Assembly: GCA_040882555.1 (NCBI GenBank) | Contig: JBBEBC010000153.1 | Span: forward strand, 1-58,524 | Direction of reading: 5' to 3' | DNA from: Bacteroidia bacterium | GTDB lineage: Bacteria; Bacteroidota; Bacteroidia; M30B66 | DNA length: 58,524 nt | Part shown: positions 1 through 58,524 of the stretch, piece after piece | Position numbering within the stretch: the first letter of the stretch is position 1 | Layout of the letters: every line of letters starts with the position of its first letter | Program-made: the position numbers and the translations under genes | Notes under the pieces: model-generated | The model's database searches: none | Seen by the model: the letters and a program-made list of their open reading frames with translations, nothing else | What the model was told of the DNA's origin: nothing

Positions 1-2
1 CC

Positions 3-860
3 TTCAACTTCCTTTCACCCGAAATAGAGTTTTACATTCTTTTCATAAGTCGTAATCTTAATGAGGATCAAGTTGTTGAAGCTTTCAATACAGGAAATTC
101 AGATGTTGAACCAGCATTATTGAAATTCTCACGTATTTGGATTTACTCTAAATCAGGTAATTCTACTAAGGTAATTTCAGAAATAAATTCACTAAAAGAA
201 TCAATTCAAGGCTTTAATTTTTGTTACTTGGATTACTTGAAAGGTGAGGCTGAGTTGAATCAACTTAAAAACCCATCTAAAAGCCTTTATTCTTTCTTAA
301 ATTGTACGAAAGGCAATGCCTTTGTAAAATCAGCCTATAGACGTTTAGCATGGTATGCATTATTGCAAAATAAACCAACTAACTATTATTCTTTCTTAGC
401 TAAGGCTCGAACGTCCGGATCTACATACCTTGAAGACGACAAACAAGCGAATGAAGAGTCTGAATTGGGAAAGGTCCCGAACTTATACTTACTGAAAGCC
501 CGATTGCTATTTGATGGAGGAGATTACGAATTTGCCTTAACAGAGCTTTCAAATGGTTTGCCTAATTATATTACCGAAATTGATTTTACTGAATACTATT
601 ATAGAAAGGGAAGGTGTTATCAAGCGATGAATAAGGAATTGCAATCAGTACCAGAATTTAATCAGACCATTAAAAAAGGAAAAAATTTAAATGCATATTT
701 TGCTGCTTCAGCTGCCTACAATTTAGGAATTATCAAAAAGAATAGCGGGCAAATCGACTCTGCACGCTTTTTTTTGAAAATGGTTGAAAATTTTCCAAAG
801 CACGCTTATACATCAAGTCTATCGATGAAAGCTGCTGGTATACTGAATTCACTTCCTTAG
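3..860 (+). CDS. TPR-repeat protein, 5'-truncated by the window edge
   Basis: The frame is open from position 3 (FNFLSPEIEF...), upstream of the tracked TTG at 120. TPR-like helices: YLLKARLLFDGGDYEFAL, YYYRKGRCYQAM, SAAYNLGII. Confidence 0.7.
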   Translation, partial: FNFLSPEIEFYILFISRNLNEDQVVEAFNTGNSDVEPALLKFSRIWIYSKSGNSTKVISEINSLKESIQGFNFCYLDYLKGEAELNQLKNPSKSLYSFLNCTKGNAFVKSAYRRLAWYALLQNKPTNYYSFLAKARTSGSTYLEDDKQANEESELGKVPNLYLLKARLLFDGGDYEFALTELSNGLPNYITEIDFTEYYYRKGRCYQAMNKELQSVPEFNQTIKKGKNLNAYFAASAAYNLGIIKKNSGQIDSARFFLKMVENFPKHAYTSSLSMKAAGILNSLP

Positions 861-2314
861 AACCTTGTCCCCATACTTACTATCAACTGATGCTTCTGAA
901 GATTCAATATAGCAGGTTGGATATCAGCTATATTTGGATTGTTGTATGGATAGTAGTTCTTTTCTTGGATTGATAACACGTAAGCTAAATCAATATAGAA
1001 ATCATTTACTCTGTAACCTCCACCTAAAGAAAACATTTTAATGGCTTGATTATTTGTATTTGAGTTGTAAGGGTTTCCAAGCAGTTGAAATCCAGCTCTT
1101 GCATATAAATCATCAAATCTAGCTTCGCCTCCAATTCTTAGATTTCCTGTATTTGTAAGTCTTGTCCGCATAACGTCATTCGTATTATCGAATAAACCAG
1201 AGTCGTCAATTAGCCTATTCTTACTGTAGTTTACTGTCTCATAATCAACTGAAACTAGTCCTTTTTTACCAAGAATAAATGCTGCGCTACCAGTAAAACG
1301 ACTGGGCAATCTTAACTTATATTTAAAAGTGCCAGGAAATTCTGAGCTATATTGTCCACTGCTTAAATCTGAATTTATTGAATAATTATAGTCAGTGTTA
1401 ACAGTGTAATCTAAAGGCACAAAAGCTGAAGCTCCGAGCCTAACATGATCATTCACTCGATAAATAATACCACCTCTAAAAGCTACCGCTGTCGCTCTGT
1501 CGCTTAGGGTGTTAGTATAAGTGAATGAGTTAAACGAAGCAATTGAATCAGCATCGTCCCTTTCAGTGTAAGTAAAATCTCTTTCGAAAATTATTCTTCT
1601 AATGGACAATCCCGCTCCAATATAAAATCGATTGCTATGATTTGCTGCAAAAGAGATAGATGTTTCACCAATACGACCTCGACTATCCATTGTGCCTCTT
1701 TGAGTAACATCACCTCCTGCTGGACCAAGCAAACTTGTATATCCTATATTACCGCTAGAATCAGTAACAGGATCAATCAAAAATGTTTGGTAGGCTACAA
1801 ATTGATCAGGAGCTGACAATTGATCTGGTTGTATTCCATTTGCTGATTGAGCAATGGCATCAACTAGAGAACTGTTTGGATTAAAACCTCTAAACGTCCA
1901 GCGTTCTCCTAAATTTGATGTTTTATTATAGCCTATTGCCAGGGTAGAACCCATCCAACCTGTTTTCTTTAATCTGTTAACTGTAGGATAGTGAATTACT
2001 AAATGCAGATTTTGAATATTAAAATTGAATTTTCGGTCGTCTTCGCCAGAACCATAAAAATCGCTAGAAGTCGAACTATTGAATAAAGATAGTGATCCTG
2101 CAAATTCTGACTGCCTAAATAGGCCTAAACCAGCTGGATTTGTTACGGCATTAGAAAAATCGCCTCCTACTGCTCCGGTGGCGCCGCCCATGCCCATGGA
2201 AAGAGCTGTTCCGCCTGAATTTGTTTGAGAATACCTTACAGCATCATCTATCGATTGTGCCATAATAAATGGAGCAATGAAAATCATTGCTCCTGTGATT
2301 AATAAATTTCTCAT
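857..2314 (-). CDS. Outer-membrane beta-barrel, OmpP1/FadL-like family
   Basis: Signal peptide ending MAQ; N-terminal GTALSMGMGGA...GGDFS..TNPAGLG motif; C-terminal Phe (GTRF). ATG at 2314 preferred over TTG at 2320. Confidence 0.8.
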   Translation of the reverse strand: MRNLLITGAMIFIAPFIMAQSIDDAVRYSQTNSGGTALSMGMGGATGAVGGDFSNAVTNPAGLGLFRQSEFAGSLSLFNSSTSSDFYGSGEDDRKFNFNIQNLHLVIHYPTVNRLKKTGWMGSTLAIGYNKTSNLGERWTFRGFNPNSSLVDAIAQSANGIQPDQLSAPDQFVAYQTFLIDPVTDSSGNIGYTSLLGPAGGDVTQRGTMDSRGRIGETSISFAANHSNRFYIGAGLSIRRIIFERDFTYTERDDADSIASFNSFTYTNTLSDRATAVAFRGGIIYRVNDHVRLGASAFVPLDYTVNTDYNYSINSDLSSGQYSSEFPGTFKYKLRLPSRFTGSAAFILGKKGLVSVDYETVNYSKNRLIDDSGLFDNTNDVMRTRLTNTGNLRIGGEARFDDLYARAGFQLLGNPYNSNTNNQAIKMFSLGGGYRVNDFYIDLAYVLSIQEKNYYPYNNPNIADIQPAILNLQKHQLIVSMGTRF

Positions 2315-2326
2315 AATCAAGATTAT

Positions 2327-4546
2327 TTACTTTCTTCTAGGTGAGGAAGTTTTTCCACCACTAGAATTCATATTCGAACCACCCGAAGATCTCATACTCG
2401 GACTGCTACTCGGACGAGACGGCGCTGAAAATGAACGATTGGAATTGCTTCTAGCTGGAGCGGAATATCGGCTTGGCGAACTTGAATTGCTCGGAGTCTG
2501 ATATGAATTCCTTGGAGACTTAGGAGCAGGTGCTTGATATTGTCTGCTAGGAGCGCTTTGACTCGGCGCTTGATATTGACGGCTCGGTGTATTTTGTCTA
2601 GGAGCAACATACCTTTGATTATTCTGAGCTGGAGCTGTTTGTTTCGGAGCTTCATATCTTTGATAATTCTGGGCTGGAGCACTTTGCTTTGGAGCCTGAT
2701 ATCTTTGATAGTTTTGAGCTGGAGCACTTTGCTTTGGAGCTACATATCTTTGATAATTCTGATCTGGAGTCGCTTGTTTAGGCGACTCAAATCTCTGGTT
2801 ATTTTGAGCTGGAGCAGCTTGTTTCGGTGCTTCAAATTTCTGATAATTCTGCGCAGGTGCGGTAGATCTTGAGGGCTGGCTTGAATTTCCTCCTTTATTG
2901 TAAGATGAACTCGAGCCATTATTCAGATTATTGCTTCTAACACCATTATTATAGTCATAGTTTGGCGTATATGGTTGTGCTTTACCAGGATTATCTGATC
3001 CTCTAACAGAATTGTTATTAGTCACATTAGAAGGAGAAGAGGGATTAACAGCATTATCAAATTGCTTGGGATCAATATTCGCCGGCCTGTTAACAACTGG
3101 ACTGTTTTCTCTCACTGCCTGCGAGCCTTTAACCGGAGTACTTGAATAATTATTTGCAACATTGTTTGTTTTACCTTGGTTAATCAAATCCTGCTTTCCA
3201 GTTTGATTGTTTACGTTTGCATTTGTAATAACTGAATTTGGCGCTTGATTAGAATTGTTTCCTTTAACAATTGTCGGGTTAGAACTAATTGTTTGAGATT
3301 GAGTAGTACCATTTTGACCTTTAACTTGATTCACATTTGAATCAGAATTTGAAGGATTTGCAATCTGAGTTGAACCATTTCCTTTTACAGCATTATTGTT
3401 CTGAATTTGAGCTGCACCTTCTCCTTTTGAATTACTTGTTGTTGGAGAGCTAATTTGAGGAGTTGCATTTTGACCTTTTCCATTAGTAGTGGTTGCTGGT
3501 TGAATTTGAGTGTTTTTTGAATCGGCCGCATTTACCGGCGAAATACTTGTATTGCCGCCTTTTACCTGATTTTGAGAGTTAGTGCCTTGAGAAATTTTGG
3601 TATCGTTGTCAGCATGCATTGCAGAAACTGTCTGTCCAATCTCTTTAGAGAAGGTATTTGATAGGTTGTTGGAGGTTTTGTAACTGCTTCCACCACCTGC
3701 TCCAGAACTATTGACTCCGTAGTTATTTACAATATTATTTGTATTATAGTTGTATGTGTTGTTGTCAAAACTATTGTAATACAAACCATTATTTCCCATA
3801 GAGTTTTGCATGAGTGCATTAGAATAACCCATCATATAACCGTTGTTCCATGAATTGAAACCCCAAGGATGGTTATTTACCCATGGATTGAAACCAAATG
3901 GAGAACCCCATGGACTGTAACCCCAAGAATTCCACCTCCAAGGATTATTGAATCCCATATATGGGTTACCCCAACCCATATTAAAGCCAATGTTAAAGCC
4001 TGTAAATGAATTCCAGCCTATGTTGAGACCTGGACCTCCTCCCCAATTATTAAAACCCCATGGAACATAAGGATTGAAAAACCCATAACTTGAATAGATG
4101 CTATTCCCGAATAGAAATGGATTTGGATTATAGAAATAGGTGTTTGTAAAAAATGGATCATAGTATCCGAAACTTGCTGTATTTCTGTGAAATCTTCGAA
4201 TTCGAGATGCATACATATAATCATAATAATTATCCATATCAAATCCGCCACCATTATAGTTGTTGATTATTGTGGTGCCATCATTTGAAGAATAATCATT
4301 TGGATCGGTAATTCTTTGATAATTGTCATTATCGTTAGGGACATTTTGATTATTCAAATTATCAGTATCTGCAAAAGCTGATGACCGGGAAGTAGATAAT
4401 TTTCTAGCTGCTCTTTGTTCTTTTTTCGCATCACGAAGTGAATAATAACGATCATCCGGTTCTGTTACAATGCCCGGTTGGTAAGTGCTGCAGGAGCTGC
4501 CGAATGAAATCAACAGGACTCCTAATATGGAATGGATAAGTTTCAT
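2327..4546 (-). CDS. Low-complexity, repeat-containing predicted lipoprotein (~739 aa)
   Basis: Start re-assigned to ATG 4546 (MKLIHSILGVLLISFGSSC, lipobox). The tracked 4813 start would overlap proS. Y/W/G/N-rich region followed by N/Q/S/P-rich region. Confidence 0.75.
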   Translation of the reverse strand: MKLIHSILGVLLISFGSSCSTYQPGIVTEPDDRYYSLRDAKKEQRAARKLSTSRSSAFADTDNLNNQNVPNDNDNYQRITDPNDYSSNDGTTIINNYNGGGFDMDNYYDYMYASRIRRFHRNTASFGYYDPFFTNTYFYNPNPFLFGNSIYSSYGFFNPYVPWGFNNWGGGPGLNIGWNSFTGFNIGFNMGWGNPYMGFNNPWRWNSWGYSPWGSPFGFNPWVNNHPWGFNSWNNGYMMGYSNALMQNSMGNNGLYYNSFDNNTYNYNTNNIVNNYGVNSSGAGGGSSYKTSNNLSNTFSKEIGQTVSAMHADNDTKISQGTNSQNQVKGGNTSISPVNAADSKNTQIQPATTTNGKGQNATPQISSPTTSNSKGEGAAQIQNNNAVKGNGSTQIANPSNSDSNVNQVKGQNGTTQSQTISSNPTIVKGNNSNQAPNSVITNANVNNQTGKQDLINQGKTNNVANNYSSTPVKGSQAVRENSPVVNRPANIDPKQFDNAVNPSSPSNVTNNNSVRGSDNPGKAQPYTPNYDYNNGVRSNNLNNGSSSSYNKGGNSSQPSRSTAPAQNYQKFEAPKQAAPAQNNQRFESPKQATPDQNYQRYVAPKQSAPAQNYQRYQAPKQSAPAQNYQRYEAPKQTAPAQNNQRYVAPRQNTPSRQYQAPSQSAPSRQYQAPAPKSPRNSYQTPSNSSSPSRYSAPARSNSNRSFSAPSRPSSSPSMRSSGGSNMNSSGGKTSSPRRK
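2530..2860 (-). repeat. Intragenic tandem repeat: 6 x 45 bp (QNYQRYxAPKQxAPA) plus about 2 shorter RQYQAP units
   Basis: Recurring tgataattctg...gctggagcactttgctttggagc blocks; the 15-aa period is visible in the translation. Confidence 0.9.
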
Positions 4547-4605
4547 AGAACCTGATATTAAATGTGTAGAGCTGTTCATGTCAATGCGTAGCTTTGTGCT
4601 TTTAT

Positions 4606-4613
4606 TATTTTTG
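4606..4613 (+). promoter_or_regulatory. Bacteroidota sigma-A -7 element (TAnnTTTG) upstream of proS
   Basis: TATTTTTG ending 47 nt before the proS ATG. A second match, TAGCTTTG, lies at 4589-4596. Confidence 0.5.
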
Positions 4614-4660
4614 CTGCTACTGAGTTGAAAAGGCAAATACCATACCACATCATAAACATT

Positions 4661-6136
4661 ATGAGTAAAGAACATACAAGTCGCGAAGAGAATTATTCTC
4701 AATGGTACAATGACATAGTTATAAAGGCCGATTTGGCTGAGAATTCGGCTGTGAGAGGTTGCATGGTTATTAAACCATATGGATATGCTATTTGGGAAAA
4801 AATACAAAGGCAATTAGATGATATGTTCAAGGAAACTGGGCATGTTAATGCCTATTTTCCATTATTTATACCAAAATCTTTTCTTAGCAAGGAAGCTGCT
4901 CATATTGAAGGTTTTGCAAAGGAATGTGCGGTTGTTACTCATTACCGATTAAAGAATGATGAGTCAGGTAAAGGTGTGATTGTAGATCCAGATGCAAAAC
5001 TTGAAGAGGAACTAATTATCCGACCTACGTCTGAAACCATTATTTGGAATACATATAAAGGATGGATTCAATCATATAGAGATTTACCCTTGCTTGTGAA
5101 TCAATGGGCGAATGTGGTTCGATGGGAAATGAGAACAAGGTTATTCCTTAGAACTGCTGAATTTCTTTGGCAAGAGGGACATACTGCGCATGCAACTTCT
5201 GAAGAAGCAATTTTGGAAACTAGGAAAATGTTGGATGTGTATGCAGAATTTGCTGAAGAATACATGGCAATGCCAGTTATAAAAGGAGTGAAAACAGCTA
5301 ATGAGCGTTTTGCCGGAGCAATTGATACTTATTGTATTGAAGCAATGATGCAGGACGGAAAAGCTCTTCAAGCTGGAACATCTCACTTTTTAGGACAGAA
5401 TTTCGCGAAAGCCTTCGATGTCAAGTTCACAGGTAAAGATGGAAAACTAGAATATGTCTGGGCAACATCATGGGGGGTTTCAACTCGATTAATGGGAGCT
5501 TTGATAATGACTCATTCTGACGATAAAGGTCTCGTACTTCCTCCAAAACTTGCTCCTTTTCAAGTTGTAATAGTACCTATATACAAAGGTGATGATGAAT
5601 TCAGGACTGTGCTTGAATTTTCTGAAAATATCAAGAAAGAGTTAAAGAAAAAGAATATCAGTGTTAAGATAGATGATCGTGACACTTACAAGCCGGGGTT
5701 CAAGTTTGCAGAGCATGAATATAGAGGCGTCCCTGTAAGGATTGCTGTTGGTCCAAGAGACGTTGCAAACTCTACTGTCGAAGTGGCAAGGCGGGATACA
5801 TTGGAAAAGGAGACACTTCAGGTTATCGATTTACCTAGTAAAATAGGTCATCTCCTAGAACAAATTCAAAAGAATTTATTTGATAAAGCTTTAGAGCGTA
5901 GAGAACAACAAACGCATGTTGCAAATTCATGGGATGAGTTCTGTGCTTTACTAGATGAACCAGGGGGCTTCATTTATGCGCATTGGGACGGAACGCCTGA
6001 AACCGAGGAGAAAATTAAAGAATTAACGAAGGCAACGATCAGATGTATTCCTTTAAACAGCAAAAAGGAAGACGGACAATGTGTATATTCGGGCAGACCT
6101 TCAAAGGAAAGAGTTTTATTTGCTAGAGCTTATTAA
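4661..6136 (+). CDS. proS: Proline--tRNA ligase (archaeal/eukaryotic-like type)
   Basis: [54 protein letters not shown] and C-terminal FARAY. ATG at 4661. Confidence 0.97.
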
Positions 6137-6147
6137 AATAAATTAGA

Positions 6148-6834
6148 ATGTCAAATGCCGAACAATTAATTTTAGAAACTTTAAAGGAGAAAGCTTCTCT
6201 TAAACTGAGCATTCATAAATTGACTGAAGAAGTATTTCAGGAGTTTAAAACAGTTTTAAAGGAAATTAAAGATCATTTAAAGGAAGAAGCTCATAAAATT
6301 GATGATCGACTTCAAATCGAATATCACGAGAATTCACCCTTCTCGATTCAGATTAGAGTAGCTGGAGATGTATTAGTTTTTGAAATGCATTCAAATGTGT
6401 TCTTCTTCGACTCTAGCCATGATATTTGGAATCTCTCATACGTTCGGGATGATCAATCAAGAGCTTTTTGTGGATTAATTAACGTGTATAATTTTCTTGC
6501 CGACTCTATTCAATTCAGAAGATCAAATGATGTTGGTTACTTAGTTGGTAGAGTATTTATTAATAAGGATAGGCACTTTATGATGGAAGGAAAACGCCAA
6601 ATGGGTTTCCTTTATAATAATTTTTCAACGGAGGAGCTGAATCCCAGAAGCATAAAGGAAGTAATCTATTCTGCGGTGCTTTACTGTTTGAATTTTGATT
6701 TACTCACTCCTCCATATGAAACGGTTCAGGAAACTACTTTCAGTCAAATCACGGAGAATGCTCAAACAATAAAAGCTATTACTGGAAAGAGACTTGGATT
6801 TAGGTTTCACAAAGATGAAGACCAGATTACATAA
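6148..6834 (+). CDS. Hypothetical cytoplasmic protein, probably co-transcribed with proS
   Basis: 228-aa ORF 11 bp after the proS stop; ordinary globular composition; no motif recognised. Confidence 0.75.
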   Translation: MSNAEQLILETLKEKASLKLSIHKLTEEVFQEFKTVLKEIKDHLKEEAHKIDDRLQIEYHENSPFSIQIRVAGDVLVFEMHSNVFFFDSSHDIWNLSYVRDDQSRAFCGLINVYNFLADSIQFRRSNDVGYLVGRVFINKDRHFMMEGKRQMGFLYNNFSTEELNPRSIKEVIYSAVLYCLNFDLLTPPYETVQETTFSQITENAQTIKAITGKRLGFRFHKDEDQIT

Positions 6835-6838
6835 AAAA

Positions 6839-6870
6839 GCACTAGAACCAATTGAACTTGGCTCTAGTGC
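6839..6870. terminator. Intrinsic terminator hairpin between convergent genes
   Basis: GCACTAGAACCAA-ttgaac-TTGGCTCTAGTGC (one mismatch), preceded by an A-run that gives a U-tract on the minus strand. Confidence 0.75.
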
Positions 6871-6888
6871 TCTTGAATTTATGAAGCT

Positions 6889-9800
6889 TTATCGCTTAAT
6901 AATTGAGCGAGCTCCTGATATTTCAATTTTTTTGTTGCTAGTCACATTCAAATGATAGGCACCTGAAGGAAGATCTACTATATCTAAACGTATGGTATTA
7001 GAGCCTTTCGTTAGTCTAGCTTGCTTAGAGAAAAGAATTTGTCCGCTCGTTGAGAACAATGTCAGTTGAGTTTCCATTTCTTCTGAAGCAGTAATCGAAA
7101 CATTTACAAAATCTACAGCTGGGTTTGGTGAAATGCTTAGTTCATTACTCAAGCTTTGCTCACAGTTGATGTAGATAGGGTCAAAAGTTTCTGAGTTTCC
7201 GTTAAAATCAACTTGGGTCAATCGGTAATAACTTCCACCTGCATATTTACTACTTATTGATTCGCTGTAGTTTTTCTGTGTTGTGCTATTACCGGCTCCA
7301 GTGATGGTTTTAACCATGCTCCAGCTCTTTGCATCTTCACTTTCTTCAAGGAAGAACATTTTATTATTAGATTCTGAAGCAGTTGACCATTCAACCGTAA
7401 TCATTGAGCCATTGCAAGTTCCATCGAAGTTAATCAAGGTAATTGGTAAAGCGTTATTATCTCTAGACCCAGCTGTCCAAGTAGAGAATTCTGAAATATT
7501 AGTTTTAACTATTTGATTATTTGCAGCGTCTAGAGTAGCCCATTGTACATTCCAATAAGCTCCGTCAAATCTCCATAAATCAAGTTCTGTTTCAACAATT
7601 GAGCCCATATTCGTTGCTAATTCATCTTCAAAATAATTGAATTTCATAGTTGCATTAAGGGATGAATTATTAGTAGGATGGATTTCATAAAATCTGTCAA
7701 TACCAAACCCTGCATTGAAAACTCGTTGTTGGTGTCCTCTTGTAATATCTGTTAATCCAAGATTTGATGAGCTAGTTAAAGAGAGGCCTAATCCAGCAAC
7801 ATCTAAATCATTGATATTATTTAAAGTTCGCTGAGCTACGATTGAACCAGAAAGGCCATATACTTTATTTTGAGCTGTTTCACCAGATAGTGAACCTGTT
7901 GTTCCGAAGTTGATAGTTTGACCATTAAGGTTCAGATCTCCCATATTCATTGAAAGTGAACCAACAACATTCATGTCAGCACTCAACAAAAGCTCAAGAT
8001 TATTAGCTGTTTTATTTAAACTAACATTCTCGAATGTTGTTAAGTTACCGCTTATTTTACCAGATTGAGGTCCACCAAATACGATAGGTCTTTGATTAAT
8101 ATTTAACTGACCTTGAATATTTATAACTCTTTGGAAATCAGCACTTGATCCATTATCAAATGATAGAATAGCTCCTGAAGCAATTTCGATATTGGTACCA
8201 ACGATTAACGAACCTGTTAACACTGCGCTAGCTCCATTTACTAAAACTGTTCCTGCTCCACTGAAAGTTGAATTATTTGAATTGATATTACCAGTGATAC
8301 TTAGGTTATGAGAAGAAGGAATTGATACAATAACACCTGAACTCATATTGATATTTCGGCAGTTTCCATTTGACCCAATTGAAATGTTTGGCTGATTGGT
8401 TACTAATCCAATAATAATATCATCTGTTGAACTTGGTACCAAATTAGGCTGCCAGTTTGAAGCGAGATTCCAGTTGGTGTTTACATTTCCTGTCCAAATA
8501 ATACCATTCAAAGGCTCACCTAGCTGGAATACCCCGAAGGCAGTCATGCCTCCAACAGCAAGATAAGTTGGATAATTTGTGACGTTTGTTTCAAGATTCC
8601 AGATTCCACTTAATAAACGAGAAACTGATAATGTTGCTGTGTTTGCTGAAGGATCTAAATCCGAAGCGTTGAAATTAAACTCAGCAGCATAAGAACTCAA
8701 ACCAATAATAGAAACAGGAGTTAAGGTCCAAGTTCTATTGCACGATTTATTGGCATCAAGACCACTTAAGTACATTGAAGGATGATCTCCAGCATCGGTT
8801 CGTGCAGTAATGTTTCCACCTGCTATAATACTTCCGTTAAAGATTAAGTTTACAGGAGCATACCTAGCATCATCTCCGACTTCAAATAGTTTGTTTATTG
8901 CTCCAGCTTCAATACCTTTTTTAAGATTTCCATTTACGTAGCTATTGCTTGAGCCACCAATTACATTTCCATTAAAGCTAATTACAATTTCATTCGAATT
9001 AGTTTTTATAATTCCTGAGTTCAACTCCAATACTGTAACGTATGTGGTTGCATTGAGCAGCTTTATTCCTCCTCCTTGAATTATCAATTTAGTAAAACCA
9101 GTTGCTCCTGAAATTTCTTGGTTTAATCCTGTTAAAATAACCTCACCGCTGCCTCCTGCTGTAAAGCCTGGAAGCCCCATTTGATTTGTCCAATTTCCTT
9201 TAAGAGAAATTTTCCTGTTTACGGTACTTACATTTCCTGCTATGATGCTTAAATTACCGTTTACCTGAAGATCTTGATTTGGAAGATTTTTTTGGCCGCT
9301 TCCGCTGAACATTAAATTATTATAAGTAGCTTGAGAGGGCATTGTAGCCGCTGAATTTGCTTGGTATTCAAATGTACCTCCACCAGAAGTGTTAAACAAT
9401 GCAAAGTCTCCTCCAGGGAACAACATTGATGTGCTTGCAGTGGGCGTCACTCTAACTAATCCTGTACCTGAAACAACTCCGAAATTGTGCCCAAAGGTAT
9501 TTCCAAGTATTAGATTTCCATTGAGAATTGAAGTTGGGGCGCTTTTTCCATTATCAGTTACAGTAATAGTATGTCCAGGGGCAATTACTATGTTTTTACC
9601 AACTGGAGCAATTACTGCTGCAGGTCCATCGTGTTGCAATACAACATCTGTTGACCAAGAATTAATATCATTCCAATTACCTCCAGAAGTGGCGTTGCGA
9701 CTAAAATATGTTTGAATAATTCCAAATTCCGAAGACTCTCCAGCTGTGAAATCACCATTTATATAGTTTACATTACTTAGAGTGATTTTGTCTTGAGCCG

Positions 9801-12800
9801 CATTTACAGATGAAGGGATTCCACCAACCGGTACCCAAACATTGTTAAAATAACGTCCAGCCACATAATTTGCTTCGTTACCAGAAAGAGCGTCTCCTAA
9901 GAAATAGTTGTATTCATGTGAATAATTGGCAGAAGGAGAGAAGCCAGTAGAATTAACACTCCAATAGAACTTTAATTCCTTATCTAAAGCATCTGTTGTT
10001 GCAGGGTGTTTAATATTTATTGGTTTAGCTGTTATAGAACCAGTTGCGGAATTAGAACTGATAGTATGTGTTGCAGGGGTATATTTAAGAGTTGTTCCAA
10101 AAGGGAAGGTGAAACTACCAGCGCTTGCAGGGAATAATTTTTTAATACCCGCATCTGATACAACTCCATTTAAACGAATCATCATATTAGAATTCATTGT
10201 ACCACTGATTGTTGCGGTTTCGCCAATGGTTAATAGATGATTATTTATATATAGAATCCCTTGATTTATATTTAAATCTTTGTTTATTGTTATTGGAGCT
10301 GTTAAGTCGGCACCAGTTGTATTTTCTAAACGAAGATTATCAAAGCTAGCTAAGCCATTTCCATTAATAAGTTGTGTAGATGAACCTGCAAGTATGAAAT
10401 TACCTGTTCCAGCAAGCACATTGACGTTATTCGTTACATCTCCTAGAACAGTGCTTGTGTTATTCTGTACGTTGAAATCGCCCGATACAAGATTTATCCA
10501 ACCATTAACTCGAATATTTGAATTTGTATTTAGCATCACAGATCCTGTTGGATATGTATTGTTAATGATGAGGTTTGAGAAGTTTGTGAGGTTATTGATA
10601 ACACCTTCAATAGCTTGATTTGAGCCAGAACCATTTAAAATCGTAGTTTGTGCGGTGCTTCCTGGACGGTATCCTCCAGTATTAATTCCAATACCGCTGC
10701 TTGAATGCGTATTTGTGAAATTTCCACCTATAGTAATATCAAGACCATTAGCTCTGAATTGAGAGTCTCCTTCGATAAAGAAGTCATTCAAAATGGTAGT
10801 TGGAGTATTTATATTATTGATGTATTTATTGGTAGTTGTTCCATCAATTGTCAAATTATAGAAAGGCGAATTTGCTATCAAACCAAATGTCATATTTGAA
10901 GCTGTATTACCTGTTCCAATAACTACTTTTCCGCCTGTTAAAGAAAAACTAGCCGGGTCTAAATAAATATCACCAAAAATATTGCTTGCATTTCCAGAAC
11001 GGTCCAGAATTAATAAGGCATTATCCGACATTTCAAAACGCGAATTCGGATTTAAAATCTCAAATTTAGCTCTATCAAGATTGAATGAACTGGCACCTTC
11101 TGAATTTCTTCCTCTAACTAACACCGTGCTATTACCACTTTGGATGTATGTAAGTCCTCCTTGCAAGGAGAAAATACTTCTTCTAACTTGTCCGTTAATA
11201 TTTAACATGGAGTTGTTTCTAACATCCACCGTCGGAGTGCCAGAAGCAGTATATTCAAGGTCATTATGACTTGTGTTGGTCACATTACCTATGTTTACAA
11301 CTCCCATAAGAAGTTCAAGTTTCCCTCCTAAAATAAGATCGGAATTATTTGAATTGTGCTGAGCAATATTTATAACAGCCCCATTATGATTAACTGAAAG
11401 TCTTGTATTGGCTGGTATAGAGAATGGAAGATTGGAGCTATTATTTAAGGTTAAAGTCCCACTTCTTGAAACTCTGAATGTTCCATTAATTAGGTTTAAC
11501 CAATTTGTGTTGGGAACTGTAATAGAGCCAGCAATGATTAGCTCAGTCACTAAAGTTTCATCAGATCCTTTGTTGATATATAATTCATAGAAACTCGTAG
11601 TTGCTGCAGCATTTGTGCCATCAATTAAGGCAGAAGAGGAGCCAACCATGTTCATCACAATTTTACTTGTGCTGTTTAGAAGTAGGCTTCCATTATTAGT
11701 AAGATTTCCAAATAGGTTAATTGTATGTGTGGCATCAGCGGCATTGGTTGCGTCTATGGATGCTCCAGATGTTACAATAAAATTACCCTTAACATTAAGG
11801 ATTTGATTTTCAGCACTTCTGATGCGAAGTCTTCCTCCATTAACATTCAGGTTTCCATTCACTGTGATCTCCTGGGAATTTGAATTATTTAAATTGGCCT
11901 CTCCATTTGCAGAAGTGCCATTGATATTTAAATCTTGAAAGACGATTAAATCGCGCATAGGAAATCTAATTCTGTAAGAAGCAGAAGGAGATATTACCAG
12001 CTGCTTATAACTTGGAATTTCCATGATTGTAGGGCTTGCCGTCTGAAGTGGCAATATGAAGTTTGAATTTGTGGTATAGTATTCGGCAGTTCCTCCTTGT
12101 TCCAAGAAGAACAATCCAAAGTCACCTGCAGGGAATTCAGCATTTGCTGTTGAAGAAGATATTTTAATCGTTCCAGCTCCTCCTGCTGTAGAATAAGGTA
12201 ATGCTCCAAAATTATTACCTGTTGTAACTCCTAAATCGAGCGTTGAGCCTGCTCCAATTAGAAGTGAGCCTGCCAATGTGTTATTTGTAGTTGCAGTAAC
12301 GGTATGATTGTACCCATCTGCTCCTACAAATACAGGAACGTGATCATTTGGTATTGTTGAAGAAACATTTCCTCCATGTCCAGTATTAGACCAAGTAGTA
12401 GGATTATTCCAATTGCCAGTTGCCCGACTGTAATATGGTATAACAGTTCCAAAAGCAGCTGGCACACCTGCTGTAAAATCACCCTCAAGTTTGGTCCAAT
12501 TGTTAAACAAGATTTCATTGCTTGCTTCAACTACTGCATTTACATCAGGAACTGTTGTGTACGCAATTTCTTGGAAATTATAATACCCTGGAATATAGGT
12601 AGCATTATCAGGTAAGTTGCCATAATTAAATTTTAGATTAATAGAGCTAGCTGGAATTCCAGTGAATCCAGTTTGCTTTACTTTCCAATAATATTCAAAA
12701 GCATCAGGGTCTGTTACATAAAGCTGCTGAGCTGCAACTGGTCTCACATCAAGAGTTCCGTATGTTGTTGGCGCCGAAGTGAAGGTAATAGTTGCCGGTG

Positions 12801-15800
12801 TATAGTTCGCACCTGAACCGAATGGAAATAGAAATGCAGATGTGTTATTAAAAGCTTTTGCAATACCACCATCAGAGAGGAATCCTCGTGTTTTGATGAA
12901 TTTATTCACTCCGAAATTGCCTGCACCAGCAGTGATTGTTGCATTAGCAAGAATGTTCAGCGTATTGTTTTCAATGTCTAGTACTCTTTCTATAGCAAGG
13001 TCAATATTGTTTTGAATTGAGAAGGAGGAAGTGGAAATAATCTGGGTATTTCCAGCTGAGCCACCTCCATTATCACATGTTAAATTGTAATAAATACCAT
13101 CCCCATCACCATGTATTATTTGAACGTTGCTACCATTAAGTCTTACTTTTCCAGAGCCTGATCCAGTAATCAATGTGTTATTGATAACACTTGACTTAAC
13201 GTTTACTGTTTTTGTGCCGTGGTTTAACTGTCCAGATTCCACTAACAAACTTCCATTAAGAAGGAGGGAAGTGGCTGAACCTGTAATATTAAGATTACTT
13301 GTCCCAACTTTTTCTACAACTAAAGTATTAATACCTGTGCTTGCAGCTGATGAATAGGGTGTTGCAACTGAGCCAGTTTCAATTTTTAAGCCCCAAGCAA
13401 AAATACCCATACTTGAACTGCCTGAATAGCTTTCCTGGCAAGAACCATTACCTAGAACTAATCTAAGTCTGTATTGAGAATTACCTGCAGCAGTGGCAGT
13501 AATTCTATACCAGCCATTTGCTTCTGCCGTAATGGTTGCATCTTGAATGTTTGCATTTGTTGATTGAACAGAGCCAGAGCCGGATAAGTTAAACCATGCA
13601 ATTCCCATGTTATTAAATGCCCCAACTTTCATAGAAACACACGTTCTGCCATTTGGCTTAACATACATACTTGCTGTAACTGGGCCTGAAGAAGGTATGA
13701 ATGGAGTGTAGAATCTATGAAAGCCTCCTTGATCCATCTCCATGATTCTTTCTGCCGTGAGAGTATTAATGGGCGACATCTCAACATTTTGATTTGAAGT
13801 TAGTCTCTCAAAGGTGTAATTAGCACCTGAAGTGATTGCTTCGGGCCCATTGTTTAAGTTGCTTCCTCCTGCGGATGCAAATGATGTAGTACCGTTTAAT
13901 ACAAAATTTTGAGGGATAGAATTATTAAATCTTATAGCATTGTTTCCAGAGAAAAGTGTTGCTCCAGATGAAATTGTAAAGTCTCCACTAACAATAACAT
14001 CATTATCCTGAGCATTAAAAGCAGGACTTAATGATGATTGAATTACCAGATTATTCAGCACTCTTAAAGCGGTAGCGGGAATACTTTCTCTATTAGCAGC
14101 AGATCCATTATAAGAAAAATCGATAGTATTTAATCTTACCTGTCCAGAACCTGAAGTAGATCGTCCAATATTAACATTGTACAATGGTACAGAGCTAGTA
14201 ATATCAAAGTGAACCGAACCTGTTGTATTAAAATTAACCGTTCCGCCGGTTACTTCATAATTTCCTTCTGTAGAAGCAACCATAAATCCTCCGTTAGGAG
14301 TAATTGAATTAGCTACAGATTGCACACGGGTAATATTAATTATACCTCCATACATTTGAAAGACATTTTCAGGATAAGGAAGAGAGAATATTGAATAATA
14401 GGTTTGTTCGCTTGAGGCCAATCCAGTTAAATTAAATGTACCTCCGCTCATAAAAAAGCTACCACGATGAGTAACTGCTGTGACAGAGGTTCTTAATAAC
14501 CCTGATTCTACTGTTCCGCCAGTAATTTCAAGTGAGCCAGATTCTCTAATTACAATTGCCTTCTGTCCGTTTTCACAAATCAAGCTGCCTGCACTAACCT
14601 TAATAGTTCCATAAGGTACAACCGCTCCTCCAACTCCTCCATCGGTAACGATTGCACCATCAATCCAAAGAACGGGCAAGGCTCCAGGACTTCCAAGATC
14701 ATAGTTGCCGCTATTGCTTCCAAATAGTCGAGGGATCGTGATGTTAGCTCCAAGGCGTAGAATACCGCTTGAGTTTAATTGGATTGTTGCTCCACTATTA
14801 ACGAATTTAACCGTTGTACCGCTAGCAGCGTTAACCGCAAGTTGATAGCCAGTAGATTTAGTTGATTGAAAACCAAAGAAGGTAGTAGAGCTTCCTGCAT
14901 TAAGTGTTAAAGTAGTATTTGAGTTAGCGCCTTGAAAATGTATGTTTACTGCACCATTTGAAGAGTTACTATAGTCGGCACTATTCGTAAAATCGATTGT
15001 TCCGCTATTAGATAAACTTCCTTGAATGATAACATTGTGTGTTGAGTTTACATTGCCCACAATCCATGAGCATCCTGCCCCAATAGTTGTATTTCCAATG
15101 ATATTCAATGTTCTGTTTCCAGCAACAGAACCAATGATTAGGTTTGCAGTTGCAGAGCCAGTTTTGGAGATTCCGAGATTACCGTTTAAGGTAATATTGT
15201 GGTTTACCGCGATATTACTTTGAACAGAGCCAGCACTTGTTATCTCTAGATTATTGTATGTGTTTAAAGATGACTGCAAAGGAAGAACACTTACTCCTGT
15301 TGAATAATATTCAATTGTTCCTCCATCAGCAGAAACAAAGTTATTGTAGTTTGCTGTTGGTAGATTAATAGAAGAAAGTCTTAACCTTCCTTTTCCACTT
15401 ATTGGTCCGAAAGAGTGATTTGTAGTAGAGCCGATATCCAAAACACCGCCATTATTAATTGTTAAGGAACCAATAGTATCTGCTAATGCTGAGTTAACAA
15501 CTGTGCGGCCATTTAGAATAACGACCTGGTCACCTTGTTGAGGAATCATTGGACTAACAAGGGTGTTTCCCGAAGGATCTGTAGTCCAAGTGTTAATGTT
15601 ATGCCAATCGCCAGACTGGTAAGAATACAAAGCAGATCTTACCGTTGGATCTACAGCTGCCCAAGATCCAGCTAAGAAATTTGTACCAGTTGTAACTATA
15701 GGATTTGAACCAGGTGCGCTTGGATTGTTTGGAGTAACTACTGCTGAACCATTAAATACTCTTGGAGAATATAATGAAACCGAACCTATTACTTCTGCAT

Positions 15801-17508
15801 TATTGAAATTAAATCTTAGAGTAGAATTGATAGATGATAGATTACTCGTTTCAACCACCCAATGTTTAGTTAGGGCATTGTTGAAGTAAGGAATATTAGG
15901 TTGGCGTGAGGGCACTGCTCTAACGCTAACAGAACCTATTCCAGTTACTGAGCATGTTAAACTTGAAATAGTAAAAGGAGTGTAAAAGCCTCCTGAACCA
16001 ACTGGGAAAATTCCGACATTGTCCATATCGGTTGTAAAATCTATGTTAGTGTTACCTTCTTTAAATAAAACCCCTTCGCCTTCTGTGATGATGTATCTTG
16101 AATCACTAAAGCTTCCGTTGAGGGTTGCTTCAGGGCTAAGCTTCAAGGTATTATTCCCTAATGATAAAAAGTAAGAACCACCTGAATTCATATCTAAAGT
16201 TGTTTGAATTCTAACTCCTCCTCTTAGTGTTTTAATTCCTGAACCAGAAATGAAAACAGTGCGATAATTCAAGCTTGAAAATATTTCTTGATCTCCTGTC
16301 CTATTGTAATTAATCCTACTTCCTGCGGTATTTGTGAGTAAATCTCCAATTGTATTATTTGAACCTCCAAGATTTAAAATATGTGAAGCTCCGTTCATAT
16401 TAAGCGTTCCGTTACCGGAGAGATCATCAGTTAGAGTGACAGTTCTACTGCTGGATCCAAATGCAAATGTTCCAGCCGAAATTGTTAGTGTCCCGGTTGT
16501 AATGTTATTATTCAGCAGGGTTAGAGTAGAGCCTGCTTTATTAATTATTAGCTCACTAAAAGTTAGAGCTGTATTTGTATTAAGTGTTGCCGCATCACTT
16601 CCACTGAATGTCTGCATTCCAGTGAAATTAAGTGTTCCATTTGTTCGTGTAAGTGAACCTAATATATTTATATCTCCAATATTTTTAGCACCACCGCTTA
16701 TAAGTCTGAGATTATAATAAGTTGTTGACCTAATGTCTTGAACAGAACCATTGTAGTTTACTGTATTGCCAGAAGCACTTACATTAAATACTCCAGCAAT
16801 GCTCATTGGCGCGTTAGCCCCAGCATAGTTTATTGTTGTGCCATTAGCGCTAGTGAACGTAGAATTTGTGGAATTACCCTCAAGTGAGTTACTGCAAAAT
16901 ATACCTAATGAAGTAGTTGAAGAGTTAGTCAAAGTAATATCGCCCATTATTAGTATATCGGAAACTGTGAAGGGTCCAATACCAGTCAGCGATTGTGAGC
17001 TGCTAGAGAATCGAGCAATACTGCTATTAATTAGGTTTATAGTACCGCTGTTAGATATTCCACCTTTGAATTCGCAATCGGCTGAAATACCAGTGGATAC
17101 ATCTAATCTTCCTCCAGAACCCAATGTTACAGAACTTTCAAAAACAGCAGTTCCACTTGAACTGTTATCTCTTAAAATTCCATTTAAGGTTGATGACCCA
17201 TTCACCGTAAAAACAGTGCTGTTTACAAGCAATGTTCTGCTCACATTTATAATGAGGTTATTAACTGAAACATCTACGTCAGCAGTAACATTGTGCGCAA
17301 TCACAACGTTGTCGACAGAAGTAGGTGTTCCTGCTGGCGACCATGTCATGCTCGACCAATTTGTGTTGGCGGTAGAGGTGTAGGTTGTTTGACCTTTAGC
17401 ATTAAATGTAGCTAACAACAAGAAAATCACACATACATTAATAATGTGTGCGATTTTAATTTTAGCTAATTGGGAAATAGACAATACTTTGGTAAATGTC
17501 TTCATCAT
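6889..17508 (-). CDS. Giant (~3540 aa) T9SS type A cargo protein with repeated beta-helix-like modules
   Basis: Signal region ending NAKGQ; G/N/S/T-rich repeats; LPITLINF Ig-like domain; C-terminal ISPNPA...LPSGAYHLNV...IIKR sorting domain. Start re-assigned to MMKTF at 17508. Confidence 0.88.
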   Translation of the reverse strand: MMKTFTKVLSISQLAKIKIAHIINVCVIFLLLATFNAKGQTTYTSTANTNWSSMTWSPAGTPTSVDNVVIAHNVTADVDVSVNNLIINVSRTLLVNSTVFTVNGSSTLNGILRDNSSSGTAVFESSVTLGSGGRLDVSTGISADCEFKGGISNSGTINLINSSIARFSSSSQSLTGIGPFTVSDILIMGDITLTNSSTTSLGIFCSNSLEGNSTNSTFTSANGTTINYAGANAPMSIAGVFNVSASGNTVNYNGSVQDIRSTTYYNLRLISGGAKNIGDINILGSLTRTNGTLNFTGMQTFSGSDAATLNTNTALTFSELIINKAGSTLTLLNNNITTGTLTISAGTFAFGSSSRTVTLTDDLSGNGTLNMNGASHILNLGGSNNTIGDLLTNTAGSRINYNRTGDQEIFSSLNYRTVFISGSGIKTLRGGVRIQTTLDMNSGGSYFLSLGNNTLKLSPEATLNGSFSDSRYIITEGEGVLFKEGNTNIDFTTDMDNVGIFPVGSGGFYTPFTISSLTCSVTGIGSVSVRAVPSRQPNIPYFNNALTKHWVVETSNLSSINSTLRFNFNNAEVIGSVSLYSPRVFNGSAVVTPNNPSAPGSNPIVTTGTNFLAGSWAAVDPTVRSALYSYQSGDWHNINTWTTDPSGNTLVSPMIPQQGDQVVILNGRTVVNSALADTIGSLTINNGGVLDIGSTTNHSFGPISGKGRLRLSSINLPTANYNNFVSADGGTIEYYSTGVSVLPLQSSLNTYNNLEITSAGSVQSNIAVNHNITLNGNLGISKTGSATANLIIGSVAGNRTLNIIGNTTIGAGCSWIVGNVNSTHNVIIQGSLSNSGTIDFTNSADYSNSSNGAVNIHFQGANSNTTLTLNAGSSTTFFGFQSTKSTGYQLAVNAASGTTVKFVNSGATIQLNSSGILRLGANITIPRLFGSNSGNYDLGSPGALPVLWIDGAIVTDGGVGGAVVPYGTIKVSAGSLICENGQKAIVIRESGSLEITGGTVESGLLRTSVTAVTHRGSFFMSGGTFNLTGLASSEQTYYSIFSLPYPENVFQMYGGIINITRVQSVANSITPNGGFMVASTEGNYEVTGGTVNFNTTGSVHFDITSSVPLYNVNIGRSTSGSGQVRLNTIDFSYNGSAANRESIPATALRVLNNLVIQSSLSPAFNAQDNDVIVSGDFTISSGATLFSGNNAIRFNNSIPQNFVLNGTTSFASAGGSNLNNGPEAITSGANYTFERLTSNQNVEMSPINTLTAERIMEMDQGGFHRFYTPFIPSSGPVTASMYVKPNGRTCVSMKVGAFNNMGIAWFNLSGSGSVQSTNANIQDATITAEANGWYRITATAAGNSQYRLRLVLGNGSCQESYSGSSSMGIFAWGLKIETGSVATPYSSAASTGINTLVVEKVGTSNLNITGSATSLLLNGSLLVESGQLNHGTKTVNVKSSVINNTLITGSGSGKVRLNGSNVQIIHGDGDGIYYNLTCDNGGGSAGNTQIISTSSFSIQNNIDLAIERVLDIENNTLNILANATITAGAGNFGVNKFIKTRGFLSDGGIAKAFNNTSAFLFPFGSGANYTPATITFTSAPTTYGTLDVRPVAAQQLYVTDPDAFEYYWKVKQTGFTGIPASSINLKFNYGNLPDNATYIPGYYNFQEIAYTTVPDVNAVVEASNEILFNNWTKLEGDFTAGVPAAFGTVIPYYSRATGNWNNPTTWSNTGHGGNVSSTIPNDHVPVFVGADGYNHTVTATTNNTLAGSLLIGAGSTLDLGVTTGNNFGALPYSTAGGAGTIKISSSTANAEFPAGDFGLFFLEQGGTAEYYTTNSNFILPLQTASPTIMEIPSYKQLVISPSASYRIRFPMRDLIVFQDLNINGTSANGEANLNNSNSQEITVNGNLNVNGGRLRIRSAENQILNVKGNFIVTSGASIDATNAADATHTINLFGNLTNNGSLLLNSTSKIVMNMVGSSSALIDGTNAAATTSFYELYINKGSDETLVTELIIAGSITVPNTNWLNLINGTFRVSRSGTLTLNNSSNLPFSIPANTRLSVNHNGAVINIAQHNSNNSDLILGGKLELLMGVVNIGNVTNTSHNDLEYTASGTPTVDVRNNSMLNINGQVRRSIFSLQGGLTYIQSGNSTVLVRGRNSEGASSFNLDRAKFEILNPNSRFEMSDNALLILDRSGNASNIFGDIYLDPASFSLTGGKVVIGTGNTASNMTFGLIANSPFYNLTIDGTTTNKYINNINTPTTILNDFFIEGDSQFRANGLDITIGGNFTNTHSSSGIGINTGGYRPGSTAQTTILNGSGSNQAIEGVINNLTNFSNLIINNTYPTGSVMLNTNSNIRVNGWINLVSGDFNVQNNTSTVLGDVTNNVNVLAGTGNFILAGSSTQLINGNGLASFDNLRLENTTGADLTAPITINKDLNINQGILYINNHLLTIGETATISGTMNSNMMIRLNGVVSDAGIKKLFPASAGSFTFPFGTTLKYTPATHTISSNSATGSITAKPINIKHPATTDALDKELKFYWSVNSTGFSPSANYSHEYNYFLGDALSGNEANYVAGRYFNNVWVPVGGIPSSVNAAQDKITLSNVNYINGDFTAGESSEFGIIQTYFSRNATSGGNWNDINSWSTDVVLQHDGPAAVIAPVGKNIVIAPGHTITVTDNGKSAPTSILNGNLILGNTFGHNFGVVSGTGLVRVTPTASTSMLFPGGDFALFNTSGGGTFEYQANSAATMPSQATYNNLMFSGSGQKNLPNQDLQVNGNLSIIAGNVSTVNRKISLKGNWTNQMGLPGFTAGGSGEVILTGLNQEISGATGFTKLIIQGGGIKLLNATTYVTVLELNSGIIKTNSNEIVISFNGNVIGGSSNSYVNGNLKKGIEAGAINKLFEVGDDARYAPVNLIFNGSIIAGGNITARTDAGDHPSMYLSGLDANKSCNRTWTLTPVSIIGLSSYAAEFNFNASDLDPSANTATLSVSRLLSGIWNLETNVTNYPTYLAVGGMTAFGVFQLGEPLNGIIWTGNVNTNWNLASNWQPNLVPSSTDDIIIGLVTNQPNISIGSNGNCRNINMSSGVIVSIPSSHNLSITGNINSNNSTFSGAGTVLVNGASAVLTGSLIVGTNIEIASGAILSFDNGSSADFQRVINIQGQLNINQRPIVFGGPQSGKISGNLTTFENVSLNKTANNLELLLSADMNVVGSLSMNMGDLNLNGQTINFGTTGSLSGETAQNKVYGLSGSIVAQRTLNNINDLDVAGLGLSLTSSSNLGLTDITRGHQQRVFNAGFGIDRFYEIHPTNNSSLNATMKFNYFEDELATNMGSIVETELDLWRFDGAYWNVQWATLDAANNQIVKTNISEFSTWTAGSRDNNALPITLINFDGTCNGSMITVEWSTASESNNKMFFLEESEDAKSWSMVKTITGAGNSTTQKNYSESISSKYAGGSYYRLTQVDFNGNSETFDPIYINCEQSLSNELSISPNPAVDFVNVSITASEEMETQLTLFSTSGQILFSKQARLTKGSNTIRLDIVDLPSGAYHLNVTSNKKIEISGARSIIKR

Positions 17509-17891
17509 GATGGGATAAGTTTTTAGATAAGTTTGAAAACTTATTTTGCAAAACAGTTGCAACGATCCCACCGAAATACATTTCCATGAAACATGTCGAA
17601 ATATCAAAAGAGCTTGTTTTCTCTGATATTTCTGTTTGACAAGAGGAAAAGCGATAGTAGGTGTGTTGCATTCAGTATTGCATTATTAGTTTCGTTCACA
17701 CTTGTACCTTAATAGGTTAAAAGTGTTCACAAAATCTAAGCTTACCAGTTACATGTAAAATGGAGAAAAATTTCCTTGGGAATTTGACAGGAAATCACGT
17801 GTAGTTCTTGAATACAAAGAAAAACACCAAAAAGGAATTAGAAAATTTAATGCGGAATTGTGTAAAAACTTACACGATAAGTTGATGGTGC

Positions 17892-18494
17892 TTAATGCTG
17901 AATTATTAAGCGGCTGTGATATTTTTTGTAAGGGCTTGATAAAGAGGTGAAATAGATGCCATTTTTAAATTCATTCAATTCTATTTCGATTTGATTTGAA
18001 TCTATACCATCTTTCACAAAAACCTCTTTTCCTTTTAAATCAACAATTCTTAATGTGAATTTATCTGCTAAAGGGTTGTTAAAATAAAATTTCACTAATG
18101 AGCTAGCGGGCTGCGGAGCTATTTTTATGCCTGAACTGCCTAGTAAAGGAGCAGATGTCATTATAGTGTCTGAATAGCCTTCAAAACCGAGCTTAACTCG
18201 ATAATAATTTATCCTTGAGATTCGGCTTTCTTGCTCGTAGCTATATGATTCCTCATAATCCACATTTCCACAAATACCAGGATAATAGTAGATTTCTGAG
18301 AAATGGAAAGATTCATCAGCGTGCTCCAAAACTAAATCAGCGCAAGTTGAGCCAGCTTTCATAGTCCAAGAAATTAGCATTGTTTCCTGCTGAGTAAGCG
18401 TAGCCGACAATCCAGCTAATTGTTGAGCAATGGCAGCGGACGAAAATGCAATCGCGATGATGACTGAAATTGATATGTTTTTAAATAAATGCAC
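17892..18494 (-). CDS. Small T9SS type A sorting-domain protein
   Basis: Signal peptide (AIAQ), Ig-like segment with NYYRVKL, and CTD IAPQPA...FKNGIYF...RLIIQH. Confidence 0.75.
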   Translation of the reverse strand: MHLFKNISISVIIAIAFSSAAIAQQLAGLSATLTQQETMLISWTMKAGSTCADLVLEHADESFHFSEIYYYPGICGNVDYEESYSYEQESRISRINYYRVKLGFEGYSDTIMTSAPLLGSSGIKIAPQPASSLVKFYFNNPLADKFTLRIVDLKGKEVFVKDGIDSNQIEIELNEFKNGIYFTSLSSPYKKYHSRLIIQH

Positions 18495-18518
18495 TGATAA
18501 AATTAACGAATATTCTTG

Positions 18519-19394
18519 TTAAATGTTTGAAAATCTTCCAAATACTCCTAAGGGTAATTTCTGAGAAGTGGAAGATTCAAGAAATAATTCACCGCTTTCC
18601 AATTTAGAGTTTTGATGTACTGTATTTAAAAAAAGGTTGTTTATTATCAAAGAAGAAAAGCCTAATGAGTAAGTATTTAACAACAGAAAGTGTTGATTTG
18701 GATTTAACAAAGAAAGGACATCTGATACAAGTTCATTAAGTTGTTTCTCGAGTTTCCAGCTTTCTCCTTTAGCACCGTGACCGTATGCTGGAGGATCCAT
18801 TATAATTCCATGATAGGTATTACCTCGACGAACTTCTCTTTTAACAAACTTCATTGCGTCTTCAACAACCCATCGTATATTATCTAATTCTGAAAGCTTT
18901 TGATTTTCATTCGCCCAGCTTACTACTTGTTTTATTGAGTCTACGTGCGTTACATCGGCTCCGACAGACCTTGCAGCAAGGGACGCTGCTCCGGTGTAAG
19001 CAAATAAGTTAAGAAATCTTGGCTGCTCGCTTTTTACTTGTTTTAGATTGTTAGCGATATATTCCCAATTGACTGCTTGTTCTGGAAAAACTCCAACATG
19101 CTTGAATGAAGTTAGAGCTAACCTTAAAGTCAATTTAGAATGTTCACCTTGATAGGATATATTCCACCTATCGGGCATTTCCTTTAATTTAATCCAATTG
19201 CCTGAAGAGCTGCTTTTGGACTCAAATTTAACATGGGCTCTCTTTTCCCATTCACGATCAGATAATACTTTAGACCATAATGCCTGAGGCTCAGGTCTTA
19301 TAGTCACATATTTACCAAATCGTTCAAGTTTCTCAAAGTCGCCTGAATCGATTAATTCGTAGTCTGTAAATCCTTTTGGTTGTAGTATTAGCAC
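18519..19394 (-). CDS. Class I SAM-dependent methyltransferase (RlmI/RlmK-like)
   Basis: YELIDSG..EKLERFG, FKHVGVFPEQ, LNLFAYTG, IIMDPPAYG. The tracked TTG at 19400 lies inside a TAnnTTTG box, so GTG at 19394 is preferred. Confidence 0.85.
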   Translation of the reverse strand: MLILQPKGFTDYELIDSGDFEKLERFGKYVTIRPEPQALWSKVLSDREWEKRAHVKFESKSSSSGNWIKLKEMPDRWNISYQGEHSKLTLRLALTSFKHVGVFPEQAVNWEYIANNLKQVKSEQPRFLNLFAYTGAASLAARSVGADVTHVDSIKQVVSWANENQKLSELDNIRWVVEDAMKFVKREVRRGNTYHGIIMDPPAYGHGAKGESWKLEKQLNELVSDVLSLLNPNQHFLLLNTYSLGFSSLIINNLFLNTVHQNSKLESGELFLESSTSQKLPLGVFGRFSNI

Positions 19395-19397
19395 GAG

Positions 19398-19405
19398 CAA
19401 ATATA
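19398..19405 (-). promoter_or_regulatory. -7 promoter element TATATTTG
   Basis: Top strand CAAATATA, 3 nt before the GTG start. Confidence 0.55.
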
Positions 19406-19597
19406 GTAACAGTCTATTTAAACATTCATAAGAATTGAACTTTTGTTATTGATGATTATTATCTCAAAGTGCTATTAATCGCACCTTTTGCCTTATGATA
19501 GAGTCTATTAATTAGTCATTACTGAATAATACATTGAATTAAAATTACTTTGTAGTTTGAGCGTTCAAATTATTCATGTCGATATCAAACGTCTAAA

Positions 19598-20467
19598 ATG
19601 TCTAAGCTTTTATTAATTTGCTTGTTTGCACTACTTTCTCAATCTCTTTTGGGGCAAGGATTTGAAAATAAATACACTGTTTATTTTGAAACCGATAAAG
19701 ACACTCCTGCGGAAAAAGAAGTATTAAAAATAGGAACCTTGAATTATATTAAGCCTAGGGATACACTTTCGATTTCGGCATATTGTGATTCACGGGCTTC
19801 AGCATTATACAATATAGATCTAGCAGAAAGGAGATTGCAAAATGTGATAGAGTATCTCTACTCTAAATTAAATAACGGAGATAGCCTTGTATGGGTTTTA
19901 AATGCTTTTGGAGAAGAAAATCCGATTAGTTCTAACCAAACCATTGAAGGGATGGCCTTGAATAGGAGAGTCGAGATTGAAGTAAAACAATTGGTTAAAC
20001 TGAATGAGTCAAATAAATTGAAAATCAAAGGATTACAATCGAGTTCAAATGTGACGGGTGATTTATTATCAAAAATTGAGGAAAGTAGAAAAAGCGGTAA
20101 ATCGGTTGCTATCGACAACCTTTTGTTTAAGCCGGGTCTAGATATAATAGTTGATAAAAGTATTCCTGTTTTAAAAGAATTATTGGAGATAATGATGACA
20201 AATGCTGATCTTAAAATAGAGATTCATGGTCATGTTTGTTGCACAGGTGTGCATATGGAAGATGGTATTAATAACAGAACAGGAAGCAGTCATCTTTCGA
20301 AAGATAGGGCGGAAGCAGTATTAAATTATTTAACAGATAATGGAATTGATGCTAATAGAATGAGCACAATTGGATTTGGTGGATCTCAAAAGTTATTTGA
20401 CCCTGAAACGAATGAATTTGAGCAAGATAAGAATCGACGAGTGGAGATAAAGGTGGTATCAAATTGA
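19598..20467 (+). CDS. OmpA-family protein with two OmpA-like peptidoglycan-binding domains
   Basis: YNIDLAERR...NRRVEI, then IEIHGHVCC...LSKDRAEAV...NRRVEIKV; signal peptide present. Confidence 0.85.
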   Translation: MSKLLLICLFALLSQSLLGQGFENKYTVYFETDKDTPAEKEVLKIGTLNYIKPRDTLSISAYCDSRASALYNIDLAERRLQNVIEYLYSKLNNGDSLVWVLNAFGEENPISSNQTIEGMALNRRVEIEVKQLVKLNESNKLKIKGLQSSSNVTGDLLSKIEESRKSGKSVAIDNLLFKPGLDIIVDKSIPVLKELLEIMMTNADLKIEIHGHVCCTGVHMEDGINNRTGSSHLSKDRAEAVLNYLTDNGIDANRMSTIGFGGSQKLFDPETNEFEQDKNRRVEIKVVSN

Positions 20468-20603
20468 ATCGATTCATTTAATCGCTTATAATTGTAATCT
20501 ACTGTTCCTTGCAATCTTCTTTATTTTACTGAGAGAATCAGTGAGTTAACAATTTTTAAAGAATAGTTAATTCGCCCAGAGGGACAAATAAAATACTCGG
20601 CTC

Positions 20604-23221
20604 TTATTGTTTAATCCATTTCATAGACCCTTTACTTTTGATGTTCTCCCAAGTTAAAATGTATAGTCCTGCTGATAATTCATTGGTAGGAATTAATACG
20701 TGATGTGTATTGAAACTCATTTCTGAAACGCATTTTCCTTGTAGATTGAAGATTTGAACATGATTTGCTTGCTCCATATCAAAGGTTATTTGAAGTGAGT
20801 TTTGGGTTTGAAGCAGCAGCGGTTTTTGATTGGTAGACATTATAGATGTACATTCTTCCACGCTGATTTCACCGGAAATTGATGATGTACAACTGTTAGC
20901 ATCGGTATAAGTATATACAATAGTGTATAGGCCTGCACCAACTTGGTTAGGGAAAAAAGTTGAACCAGAAACAGTGTTTCCGGAATAATTTCCTCCCGCT
21001 GGCAAAATCTCAGCTAATTCATATGAATCAGATTGAGAACAAGCCAAAGCATCTAGACTTCCTATCAATTCTGGTACTTCATTTATTTCAAAAGTGTTTG
21101 AAGCTCCGCCAATGAATTCAGGATTGCTTGAAATTATTCGAACTTTAAATGCTGTTCCACTTAAATTAGCTGGAATTAAAACCTCAAACAAATCAGACTC
21201 GACTTCTAAAAAAGTTCCCAAGCTAGTTGAATTGTTGAAGTCACCATTTGAATCACTTATTTGAACAGTAAAAATATTTGAAGCTTCATAACTTCCTGAT
21301 ATTGAATAACTAACTATTAGTTCATCACTCTGGCAGTAAGTCGAGTTATTGGTATTTGTAGCTTCAATAGAAACTTGAGCAGAAGTTGCAAAACAGCAGG
21401 TATTGCTCCATTGGCCAGCATTTCCATTACCAACGGCTCTTACTCGCCAGCAATAATTAGTTCCTTCTAATAAATTGTTGATTTGTAATGACGAGCCTGA
21501 AATATTTGAATATTCTGGTTCCCCGTTCAAACCTGACGTTTTTATTTCGACCTGATAGTAATCAGCACCATTGATTGGACTCCAAGAAAAATTAGTTGAG
21601 TTAATTTGAATGTTTGCCGAACCGCACGCAGGCGAAACTGTGTTAGGTGCAGCGAGAAGTATTAATGGTAAATCACCAGTAGAAAACCATCTTTGTGTCC
21701 ATGCTGAAGTATCTAAAGCGTTTATGGCTCTAACTCTCCAGAAATAGACCGTATTATCTATTAAACCATTAAAGGCTTGCTGAGTATCACTGTTTCCATT
21801 ACTAGAGTTGATATAGCTTTTATCAAAGGAAACAAAAGCCGATGTATTGAATAAATTACTGGTATCTAGCTGGACTTGATAAATTAGAATACCAATATGG
21901 GGATCCCAATTGAGTGTGGGATTAACTGAAATATTTAAGGCGGCTTCATTCGGGGTAACTAGATTAACAAAATCCCGAGTATCGAATATCCAAACGCTTG
22001 ACCAACTGGAGGTATCTACATTATTTCTAGCTCTAACCCGCCAATGATAAGTTTTACCGAAATACAAATCGGAGAGAAACGATTGTGTATCAGAGTTTCC
22101 GTCGGTCGAATTGATATAACTATTAGTTATACTTCTTAAAGCTGGAGAATTGAATGCAGCAGAGGTATCAGCTTGCATATCATAAAAATCAACACCCGTG
22201 TGTGGCAACCAATTGATGGTTATACCTGTCCAAGTGCTCGTATTATTGGGAGATGACTGTGTAACAAAGTCGCGAGTAGTGAATGTCCAAATGCTTGACC
22301 AGCTGGATGTGTCTACATTATTTCTGGCTCTTACTCTCCAATGGTAAGTTTTGCCGAAGTACAAATCGGAGAGAAACGATTGTGTATCAGAGTTTCCGTC
22401 GGTCGAATTGATATAACTATTAGTTATACTTCTTAAAGCTGGAGAATTGAATGCAGCAGAGGTATCAGCTTGCATATCATAAAAATCAACACCCGTGTGT
22501 GGCAACCAATTGATGGTTATACCTGTCCAAGTGTCTGTATTATTGGGAGATGACTGCGTAACATAGTTTCGAGTAGTGAATGTCCAAACACTTGACCAGT
22601 TAGAAGTATCTACACTATTTCGAGCTCTAACTCGCCAATGGTAAGTTTTACCGAAATACAAATCGGAGAGAAACGATTGAGTATCAGAGTTTCCATCAGT
22701 CGAATTAATATAGTTATTCGTAATACTAATCAAGGCAGGTGAATTGAATGCATTGGAGGTGTCTACTTCTAGATCATAAAAACTTACACCTGTGTGCGGC
22801 AACCAATTGATGGTTATACCTGTCCAAGTGTCGGTATTATTGGGAGATGACTGTGTAACAAAGTCGCGGGTTAAAAAATTAGAACTGGCCCACTCAGAGG
22901 TGTCATTTGTAATATAAGCTCTTACACGCCAATAGTAAATTTGTCCAAATCTTAAATATTCGGAATGACTTGTGTATCAGAGTTTCCAGAGCTGGAATTG
23001 ATATATGCATTGGTGGCTCCAGAAAGCAGAGAGGAGTTAAAAAGGGCAGAGGTATCCCATTGAACTTGATAGAAAGAGGAATTAGAAACTGAATTCCAAT
23101 TTAAATTGATACCAACATAAACGTCAGAACCGGCAGAAGGTGAAGTTATAGTTGGGGTATTCCATGCTGATGCAGTAATGGAAATAGTTGTAATAAATAA
23201 AAAAAGTTTGAATTTTAGCAT
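20604..23221 (-). pseudogene. FN3-like repeat T9SS cargo gene split by a single-base deletion near 22955 (about 872 aa if intact); may be an assembly error
   Basis: ORF 22952-23221 carries the signal peptide and half a repeat. The shifted frame continues LRFGQIYYWRVRAY...TGITINWLPHT into ORF 20604-22802, which ends in a CTD (LSAGLYIL...KWIKQ). Confidence 0.75.
21981..22871 (-). repeat. Three tandem 297-bp (99-aa) near-identical FN3-like units
   Basis: The anchor aaccaattgatggttatacctgtccaagtg occurs at 22207, 22504 and 22801 (period 297). Confidence 0.95.
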
Positions 23222-23263
23222 AGCATAGGATTGTATTAGATTTTATCAGTGTTAAATATAAAA

Positions 23264-23296
23264 AAAATGCTGCTAATTATTCATTAGCAGCATTTT
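23264..23296 (-). terminator. Intrinsic terminator after gyrB
   Basis: AAAATGCTGCTAAT-tattc-ATTAGCAGCATTTT, a perfect 14-bp inverted repeat with a U-tract on the minus strand. Confidence 0.85.
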
Positions 23297-23316
23297 GAAA
23301 GAATACAAATAATCAA

Positions 23317-25287
<1,971 letters not shown>

Positions 25288-25355
25288 TTAAATCTGTAAA
25301 ACTTAAAAAATATATTGTGGACTTTTATAGGCTTAACGCTTTTTTGAAAGCCATG

Positions 25356-25363
25356 CAAATATA
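25356..25363 (-). promoter_or_regulatory. -7 promoter element TATATTTG for gyrB
   Basis: Top strand CAAATATA, 68 nt upstream of the gyrB ATG. Confidence 0.5.
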
Positions 25364-25595
25364 GTGAAATCAAGCCCTTGAGTTACATATGAATAGCTTA
25401 GTTTAAAGGTTTTTTTTCACATTCAATTAACATTTTCGACATTGTCAAAAGGCACTATAAAATATTCAGAGTTTTGGCCATGTTCCGATAGGTTGCGCCG
25501 GTTAGAAAAGGTTAATTATAGAAGCATGAAAGAAATACAAAAGATTAAACTTTTGATTCCTGAAATCTCAAGGTATATTGTGCAAAAAAATAGCT

Positions 25596-26987
25596 ATGGA
25601 TAGGAGAGAATTACTTCGAAAGCTGATGTTGGGTATTCCGGCAGGAGTGTTTCTACCAAGTTTACTAAGTTCCTGTAAGGACGATTTAGTTCCTGGAGAT
25701 ATTAATTTTAGTGGTAAAGTTTTAATAATAGGTGCAGGAGCTGCTGGAATTTATGCAGCAGCATTGCTTGAAGAATATGGTATTGATTACCAAATTGTAG
25801 AAGCAAGTAACCGCACAGGAGGAAGAATAAATTCGAATTTGACTTTCTCTGATGTTCCTATTGAATTAGGCGCGGAAGAAATACATGGTCAACGATCTAT
25901 CCTATATGATTTGGCAAATCATTTTGCAACATCTCGTTTGGGAAAAGACGATTTAACAGATTACTTTCTATTCAATAATCAATTGAGAACTGAGTCTTAC
26001 CTAAGAGAATCGGCAGAGTTAGCTGGTGAAGGAGAAACTTTGTATCAACTGATAGATAGCTTAGGCACTTATCCTGGAACTAATCAAACGTTAACTCAGT
26101 ATCTAACAGATTTTCCTGTCGACTCAAGATTGATGCAGATAGCAAATGCTTTAGTAGGAAATGAGTATGGTGCAGACAACGATCTTATAGGGATGGTTGC
26201 TTTGCGCGAAGCCGAATCATTATATTCATCTGGGAGCACCAACTTCAAATTTAAATCAGGAACTTACTGGAAGCTTTTTGAAGATGCATTTCCTGCGGTT
26301 TTTAATAAAGTAATCCTCAACGAGCAAATAATTTCAATTGATTATTCGGGAAGTACTGTAATGGCTTCGTCAGCCGCTGGCGGAAGCTATACGGCTGATA
26401 AAGTTCTAGTAACTGTACCCTTGAGTATATTAAAAGGTGGAGATATAAATTTTACACCTGCTTTGCCGGCATTAAAAATTTCATCGATTGAAGACATTGA
26501 AATGGGGAATGTGCTGAAGGTTATATTGAAGTTCAATTCTAGATTCTGGGCTGAAGATACATCAAGTATTATAGGGGCAGAAAGAGTTCCTGAGTATTGG
26601 GTAACTCATGCGGGAAAGGAAAGCTCGGATTTCTTGTTAACGGCTTTTGTGGCTGGAACTAAAGCTGAGTCATTGTTGCAGCTTGAAGAGAGTCAGCTTA
26701 TTAGTGCATTGATTAATGAATTGTCTTCTTTGTATCCAATTGGTGCTGTTAGTGGCAGGTTTACTGGTCAGTACGTAATTAAAGATTGGTCACAGGAACC
26801 TTTTATTAGAGGAGCCTATTCGTACCCCTCAATAAATTCTTTAGGCAAACGGACTAGTCTTTCAGATCCAGTTTCTGATAGATTATATTTTGCTGGTGAG
26901 GCCTGTAATTATAATGGTCACATTGGGACGGTTCACGGCGCAATGGAATCTTCTTACATAACTATAGCACAGATATTAAAATCATGA
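25596..26987 (+). CDS. Flavin monoamine oxidase family protein, predicted Tat-exported lipoprotein
   Basis: MDRRELL...LLSSC; GAGAAG dinucleotide fold, EASNRTGGRI, ELGAEEIHG, WSQEPFIRGAYS, FAGEA..GTVHGAMES. Confidence 0.88.
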   Translation: MDRRELLRKLMLGIPAGVFLPSLLSSCKDDLVPGDINFSGKVLIIGAGAAGIYAAALLEEYGIDYQIVEASNRTGGRINSNLTFSDVPIELGAEEIHGQRSILYDLANHFATSRLGKDDLTDYFLFNNQLRTESYLRESAELAGEGETLYQLIDSLGTYPGTNQTLTQYLTDFPVDSRLMQIANALVGNEYGADNDLIGMVALREAESLYSSGSTNFKFKSGTYWKLFEDAFPAVFNKVILNEQIISIDYSGSTVMASSAAGGSYTADKVLVTVPLSILKGGDINFTPALPALKISSIEDIEMGNVLKVILKFNSRFWAEDTSSIIGAERVPEYWVTHAGKESSDFLLTAFVAGTKAESLLQLEESQLISALINELSSLYPIGAVSGRFTGQYVIKDWSQEPFIRGAYSYPSINSLGKRTSLSDPVSDRLYFAGEACNYNGHIGTVHGAMESSYITIAQILKS

Positions 26988-27700
26988 AAAAGCTTAGTTT
27001 ATTCATTTTTATTTTGTTGGTTTCCTCAGCTTCGGCACAGAGGCACTTGGATTTCCAAGCTGGGTATTCATATATTAATCCCACGGAGTGGAACAAAACA
27101 ATCTCGGCTTACAATTATGCACGGCCTTGGCTAGAAGAAAAGCAGCCTGAGTTGCACAGTTCATTTCGAATAGGTGTTGGTTATTCTGGAGTGATAGGGA
27201 AGGGCCTATTTTTATCGCCCTCGTTATCACACCAAATATTCAGTTCTTATGCAGAGAATGGGAATTCTAAAGCTGATTTGAGGTTTAGATGGATGAGTGC
27301 AGAATTAGCATTGGATATTTATCCAATGGAATTTGGATTAGACAGTGTAAGTTTTAAAATTAGACCTTTTGTAAGAATTGGAGGAGGAGCATCTGCCATA
27401 TTACCTCGTGTATTCTTGAACGATTCATTAAGTACGGCAAGGGATGAAGAGTACAATCCGATTGTCTGGACTTATCAGTTTTCTGGTGGAATAGGATGCA
27501 GGTTTGCCATTTCAAATACCATAGACCTAACGCCAATGATTACAACCTCATACTTTCCTTCAATTGATATTGAAAACTTTAGATATGCTCTTCATGGCAC
27601 TGAACAACCTGGATTAACGGATATAGATAAATTCATGAATTGGCGATTTACACTATCTTTATCCATAAGATTAGGAAGTAAAGACAACCTTACTGATTAA
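26984..27700 (+). CDS. Putative small outer-membrane beta-barrel protein
   Basis: Signal peptide; alternating amphipathic strands (RPFVRIGGG, YQFSGGIGCRF); ATGA overlap with the oxidase gene. Confidence 0.65.
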   Translation: MKKLSLFIFILLVSSASAQRHLDFQAGYSYINPTEWNKTISAYNYARPWLEEKQPELHSSFRIGVGYSGVIGKGLFLSPSLSHQIFSSYAENGNSKADLRFRWMSAELALDIYPMEFGLDSVSFKIRPFVRIGGGASAILPRVFLNDSLSTARDEEYNPIVWTYQFSGGIGCRFAISNTIDLTPMITTSYFPSIDIENFRYALHGTEQPGLTDIDKFMNWRFTLSLSIRLGSKDNLTD

Positions 27701-27743
27701 TTTACAAGGCATGATAATTGAACAATTATTTGAAATTAAAAAC

Positions 27744-28124
27744 ATGAAAAAATTTATTTTAAGTGCAGCAGTTTTGATGATATCATCAGGAATTGCATTT
27801 TCACAAACATCTAAACAAGCTCCGGCAAAAGCTCCAGCTAAATCAGAAGTTAAAAAAGAAGAAACAAAAAAGGCCCCAGTAAATCAGGCAGTCACACCGG
27901 CTGTTAAGAAAGAAGCAGCAGCTCCAAATACCAGAACTCCTCAAATAAGACAAGTTCAAAAAGAGCAAGCAAGTCCGGCTAATTCGGATACAAAAACAAA
28001 AAAGGACGGGACTCCGGATAGAAGGTATAAAGAGAATAAGAGTCTTAAGAAGGACGGCACTCCTGACAAAAGGTATAAAGAGAATAAATCAGCAACGCCG
28101 GCACCAGCAAAAAGTGCTAAATAA
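27744..28124 (+). CDS. Secreted basic K/A/P-rich protein with 2 x KKDGTPD(R/K)RYKENK
   Basis: Signal peptide MKKFILSAAVLMISSGIAFSQ; 48-bp duplicated motif at 27999-28088. Confidence 0.8.
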   Translation: MKKFILSAAVLMISSGIAFSQTSKQAPAKAPAKSEVKKEETKKAPVNQAVTPAVKKEAAAPNTRTPQIRQVQKEQASPANSDTKTKKDGTPDRRYKENKSLKKDGTPDKRYKENKSATPAPAKSAK

Positions 28125-28154
28125 GAAATTCTGAAAATGAAATTAAGCCTGTAA

Positions 28155-29648
28155 TCAATTGATTGCAGGCTTTTTTATTTGGTATAACCGGCCATCCACA
28201 TCTTCGAATTGAAGTATCTCTTTTAATTCTAAATTCAAGCTATTTCTTAGCTCATTATCCTGAGTCTTGGAATTTAAACTAATAAGAAAGTCAGCTGACG
28301 ATTGCACTCTATTTCGTTCCAGAATTTGATTACCACTGAGCAATTCATACTCCTTACAAATATCTCTATTTAAGTATTGAATGATTAGTTTTGATTTTTG
28401 TCTTGAAAGGCAAAATGCCAAAAAATCAGTTGAGGCTCCATTTGATTGGGTTATTAGAAGAACTGAATTTTCGGGGATGAATTCTTTGGCCTTGTTAATT
28501 GAAATTGCTTTTTGACTAAATGAATTCCAATTTAAATATTGAATTCTTAAGTGAGCAATAGAAACAATTAATGAAAGTATGGCTATAGTTAAAATCCACG
28601 CTTTTTTAATTCTCAAGCATGCTAAAGAAAGCAAAAGGAAAATAGCAGATAACAATAACCAATGGGAAGCACTAGAAACAAGATTGTAATTAGCGTCGGG
28701 AAGAATGAAAAATAGTAGAAGAAAAACTAAAGATGAAAAGTAAAGAAGCTGATGCCAAAAACGCTGGGTTTTATCTGGTTTTAATCTATAGAAAATTGAA
28801 ATTAAAGAGAATAGGAATAGAATTCCATAAAGAAGGGAAATGATAACCAGGATCATGTTTTCTTCATCGGAAAAGGAATATAGAACCTTGAAATAAAGAA
28901 GGTCTCGAAATCTTGAGGGCAGGTCAACTTTTGCAAATTCAAGTGAATTGAAAAGAAAGTCATTTAATAAAACAAAAGGAACTAATGATAATACACAAGC
29001 TGATAAAAATGGAATACCAAATTGAAACTTTAGATTCTTCGATGGATTTAATAGAATGAATACAGTTGAAATAGCTATAATTGAGAGAAGAGCAGGTAAG
29101 CCAGATATTCCTGCAAAGAATAAACATAGCAAGAATTCTAAGAAAAAGCGAATAGGTTGTATTTTACTTTTTTGAATAAAAATCAGGATTCTTATTGCCC
29201 ATAAAACGGATAAGATACTGAACAAAAAATTCCAATCGCCTGAAATGAATGGATAAGAAAAAACAAAAGGGAAAATCAAAAACGGGCGATAATCGGCTTT
29301 GGAATTAATGGATAGAATAATGTTTCTTGAAATAAATAGAAAAGAAACAATCCACAGGCTAGAAATAATCTTATCGAAAAGGCTTTCGGATATTAAATTC
29401 CCTTTGAGAAACTGAAGGAAAATAGAGAAACTGCCTGTGTAATTAACAGATACGACTTCATAATATGTAGAATAGAAGTTACCGTTCTGAAGGATTCTTT
29501 CATTTAGTATTTCAGCAAAATAGTTTGAAACAGGACCGGTAATTGAAATGAAATAGTCGGTTAACCAAACAGGTAGTATAAAAATTAGTGTTAGGTTAAT
29601 AAATACCCCTAACAATATACTCTTTCTAAGTTCCTTTAAGCGGCTCAC
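28155..29648 (-). CDS. Polytopic membrane protein, possibly GT-C-like
   Basis: About a dozen hydrophobic segments followed by a soluble C-terminal domain; 4-bp overlap with the upstream GH3 gene. Confidence 0.65.
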   Translation of the reverse strand: MSRLKELRKSILLGVFINLTLIFILPVWLTDYFISITGPVSNYFAEILNERILQNGNFYSTYYEVVSVNYTGSFSIFLQFLKGNLISESLFDKIISSLWIVSFLFISRNIILSINSKADYRPFLIFPFVFSYPFISGDWNFLFSILSVLWAIRILIFIQKSKIQPIRFFLEFLLCLFFAGISGLPALLSIIAISTVFILLNPSKNLKFQFGIPFLSACVLSLVPFVLLNDFLFNSLEFAKVDLPSRFRDLLYFKVLYSFSDEENMILVIISLLYGILFLFSLISIFYRLKPDKTQRFWHQLLYFSSLVFLLLFFILPDANYNLVSSASHWLLLSAIFLLLSLACLRIKKAWILTIAILSLIVSIAHLRIQYLNWNSFSQKAISINKAKEFIPENSVLLITQSNGASTDFLAFCLSRQKSKLIIQYLNRDICKEYELLSGNQILERNRVQSSADFLISLNSKTQDNELRNSLNLELKEILQFEDVDGRLYQIKKPAIN

Positions 29649-32602
29649 AGCACTTGATAAATAGCTTCCTGAATTTCGGTGCGGGTTGAAAGTATATTTA
29701 ATTTCTTGTTTTCTGCATCAGGATATACCCGATTAGAAAGAAAAACAAAGATTAGATTTTTCTCGGGATCAACCCAAGCAATTGTTCCTGTAAATCCAGT
29801 ATGACCAAAACTTAGTGAAGAAACACATTGACACGTTGGACCCACTTTCTTGTAATTCATTTCAGGCTTATCAAAACCAAGGCCCCGACGATTATCATTT
29901 TCACAGAATTGACATCTAATAAATTCGTTGATAGTTGCTTCTGATATAAAGCGTTGTCCACCGTAGACACCTTTATTTAATATCATTTGCATAATGGTAG
30001 CTAAATCGCCCGCATTTGAAAATAATCCTGCATGACCTCCAACGCCGCCCATCATAGCTGCTCCCTGATCATGAACATATCCATGAATGAGTTGCTTTCT
30101 GTATAAATCATCCTTTTCTGTTGGTATGATTTCATCTTTACTGAAATGAGCTAAAGGGTTGAATGATGTTCTAGGTAAGCCTATTGGTTTGTAAAATAAA
30201 GAATCGACATATTTATCAAGAGATTTACCAGAATGGTTTTCAATGATGTATTTGAAAAAGTAGTAACCTAAATCGCTGTATTTATAGTTTTTTTTTGTGT
30301 CAACATTGCAGGCGGCAATAACAGCTAAAATTGAATCTGGATAATCATTTCTTATGTAGAGATTGTCGGCGACCTTTATCCTAAAGCTATCAGATTCTGC
30401 ATTTCTGTAGTACTTATTTTTGGTTGAGGCATCTTTAATTGTTGCCCTATAAAATGGAATCCAAGCAGGAAGACCTGCTTGATGAGCTAGAATATCTCTA
30501 ATTCTCATGCTGCCCTTATTCGTTTTTTCTAGAAATGGAATGTAATCAGCGACAGTTTTGTCGATATCGATATAAAGCTCATCGGTTAGGCGCATGATAC
30601 TTAATGTTGTTGCTGCTACTTTTGTAAGGCTGGCTAAGTCATAAAGATCTGTAATACTAACATTCTCGGAGTTAGCAGAATAGGTATGATGGCCAAATGC
30701 TTTGTTGTAAAAGACTTTACCATTCTGAGCAATTAGGACTTGACAACCGGGTGTTGCCTTGAGTTTAATGGCTATTTCTGCAAGGGAATCGACCTTTCTG
30801 AAATCCTTGTTGGTATATCCCATTTCTGAAGGAATGGTATATTTTATTCTGATTACTTGGGACAATTCCTTACCACTGCCAAAAGTGTATCTATCGTCAA
30901 TATGGACAGGGAGTTTTCCATTCGCTTTGATGCTTCCAAAAATAAGCTGAGCCGATAATTCCTGACTTAAATCATTGTCCTCGTATGAGACAATTAGTCC
31001 AGCCGGAGTGGCTGCATCAGAAAGGCTTGACAAGCTGTATGGATTCGCCATTAGGTTTACAATCACTGTTGATTGCTTGTTCAAAGCAGCCAAAAAGTTA
31101 CTGACTGCAGCATTTACTCCTGCCTTTTTAGACATGGTATTTTTGGGATTGTTAATCGTAACAATCACTAGATTAAACGACTTCAGCTTTTGAAGTAACT
31201 GAGCTTTTTGATCAACTAGAGTTTCTTTATCAGCAATAAATCCTTCAACTTTTGTGTATTTGTTAAGAGTTTTCAGGAAAATACTTCCTCTGTTTCCATC
31301 CACCGCTAGGTGCGCAATTTTAAGAGTATCAAGGCCTTTCAGAGGAATAACATTGTTATTTTCGAGAACTGTAAGAGAAGCTTCCGTTAGTTTTCTTCTA
31401 ACCAATTCAGAATTCTCATTATTTAGGTCTTCAACAAGGTTGGTAATTTGAACGGGTTTGAATTTATCAAGTCCTAACCAATACTTAGCATGAAGAATCT
31501 TTCTGCATCGTGCATCAATCTCAAGCTGAGAAATTTCACCCTTTTCAATGGCAGCCTTAATTCCAGAAATTCCAGATGCCACATCGCTAGCAAAAAGCAA
31601 AATATCATTTCCAGCTTTTATAGCATTTACATTTATCTGATTAGAGGTGAGATTAGCACTAATGCCTTTCATGTTGAGCGCATCAGTAAAAACTAAGCCC
31701 TTGAAACCCAATTCCTGACGCAAAAGTGTGTCAACCACGTAAGGCGAAAGTGTGGTTGGCCTTCCAGCAGTCTTGTCAAGAGCTGGTACATTGAGGTGTG
31801 CAACCATCATGCTACCTAATCCGAAATTAATCAGCTCCCTAAATGGATATAATTCAATAGAATCGAGCCTTTCGCGCGTATGATTAATAGTAGGAAGCGT
31901 TTTATGGGAATCTGAATCCGTGTCGCCGTGACCTGGAAAGTGTTTCGCATTGGCAAGAACTCCAGTGTTTTGCATACCAAGCATATACGCAATGCCTTTT
32001 TTAGCTACATTGAATTTATCGGATCCGAAAGATCTCATGTTAATGACCGGGTTGGAAGGATTGCTATTCACATCCACCACAGGTGCAAAATTTACATGAA
32101 TACCAAGTCGCTTACATTCTTGAGCAATTCTGACTCCCATTTGATAAATTAATGTGTCGTTCTGAATAGCTCCAAGAGTCATCTGTTTAGGGTAAACAGC
32201 CGTAGAATCTAATCGCATGGAAACACCCCATTCTCCATCTATTGAAATCATTAATGGCACATTAGAGAGCTTTTGATAATAATTAGTAAGTTTTGCCTGA
32301 CGCACAGGCCCACCTTGCATAAAAATTAATCCACCGATTTGCTGGTCCTTTATCAGTTTAGCAATCTCATTTTGATGAGCAATAGGCTTATTTGAATAGG
32401 CTGCAACCATGAAAAGTTGACCAATACGCTGCTCTGGAGTTAATTTACCCATTACAGAATCGACCCATTTCTGGCCTTGATTTAGAAAGGGAGGATCATG
32501 CAGAACTTCGACAACTGAATGATTGCTTTGTGGAGTAAAAAATGAGGAGAACACCAAAGCTGCAATAGAGACGAAGGTGATGAGTTTTAATATGCGTATC
32601 AT
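29645..32602 (-). CDS. GH3 beta-N-acetylglucosaminidase fused to a serine beta-lactamase-like hydrolase domain
   Basis: NagZ-type KHFPGHGD, FAPVVDVN and FTDALNMKG; C-terminal YDLASLTK (SxxK), YSD and HTGFTG. Confidence 0.92.
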   Translation of the reverse strand: MIRILKLITFVSIAALVFSSFFTPQSNHSVVEVLHDPPFLNQGQKWVDSVMGKLTPEQRIGQLFMVAAYSNKPIAHQNEIAKLIKDQQIGGLIFMQGGPVRQAKLTNYYQKLSNVPLMISIDGEWGVSMRLDSTAVYPKQMTLGAIQNDTLIYQMGVRIAQECKRLGIHVNFAPVVDVNSNPSNPVINMRSFGSDKFNVAKKGIAYMLGMQNTGVLANAKHFPGHGDTDSDSHKTLPTINHTRERLDSIELYPFRELINFGLGSMMVAHLNVPALDKTAGRPTTLSPYVVDTLLRQELGFKGLVFTDALNMKGISANLTSNQINVNAIKAGNDILLFASDVASGISGIKAAIEKGEISQLEIDARCRKILHAKYWLGLDKFKPVQITNLVEDLNNENSELVRRKLTEASLTVLENNNVIPLKGLDTLKIAHLAVDGNRGSIFLKTLNKYTKVEGFIADKETLVDQKAQLLQKLKSFNLVIVTINNPKNTMSKKAGVNAAVSNFLAALNKQSTVIVNLMANPYSLSSLSDAATPAGLIVSYEDNDLSQELSAQLIFGSIKANGKLPVHIDDRYTFGSGKELSQVIRIKYTIPSEMGYTNKDFRKVDSLAEIAIKLKATPGCQVLIAQNGKVFYNKAFGHHTYSANSENVSITDLYDLASLTKVAATTLSIMRLTDELYIDIDKTVADYIPFLEKTNKGSMRIRDILAHQAGLPAWIPFYRATIKDASTKNKYYRNAESDSFRIKVADNLYIRNDYPDSILAVIAACNVDTKKNYKYSDLGYYFFKYIIENHSGKSLDKYVDSLFYKPIGLPRTSFNPLAHFSKDEIIPTEKDDLYRKQLIHGYVHDQGAAMMGGVGGHAGLFSNAGDLATIMQMILNKGVYGGQRFISEATINEFIRCQFCENDNRRGLGFDKPEMNYKKVGPTCQCVSSLSFGHTGFTGTIAWVDPEKNLIFVFLSNRVYPDAENKKLNILSTRTEIQEAIYQVL

Positions 32603-32765
32603 AGATTGTAAAAATACTTAAGCACTTTAAGGCAAATGCTTTAAGAATAAGGAAGTATCAACACGAGAACGTTAACAGTTTCACAATGTTATTCTGTAAA
32701 AACAGTTTAAATATTAATGCGTTATCATTTATATGATAGCAAAGCGATTCTTAACTTGTCGGACT

Positions 32766-34325
32766 ATGAATTCAAGATTCTTTTTGCTTTTAGTAATATC
32801 CATTTTTACTCTAAGTAATACGTCAAACGCTCAGTTTGAGAATAAAATCCAATGGGGTGGCGAGGTATTTAAGCCATCTAGCTCAACATCTTTTTCGGTT
32901 ATTGGTAATTGGACTGAAGGAGTTATGATGCAATCTCAAACCCGAACTAAATTATTTTCAGCCAGCAAAACCTATATTCAAAGGTATGACGACCTCACTT
33001 TGTTGCCTCAATTTAATAAGGAAATTGCACTGGAAACGAATCGTGGTGATAAATCTCTTGAGTATCAGGTAATGGAAAGGCTGGGTGATAACCCTGTTTT
33101 ATTTGCTACCTACTATAATAAAGAGCGCGATAAGATAGAATTATATGGGAGAATATATTCTCTAGGTGGCGATCCTGTAGGTAAGGAAATGAAGATTGCT
33201 CAGTTTCCTGCAAGTAGGAAGACAGATATTGAGTCTTTGAATTTTGTAGCATCGAATGATAATTCATCTATGCTCACGTTTTTCTCTGAGCGATTTGATA
33301 AATACTCAAATGAGAAAATCTCTTTTCATTATTTTGATAATAATCTCAATACAAAGTGGAGTAGGGATATTGAATTTCCATACAAAGGGAAGAATTTCTC
33401 AATTCACAGATCACAAGTTGATGCATCAGGAAGGGTGTTTTTATTGGTTAGGATACGGTATGACAAAGACGATCCTGCCGAGAAAAATGCTCCGCCTTTC
33501 AGATATGGATTGGTCACTTTTACTGGCGATTCTTCCACAGTTGAGGATTATGAATTGACTTTGGGAAGCAAATTCATTACTGACATAGATATGTATCTCG
33601 AAGAGGATGGCTCTGTTACATGCTCAGGTTTTTATTCTGTTAGAGGGATGGGTAATGCGGCAGGTACATTTTTTATGAAGGTAAACCGAGAAACTCAGGC
33701 CATTGAAGATAAACAGCTGAATGATTTTGATCCATCTTTTGCTGCAAGCTTTCTTGAGAGCAGCAAGATTAGAGGTCAACTTGAGCTAAGTGATTTTAAA
33801 CTTGATCATTTTGTGAAGTTTGATGACGGCAGTTTTGGATTGATTGCTGAGCAGTTTCTGATTGATGAAATCTGTTATCAGGATTTTAGAACGGGCATGT
33901 TCAACTGCAATTATTTTTACTATTTCAATAATATTATCGTTATCAGAACTGATTCGGTAGGAGGGGTGCTTTGGGCAGCTGATATACCTAAATATCAGGA
34001 AAGTGCTAATGATGTTGGATATTATTCATCCTATGTTTTTGGTTTTGACGGCGAAGCCATGCATTTTGTGTTCAACGATAATCCAAAGAATTTGATCGAG
34101 ACAGATCAAAGGAGAGCTCACAGAATGGATAATATTAGAAAAGCCATTGTGGTGCATGCTCGATTGGGTAAGGATGGAAGTTTTTCGCGTGAAAATGCTT
34201 CCACAGAAAAAAGAAGTCGATTCTATTTCGTGCCTTCCTTTTCAAAACAAATCAGTGATAAATCTTTATGGATTGTTGGTATTTCAAGCAATAAATACCG
34301 TGTAGGTGTGCTACCAATAGATTGA
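32766..34325 (+). CDS. Secreted hypothetical beta-rich protein
   Basis: Signal peptide MNSRFFLLLVISIFTLSNTSNAQ; no function recognised. Confidence 0.75.
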   Translation: MNSRFFLLLVISIFTLSNTSNAQFENKIQWGGEVFKPSSSTSFSVIGNWTEGVMMQSQTRTKLFSASKTYIQRYDDLTLLPQFNKEIALETNRGDKSLEYQVMERLGDNPVLFATYYNKERDKIELYGRIYSLGGDPVGKEMKIAQFPASRKTDIESLNFVASNDNSSMLTFFSERFDKYSNEKISFHYFDNNLNTKWSRDIEFPYKGKNFSIHRSQVDASGRVFLLVRIRYDKDDPAEKNAPPFRYGLVTFTGDSSTVEDYELTLGSKFITDIDMYLEEDGSVTCSGFYSVRGMGNAAGTFFMKVNRETQAIEDKQLNDFDPSFAASFLESSKIRGQLELSDFKLDHFVKFDDGSFGLIAEQFLIDEICYQDFRTGMFNCNYFYYFNNIIVIRTDSVGGVLWAADIPKYQESANDVGYYSSYVFGFDGEAMHFVFNDNPKNLIETDQRRAHRMDNIRKAIVVHARLGKDGSFSRENASTEKRSRFYFVPSFSKQISDKSLWIVGISSNKYRVGVLPID

Positions 34326-34331
34326 AATTAA

Positions 34332-34622
34332 TTATTCAAAAAGACGTAGTCTGTTTTTAAGTTGGATGTTTTCCTCTTCGAGGGATTTCATTTTGTCGAG
34401 AAGATTAAGAATTACGTCAATGCCCTGTAGATTGATATTTAGGTCATGATGCAGCCGAATTATTCTTTCAATATCTGAGACAATTTCTTCTTCAATAAAA
34501 TAATCACTTTCAATGATGGAAATCTCAATGAGACCTTGAGTTTGAAGTTCAGTGAAAAAGGACATTTCAAGTTCGAAATGACTACAAATGTGAGAAAGTG
34601 GTATCAGAGTTTGAGATTTCAT
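34332..34622 (-). CDS. cbpM: Chaperone modulator CbpM (MerR-like)
   Basis: [23 protein letters not shown]; overlaps the cbpA stop. Confidence 0.85.
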
Positions 34623-35521
34623 GAAGATCTTAATTTAGAGAGTTCATTAAATAATTCTTTTTCACGGTCGCTCAGTTGCTTTGGTATTTCTACCTGATAG
34701 GTGATGATTAAATCGCCGAAAGCACCATCCTTTTTGTAAACGGGAAAACCTTTACCCTTAAGTTTCACTTTTGTGCCATTCTGAGTTTCGGGAGAAACAT
34801 TCACTTTCACCTGACTGTCGAAGGTATCGACAAGAATAGTCCCTCCTAAAACCGCAGTATATAAATCGAGATTTACATTAGAGTAAAGGTTATCGCCTTC
34901 CAGCTTGAAATTACTATCATTCTCAACAATGAACTTTATATATAAATCTCCTTTCGGCCCACCATTATAGCCCTCTCCACCTTGAGAACTAATCTTAATA
35001 ATTTGTCCATTATTAATACCTGCCGGAATGGTAATTCTGATGTTTTTCCCATTTACCGTTAAAGTTCTTTTGTGTGTGATGTAAACATCCTTTAGGCCTA
35101 AATGCAATTCAGCATTGAAATCTTCTCCTTTGAAAGAAGTGGTTCTTCGTCCACCGCCGCTAGCTCCAGAAAATTGACCACCAAACATAGATTCGAAGAA
35201 ATCGGAGAAATCACCTTGCTGTGAGCCTCCCTGAGCCGAATGTTGTCGGGTTTGTTGAGTTGATTGTTGTTTTTTGGCTTGTTCAAATTGATCGGCATGT
35301 TTCCAGTCTTTCCCGTATTCATCGTATTTCTTTCTTTTTTCGGGATTACTCAAAACTTCATGAGCCTCATTCACAGCTTTGAAATTCTTCTCAGCTTCTT
35401 TATTGTCAGGATTTAGATCGGGATGAAATTTTCGGGCGGCTTTGCGATAAGCTTTCTTTATCTCGTCAGCTGTTGCATTTTTCGCAATGCCCAAAATCTT
35501 ATAATAATCAATGAATTCCAT
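34619..35521 (-). CDS. cbpA: DnaJ-class chaperone, CbpA type (no zinc finger)
   Basis: DYYKILG, HPD motif, G/F region and DnaJ C-terminal domain; paired with cbpM. Confidence 0.85.
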
Positions 35522-35601
35522 AAATTAAGAATCATTTTAGGTAGGATGAAGTATTTGTCTTCTATATATTCAGCAATATGATGGTATTCTGCACAAGAAA
35601 A

Positions 35602-35718
35602 TCAATCTGATGATTTGCTTTCTTTTTCTTTTTTGCAAACGAATACCACAAGTTTTAAAACAGCATAAGGAACAGATAAAATTCCGAGCGACAATAATGC
35701 TAATTTCCAGAGGTCCAT
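35602..35718 (-). CDS. Candidate 38-aa single-pass membrane micro-protein
   Basis: MDLWKLALLSLGILSVPYAVLKLVVFVCKKEKESKSSD; ATG lies 3 nt after a CATCTTTG near-consensus -7 box; fills the gap between two genes. Confidence 0.45.
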   Translation of the reverse strand: MDLWKLALLSLGILSVPYAVLKLVVFVCKKEKESKSSD

Positions 35719-35731
35719 CTGCAAAGATGCT

Positions 35732-36370
35732 TTACTGAGATTCTTCCTGCAAGGTAAAAATGAATCCTCCAGAAATTTCAGGCTCACACTTAATTATCTC
35801 CCATCGGGAAAAGTCAGCTAATGAATGAATTACTTTAAACCTAGGTAATTTGCTCAAGCGACTAACCTGATTGAGACTTAGCCATTTTTTCTGATTAAAT
35901 AGTTCAAGAATTCTTTGTTCATTGTCTGAGAATTGTGATGGAGGAGGGGTTTTTCCGCCGGCTATTTGCCATAATCTTAAATGCACTGGAGTTGCCAATC
36001 TGTTTGATGCTCCAATTCTTAGCCAAGCTTTTTGAATTCCTGGTTCATATTCTGAAAGCACTGGTTTTTCTGATGCTTGGGGGATATAAGCTTCAATTAT
36101 CACCCTGCCATCAATCTCGTGTCTTTTGATTTCAGATTTCACTGGAGGTTTGCAATAGATGTCTGTGGCTGCTTCAAGAACGTAAAGCTCCTCTTCCAGA
36201 CGAATTCCGGCAGGAACACCATTGTCTTTAACACCAACTAAGATGGTACCTCCATCAGTATTGGCAAAAGCAGAAATAGTTTCAGAAATGCGGCGGGCAG
36301 AGTTAAGCTCGAACTTGAATTCTAAGGTTTGACTTTCACCGCGAGCTATTAAATCCCGTATAGACGACAT
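35732..36370 (-). CDS. AlbA_2 (Schlafen-like) domain protein with a possible C-terminal winged helix
   Basis: GESQTLEFK, ISAFANTDGGTILVGVKDNG; C-terminal LSLNQVSRLSKL. Confidence 0.82.
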   Translation of the reverse strand: MSSIRDLIARGESQTLEFKFELNSARRISETISAFANTDGGTILVGVKDNGVPAGIRLEEELYVLEAATDIYCKPPVKSEIKRHEIDGRVIIEAYIPQASEKPVLSEYEPGIQKAWLRIGASNRLATPVHLRLWQIAGGKTPPPSQFSDNEQRILELFNQKKWLSLNQVSRLSKLPRFKVIHSLADFSRWEIIKCEPEISGGFIFTLQEESQ

Positions 36371-36374
36371 GGAA

Positions 36375-36382
36375 CAAATATA
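36375..36382 (-). promoter_or_regulatory. -7 promoter element TATATTTG
   Basis: Top strand CAAATATA, 4 nt before the ATG at 36370. Confidence 0.55.
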
Positions 36383-36483
36383 AGGTCTGAAAAGATTCCT
36401 ATTGCTACAAAACGGAAATAGAAATTGACAATGATGTTCATACTTTAAGTGCTTATGTTGATTTATGCCTCACCTAAGTCTAT

Positions 36484-36491
36484 TAAATTTG
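36484..36491 (+). promoter_or_regulatory. -7 promoter element TAAATTTG for recN
   Basis: TAAATTTG-cagc-ATG. Confidence 0.6.
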
Positions 36492-36495
36492 CAGC

Positions 36496-38160
36496 ATGTT
36501 GCAAAGGCTTACTATTAGAAACTATGCCTTAATTGAGGAGCTCGATATTGAGTTTCGAGAAGGATTATCCATTATTACCGGTGAAACTGGATCAGGGAAG
36601 TCTATTCTTCTCGGGGCATTGGGCTTGTTGTTAGGTGAACGTGCCGACTCCTCAGTTCTTCGCGATCAGAAGCAAAAATGCATTCTAGAAGCCCGATTCG
36701 ACATCAATCAATATCAACTTGAATCATTCTTTACAGCAAATGATCTTGATTTTGATTCGATTTGTATCCTTAGAAGAGAGCTTACGCCTCAAGGAAAATC
36801 ACGTGCTTTTGTAAATGATACTCCTGTAAACTTGAGTCAACTGAAAGAGCTTGGTTCACATCTGGTTGATATCCATTCTCAACACGACTCGCTTCAACTT
36901 AAGGAATCAGCCTTCCTTATTCAGCTTCTCGATGGAAGTGCAGGTTTGAATCAGCTTACTACATTATATAAGGAGTGTTTTCATTCATGGAAATCCATCC
37001 GCCGAAGGCGAGATGAATTAATTGAAGAAGAAAGAAGGTTGCTTCAAGAAGAAGATTTTCTAAAATTTCAGTTTAATGAGCTTCAAATTCTTGATTTGAA
37101 GGACGGGGAGGAGCAAAGTGTTGAAGCAGAGCTAAATTCACTGCAGCATGCAGAAGATATTAGAGAACAGTTAAGTTTAATTGAAGAAGTTCTTGATCGT
37201 GATGATCAGGGAGTTTTGCAGGAATTGCGTAAATCTATTCAAGCTGCTCAAAGCATTTCCGCTTATTCTCAGGTAGCTGTAGAAGTTTCTGAAAGATTAC
37301 AATCTGTTTTAATTGAGTTAAAAGATATTCTTCAAACGGCCTCGGAAGCGGCTTCTGATTCTGAAATAGATCCTCAAAAGCTTCATGTTTTAGAACTTCG
37401 TTGGGATAAACTCAATCACGTACTTCAAAAACACAGAGTAAGTTCAACGGCTGAATTGATTGAACTAAGAGATCAGCTTGATGAACGTTTGCAAAGGAGT
37501 AGTCGTGTTAGTTCGGAAACCGAAGACCTAGATAAACAAACGAACTTGCTGTATGATGAATTAAATAACCTAGGCCAGCAGTTGCATGAAGAAAGGCTTA
37601 AGATTGCTCCTAAACTTGAAAAAGTTTGTCTTCATTTATTGAATCAACTAGGAATGCCTAAGGCTCAGGTATCTTTTCAGATAGTTAAGAAAGATAGTCC
37701 AGATGTTTTAGGGTATGATAATGTAAAGTTTCTTTTTTCGGCAAACGCCGGACAAGCAATACAAGAATTAAGTAAGGTTGCTTCTGGTGGAGAGTTTTCT
37801 AGATTGATGCTTTCCTTGAAAAAGGTTTTGGCTTCAACAAAGGCTTTACCTACTATTATTTTTGATGAGATAGATACAGGTGTTTCTGGAGCTATTGCTG
37901 AAAAGATGGGTGATGTATTTGAGGAGATGGGTAAAGATATGCAAGTGATGGTTATAACGCATCTACCTCAGATTGCAGGTAAAGGACGAGATCATTTCAA
38001 GGTTGTTAAGCAGGAGGAAGGGAAAAAAACGATTTCTAAAATTGTAAGGCTTGGAGATGATGAGCGAATTGCTGAAGTTGCAGCTATGCTTAGTGGCAAG
38101 GAGCTTACTGAAGCAGCTTTGAGTCATGCAAAATCCCTTCTGGGTTTAACATCCTCATAA
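36496..38160 (+). CDS. recN: DNA repair protein RecN
   Basis: IRNYALI, Walker A TGETGSGKS, DIHSQH, signature ASGGEFSR, Walker B IFDEIDTG, ITHLPQ. Confidence 0.96.
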   Translation: MLQRLTIRNYALIEELDIEFREGLSIITGETGSGKSILLGALGLLLGERADSSVLRDQKQKCILEARFDINQYQLESFFTANDLDFDSICILRRELTPQGKSRAFVNDTPVNLSQLKELGSHLVDIHSQHDSLQLKESAFLIQLLDGSAGLNQLTTLYKECFHSWKSIRRRRDELIEEERRLLQEEDFLKFQFNELQILDLKDGEEQSVEAELNSLQHAEDIREQLSLIEEVLDRDDQGVLQELRKSIQAAQSISAYSQVAVEVSERLQSVLIELKDILQTASEAASDSEIDPQKLHVLELRWDKLNHVLQKHRVSSTAELIELRDQLDERLQRSSRVSSETEDLDKQTNLLYDELNNLGQQLHEERLKIAPKLEKVCLHLLNQLGMPKAQVSFQIVKKDSPDVLGYDNVKFLFSANAGQAIQELSKVASGGEFSRLMLSLKKVLASTKALPTIIFDEIDTGVSGAIAEKMGDVFEEMGKDMQVMVITHLPQIAGKGRDHFKVVKQEEGKKTISKIVRLGDDERIAEVAAMLSGKELTEAALSHAKSLLGLTSS

Positions 38161-38214
38161 AACTATTACTTTTACCGATACAACATAAATAGAAATAACG
38201 AACCTAAATAAGCT

Positions 38215-39033
38215 ATGACTCAATTATTAAAGGGAAAACGTGGAATTATTTTCGGAGCGCTGGATGAGCAGAGTATTGCTTGGAAAGTTGCTCAAGTTGC
38301 TCATCAAGAAGGTGCTTCATTTGTATTAACAAATGCACCGATTGCCATGCGAATGGGTGAAATCAATAAGCTTGCTGAAGCTACGAATTCAAAAATCATC
38401 CCTGCAGATGCTACATCTGATGAGGATTTAAATAAACTATTTACCGAAGCTCAGGAAATTCTTGGTGGTAAGATTGACTTCGTTTTGCATTCTATCGGAA
38501 TGTCGCCAAATGTTAGAAAAGCAAAGCCTTACACTGATTTGAATTATGATTTCTTTCATAAAACACTAGATGTAAGTGCTTTATCTCTTCACAGAGTGCT
38601 TCAAACAGCACATAAGCTTGATGCTTTGAACGATTGGGCCTCAGTTGTTGCGCTTTCATATATAGCGGCTCAAAGGACTTTTCCTGATTATAGTGACATG
38701 GCAGAAGCCAAGGCATTATTAGAATCTATTGCAAGAAGCTTTGGTTACCATTATGGCAAGGCGAAAAAAGTGAGAGTAAATACCATTTCACAATCACCAA
38801 CTTGGACTACCGCTGGAAGCGGAGTGCCAGGATTTAAAGAGTTTTTCAGGTATGCCGATACGATGTCGCCACTTGGAAATGCTTCGGCTGAAGATTGTGC
38901 GAAGTATGTTACAACACTATTTTCCGATTATACACGTATGGTAACTATGCAGAACTTATTTCATGATGGAGGTTTTTCCATGATGGGAATAAACGCAGCC
39001 ATGGTAGCACCAGAAACTGATGAATCTAAATAA
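38215..39033 (+). CDS. fabI: Enoyl-ACP reductase
   Basis: LLKGKRGIIFGALDEQSIAW, HSIGMS, YxxMxxAK (YSDMAEAK), RVNTISQSP, HDGGFS. Confidence 0.92.
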   Translation: MTQLLKGKRGIIFGALDEQSIAWKVAQVAHQEGASFVLTNAPIAMRMGEINKLAEATNSKIIPADATSDEDLNKLFTEAQEILGGKIDFVLHSIGMSPNVRKAKPYTDLNYDFFHKTLDVSALSLHRVLQTAHKLDALNDWASVVALSYIAAQRTFPDYSDMAEAKALLESIARSFGYHYGKAKKVRVNTISQSPTWTTAGSGVPGFKEFFRYADTMSPLGNASAEDCAKYVTTLFSDYTRMVTMQNLFHDGGFSMMGINAAMVAPETDESK

Positions 39034-39754
39034 AATAAATACGTATGTGTGTTTTGGCCTGAAAGCCGGATTAATACTCGTTTTTTTATTGAGTACCACA
39101 TTCGCTTTCTCCCAAGATGAAGATAAGCCTGTAGAGCAGAAGAGATTGCCAGTCACGTTTCGATTTGATGGTGGATTAGGAAATATTCTAACGCCCCGAG
39201 CAATGAGGAACAATTTTTACTCGGTAGGTGATTTGAATGGTGGGTTTCATTTTGGCTTTGCCAAAGGATGGAATGTTGGTATCAATATGAGGTACACTGG
39301 TTTTCAAATCAGACAAGGTGCTTCTAATGTAAGTGATACTGTTATAGCAGGAATTATCTATCAGGTTAGAACCATCCATAATTCATATACGCCAGGAGTT
39401 ACTCTTGGATATGATAAGTGGGTAGGGGAGAAAGCTTTTTTTAACTTCAATGTCAATGCTGGGTATTCACTTGTGCGCTATAGTAAAGTAAGAAATGCCT
39501 TTAAGGGTGATATAAAAGCAGCTAATTTTGAGGCTTTGCTTGTTGAACCAGCAATAAATTTCATGTATTTCTTTGAGGACAAAGTAGGCATGACCATAAA
39601 AGTTTCTTACTCGTGGACTAACGGTTGGTTTAGGCCTGGAGATATTGGTCTTGATAAAGGAGTTATTCCATATACATCAGAGGAGCTGAAAGGTAATCTC
39701 CAATTTATTTCATTTGGCTTAGGATTTATATACTCTTTTAGGAGAGTGAGTTGA
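39020..39754 (+). CDS. Putative outer-membrane beta-barrel protein
   Basis: Signal region ending AFSQ; amphipathic strands; C-terminal FGLGFIYSF. The start is uncertain. Confidence 0.65.
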   Translation: MNLNKINTYVCFGLKAGLILVFLLSTTFAFSQDEDKPVEQKRLPVTFRFDGGLGNILTPRAMRNNFYSVGDLNGGFHFGFAKGWNVGINMRYTGFQIRQGASNVSDTVIAGIIYQVRTIHNSYTPGVTLGYDKWVGEKAFFNFNVNAGYSLVRYSKVRNAFKGDIKAANFEALLVEPAINFMYFFEDKVGMTIKVSYSWTNGWFRPGDIGLDKGVIPYTSEELKGNLQFISFGLGFIYSFRRVS

Positions 39755-39769
39755 TTTAAAGACAACAAA

Positions 39770-39802
39770 AAAAGCCCCGATAAATTAATTATCGGGGCTT
39801 TT
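39770..39802. terminator. Bidirectional intrinsic terminator
   Basis: AAAAGCCCCGATAA-attaa-TTATCGGGGCTTTT, a perfect inverted repeat between convergent genes. Confidence 0.9.
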
Positions 39803-39818
39803 GCGTTTTATAAACTTA

Positions 39819-42368
39819 TTATTCAGTTTCAGAAGAGGTGTCTTCCGACTTCTTCTTTTTCCTTGCCTTTATGATTTTCACATCCATTTCAGATTTTTCT
39901 GCATCATAGGAAAGGTTAATCGAATCACCTTCGGCAAGTTTAGCATTAATAATATGTTCAGCTAATGGATCTTCAACATACTTTTGAATAGCTCTTTTTA
40001 GCGGTCTGGCTCCAAAATGAGCGTCATAGCCTTTTTCAACTATGTAATCTCTTGCTGAATCTTCCAACTTAATTTTGTACCCCATGTTTTCAATTCGCTT
40101 GTAAACCTGAGCTAATTCGATATCGATGATGGTATTGATATGATCCTTTGTTAACGTGTTGAACATAATCACATCATCAACACGATTTAAGAATTCAGGA
40201 GCAAAAGCTTTTTTAAGAGCTGATTCAACAACTCCTCTTTCATGATCAGAAGCTGATGAAACTTTAGCACCTGTTGAAAACCCTACACCTTGGCCAAAAT
40301 CTTTTAACTGTCGTGAGCCAATATTGGAAGTCATTATAATGATAGCATTCTTAAAGTCGATTTTTCTTCCTAGGCTATCAGTAAGTTGTCCGTCATCTAA
40401 AACCTGAAGTAATAGATTGAATACATCTGGGTGAGCTTTTTCAATTTCATCAAGAAGTATCACTGAATAAGGCTTTCTTCTTACTTTTTCAGTAAGCTGA
40501 CCACCTTCTTCATAACCAACATATCCTGGAGGTGCTCCAATTAATCTGGAAACTGCAAATTTCTCCATATACTCACTCATATCAATTCTGATGAGTGCAT
40601 CGTCACTATCGAAAAGGTATTTCGAAAGGACTTTCGCAAGTTGAGTTTTACCAACACCAGTAGGTCCTAAGAAAATAAATGAACCAATCGGACGATTAGG
40701 ATCCTTCAATCCTGCGCGATTACGTTGAATGGCTTTTACAACTTTCTTAATTGCCTCTTCCTGTCCGATTACTTTATCATGAATTTCATCAAACATTTTA
40801 ACCAGTCGGCTACTTTCGTTCTGAGCGATTCTCTGTGTTGGCACACCGGTCATCATAGCCACAACTTCAGCAACATTATCTTCGGAGACTGTCTGGCGGT
40901 TATTCCTTGTTTCTTCTTCCCAAGCTTTTGTTGCCACATCTAGTTGTTCAATAAGTTGCTTTTCTTTATCACGAAGGCGAGCAGCTTCTTCATATTTCTG
41001 GCTTTTTACAACCTGAATCTTTTCAGCTTTAACATCTTCAATCTTAGATTCAATATCTAAGATGTTCTGAGGAACATGAATATTTGTTATGTGCACTCGA
41101 GAACCAGCTTCATCCAGAGCATCAATTGCTTTATCGGGAAGATGACGATCGCTAACATAACGTTGAGTTAGAGTAACGCAAGCTTTAATTGCTTCATCAG
41201 TGTATGTTACATTGTGGTGATCTTCGTATTTACTCTTTATATTATGAAGAATTTGAATTGTTTCTTCTTCAGATGTAGGATCAACGATTACCTTCTGGAA
41301 TCTACGTTCAAGAGCTCCATCTTTCTCAATATATTGACGGTACTCATCCAACGTAGTTGCACCAATACATTGAATTTCACCCCTTGCTAATGCAGGTTTA
41401 AACATATTTGATGCATCTAGAGAGCCACTTGCTCCGCCAGCTCCAACAATAGTATGAATCTCATCAATAAATAGAATGACATCTGGAGACTTCTCCAGTT
41501 CATTAAGAACAGCTTTCATCCGTTCTTCAAACTGGCCACGGTATTTTGTACCAGCAACTAAAGAGGCCAGGTCTAAAGTGATTACTCGTTTATCGAAAAG
41601 TACACGAGATACTTTTTTCTGAACGATTCTAAGAGCAAGGCCTTCTGCGATGGCAGATTTACCAACTCCAGGCTCACCTATTAATATAGGATTGTTCTTT
41701 TTTCTTCTTGAAAGAATTTGAGAAACTCTTTCGATTTCTTTTTCACGGCCTACGATAGGGTCTAATTTTCCATCATCTGCTGCTTTGGTAAGGTCTCTGC
41801 CAAAATTATCAAGTACCGGAGTCTTTGATTTGGTATCGCTTACTTTTTTAGTACCTCCACCGCCAAAGCCACCACCGTCATCATCATTATCATCATCAAG
41901 AGGATTACTCTGAGCCTGAGCACGTGGTTCTTCAGTGAGAAGGTTTTTTAATTCGTCGCGTACAATAGAGTAGTTCACATTAAATTTTTCAAGGGTTTTA
42001 GTGACAATATTGTCGTCATCCTTAAGAATAGCCAAAAGGAGATGTTCTGTACCTATCAGATTTGTTTTGAATAAACGTGCTTCTAGATAGGTTACTTTTA
42101 AAGCGCGCTCTGCTTGTTTAACAAGTGGTATTTGATTGAGGTTAAGCGACTTGCCCGAAGACACTTTAATTGAACCTTCAATTTGTTTCCTAAGTTCGGG
42201 AACGTCTACACCCAGGTTTTTAAGTATCCTGATTGCCATGCCTTCTCCTTCTCTAATAATTCCTAAGAGAAGGTGCTCAACGCCCATATAATCATGCCCT
42301 AGTCGAAGGGCTTCTTCTCTGCTATAAGAAATTACATCTTTTACACGTGGTGAAAATCTCGCTTCCAT
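39819..42368 (-). CDS. clpC: ATP-dependent Clp protease ATP-binding subunit
   Basis: Clp N repeats, GEPGVGKS, UVR motif (QKYEEAARLRD), GPTGVGKT, RIDMSEYMEK, GAPPGYVGY, GARPLKR. Confidence 0.95.
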   Translation of the reverse strand: MEARFSPRVKDVISYSREEALRLGHDYMGVEHLLLGIIREGEGMAIRILKNLGVDVPELRKQIEGSIKVSSGKSLNLNQIPLVKQAERALKVTYLEARLFKTNLIGTEHLLLAILKDDDNIVTKTLEKFNVNYSIVRDELKNLLTEEPRAQAQSNPLDDDNDDDGGGFGGGGTKKVSDTKSKTPVLDNFGRDLTKAADDGKLDPIVGREKEIERVSQILSRRKKNNPILIGEPGVGKSAIAEGLALRIVQKKVSRVLFDKRVITLDLASLVAGTKYRGQFEERMKAVLNELEKSPDVILFIDEIHTIVGAGGASGSLDASNMFKPALARGEIQCIGATTLDEYRQYIEKDGALERRFQKVIVDPTSEEETIQILHNIKSKYEDHHNVTYTDEAIKACVTLTQRYVSDRHLPDKAIDALDEAGSRVHITNIHVPQNILDIESKIEDVKAEKIQVVKSQKYEEAARLRDKEKQLIEQLDVATKAWEEETRNNRQTVSEDNVAEVVAMMTGVPTQRIAQNESSRLVKMFDEIHDKVIGQEEAIKKVVKAIQRNRAGLKDPNRPIGSFIFLGPTGVGKTQLAKVLSKYLFDSDDALIRIDMSEYMEKFAVSRLIGAPPGYVGYEEGGQLTEKVRRKPYSVILLDEIEKAHPDVFNLLLQVLDDGQLTDSLGRKIDFKNAIIIMTSNIGSRQLKDFGQGVGFSTGAKVSSASDHERGVVESALKKAFAPEFLNRVDDVIMFNTLTKDHINTIIDIELAQVYKRIENMGYKIKLEDSARDYIVEKGYDAHFGARPLKRAIQKYVEDPLAEHIINAKLAEGDSINLSYDAEKSEMDVKIIKARKKKKSEDTSSETE

Positions 42369-42438
42369 ATGGTAATTTTACTGGTTTGTGATGACAGTCG
42401 ATTCAAATGTACTGAAAAGATTATCATTCTACTGATTA

Positions 42439-42446
42439 CAAATTTA
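42439..42446 (-). promoter_or_regulatory. -7 promoter element TAAATTTG for clpC
   Basis: Top strand CAAATTTA, 70 nt upstream of the clpC ATG. Confidence 0.5.
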
Positions 42447-42615
42447 GATGCCTGTCGCATCTATCAACGTTTTCAAATTGTTAATTACAAACAGATTTTT
42501 GTTAATACTAAGCACTCAAATAAAGAGCGCTTTTGAGCATTTGAAGTATATTCGCAACTTGATTAAAACGTTACTCTTATAACAACAATTATACAGTTCA
42601 TGTTTAACTGATTTT

Positions 42616-45150
42616 ATGGCAGAAGGAGAGAAAATAATTCCGATTAACATCGAAGAAGAAATGAAAACGGCCTATATCGACTATTCGATGTCGGTCATTG
42701 TGTCACGCGCACTACCAGATGTGCGTGATGGATTGAAGCCTGTACATCGTCGTGTTCTCTTTGGGATGCAGGACTTGGGAGTAGCTTCTAATCGGGCGCA
42801 CAAAAAATCTGCAAGAATTGTAGGTGAGGTACTTGGTAAATATCACCCACACGGAGATACATCAGTATATGATGCCATGGTTCGTATGGCTCAGGAGTGG
42901 AGTTTAAGGTATCCACTTGTTGATGGCCAGGGTAATTTTGGTTCTATCGATGGAGATAGTCCAGCAGCAATGCGTTACACGGAGGCACGTCTTAAGCGTT
43001 TGGCTGAAGAGATGCTCGCTGATATAGACAAGAATACGGTCGATTTCAGGTTGAATTTTGATGATTCTCTCGAAGAGCCGACTGTTTTACCTGCAAAAAT
43101 TCCAAATTTACTTGTAAACGGAGCTTCAGGAATTGCTGTAGGTATGGCTACCAATATGCCTCCTCACCAGTTAGGGGAAGTAATTGATGGTACTGTTGCT
43201 TACATTGAAAACAATGAAATCACCATAGCCGAGCTCATGAAATTTGTGAAAGCTCCTGATTTCCCTACCGGGGGAATTATTTATGGTTATGAAGGAGTTA
43301 GGGATGCTTTTGAAACTGGGCGTGGTCGTGTAGTAATGAGAGCAAAGACTTTTGTTGAGCAAACAGACAATGGACGAGAGCGAATTATAGTGTCTGAGAT
43401 ACCTTATATGGTAAATAAGGCTGAGATGATTCGTAAAACGGCAGATCTTATTAATGATAAGAAGCTAGAAGGAATTAGTGATATCCGTGATGAGAGTGAC
43501 CGCGACGGAATGCGGATTGTATATGAATTAAAAAGAGATACAATCACCAATGTGGTGCTTAATAATTTATTTAAGTACACCCAGCTACAGTCCTCATTTT
43601 CAGTAAATAACATAGCATTAGTAAAAGGCCGTCCTGAGATGTTAAATCTCAAGGATATGATTCGCCACTTCGTAAATCACCGTCACGAAGTTCTTGTTAG
43701 AAAGACTCAATTCGAGCTTGAACAAGCTGAAAAAAGAGCTCATATCCTTGAAGGTTTCTTAATTGCCCTTGATAATCTTGATGCAATTATCACCTTGATT
43801 AGGGCTAGTAGAACTCCTGATGATGCGAGAGAAGGTTTGATGGAAACCTTTGAATTGTCTGAAATACAGGCTAGAGCCATTCTAAACCTAACGCTTCAAA
43901 GGTTAACAGGCCTTGAGCGAGATAAGATTAGAGACGAGTATGATGAGTTAATGAAGACCATCGATTACTTGAAATCTATTCTTAATGATGAAATTCTTCG
44001 AATGAAGATCATTAAAGATGAGCTCATTGAGATAAAAGAAAAATACAATGATGAGCGCCGCACGGAGATTATCTATGCAGCTGAAGGAGAGCGCATTGAA
44101 GATTTTATTGCAGATGAACCTTGCGTAATTACTGTATCTCATCTTGGTTACATCAAACGAACCAATCTGAATGAATACAGGACTCAAAGAAGAGGTGGAA
44201 CTGGTTCAAAAGGTTCTAATACAAGAGATGAAGATTTCTTAGAACATTTATTTACGGCAACAACGCATAACTATTTGCTATTCTTTACCAAGCTTGGTAG
44301 ATGTTTCTGGATGAGAGCGTTTGAAGTACCTGAAGGAACAAAGACATCGAAAGGAAGAGCAATTCAAAACTTGATTAGCATTCCGCCAGATGATAAAGTA
44401 GTGGCATATGTGAATGTGACTAGTCTAAGCGATGAAGAGTACATCAATAACAACTACATTATCATGTGTACTAATCGTGGAACGATTAAGAAGACAGCTC
44501 TTGAAGCTTATTCTCGTCCACGTGTGAATGGTATCAATGCAATTACTGTTAGAGAAGGTGAAGAACTATTAGCGGCAACAATGACTAGTGGAACATCTGA
44601 AATCATGATGGCCTTAAAAAGCGGAAGGGCAATTCGTTTCCCTGAAGCCAAAGTGAGACCAATGGGCAGGAATGCTGCAGGTGTGCGTGGTGTGACTTTA
44701 GCAAACGATGATGATGAAGTTGTTGGTCTGGTTTGTGCGGAGGACACCAATACACAGATTATGGTTGTTTCTGAAAACGGATATGGTAAGCGCTCTGATA
44801 TAGATGATTACCGTATTACCAACCGTGGCGGAAAAGGTGTTAAAACCATTAATGTTACTGATAAGACCGGTTCTCTAATTGCCTTGTTAGCGGTAAAAGA
44901 TGAGGAGGATTTGATGATTATCACCCGTTCAGGTGTGATGATTAGAATTCCAATTGAAGGTTTACGTGTAATGGGCAGAAATACTCAAGGTGTTCGTCTT
45001 ATAACATTAAGAAACAATCAAAGCATTGCCGCTGTGACCAATGTTGAGAAGGAAGAAGAAGAGGAAGAAATTCCTGGAATCGAGGGTGGAGAAGGAGCAG
45101 AAGGTGCTGAAGGAGAAAACAACGCAACTGAAAACCCAAGTGAAGAATAA
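42616..45150 (+). CDS. gyrA: DNA gyrase subunit A
   Basis: [24 protein letters not shown], catalytic AAMRYTE, GyrA-box QRRGGTG and acidic tail. Confidence 0.97.
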
Positions 45151-45166
45151 TTTAAACTGAATAACT

Positions 45167-46327
45167 ATGAACCGTATTTTTCTGATACTTCTAATTCTCG
45201 GAATTGCCGGTCCCTCGATGGCTCAGCAAAGTAAAGTAGTTAGTGCCTATAACTATCTAAATTACTATCTGCAGGACAAAGATGTAGAACAATTAAAAAA
45301 AGCCAAGGAAAACATTGACCAGGCTATTGAAAACGATAAAACTATGGGGAAACCCAAAACGTGGTATTATCGTGGAAATGTTTATTGGGCAATGCAGGAT
45401 AGTAAAAATGAAGAGTTTACTTCAGGAGGTCAAAACCCCTTACTAACAGCAATCGAATCATACAAGAAGGTTTACGAGTTAGAACCATCTTATGAATATG
45501 CTGATGAATCTTACCAAAAAGCCTTGATTGGATACAAGAATCTAGGTATTATGGCTTTCAATGAGAACAATTTCAATAATGCATTGAAGTATTTTGAAGG
45601 AGCTTATGATTTGGGGTTGAAGAAGAATGTTCTAGATACAGCTGCGCTGGAAAATTCTTCAATTGCTGCTATAAGAGCAAATGATTATGATAAAGCTGAG
45701 AAATATCTCAAGCAATTAATCAGCTATAAGATAGATGAGGATGGTAATAGGTACATCCAGCTTATTACTATGCAAAAAGCAAAAGGTGATACTGCTGTGG
45801 CTATGAAAACGCTTGCAGAAGCTAGAGCTGAATTTCCCAACGATCAGAAGTTGCTGACTGAGGAGTTAAATTACTACTTGATGCAAGGAAAATCCGCTGA
45901 GGCTGAGAAATTGTTAGTTCTTGCTATTGAGAAAGACCCAGGAAATCATTTACTGCACTATGCAGCGGGTACCATTTATGAGGATCTAGGTAAAAGAGAG
46001 CCTGCCATTGCGGCATACAAAAAAGCTATAGAACTAAAACCAGAGTTTTGGGAGGCATACTTTAACCTTGGAGCGCTCTACAACAATGAGGCTAAGCGTT
46101 TGCAGGATATTGCAAACAATGAAAAGGACATGAAGAAATATGAAGCTGGCAATAAGCTGGCGGAAGCTGAATTTGATAAAGCATTGCCAAATCTTGAAAA
46201 AGCCTTAGAATTGGCTCCAGCAGAAAGTTCTGATGTACAGGCTTTACTTAGAACATTGAAGCAGATTTACAGCCGACTCAATATGAAAGATAAATACGAG
46301 AAGGTTAGCAAAATGATGGAGCCTTGA
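45167..46327 (+). CDS. Exported TPR-repeat protein
   Basis: Signal peptide (SMAQ); multiple TPRs such as AYKKAIELKPEFWEAYFNLGALY. Confidence 0.88.
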   Translation: MNRIFLILLILGIAGPSMAQQSKVVSAYNYLNYYLQDKDVEQLKKAKENIDQAIENDKTMGKPKTWYYRGNVYWAMQDSKNEEFTSGGQNPLLTAIESYKKVYELEPSYEYADESYQKALIGYKNLGIMAFNENNFNNALKYFEGAYDLGLKKNVLDTAALENSSIAAIRANDYDKAEKYLKQLISYKIDEDGNRYIQLITMQKAKGDTAVAMKTLAEARAEFPNDQKLLTEELNYYLMQGKSAEAEKLLVLAIEKDPGNHLLHYAAGTIYEDLGKREPAIAAYKKAIELKPEFWEAYFNLGALYNNEAKRLQDIANNEKDMKKYEAGNKLAEAEFDKALPNLEKALELAPAESSDVQALLRTLKQIYSRLNMKDKYEKVSKMMEP

Positions 46328-46379
46328 TATAGGCTTTAAGAAAAGAAGTCGGTAGAGGTTAGGTTCTAGTTTGACTGTT

Positions 46380-46410
46380 AATCCCGAAAGTTTCTTTCGG
46401 GATTTTTTTT
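46380..46410 (+). terminator. Intrinsic terminator after gyrA-TPR
   Basis: AATCCCGAAAG-ttt-CTTTCGGGATT followed by a T-run. Confidence 0.9.
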
Positions 46411-46574
46411 GCATTTGGAATTCCTGAATTGATCAACGTAAGACTTCAAAGGCAATTTCTATGGTGATAAAACTATCAAGCAATCATTTGCAGAATTATA
46501 GGAAAGAGGAAGGCGAGTTGCTTAATTAGGCAATGTATATAATTGAATATGTGCATCCTAGACTTAAAATATCT

Positions 46575-46602
46575 ATTTAACATAATATTAATTATAAAAC
46601 AA
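46575..46602 (-). other. dif: XerCD dif-like recombination site
   Basis: Minus strand TTGTTTTATAA-TTAATA-TTATGTTAAAT. The right arm matches the E. coli XerD arm, the spacer is 6 bp, the left arm keeps the inner ATAA, and the site is intergenic. Confidence 0.7.
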
Positions 46603-46947
46603 ATGGAAGGTTGTTAACATGAAATCAGAAATTAATCCGTTTGATGGTTCACCTCTAATTTGAAAATATCAAAAGATGGATTGATTATATGTAAACATAA
46701 GTTTAGCGATAAGAATCCCAAGGATGACATTTCAGCACGAAAGTTCTAAGATTTCAAAAATTTACCGAAGAGCTTTTAATGAATTCCTTGAAGGAATGAA
46801 TTGTAGAAAAAACTTTGCAGCTCAGATTTAAAAGCATGACAATAAAGAATCAATCTAGAATAACTTGTTTATGCCTTCAAGAATTTAATCGGAACATTTG
46901 AATCATTTGGTAAAACTGTTAAACTTAGAACCAATTAAAAATAGCGT

Positions 46948-48345
46948 TTACAGTAAATGAGCATTCATTCTATCTTTTATGCCCTTACGCTTATATGTGC
47001 GGCTAGCCCAGATGTAAAAGCATAAACCAATCAATAGCCAAGCTATTATTATTGACCATTCTATTGTGTTTAGCGCAGAAGGATTTCCAGGTAAATACAA
47101 ATACAGCAGGCCTAAACTTGATAAGAAAGCCAAAATGCCGATAATTTTGCCAAAGGGCACTTTAAAAGGACGCTTCATTAGGGGCTCCTTTTTCCTCAAT
47201 TGGTAAAAAGAAAGAGCTACTAAACTCCATGAAATGACTATTCCTAATCCCCCGGCATTTACTAACCAGCCCATCGCTTCTTTGCCAAAAAGCGTTGCTA
47301 GTATTGAAGTTCCTGTTACAAATAGTATGGCTGTAGTTGGTGATTTATATGTTGGATGCAGAATCGAGAATGATTTAGGCAGCATTCCTGAATATCCCAT
47401 GGCATAGATTGCCCTCGTGGCTCCTACAAAAAAGCTATTCCAACTTGTAATAATACCAGCTAAACCAGCCAAAATAAGTAAGTTTTTAGCCCAGAGTCCT
47501 GAATAGATTTTCTGCATTGCATCCGCTGGAGCTAATGAACTAGATTCTAATTCACTCGCAGTAAGCGTGTTGCCTACGCTATAGATGATAGCTGTATACC
47601 ACAAAATAGCTAATATAACCGACAAGATTAATACCCTGCCAATTTGCCTGAAAGGTAAATTGATTTCTTCTGCTGCTTGAGGAATCACGTCAAAGCCCAC
47701 GAACATAAAGGGTGTCATAACAATTACTGCAAGTAGACCTGTTGATAATTCGTCTTTACCCAAAATCTCAAATGATTCGCCTTGCATATTAGGAGAGACA
47801 AGACTACCGAAAATCAACATGAGTCCAGCCACTAGGATGAAAAGTGTTAAGACTGTTTGAATAAATGCAGCTGATTTTACTCCGAAAAAATTAATTATTC
47901 CTATGATTAAAGCTCCAAATACACCTACCAATACCCAGTCTAAATAAATAGGATTACCTAAGAGAGACCAAATTGGTTCTTCCTGCGAAAGAGGTAAAAT
48001 ATTACTAAGCACAACTGGTAATGCAACAGCCTCAAAAGCGCAAACAGATACATAACCGAGGATGATAAACCATGTGCAGAAAAAAGAAGCATCGAGCCCT
48101 AATCCTCGATAACTGAAAACATGCTCCCCTCCTACTTTTGGCATAGCCGAAGTGAGTTCTGCGTAGGTAAGGCCAACAAGCGCTACAATGAATCCACCAA
48201 TAAAGAAAGCCGTAATTGCACCAAGAACGCCAGCTTTTAGAATCCATTCACTTGTAAGAACAACCCAAGCCCATCCAATCATCGCCCCAAAGGATAGAGT
48301 GAAAATATCCCATTTGCCTAAAACACGGTTAAAGTTTGAACTCAT
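46948..48345 (-). CDS. APC-superfamily amino acid/polyamine permease
   Basis: GAMIGWAW in TM1, YAELTSAMPKVGGE, FVGFDVIPQAAEE, RPFKVP; about 12 TM segments. Confidence 0.9.
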   Translation of the reverse strand: MSSNFNRVLGKWDIFTLSFGAMIGWAWVVLTSEWILKAGVLGAITAFFIGGFIVALVGLTYAELTSAMPKVGGEHVFSYRGLGLDASFFCTWFIILGYVSVCAFEAVALPVVLSNILPLSQEEPIWSLLGNPIYLDWVLVGVFGALIIGIINFFGVKSAAFIQTVLTLFILVAGLMLIFGSLVSPNMQGESFEILGKDELSTGLLAVIVMTPFMFVGFDVIPQAAEEINLPFRQIGRVLILSVILAILWYTAIIYSVGNTLTASELESSSLAPADAMQKIYSGLWAKNLLILAGLAGIITSWNSFFVGATRAIYAMGYSGMLPKSFSILHPTYKSPTTAILFVTGTSILATLFGKEAMGWLVNAGGLGIVISWSLVALSFYQLRKKEPLMKRPFKVPFGKIIGILAFLSSLGLLYLYLPGNPSALNTIEWSIIIAWLLIGLCFYIWASRTYKRKGIKDRMNAHLL

Positions 48346-49697
48346 TTTACATAGACCGTTTTTCTATTGATGAATTCCATTATTCCATCTTTAGAAAGTT
48401 CTCGACCATATCCGGAGTTTTTAGTGCCACCAAAAGGTAATCTTGGATCTGATTTAACAAGTTCATTTATGAAATAAGCTCCATCGCTTACGCGCGAAGC
48501 CATTTCCAATGCTCTATCAGTATTGGTTGTGCATATTGTTACACCCAGACCATAGTTTGAGTTTTCTGATAGTTCAAAGGCATCGTCTATGTCTTTTGCT
48601 TTGATCATTGCTGCTAGCGGACCAAATGTTTCTTCATCAAATGCAGGCATGCCTGGTTTCACATTACCTAAAATGGTAGGTTCGTGATAAGCTCCATCCT
48701 GCTTGCCACCAAGCAGTAACTCAGCTCCCATTTCTATTGACTTTCTAACCTGCTCTTGCAGTTGATCTGCAAGGTCTTTCCTAGCCAAAACTCCGATGTC
48801 AGTAGCATCGTTCATAGTGTCTCCAGATTTTAAATCTTTAACGGCTGAAGTGAATTTAGAAACGAACTCATCGTAAGTATTACCAACCAAAATAAACCGC
48901 TTTGCCGCAATGCAACTTTGGCCGCAGTTTAGCATTCGGGCAGTAACAGCAGTTTTAACAGCTTTATCGATATCAGCATCTTCCCAAACTATAAAGGCAT
49001 TGCTACCGCCTAGTTCCATGAGAGATTTCTTAAGGTACTTTCCTGCCAATGAGGCTACTGCTGAACCAGCTTTTTCACTTCCTGTTAGCGTTACAGCTTT
49101 AACTGCTGGATGAGATATGATAGATTCTGACTGGTCGTGATGAATAATGAAATTCTGGAAAACTCCTTCAGGAAAACCTGCTTTGGTAAAAATGCTTTCA
49201 ATAAGCTGTGCGCTTCCGAAAACATTGGCAGCATGTTTTAAAACACAAGTATTTCCTGCCATTAATGTTGGGGCTGCAAATCTAAAAACCTGCCAGAACG
49301 GAAAATTCCAAGGCATAATTGCAAACACACAGCCTATAGGATCATGCTTTACGAAACTCTTTTGAGCATCTGTTTCTATAATTTCATCTTTTAAGAAGTG
49401 AGCTGCATTTTCAGCATAATACTCACACACCCAAGCACATTTAATAACTTCAGAACGCGATTCTTTAATGGCTTTACCCATTTCTAAAGTAATCATCTGT
49501 GCATATTCATCCACATGATCTCTCAATATTTGGGCTGCTTTGAGCATAAGCTGAGCACGCTCCTCAATTGGAACATTTCTCCAGCTTGAAAATGCTTTGT
49601 GTGCTTTATCTAACTTCTGCTCAGTTTCTTCTTTTGTGAGGGAAGTGTATTTTCCTACAACCTCATTGTTGTAGGGATTGATATTTGTGAATTCCAT
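48342..49697 (-). CDS. NAD(P)-dependent succinate-semialdehyde dehydrogenase (Sad/GabD1-like)
   Basis: [31 protein letters not shown], catalytic [29 protein letters not shown]. Confidence 0.88.
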
Positions 49698-49816
49698 TTA
49701 TGATGTTTAATACTTAATATTCAAGACATTAGCCAGCCTTTCTTAATCAATTTAATCAAGGCAAATTCATTCAAGTGCATTACTGCAAATGTTTATTCAA
49801 AAAATGGTATTATTTC

Positions 49817-51403
49817 CTACTTGGTTAAACTTCCTATTAGTTCAGGATGTGCTCTTTTATCCTCAATTAATTGAGAAGCATACTGAGCACGAATGGCCGC
49901 AATCCAATTTTTAGCTCTTTGAGTCAAATTGAAATCTTTGGTCATCATTCTGCCTCTTGCAACTATAATTCCTAAATCGGCACCGTCATATAGGTAATCT
50001 CCTTTCTTAGTAATTCTTAAGAAGAATGCTTCGCTCTCGCTTTCTACCGCCCTTCTATGCGTGTCCATTCTATTGAATTGAATGTGGCCATTATCAAACA
50101 TTTGCCAGATACCTGAATCAGGCGCAGCCGTTACATACTCGATGGTGTCTTCTGTATGCTTAACGATTAGCTGACTCCAAGTGTCAATATTTTCTTGTTT
50201 AAACCAGCGTTCGTTCATGGCTTTCACATCAAGTTCATAATCTACATTCATCCACTCAAGTATATGAAATAGATATAATGGTGCATCAGCTAAAGCAAAT
50301 ACAGCATGGTTTGTTATTGAGCTTGCTCCAGTTACTCTTGGGTTCAATTCACCTAAATACATTTCGCCATTATCTTGATCAATCAAAAAATCAAGCTCGA
50401 AATAACCTTTGTATCCTTCTTTTCTGAGTTGTTCACCGAATTTCTGAGTATACTCCAAAGCATTTTCGCGTAATTGGGGAGTAAATGCATCAGGGAAAAT
50501 TTCATTCCCACACCATCCACCTTTATAAGGTGTAAGTTCTTTAAAACCAACAAGCTCTGTCATTAGCGGAGCCACAATTGTTCCGTGACGCGTTACACAA
50601 GCTTCAATAGCAGAACCTCTACAATTAATTCGCTTCATGACTTTCACCTCCTCCTCCTGCTCTATCTCATCGGCGTATTTCTTGTATTCTTCATTATTTG
50701 AAATGAAAAAAGTCGTGTGACCTGAATCTCCGAATGGGGTTTGAATGACAAGGTCTTTACCTAATTTCTTTGACACCTGGCATAAATGCTCATAGCTCTT
50801 TACTCTCGTCAGCACGTTAGGAACGCATGGAACGCCCGCTTTCTGAGCAATTCTATTTGTATTAACCTTATTGTCTAGGAAGGTTCTCATCTTAGCAGAT
50901 GGAAAAATAACTTCTAATCCAAGCTTTTGGGCTAATTTTTCAGTTTTAGCATCAAACATTAGGAATAGAATTTTTCCGGCTTTACCTCCCTTTTTTCTAG
51001 AATTAATATAAGCTTGAACCTCAGGATGTTGTAGTAAATAATTATTAATATCCTCTATACTTTCGAATTCATCATGAGGCATTTCTTTTTTAGGTGAGAA
51101 AACGTTTGGATGTAAACCTCCAAAGCATTCGATATTGCAAATGAATTTAAATCCTTTAATCCATTCGTCAGCACCCAAAAGATTGAAATTGGTGGCACTC
51201 ATAAAATAAATGGGAGTCTCATTCTTATAAAAGAACCTTCTAATATCAGAAACATCATTTAAGATAGACTTATCATTTATTTGCTTTTTAGCTGATGAAG
51301 TAGGACGTTTTGCAATTGCTTTTTTGGAAGCAGCAGCTTTTTTAACCACTGCTTTTTTAACTATTGCTGTCTTTGTATTCGGTGTACTTATTTTTTCGCT
51401 CAT
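49817..51403 (-). CDS. ATP-grasp ligase of unknown substrate, with a basic N-terminal tail
   Basis: LDNKVNTNRIAQKAGVP, glycine loop QTPFGDSGHTTF, GYFELDFLID, and GELNPRVTG (ExNPR). Confidence 0.8.
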   Translation of the reverse strand: MSEKISTPNTKTAIVKKAVVKKAAASKKAIAKRPTSSAKKQINDKSILNDVSDIRRFFYKNETPIYFMSATNFNLLGADEWIKGFKFICNIECFGGLHPNVFSPKKEMPHDEFESIEDINNYLLQHPEVQAYINSRKKGGKAGKILFLMFDAKTEKLAQKLGLEVIFPSAKMRTFLDNKVNTNRIAQKAGVPCVPNVLTRVKSYEHLCQVSKKLGKDLVIQTPFGDSGHTTFFISNNEEYKKYADEIEQEEEVKVMKRINCRGSAIEACVTRHGTIVAPLMTELVGFKELTPYKGGWCGNEIFPDAFTPQLRENALEYTQKFGEQLRKEGYKGYFELDFLIDQDNGEMYLGELNPRVTGASSITNHAVFALADAPLYLFHILEWMNVDYELDVKAMNERWFKQENIDTWSQLIVKHTEDTIEYVTAAPDSGIWQMFDNGHIQFNRMDTHRRAVESESEAFFLRITKKGDYLYDGADLGIIVARGRMMTKDFNLTQRAKNWIAAIRAQYASQLIEDKRAHPELIGSLTK

Positions 51404-51410
51404 AATTTTT

Positions 51411-54176
51411 TCAGTTTTCTAATTCGATTTTTTTCTTTTTATGTGTTGCCATAGACATACCTCCCATAGCGGTTGCCGTTTTTTGTCTGTTTAGCAGACT
51501 TTCTTTAAATACTCTTAATCCAAGATCTGCACGATATCCGTGAATTTCAGTAACATCTAGCGCAAGCATAAAACGAATAATCTCTTTGCTTACAACTTGT
51601 CCTGGTACAAGAACAGGGAATCCAGGTGGATATGGGATTACAAAAGACGAAGCCACTAATTCCCTACCTTTTTCAATGGCTTCCAAACATGACTTTATAT
51701 GAATGTATTCACAATTGTCTTCTTTATATGCTAGAAAGAATGCTTCTCTTAAATTGCCTCCTGGAACTCCCGGAACTGCTAGAAAAGACGCATTAAATCG
51801 GCTAAAATCAGGAAGAGGTGGCACATCCTCAGTCATTGACTTAATGCGAAGACGAGCTATTTCACTTTCGCGCTTATTTAAAGAATCAGAGTCTTCATCA
51901 AGCTGCTTAGCAATTTTTAGTAATACCTTGGTTAGATAGGCAACACTTCCCCGGGTTGTGCCAATGTTAGTCATAAAGAGCACTGTATTTCGGGAAGTCT
52001 TGTTTATTTGGATATTGTATTGATCCATTAGGTACTTGTTCTTAAAAGTATCTCCATCAATTCCAGTTCTACCAATAAACAAGGTGATTTTGGTTGGGTC
52101 CAGCATAAATTCATCATTTTCCCAAGCATCCTCCATCCTATTCCAGCCTTTTTCTGGGTTGTAATATTCCTTTAGTCCGCTTTGTCGGAATTTATCAGGG
52201 ATAAAATCTTTTAAAGTAAGCACATCGAAATACTTACTGAGTTTTGGGTTATCGCTCACTTTGGCTCTTAAAACCATAGCTAGTTCAACACTTTTTTCGA
52301 CCATATCATACCCTTCAAACTGAGTTTGTCTTCTGCCTACATCAAGTGAAGCGAGCATTTGATAATTTGGAGATGTGGAAGTATGCGTCATATAAGACTC
52401 AAGAAAAGTACTTTCAGATTTTTTACTAAAATCTTCATCCCAAATGTGAATCATTGAACCTTGCCTAAAACTGCTAAGAGTTTTGTGGGTACTTTGAGTA
52501 GCGTAAACTCTCAAACGCACTAGATCTGGATCAGGAAGAGATGGCTCCTCACCTGCTTTTAGATTTTTTACATGGTGAATATATTCCTCGCGATAGGCTT
52601 TAGTCTGATATTTTCTATGAAGTTTATCAGCACTGAACATGCCTGTTCTTTGCTTATAATTATAGGTGAAACCTGCAAATGCGAACCATGCCTCATCCCA
52701 AAGAAATATCATATCTGGCTTTATGGCAAGCACTCTTTCCATGACTCTTTGAACATTGTAAACCAATCCATCAAAAGTGCAATTGGTTAAAAGAAGCATT
52801 TTAACATTATCTAATCTCCCGGCACTTTTTAGCTGTAATAGTTTCGTCAGAATATGCTCTAAAGGAACTGCTCCATACATAGAATACTTTTCAATTGGGT
52901 AGGAATCAAGGTAAACGGGATAAGCTCCAGAAAGAACCAATCCATAATGATGGGATTTATGACAATCTCTATCAATCATAACTAAATCGCCCGGTTCCAC
53001 TAGCGCTTGGAGCACTATTTTATTTGCAGTGGAAGTTCCATTAGTAACAAAAAATGTGTATTGCGCCCCATAGGCAGCGGCTGCCATTTCCTGAGCTTTT
53101 TTAAGAGGGCCAGTTGGCTGTAATAAGGAGTCCATCCCACCTGTGGTGGCAGAGGTTTCGGCAAGAAACATATTACGACCATAAAAATCGCCGAAGTCCT
53201 TTATCCAACGTGATTTAAAGACAGAGTTTCCTCTTGAAATTGGCATTGCATGAAAAATGCCTGTGGGTTTTTGGCTATATTCTTTTAATGCTGTAAAGAA
53301 TGGCGTTTGGTATCTTTCACGAATCCCCCGGATGATAGCTAAATGCAATTCCTGAAGGTCTTCTTTTCTGTAATAAATTCTTCGAAATAAATTTAGAGTA
53401 CTATCCTTTAAATCAGTGAGAGCTGTATCGGTTACATAATAAACATCAAGTTCAGGTCTGAACCGCTTAATTAATTCACCTAGTTTAGGTCCTAAGTCAG
53501 ATTCAGGAATTGAATCTAAATCGATTTTTAATACATTTTGAATGTAAGGCTTAATTAATTCAGTGATGTGAGTGGATCGATAAGGCGGGGCATAACGAAC
53601 AACAATAGCCTGAATGTTATGATTAAAGAATAAGGCAATTAAAGCATCTTGAAATGAATGCTGCACGGTAATTTTATAACTAAATTCCTCCTGAGGATCA
53701 TGTAATTCTTTAATTTTTGACTGCAGAGAAACTTCATCAACATGAGTCAAATCATCAAGAAACAACACTTCGAAATATTTCTTTTTTGAATTTGAGAATT
53801 GTCCTGACTGCTCATCAATATCTAAATTATCGGCATCTTCATCCACAGAGGATAACGTATCGCCCTGGTATTCATCGCTAACGAGCTGTCGGGTTAGACT
53901 AGCAACTTTATTTGAAAGAGCTTTATGTTCTTTTCTAGCTAAGGATTTACCTAGCTTTTCAATCACCTCTTTACCTGGTACAGCAAAATACCTTTCAACA
54001 TTTAATAGGTTTTTAAGTAATTCCTCCGCTTTTTTAATGCGTTTAGATTCTTCTGCGGAGCCAGCTTGGGCTTGAGAGAGCTCAACACATTCATTTTTTA
54101 ATGAATTCCAATGGTTCAACCTGAGTTGACCAATGCTATAATATGGTGCACTTACATGTTTCTTTTTATCAGACAT
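51411..54176 (-). CDS. Large Orn/Lys/Arg-decarboxylase-family (fold type I PLP) enzyme of unknown substrate
   Basis: FFVTNGTSTANK, DRDCHKSHH, LTNCTFDG, WDEAWF, PLP-lysine motif TQSTHKTL, TSTSPNY, PYPPGFPVL. Confidence 0.88.
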   Translation of the reverse strand: MSDKKKHVSAPYYSIGQLRLNHWNSLKNECVELSQAQAGSAEESKRIKKAEELLKNLLNVERYFAVPGKEVIEKLGKSLARKEHKALSNKVASLTRQLVSDEYQGDTLSSVDEDADNLDIDEQSGQFSNSKKKYFEVLFLDDLTHVDEVSLQSKIKELHDPQEEFSYKITVQHSFQDALIALFFNHNIQAIVVRYAPPYRSTHITELIKPYIQNVLKIDLDSIPESDLGPKLGELIKRFRPELDVYYVTDTALTDLKDSTLNLFRRIYYRKEDLQELHLAIIRGIRERYQTPFFTALKEYSQKPTGIFHAMPISRGNSVFKSRWIKDFGDFYGRNMFLAETSATTGGMDSLLQPTGPLKKAQEMAAAAYGAQYTFFVTNGTSTANKIVLQALVEPGDLVMIDRDCHKSHHYGLVLSGAYPVYLDSYPIEKYSMYGAVPLEHILTKLLQLKSAGRLDNVKMLLLTNCTFDGLVYNVQRVMERVLAIKPDMIFLWDEAWFAFAGFTYNYKQRTGMFSADKLHRKYQTKAYREEYIHHVKNLKAGEEPSLPDPDLVRLRVYATQSTHKTLSSFRQGSMIHIWDEDFSKKSESTFLESYMTHTSTSPNYQMLASLDVGRRQTQFEGYDMVEKSVELAMVLRAKVSDNPKLSKYFDVLTLKDFIPDKFRQSGLKEYYNPEKGWNRMEDAWENDEFMLDPTKITLFIGRTGIDGDTFKNKYLMDQYNIQINKTSRNTVLFMTNIGTTRGSVAYLTKVLLKIAKQLDEDSDSLNKRESEIARLRIKSMTEDVPPLPDFSRFNASFLAVPGVPGGNLREAFFLAYKEDNCEYIHIKSCLEAIEKGRELVASSFVIPYPPGFPVLVPGQVVSKEIIRFMLALDVTEIHGYRADLGLRVFKESLLNRQKTATAMGGMSMATHKKKKIELEN

Positions 54177-54179
54177 TAA

Positions 54180-54581
54180 TTAGTTTTTTGAGTGTAAAGC
54201 AAGACGATTTCCTTCCGAGTCAATGAACAAAGCAAAATAGCCCTCATCCTCATTAATGAGGGTTTTGGACAATACGACTCTCCCGCCTGCATCCTCTATT
54301 CTATTTAACACAGGGCTTAAATCTTTACCACTATTTAAGTAAATAAGCGGACCTACTTCGCTAGGAACACACCCTTCACCGGCAACAACAGCTCCTCCAA
54401 TACCATTTTCTGCAGGAAAAAATGCCATTGCATAGGATGGAGTTTCAGAAGTTTGCATTTCAAATGCATATATATGATTGTAGAAAGCGACTGCACGTTG
54501 AAAATTCAAAGCAGGAATTTCAAACCAATTGATGAAATGTTTCATTTTTTTAGTAGTTTTCTTTACCGAAGTAGATCCCAT
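54180..54581 (-). CDS. VOC/glyoxalase-family protein
   Basis: INWFEIPA..FQRAVAFY, GIGGAVV, GYFALFIDSEGNRLALHS. Confidence 0.88.
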   Translation of the reverse strand: MGSTSVKKTTKKMKHFINWFEIPALNFQRAVAFYNHIYAFEMQTSETPSYAMAFFPAENGIGGAVVAGEGCVPSEVGPLIYLNSGKDLSPVLNRIEDAGGRVVLSKTLINEDEGYFALFIDSEGNRLALHSKN

Positions 54582-54597
54582 ATTTTATTTTTTTTTA

Positions 54598-55539
54598 TTA
54601 ATAAGTTTCATTTAAGCCTTTGTTGGCGAGAGAGTGTTCTCCTAAATGAACTATATCACTTTCTTTCAATTTTAATTCTGAAAGTTTGCTGAGTTTTGTA
54701 GGCTTTATTAAAGGTCCGAGTGAATCGAGATAAGGATGTTTTACACCTTTCTGATAAATAGTAAAATCACCCAAATGATCTCTGAAACTTTTTAGTGGTT
54801 GTCCTAAACGTAGCACTCCTAATTCTCGACTTCGCTTTACACGCTCAATATCAAGTTCAATTGGAAATATTTCCTCTGTACTACCAGATTGATAAAGTAC
54901 TCTTCCATCGGGCCCGCAAACAATAGAGCAGCCGCTACCGCCTGTATCTAAACCATTCACATCGAACAGAAAACACTGATTAACAGTTGACATTGCTCTA
55001 GCAATAGCTAATTCAATATCACGATCTATTGTGCCTGTCATAGTTGGATGCAGAATTACTTCAGCACCCATAACAGCTAAGGTTCTAATAGTTTCAGGGA
55101 ACCACATGTCGTAGCAAATTGATACGCCAAAGCGGCCGACTTCCGGTACATCAAAAACACAGTATTGATCACCTGGCGTAACTCCTACTTCATAGGGATA
55201 AAATGGAAACATTTTGCTGTACCTCTGTATGACTTCTCCGTCAGGATTTATTACTGAAGCAGTATTATAAATCTTATCTGCACGCCTTTCAAAAATAGAA
55301 CCTGGCAGCAACCAGATACCATACTTTTTAGCCATTGCTTGCATCTCCTGTTCGAAAAAACCTGGAATCTCCTGAGCAGTATGCGACAATGGACCATAAG
55401 CGCATAGTTCGCTAAACACTACCATTTCTATCCAAGGATAAAGATTCATTGTAATATCTAACTTCAGCTTCATCATTTCTACATTTGAATAGGTCGCTGA
55501 CACCTTCATTTGAATTCCTGCAATTGAGAATGGTTTCAT
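54598..55539 (-). CDS. Carbon-nitrogen hydrolase (nitrilase/amidase superfamily)
   Basis: E-K-C triad in VVFSEL, YSKMFP and SICYDMWFPE; also YNTASVI and GAEVILHP. Confidence 0.9.
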   Translation of the reverse strand: MKPFSIAGIQMKVSATYSNVEMMKLKLDITMNLYPWIEMVVFSELCAYGPLSHTAQEIPGFFEQEMQAMAKKYGIWLLPGSIFERRADKIYNTASVINPDGEVIQRYSKMFPFYPYEVGVTPGDQYCVFDVPEVGRFGVSICYDMWFPETIRTLAVMGAEVILHPTMTGTIDRDIELAIARAMSTVNQCFLFDVNGLDTGGSGCSIVCGPDGRVLYQSGSTEEIFPIELDIERVKRSRELGVLRLGQPLKSFRDHLGDFTIYQKGVKHPYLDSLGPLIKPTKLSKLSELKLKESDIVHLGEHSLANKGLNETY

Positions 55540-56855
55540 TTATTTTGAGTTGAGTTTTTTAAAATTTCTTCTTCAAGAATGTCTAATCCGGCCTTTAACT
55601 GTTTATCGGTTATCACCAGGGGACATAAAATTCTGATCACATTTTTATTTGTTCCAGCACTAAGTATTATCAAGCCTTTGGCTGCACAGCTTTTTACAAT
55701 TGCCGAACATATTTCGCCATTAGGCTCTATTGGACTATTGTTTTTTACAAATTCAATTGCATTCATTGCCCCTATTCCACGAACATCTCCAATGTCTGCG
55801 CATTTTTCCTTAAGAACATTTAATCTCTTCATGATAATATCACCCACATCTAAAGCTCTTTGATTTAGATTGATGTCTTTCATATATTGAATTGTTGCTA
55901 AAGCAGCAACACAACTTAGCGGACTTCCGATATAGGTTCCTCCAATTGTTCCAGGTTCAGCCGCATCCATAACATCGGCTTTTCCAACAACCGCAGCAAT
56001 AGGTAAACCTGAGCCCATTGATTTTGCATACGTACTAATGTCAGGAGTTACTCCGTAATTTTGCCAACTGGCCCAATTGCCAGTGCGAGCAAATCCACTT
56101 TGAACTTCGTCGAAAATCAAAATAATTCCATGCTCATCACAGAACTCTCTAAGCCCTTCTAAATATTTTTGAGGCACAGGATTAAATCCTCCTTCTCCTT
56201 GTATTGGTTCAATAATAATTGCTGCAATTGTTCCCGGATCGACTAAGCTCTTTCCGCTAGATTTTAAATCTCTTAATTTCCATTTAACAAACTCTTCCAT
56301 GCTTTTTCCATCACTATATCTATAGTAATTTGGAAATCGAAGTCTGTAAACTTCCGGTGCAAACGGTCCGCAATTAATCTTATAATTTATTTTACTTGTC
56401 AGAGTCATTGCCATTAAAGTTCTACCATGGTATGCATCAGTAAAACAAAGAACAGCATGTCTTTTGGTAGCTTGTCGAGCTATTTTAATGGCATTTTCAA
56501 CAGCCTCAGCTCCAGTGCTCACAAGCATCACTTTGGTTTTATCTCCGTGAGGTAAAATCTCGGCAAGCTCTTCACATAATTTGATGTAAGGCTCATAAGT
56601 AACTACGTTAAAACTAGTATGCAGGTATTTACCTGCTTGCTCACGAATAGCATCTACAACAGGTTCTGGACAATGTCCAGCATTTGTAACCCCGATGCCT
56701 CCAGCAAAATCAATTAGCTCATTTCCATCTAAATCTGTAATAATTGCTCCCTTGGCAGAACTAACTGTAGCGGTATTAAAAACGCCAACTCCATTGGCAA
56801 CTATTTTTTTTCTTCTCTCAAGAAGAGTTTGAGATTTGGTGAGTGTTTCTGTCAT
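55536..56855 (-). CDS. gabT: 4-aminobutyrate aminotransferase-like class III aminotransferase
   Basis: IDFAGGIGV.NAGH, STGAEAVENAIKIAR, YHGRT, EPIQGEGG, DEVQSGFARTG, AKSMGSG, GGTYIGSP. Confidence 0.85.
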   Translation of the reverse strand: MTETLTKSQTLLERRKKIVANGVGVFNTATVSSAKGAIITDLDGNELIDFAGGIGVTNAGHCPEPVVDAIREQAGKYLHTSFNVVTYEPYIKLCEELAEILPHGDKTKVMLVSTGAEAVENAIKIARQATKRHAVLCFTDAYHGRTLMAMTLTSKINYKINCGPFAPEVYRLRFPNYYRYSDGKSMEEFVKWKLRDLKSSGKSLVDPGTIAAIIIEPIQGEGGFNPVPQKYLEGLREFCDEHGIILIFDEVQSGFARTGNWASWQNYGVTPDISTYAKSMGSGLPIAAVVGKADVMDAAEPGTIGGTYIGSPLSCVAALATIQYMKDINLNQRALDVGDIIMKRLNVLKEKCADIGDVRGIGAMNAIEFVKNNSPIEPNGEICSAIVKSCAAKGLIILSAGTNKNVIRILCPLVITDKQLKAGLDILEEEILKNSTQNK

Positions 56856-57110
56856 TTATTATTAAATAATTAAGTACAATACAAAGTCATACAATGAGCA
56901 AGAGTGATTTAATAATTCTCTTAATTCAATGATTTGCTAAACGAAATAGCTCTTAGCAGAGGATGAAAATTCAAAGGATAAAATCCCTATTTAATATTAA
57001 AAAAATGCAAAATATTTTTGCTAAATTCTAAGAATATTCACCTTCGATTAACCCACAAAGGGTTATAATTTATATATTTTTCTTTATTGAATAAAAAAGA
57101 AAACATATCC

Positions 57111-57136
57111 TTGATTATTAAAGGTATAATAATCAA
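57111..57136. promoter_or_regulatory. Perfect 10-6-10 inverted repeat upstream of the gabT operon (candidate operator)
   Basis: TTGATTATTA-aaggta-TAATAATCAA. Confidence 0.4.
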
Positions 57137-57498
57137 ACTTCATATCATTTGCTGTGCTGACAATATAGTTATAATTTATCAATAATTGCATTAAATTGGA
57201 TTTTTAATTATTCCAATCTGTAATTACCTTCATTATATCATATAAAAAGATACACTAGAATTGAGATTAATTCTTGCTCAGAATTAGGCGCCCTTTATGT
57301 CTCTAATTATCCTCTTTCGTAATTAGATTTAATGGTCAAAATGTGGGTTGTAGTGAAAAATGTTTTACAAACACCGCGGGACAGAATTTAAGTGGGATTT
57401 TTAATTGATTATTTAGATCAACTCTTTTTTTCATAGCAGAAGAAATGATGATTGTGCTGGATCATATCTCTATTAAGTTGATACGAAGTTGATTTATA

Positions 57499-58524
57499 CT
57501 ATTCTTGAATTATTCCCAAAGCTACGGTACGATTGCTGGTCTCATCAATTAAAATGAAGGCGTTTGATTGTGTTGTTGAGTTTTTAAAAACCTTTTGAGG
57601 AAGAGAACTTTTTATGGAGCAAGTTGATTTTGAGTTCATTGAAATAGCTGTTGCACCGTTAAAATTCTCGATTCTAACCTTACTTCTTTGTAAACCTCGC
57701 TGCATAATATAGGGTTTTCGTGATTGTATCTCAAGCGTATCTAGATTGTAAATCAAGGCCTCGAAATTGTTCGAATCAAATTGATTTTCAAGGTATTGTT
57801 CGCATAAAATACTGCCTCTCGATAAATCAACCTGAGAATCTATTTCAAGACTTGCAGCTTCTCCTTTTTTTACTGAATCAACTGCTTCTCCGAACTTATA
57901 AAGTTGTTTCACCCTAATTTTTCCAGGAAGCTCAGGAACAAAGACCAATTCATTAACTTTTAAAACCCCAGAATAAATTACTAAGTGATATCTTCTTGAA
58001 TCATTCCCTAAATGCACGGCTTGCTGCACTTGAGCATAAAAGCCCTCGTCTTCTTCAACAGTCTCAAGGCGTTCTATCCAATCTAAAACCGAAAGTTTGA
58101 GCTCGGGAAATAAATCTTCGTTAATATTCACCAGATTAATTCCTTCCACAGCGGAAGCAGGAATAAAACTTATTTTGCCTTTAAAATTATTCTGCACCAA
58201 TTCTCGAATTTCAGCTTCCCTCCTATTAATCAAGACTTTATCATATCCAATGGAATCAATCTTATTAATAACAACCAAAATATCAGGTATTTGCAGAGTT
58301 TGAAGAATGTCGAAATGCCTTTCAAATTGAGCTGTTAGCGGTCGGGAAATATCAGTCAAAATCATTGCTGCTGAAGAATTACTCGCAGCCGTAACCATGT
58401 TTCTTGTGTATTGCTCATGTCCTGGAGAATCTGCCCAAATGATTCGCTTTGCCTTGTGAGTCATATATATATGAGCAACATCAATGGTAATTCCCTGCTC
58501 ACGCTCTGCAATTAACCCGTCGGT
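57499..58524 (-). CDS. cysN: Sulfate adenylyltransferase subunit 1, 5'-truncated by the window edge
   Basis: The frame is open to the window end: TDGLIAEREQGITIDVAH, ADSPGHEQYTRNMVTAAS, NKID, FILIDETSNRTVALG. Confidence 0.82.
   Translation of the reverse strand, partial: TDGLIAEREQGITIDVAHIYMTHKAKRIIWADSPGHEQYTRNMVTAASNSSAAMILTDISRPLTAQFERHFDILQTLQIPDILVVINKIDSIGYDKVLINRREAEIRELVQNNFKGKISFIPASAVEGINLVNINEDLFPELKLSVLDWIERLETVEEDEGFYAQVQQAVHLGNDSRRYHLVIYSGVLKVNELVFVPELPGKIRVKQLYKFGEAVDSVKKGEAASLEIDSQVDLSRGSILCEQYLENQFDSNNFEALIYNLDTLEIQSRKPYIMQRGLQRSKVRIENFNGATAISMNSKSTCSIKSSLPQKVFKNSTTQSNAFILIDETSNRTVALGIIQE

Follow-up and report, generated by a model that had tools for sequence, protein, structure and literature searches.

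Seven co-directional open reading frames (ORFs) on the minus strand at positions 46948-56855 appear to form a single operon that handles GABA from start to finish, with glutamate converted to GABA, GABA broken down to succinate, and a branch that passes through a GABA conjugate and back. We give this reading, which is built from sequence comparison and gene order, a probability of about 0.6. The operon lies in a window of 58,524 nucleotides, meaning the whole stretch of DNA that was analysed, from contig JBBEBC010000153.1 of a Bacteroidia bacterium. Conversion of GABA to succinate by GabT and succinic semialdehyde dehydrogenase (SSADH) is the established GABA shunt. Enzymes that make GABA and that ligate GABA have recently been characterised, separately, in M. 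tuberculosis (PMC13506015; bioRxiv 10.64898/2026.04.15.718621). The operon unites relatives of these enzymes with GABA breakdown and a likely release enzyme, and it provides a harmless setting, outside M. tuberculosis, in which the new GABA conjugate pathway could be worked out. The component enzymes are already known, and the initial annotation's term "undescribed pathway" is outdated for each of the two key enzymes on its own, as Rv2531c and Rv1722 were published in 2026, but the operon, its amidases and its cross-phylum spread were not found described in the literature searched.

Operon layout and conservation of gene order

From the ORF listing of the window the genes run, in order of transcription, gabT-like aminotransferase, CN-hydrolase, VOC protein, decarboxylase, ATP-grasp ligase, SSADH-like dehydrogenase and APC-family permease, and the junctions calculated from their coordinates are -4, 16, 3, 7, 119 and -4 bp. 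The GC content of the operon is 0.378 versus 0.371 for the whole window. Preceding it is an AT-rich gap of 643 bp (56856-57498, minus strand, GC 0.258), the presumed promoter and regulatory region, which contains ORFs of 32-35 aa only and has no Rfam match. A sigma-70 scan of this gap, of a kind unsuited to the phylum, returned 28 sites against a shuffle mean of 37.8 and did not locate a promoter. The downstream gap (46328-46947, 620 bp, GC 0.302) holds the terminator of a convergent gyrA-TPR unit, seen as a plus-strand hairpin of 11 pairs followed by a T run at 46380-46404, together with a short conserved element at about 46565-46602, which matches a same-genus genome (G001) at 95% identity over 38 nt and a further genome (G003) at 97% identity over 30 nt. 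The gene count, coordinates, AT-rich flanks and junction lengths reported in the initial annotation all agree with these recomputed values, and its family assignments hold in Pfam, NCBIfam and the protein atlas. Family searches likewise agree with its claim about missing enzymes, as none of the seven proteins matches the glutamine synthetase (GS)-like, class I amidotransferase, GadB-type, agmatinase or deiminase families of Pfam and NCBIfam.

This arrangement far exceeds chance, and dozens of other species repeat the gene order. Linkage was counted over the best 80 of 586 confirmed ligase relatives in species genomes, which are the closest relatives and are mutually non-independent. Among these best 80, the decarboxylase gene sits immediately upstream of the ligase gene, in the same orientation, in 67/68 of those that have 3 kb or more of DNA on that side, the CN-hydrolase gene is present in 51 of the 62 with enough upstream DNA, and gabT and the VOC gene are present in 47/62 and 41/67, respectively. 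A C45 hydrolase gene directly follows the ligase gene in 50/61. The 3' end of the operon is looser: an SSADH orthologue (at least 50% identity) is downstream in 18/57 of the same best 80 loci, an aldehyde dehydrogenase of some subfamily in 41/80, and a permease homologue, usually sited between decarboxylase and ligase, in 6/54. The permease is not a core operon member. Unbiased ORF clustering of the related loci gave no further conserved same-strand family. A sample of 401 genomes from the phylum contains the ligase in 8 and the decarboxylase in 9, with the two genes adjoining in 8/8. The predicted co-occurrence of decarboxylase, ligase and amidase in other genomes is thus strongly borne out. 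Weighing against the GABA reading, in the more distant clade of mycobacterial-type ligases a decarboxylase gene is close by in just 3/58 loci that have 3 kb or more of DNA to one side of the ligase gene.

A proposed route from glutamate through GABA to succinate

The first step would be carried out by a long-form, Rv2531c-type PLP decarboxylase (51411-54176, 921 aa; Pfam OKR_DC_1, E 6e-78), a predicted L-glutamate decarboxylase. Its likeness to Rv2531c, proposed in the initial annotation, was confirmed directly by comparison with the 947-aa Rv2531c of PDB entries 9n0n/9n0o (titled "probable amino acid decarboxylase"; E 1.9e-242), residues 13-901 aligning with Rv2531c 20-907 over all four domains including the extra N-terminal domain. 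Residues H406, K407, K565 (the PLP lysine), R571, T601 and N725 correspond to Rv2531c H405, K406, K570, R576, T606 and N731, and Rv2531c R718 is conservatively replaced by K712, leaving five of the six residues named in the glutamate-site analysis identical. In the available text of a 2026 study, Rv2531c is a glutamate decarboxylase that feeds the GABA shunt, converting glutamate to GABA with a K0.5 of ~0.5 M glutamate and showing no activity on Lys, Orn or Arg; R576 is placed by the authors at the gamma-carboxylate, and NMR tests are described for Lys, Orn, Arg and Glu, with "other amino acids" mentioned without data (PMC13506015). The Rv2531c network cluster of that study takes in Flavobacterium and Salegentibacter sequences (PMC13506015), and three Salegentibacter loci (L009, L014 and L018) carry an operon of the seven-gene type. 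Canonical GAD (TIGR01788) scored above cut-off in 0/5 operon-bearing genomes searched, the window's genome included. The full-length likeness to Rv2531c and the kept glutamate-binding residues make it quite likely that this enzyme makes GABA from L-glutamate.

The second step would involve the product of the first gene, a GabT-like class III aminotransferase (55536-56855, 439 aa; Pfam Aminotran_3, E 7e-119), and the SSADH-like aldehyde dehydrogenase encoded 119 bp past the ligase gene (48342-49697, 451 aa; Pfam Aldedh, E 5.6e-136). The top NCBIfam models for the aminotransferase are all 4-aminobutyrate-2-oxoglutarate transaminases, at scores below cut-off (TIGR00700, 479.3 vs 506.65), and the best 13 of 19 PDB sequences compared with it are all GABA aminotransferases (E. 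coli GabT 1sf2, E 9.5e-108). By alignment it retains counterparts of E. coli R141, E211, K268 and R398, which we take to be key GabT residues that include an arginine for the GABA carboxylate. The top NCBIfam model for the dehydrogenase is NADP-dependent succinic semialdehyde dehydrogenase, at 514 bits and under the cut-off of 730. These two enzymes very likely carry GABA to succinate. The last gene, whose start overlaps the SSADH stop by 4 bp, encodes an APC-family amino-acid permease (46948-48345, 465 aa; Pfam AA_permease_2, E 4e-35; TIGR00909, 183 bits, below cut-off) whose cargo may be glutamate, GABA or the conjugate. The 11 NCBIfam families listed for it include no GadC-type model.

A candidate conjugate loop

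The ATP-grasp protein (49817-51403, 528 aa; Pfam CPSase_L_D2) passes NCBIfam NF005096 (PRK06524; 795.6 bits, cut-off 684), and it is 44% identical (E 4e-165) to "biotin carboxylase [Mycobacterium barrassiae]"; Mycobacterium homologues also pass this model. The shared equivalog, this identity and the synteny of the Mycobacterium homologues with an Rv1723-like hydrolase, recognised via locus numbers, suggest a ligase of the Rv1722/GabtS kind, in a comparison that takes those homologues as stand-ins for Rv1722. K179, Q221, E352, N354 and R356 are invariant across 32 diverse relatives. The AF2 model has a pLDDT of 90.4, with residues 1-42 below 50, and the N-terminal tail (~residues 1-45) is Lys/Ala-rich and disordered. 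As described in the available text, Rv1722 is a GABA-trehalose synthetase that ligates GABA to trehalose with ATP to give an ester (bioRxiv 10.64898/2026.04.15.718621). By comparison with this reaction, the window's enzyme would activate the GABA carboxylate with ATP and couple it to an acceptor as a third step, and GABA is the favoured acyl substrate. Steps one to three are based on homology to characterised enzymes and on conserved gene order. The window-clade ligases are 42-49% identical to those of the mycobacterial type, and the acyl substrate may differ as well as the acceptor. While the sole characterised relative makes an ester, we infer from context that the acceptor here probably differs from trehalose and could be an amine, giving a GABA amide, a tentative assignment. 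The initial annotation's model (a), in the form in which glutamate is decarboxylated to GABA and the ligase makes a GABA conjugate, matches the 2026 biochemistry of the mycobacterial relatives. A GABA theme also surfaces in the distant mycobacterial-type clade, some of whose ligase loci include agmatinase, aminobutyraldehyde dehydrogenase or gabT genes.

Release of the conjugate could fall to the nitrilase-superfamily (CN-hydrolase) amidase (54598-55539, 313 aa; Pfam CN_hydrolase, E 1.2e-29), which keeps the catalytic residues E44, K109, C142 and E149 and lies under every NCBIfam equivalog cut-off (best aguB, 82.7 vs 410). It is conceivable, from genomic context, that this enzyme splits the conjugate, or the succinyl derivative left after its oxidation, so that GABA or succinate re-enters the shunt, with the C45 autoproteolytic hydrolase of most related operons perhaps sharing in this breakdown. 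CN-hydrolase and/or C45 genes occur in 47 of 50 well-flanked window-clade loci, and the other 3/50 have ligase and decarboxylase with neither hydrolase, so that an in-cluster hydrolase is not obligatory. The net effect would be a GABA reservoir or buffer attached to the shunt. Co-transcription of a synthetase with a hydrolase of its product would result in a futile cycle unless there is post-transcriptional regulation.

The best of the competing explanations, though an unlikely one, is that the CN-hydrolase serves GabT as an omega-amidase-type partner and clears an amide 2-oxo acid or succinamate, with the ligase product left to C45 or accumulating. The gabT stop overlaps the CN-hydrolase start by 4 bp in the window, and the 50 well-flanked loci divide into 40 with both genes, 3 with CN-hydrolase only, 0 with gabT only and 7 with neither. 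This inseparability is explained equally well by a transaminase and omega-amidase pair and by a hydrolase acting on what the ligase makes. The common placement of C45 directly after the ligase also favours such a division of labour. The nearest structures to the CN-hydrolase are 6mg6, Nit2 (2w1v; E 1.9e-20) and PH0642, all with E ~1e-20, and yeast Nit3 is also among the best PDB matches; Nit2 and yeast Nit3 are presumably omega-amidases. However, the similarity to Nit2 is weak and no better than that to other superfamily branches, and no C45 gene was found in the window's genome, where the ligase product would then have no hydrolase.

Other readings of the cluster

Returning to the GABA conjugate loop, it is improbable that the M. 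tuberculosis pathway is simply shared, with the ester 6'-GABA-trehalose as the ligase product and the CN-hydrolase unrelated to it. The window's ligase and the Mycobacterium homologues do pass the same NCBIfam "equivalog", and the family's only biochemistry, in the available text, is that with GABA and trehalose (bioRxiv 10.64898/2026.04.15.718621). Yet the identity between the two types is just 42-49%, and their partners differ. A beta-lactamase-family serine hydrolase follows the ligase in 57/80 mycobacterial-type loci (CN-hydrolase 0/80; C45 5/80) and is present in 0/80 window-clade loci, which have amidase families instead; the ligase is paired with a hydrolase whose class varies by clade. 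OtsA is present in 1/5 operon-bearing genomes searched and was not found in the other four, among them the window's genome (91.8% complete), and TreS and TreY were above cut-off in 0/5, in a search that left out TreT, TreP and uptake. These counts indicate that the acceptor is probably not trehalose.

It is quite improbable that the cluster is anabolic, the ATP-grasp enzyme (with C45 as an acyltransferase in relatives) building a GABA solute or small peptide as an end product and GabT and SSADH trimming the excess. ATP-grasp enzymes commonly build peptide-like solutes and natural products, which counts for this reading, as does the inclusion of acyltransferases among C45 enzymes (Pfam AAT; NF040521 "acyltransferase/hydrolase"). 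The high K0.5 of Rv2531c fits a switch-on at very high glutamate (PMC13506015), and, as a lead only, one run labelled as a salt-lake metagenome shares a small part of the window's words. Against it, the cluster has no conserved exporter, tailoring or regulatory gene, and its two conserved hydrolase families point to turnover.

The glutamine form of model (a), in which the decarboxylase gives 4-aminobutyramide and the CN-hydrolase deamidates before or after transamination and oxidation, is very improbable. In its favour, Nit2-like enzymes hydrolyse terminal amides. The NMR tests described for Rv2531c cover Lys, Orn, Arg and Glu only (PMC13506015). Nevertheless, the gamma-carboxylate arginine R576 is kept as R571, the GabT arginine for a free carboxylate is also kept, and the route leaves the ATP-grasp enzyme without a role. 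Model (b) of the initial annotation, in which a Lys/Orn/Arg decarboxylase supplies a diamine that is acylated, oxidised and released in Puu style, finds no support and has a remote chance of being correct. The decarboxylase family is named for Orn/Lys/Arg decarboxylases in Pfam and NCBIfam, and some mycobacterial-type loci carry agmatinase (18/80) or aminobutyraldehyde dehydrogenase (13/80), besides gabT (5/80), but homologues of the first two are found in 0/80 window-clade loci. The 921-aa protein is far under the cut-off of the KOR decarboxylase models (best 212.7 vs 968), the arginines that recognise glutamate and the GabT substrate carboxylate are retained, Rv2531c is inactive on Lys, Orn and Arg (PMC13506015), and the operon has no GS-like or amidotransferase-like gene. 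Least of all is the ATP-grasp protein to be taken for a biotin carboxylase, as its NCBIfam product and source names read, given that its nearest folds, biotin carboxylase and PurK, match at TM ~0.55 and 12-16% identity (sequence E 1e-7 at best), that neither the operon nor its conserved neighbours include a biotin carrier or carboxyltransferase gene, and that the characterised relative Rv1722 is a ligase (bioRxiv 10.64898/2026.04.15.718621).

The small VOC/glyoxalase-fold protein (54180-54581) stands outside the proposed steps. It is listed at 133 aa and is probably 121 aa, because its atlas entry begins at residue 13 and the true start may be M13, which would lengthen the 16 bp junction to ~52 bp. 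The Pfam Glyoxalase match is not significant (E 0.062), and in the protein atlas it reaches VOC/glyoxalase clusters with a feature score of 0.98 and a structural TM of 0.98 (model pLDDT 0.93). It appears to be tightly paired with the decarboxylase; for example, genome G404 has the VOC-decarboxylase pair without the other operon genes.

The operon and its enzymes

Seven co-directional genes occupy the minus strand between positions 46948 and 56855, with an ORF listing placing each of them exactly where the initial annotation had drawn it. The junctions recomputed from the ORF coordinates are likewise -4, 16, 3, 7, 119 and -4 bp, the AT-rich flanks were reproduced at 620 bp (GC 0.30) and 643 bp (GC 0.26), and the gene families first named from the sequence are upheld by Pfam and NCBIfam. 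From 5' to 3' these are a gabT-like aminotransferase, a CN-hydrolase, a 133-aa VOC protein, a 921-aa decarboxylase, a 528-aa ATP-grasp ligase, a succinate semialdehyde dehydrogenase (SSADH)-like protein and an APC permease. The GC content of the operon does not differ from that of the window (0.378 versus 0.371), and composition thus gives no sign of a recent arrival of the operon.

The decarboxylase contains a fold-type I Orn/Lys/Arg-decarboxylase catalytic domain (Pfam OKR_DC_1, E 6e-78) and matches PDB entries 9n0n, 9n0o and 9n0p, a "probable amino acid decarboxylase" of 947 aa, with an E value of 1.9e-242. These structures (PMC12329521) are identified as Rv2531c of M. tuberculosis in the available text of PMC13506015. 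Residues 13-901 align with residues 20-907 of the 947-aa chain, the extra N-terminal domain included, and both proteins belong to the same four-domain length class (921 versus 947 aa). The likeness to Rv2531c proposed in the initial annotation is therefore borne out by a near-full-length alignment. The PLP lysine K565, within the motif S-T-H-K, corresponds to Rv2531c K570. Six further residues of Rv2531c (H405, K406, R576, T606, R718 and N731) are tied by its authors to glutamate recognition and PLP handling (PMC13506015), and the printed alignment together with the window translation indicates that five of them are identical in the window protein (H406, K407, R571, T601 and N725), with the sixth, R718, differing as a lysine (K712) that keeps the charge. 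As described in the available text of that study, Rv2531c acts on L-glutamate but shows no activity with Lys, Orn or Arg, provides most of the shunt GABA in M. tuberculosis, has an activity that is Mg2+-requiring, cooperative and hysteretic, and lies in a network cluster that contains Flavobacterium and Salegentibacter sequences (PMC13506015). The window gene adjoins genes for GabT and SSADH, which fits this published GABA-shunt role. A canonical glutamate decarboxylase (TIGR01788) passed its cut-off in none of five operon-bearing genomes, the window's genome among them, so the long-form decarboxylase is the only evident GABA source in these genomes.

The enzymes expected to consume GABA are also recognizable. 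Every one of the 13 best PDB matches of the GabT-like protein is a GABA aminotransferase. Residues R141, E211, K268 and R398 of E. coli GabT, which we take to comprise the PLP lysine, the arginine that binds the GABA carboxylate and the one that binds 2-oxoglutarate, all have counterparts in this protein, and it falls narrowly below the NCBIfam equivalog cut-offs. The best NCBIfam models for the SSADH-like protein are those of SSADH, with 514 bits where the cut-off is 730. The nearest structures to the CN-hydrolase are 6mg6, Nit2 and PH0642 (about 1e-20), and its E44, K109, C142 and E149 align with their catalytic positions, which supplies the Glu-Lys-Cys triad and the second Glu; with NCBIfam models it reached no characterised branch of the nitrilase superfamily. 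The 133-aa protein is below Pfam significance (Glyoxalase, E 0.062), is placed in VOC clusters of a protein atlas with a score of 0.98 and a TM of 0.98, and probably starts at M13.

The ATP-grasp ligase passes NF005096 (PRK06524, a model named "biotin carboxylase") with 795.6 bits against a cut-off of 684, as do "biotin carboxylase" proteins of Mycobacterium barrassiae and M. aquaticum (737.6 and 744.0 bits), and it is 44% identical to the M. barrassiae protein over nearly the whole length (E 4e-165). Our comparison with the M. tuberculosis enzyme Rv1722 (GabtS) is indirect and runs through these Mycobacterium homologues and NF005096. Rv1722 is probably a member of NF005096, given that it shares the "(biotin) carboxylase" label and that the order of ligase and then beta-lactamase-like hydrolase in mycobacterial-type loci matches Rv1722-Rv1723 by locus number. 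The window ligase and Rv1722 are further alike in being ATP-grasp proteins of similar size with the same misleading label, and the window ligase lies in a GABA-producing gene context. According to the available text of the preprint on Rv1722, this ATP-grasp enzyme esterifies trehalose with GABA, the breakdown route of GABA-trehalose is stated as unknown, and Rv1722 homologues are found mainly in slow-growing mycobacteria (bioRxiv 10.64898/2026.04.15.718621). In contrast to this range, we find that at least 586 species genomes in several phyla, as judged by record title, encode a relative of the ligase.

The predicted structure of the ligase (AF2) has a pLDDT of 90.4, apart from a Lys/Ala-rich tail at residues 1-42. 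All fold matches listed for this model are ATP-grasp carboxylases or PurK with a TM of about 0.55 and 12-16% identity, generic matches that give no clue to the acceptor. Residues K179, Q221, E352, N354 and R356 do not vary among 32 diverse relatives, and by analogy we presume that they form the nucleotide and Mg2+ site. The disordered N-terminal tail covers residues 1-45 (window 51269-51403, pLDDT below 50), the Mycobacterium homologue has a similar tail, and a few relatives match Pfam PF07382. Many relatives begin about 40 residues later, so the annotated ligase start may also be too early. An actual biotin carboxylase can be rejected: with the accC and pyruvate carboxylase models the protein reaches 28-36 bits, where at least 597 would be required, the identity of the fold matches is low, and neither the operon nor its conserved neighbours include a biotin carrier or carboxyltransferase gene. 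Thousands of database entries named "biotin carboxylase" or "Orn/Lys/Arg decarboxylase" are probably misnamed, with 6194 ligase relatives at an E value of 1e-10 or better among 7999 scored.

Conservation of the operon and hydrolase partners of the ligase

Conservation was assessed with a locus scan that used one genome per species and a query alignment of 12 close ligase relatives. From the at least 586 stretches with a relative, the best 80 loci (60-82% identity), here called the window's clade, were searched by tblastn with the seven window proteins plus one C45 protein encoded in these loci, an autoproteolytic AAT hydrolase/acyltransferase; denominators are loci with enough flank, and only same-strand matches were counted. 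The decarboxylase gene lies upstream of the ligase gene in 67/68 loci, the sole miss being locus L072, and the amidase genes accompany them in most, with the CN-hydrolase found in 51/62 and C45, downstream of the ligase, in 50/61. The decarboxylase, ligase and amidase genes consequently do co-occur in other genomes, as the initial annotation had supposed. gabT is present in 47/62 loci and VOC in 41/67, and lower counts were obtained for SSADH at 50% identity or better (18/57) and for the permease (6/54). Clustering of all ORFs from the best 80 loci recovered these eight families again. Beyond them, no family on the same strand reached more than 10 loci, so that no cluster-specific enzyme for making an acceptor is evident.

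In most related operons one or two C45 genes lie between the ligase and aldehyde dehydrogenase genes. Examples from three of these loci are L004:11630-12823 and 12845-14014, L009:11586-12836 and L002:11055-12035, and the identity of the family is based on NF040521 and on Pfam for 5 of the 6 intervening ORFs scanned (15 listed). Among 50 loci well flanked on both sides, 37 contain both hydrolases, 6 the CN-hydrolase alone, 4 C45 alone and 3 neither. The window has the CN-hydrolase alone, with only the 119-bp spacer (49698-49816) at the C45 position, and a C45 gene was not found anywhere in its genome.

Nearly all of the named close ligase homologues listed are from Bacteroidota. The best 80 loci are also mostly from Bacteroidota, with others labelled as Balneolaceae, Ignavibacteriae, Anaerolineales, Trueperaceae, Gemmatimonadales, Planctomycetota and alpha- and gammaproteobacteria; all of these are labels of metagenome-assembled genomes that may include binning errors. 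Among 31 genomes the ligase is present in one, the window's own, and it is absent from both other genomes of the same genus (98% and 73% complete). When 401 genomes were sampled evenly across the phylum, the ligase was found in 8 and the decarboxylase in 9. All 8 ligase genomes carry the decarboxylase gene adjacent to that of the ligase; related genomes do not count as independent, but these 8 come from 8 different genera. This rarity and patchiness, together with high identity across phyla, points to horizontal spread under strong constraint. The ninth decarboxylase genome (G404, locus L166, G404:C5, 7976-11079) has a VOC-decarboxylase pair with no ligase, gabT or CN-hydrolase gene nearby, which makes VOC and decarboxylase a module in their own right.

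A second set, the mycobacterial-type clade, consists of the best 80 of 270 confirmed metagenome loci with close relatives of the M. barrassiae ligase, and its ligases are 42-49% identical to that of the window. The neighbours of these ligases differ from those in the window's clade. A long-form decarboxylase is nearby in only 3/58 loci with at least 3 kb on one side (versus 67/68 in the window's clade), the CN-hydrolase and VOC genes are each found in 0/80 (versus 51/62 and 41/67), and C45 is found in 5/80 (versus 50/61). Conversely, a gene for a beta-lactamase-family serine hydrolase (for example L122:7409-8839, from one such locus) directly follows the ligase gene in 61/80 loci by ORF clustering; by tblastn it occurs in 57/80 and is immediately downstream in 34 of the 54 with enough downstream DNA, as compared with 0/80 in the window's clade. 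Each clade therefore pairs the ligase with its own hydrolase class, amidase families in one and an esterase-like serine hydrolase in the other, and it is for the latter clade that an ester is the known product. Judged by its gene context, the serine hydrolase is a candidate for the enzyme that breaks down GABA-trehalose. In M. tuberculosis, locus numbers suggest that Rv1722 is directly followed by Rv1723, an enzyme that in the available text of its source is an uncharacterised beta-lactamase-like SXXK protein (bioRxiv 10.1101/2025.02.25.640225).

The mycobacterial-type loci also have GABA-linked neighbours. Agmatinase is present in 18/80 (TIGR01230 over cut-off), aminobutyraldehyde dehydrogenase in 13/80 (NF010000 over cut-off) and gabT in 5/80, and a group II PLP decarboxylase with no family assigned is present in 5/80 by tblastn and in 20 by clustering; examples of such GABA-linked genes are L154:4981-6078, L164:249-2051 and L143:15767-17200. 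In both clades, then, the ligase family has GABA-producing or GABA-consuming enzymes as neighbours, and the agmatinase, aminobutyraldehyde dehydrogenase and group II decarboxylase genes suggest that in some mycobacterial-type loci GABA comes from putrescine rather than from glutamate. Six loci of this clade (L138, L143, L144, L145, L146 and L157) contain tandem ATP-grasp duplicates spaced by about 1.3 kb, and every copy shares 45-48% identity with the window protein.

Proposed GABA route and comparison with known systems

The operon most likely encodes a route from glutamate through GABA to succinate, a proposal that rests on close homology to characterised enzymes. The long-form decarboxylase would convert L-glutamate to GABA, which would then be transaminated by GabT and oxidised to succinate by the SSADH-like protein. 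In parallel, the ATP-grasp enzyme would turn GABA, via an acyl phosphate, into a conjugate from which the CN-hydrolase would recover GABA. That GABA is the ligase substrate is probable on the basis of more distant homology and gene context. The gene context also suggests that the bond formed may be an amide and that the CN-hydrolase may cleave it. The proposed route assigns no step to the VOC protein or to the permease. The acceptor is likely to differ from trehalose, as a survey limited to OtsA, TreS and TreY turned up none of these genes in the window's genome: the OtsA family was present in one of five operon-bearing genomes, that one not being the window's, and the TreS and TreY models were passed in 0/5, the window's genome included.

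The main rival concerns the hydrolase, which may instead be an omega-amidase-like partner of the aminotransferase. Among the 50 well-flanked loci, 40 have both gabT and the CN-hydrolase, 3 the CN-hydrolase only, none gabT only and 7 neither, and this strict pairing favours an omega-amidase-like role equally. Release of GABA from a ligase-made amide, the reading that we prefer, draws on the shared context of ligase and amidases. Precedents for such chemistry exist in animals. The ATP-grasp enzyme carnosine/homocarnosine synthase couples histidine with beta-alanine or GABA, and the C45 hydrolase Tan of Drosophila cleaves beta-alanyl amines; they provide parallels for the formation of an omega-amino-acid amide by ATP-grasp and its reversal by C45. 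Most related operons likewise have genes of both families, ATP-grasp and C45, flanking that of the decarboxylase, although the precedents are animal enzymes and the window has no C45 gene.

A more familiar scheme is the Puu pathway of E. coli, in which the glutamine synthetase (GS)-like PuuA gamma-glutamylates putrescine and the amidotransferase-like PuuD carries out the release, and to which PuuE, GabT and an aldehyde dehydrogenase also belong. There too amine oxidation is framed by an ATP-dependent ligation and a hydrolysis and leads through GABA to succinate, and the best PDB matches of the GabT-like protein include PuuE-type aminotransferases. However, the entry substrate of the window operon would be glutamate, through decarboxylation, and not putrescine. 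The Puu pathway is rejected since the PuuA-like and PuuD-like families are missing from the operon; none of the seven proteins matches a GS-like ligase or a class I amidotransferase-like hydrolase in Pfam or NCBIfam, in agreement with the initial annotation. The Gad acid resistance system, composed of the group II decarboxylases GadA/GadB and the antiporter GadC, similarly has glutamate decarboxylation to GABA encoded beside an APC-superfamily transporter. In contrast, the window decarboxylase is of an unrelated fold type, and its GABA would be catabolised and not merely exported. This system is also rejected, given that TIGR01788 is passed in none of the five genomes and that the permease has no GadC-type NCBIfam match and is so seldom retained among related loci. 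A polyamine route from Orn, Lys or Arg, as earlier proposed, is rejected by the inactivity of the characterised relative Rv2531c on these substrates in the available text of PMC13506015.

The component activities have been known since 2026 from M. tuberculosis, when two papers each gave one orphan enzyme a function: Rv2531c makes GABA (PMC13506015) and Rv1722 stores GABA on trehalose (bioRxiv 10.64898/2026.04.15.718621). In the text available to a term search, neither of these papers nor the JBC structure paper (PMC12329521) mentions the other gene, an operon or gene neighbourhoods. The cluster is not described in the literature searched, supplements excluded. Nor did we find there any account of decarboxylase and ligase genes being physically linked, of two amidase families and a VOC protein having been recruited, of the wide distribution outside of mycobacteria, or of the likely change of acceptor. 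By locus number the Rv2531c gene is remote from Rv1722 in M. tuberculosis, while outside of mycobacteria, in more than 60 species of several phyla, both families are encoded 7 bp apart along with GabT, an aldehyde dehydrogenase and one or two amidases. The operon is thus independent genomic evidence that enzymes of the Rv2531c and Rv1722 types share one pathway; it names candidates for the GABA-conjugate breakdown step and suggests that the acceptor differs between lineages. These points are of interest for GABA metabolism and for both mycobacterial enzymes, and cultivable, non-pathogenic carriers for their study exist, as judged by record title, among Salegentibacter, Psychroflexus, Brumimicrobium, Aequorivita, Flavobacterium and Taibaiella.

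One reading that joins both clades is offered tentatively and, taken as a whole, appears possible but rather unlikely. The NF005096 ligases would be widespread "GABA-parking" enzymes, each with its own release enzyme. The ligase of the horizontally spread operon would make a GABA amide of a common cellular amine and not GABA-trehalose, the CN-hydrolase and C45 would be the missing catabolic half, and the beta-lactamase-like serine hydrolase would be the missing GABA-trehalose esterase. The now-unlinked M. tuberculosis genes would then descend from one such operon acquired by an ancestor of the slow-growing mycobacteria.

Surroundings of the operon

The window is the entire contig C153 of an assembly of 3.24 Mb in 173 contigs that is 91.8% complete. 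On one side the operon is neighboured by gyrA and a TPR gene, which are on the plus strand, convergent with the operon, and have a strong hairpin at their end (46380-46404). The gyrA-TPR pair is kept at 80% DNA identity in a genome of the same genus (G001). On the other side is a minus-strand gene for a CysN-like GTPase (57499-58524) that is cut by the contig end. In G001, the 12 kb examined downstream of the TPR gene contained no counterpart of this gene, so that synteny is interrupted on this flank of the operon.

An Rfam scan of 45000-58524 gave a single sub-threshold microRNA match (E 0.083) that was taken as chance, a sigma-70 promoter scan was uninformative, with fewer sites (28) than the shuffle mean (37.8), and 20 terminator-like sites were counted versus 7.8 in shuffles, with none convincing on the minus strand within the operon. 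Small ORFs in both AT-rich gaps offered nothing notable. The gap after the TPR gene contains a 38-nt AT-rich element (about 46565-46602) with no Rfam match, which is 95% identical in G001 and of which 30 nt are 97% identical in a genome of the same family (G003), with the surrounding DNA not conserved.

Elsewhere in the window, a Por_Secre_tail sorting domain, which is typical of Bacteroidota, ends two minus-strand proteins. Taken together with the Bacteroidota origin of nearly all named close homologues, this leads us to assign the organism to that phylum. One is a giant 3572-aa ORF (6889-17607) that has no other Pfam match at E 1e-5 or better, and the other is a 732-aa protein with fibronectin/Ig repeats (20604-22802). 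Additionally, a 985-aa minus-strand protein (29645-32602), about 17 kb from the operon and unrelated to it, combines two fused domains, one of glycoside hydrolase family 3 and one of the beta-lactamase family.
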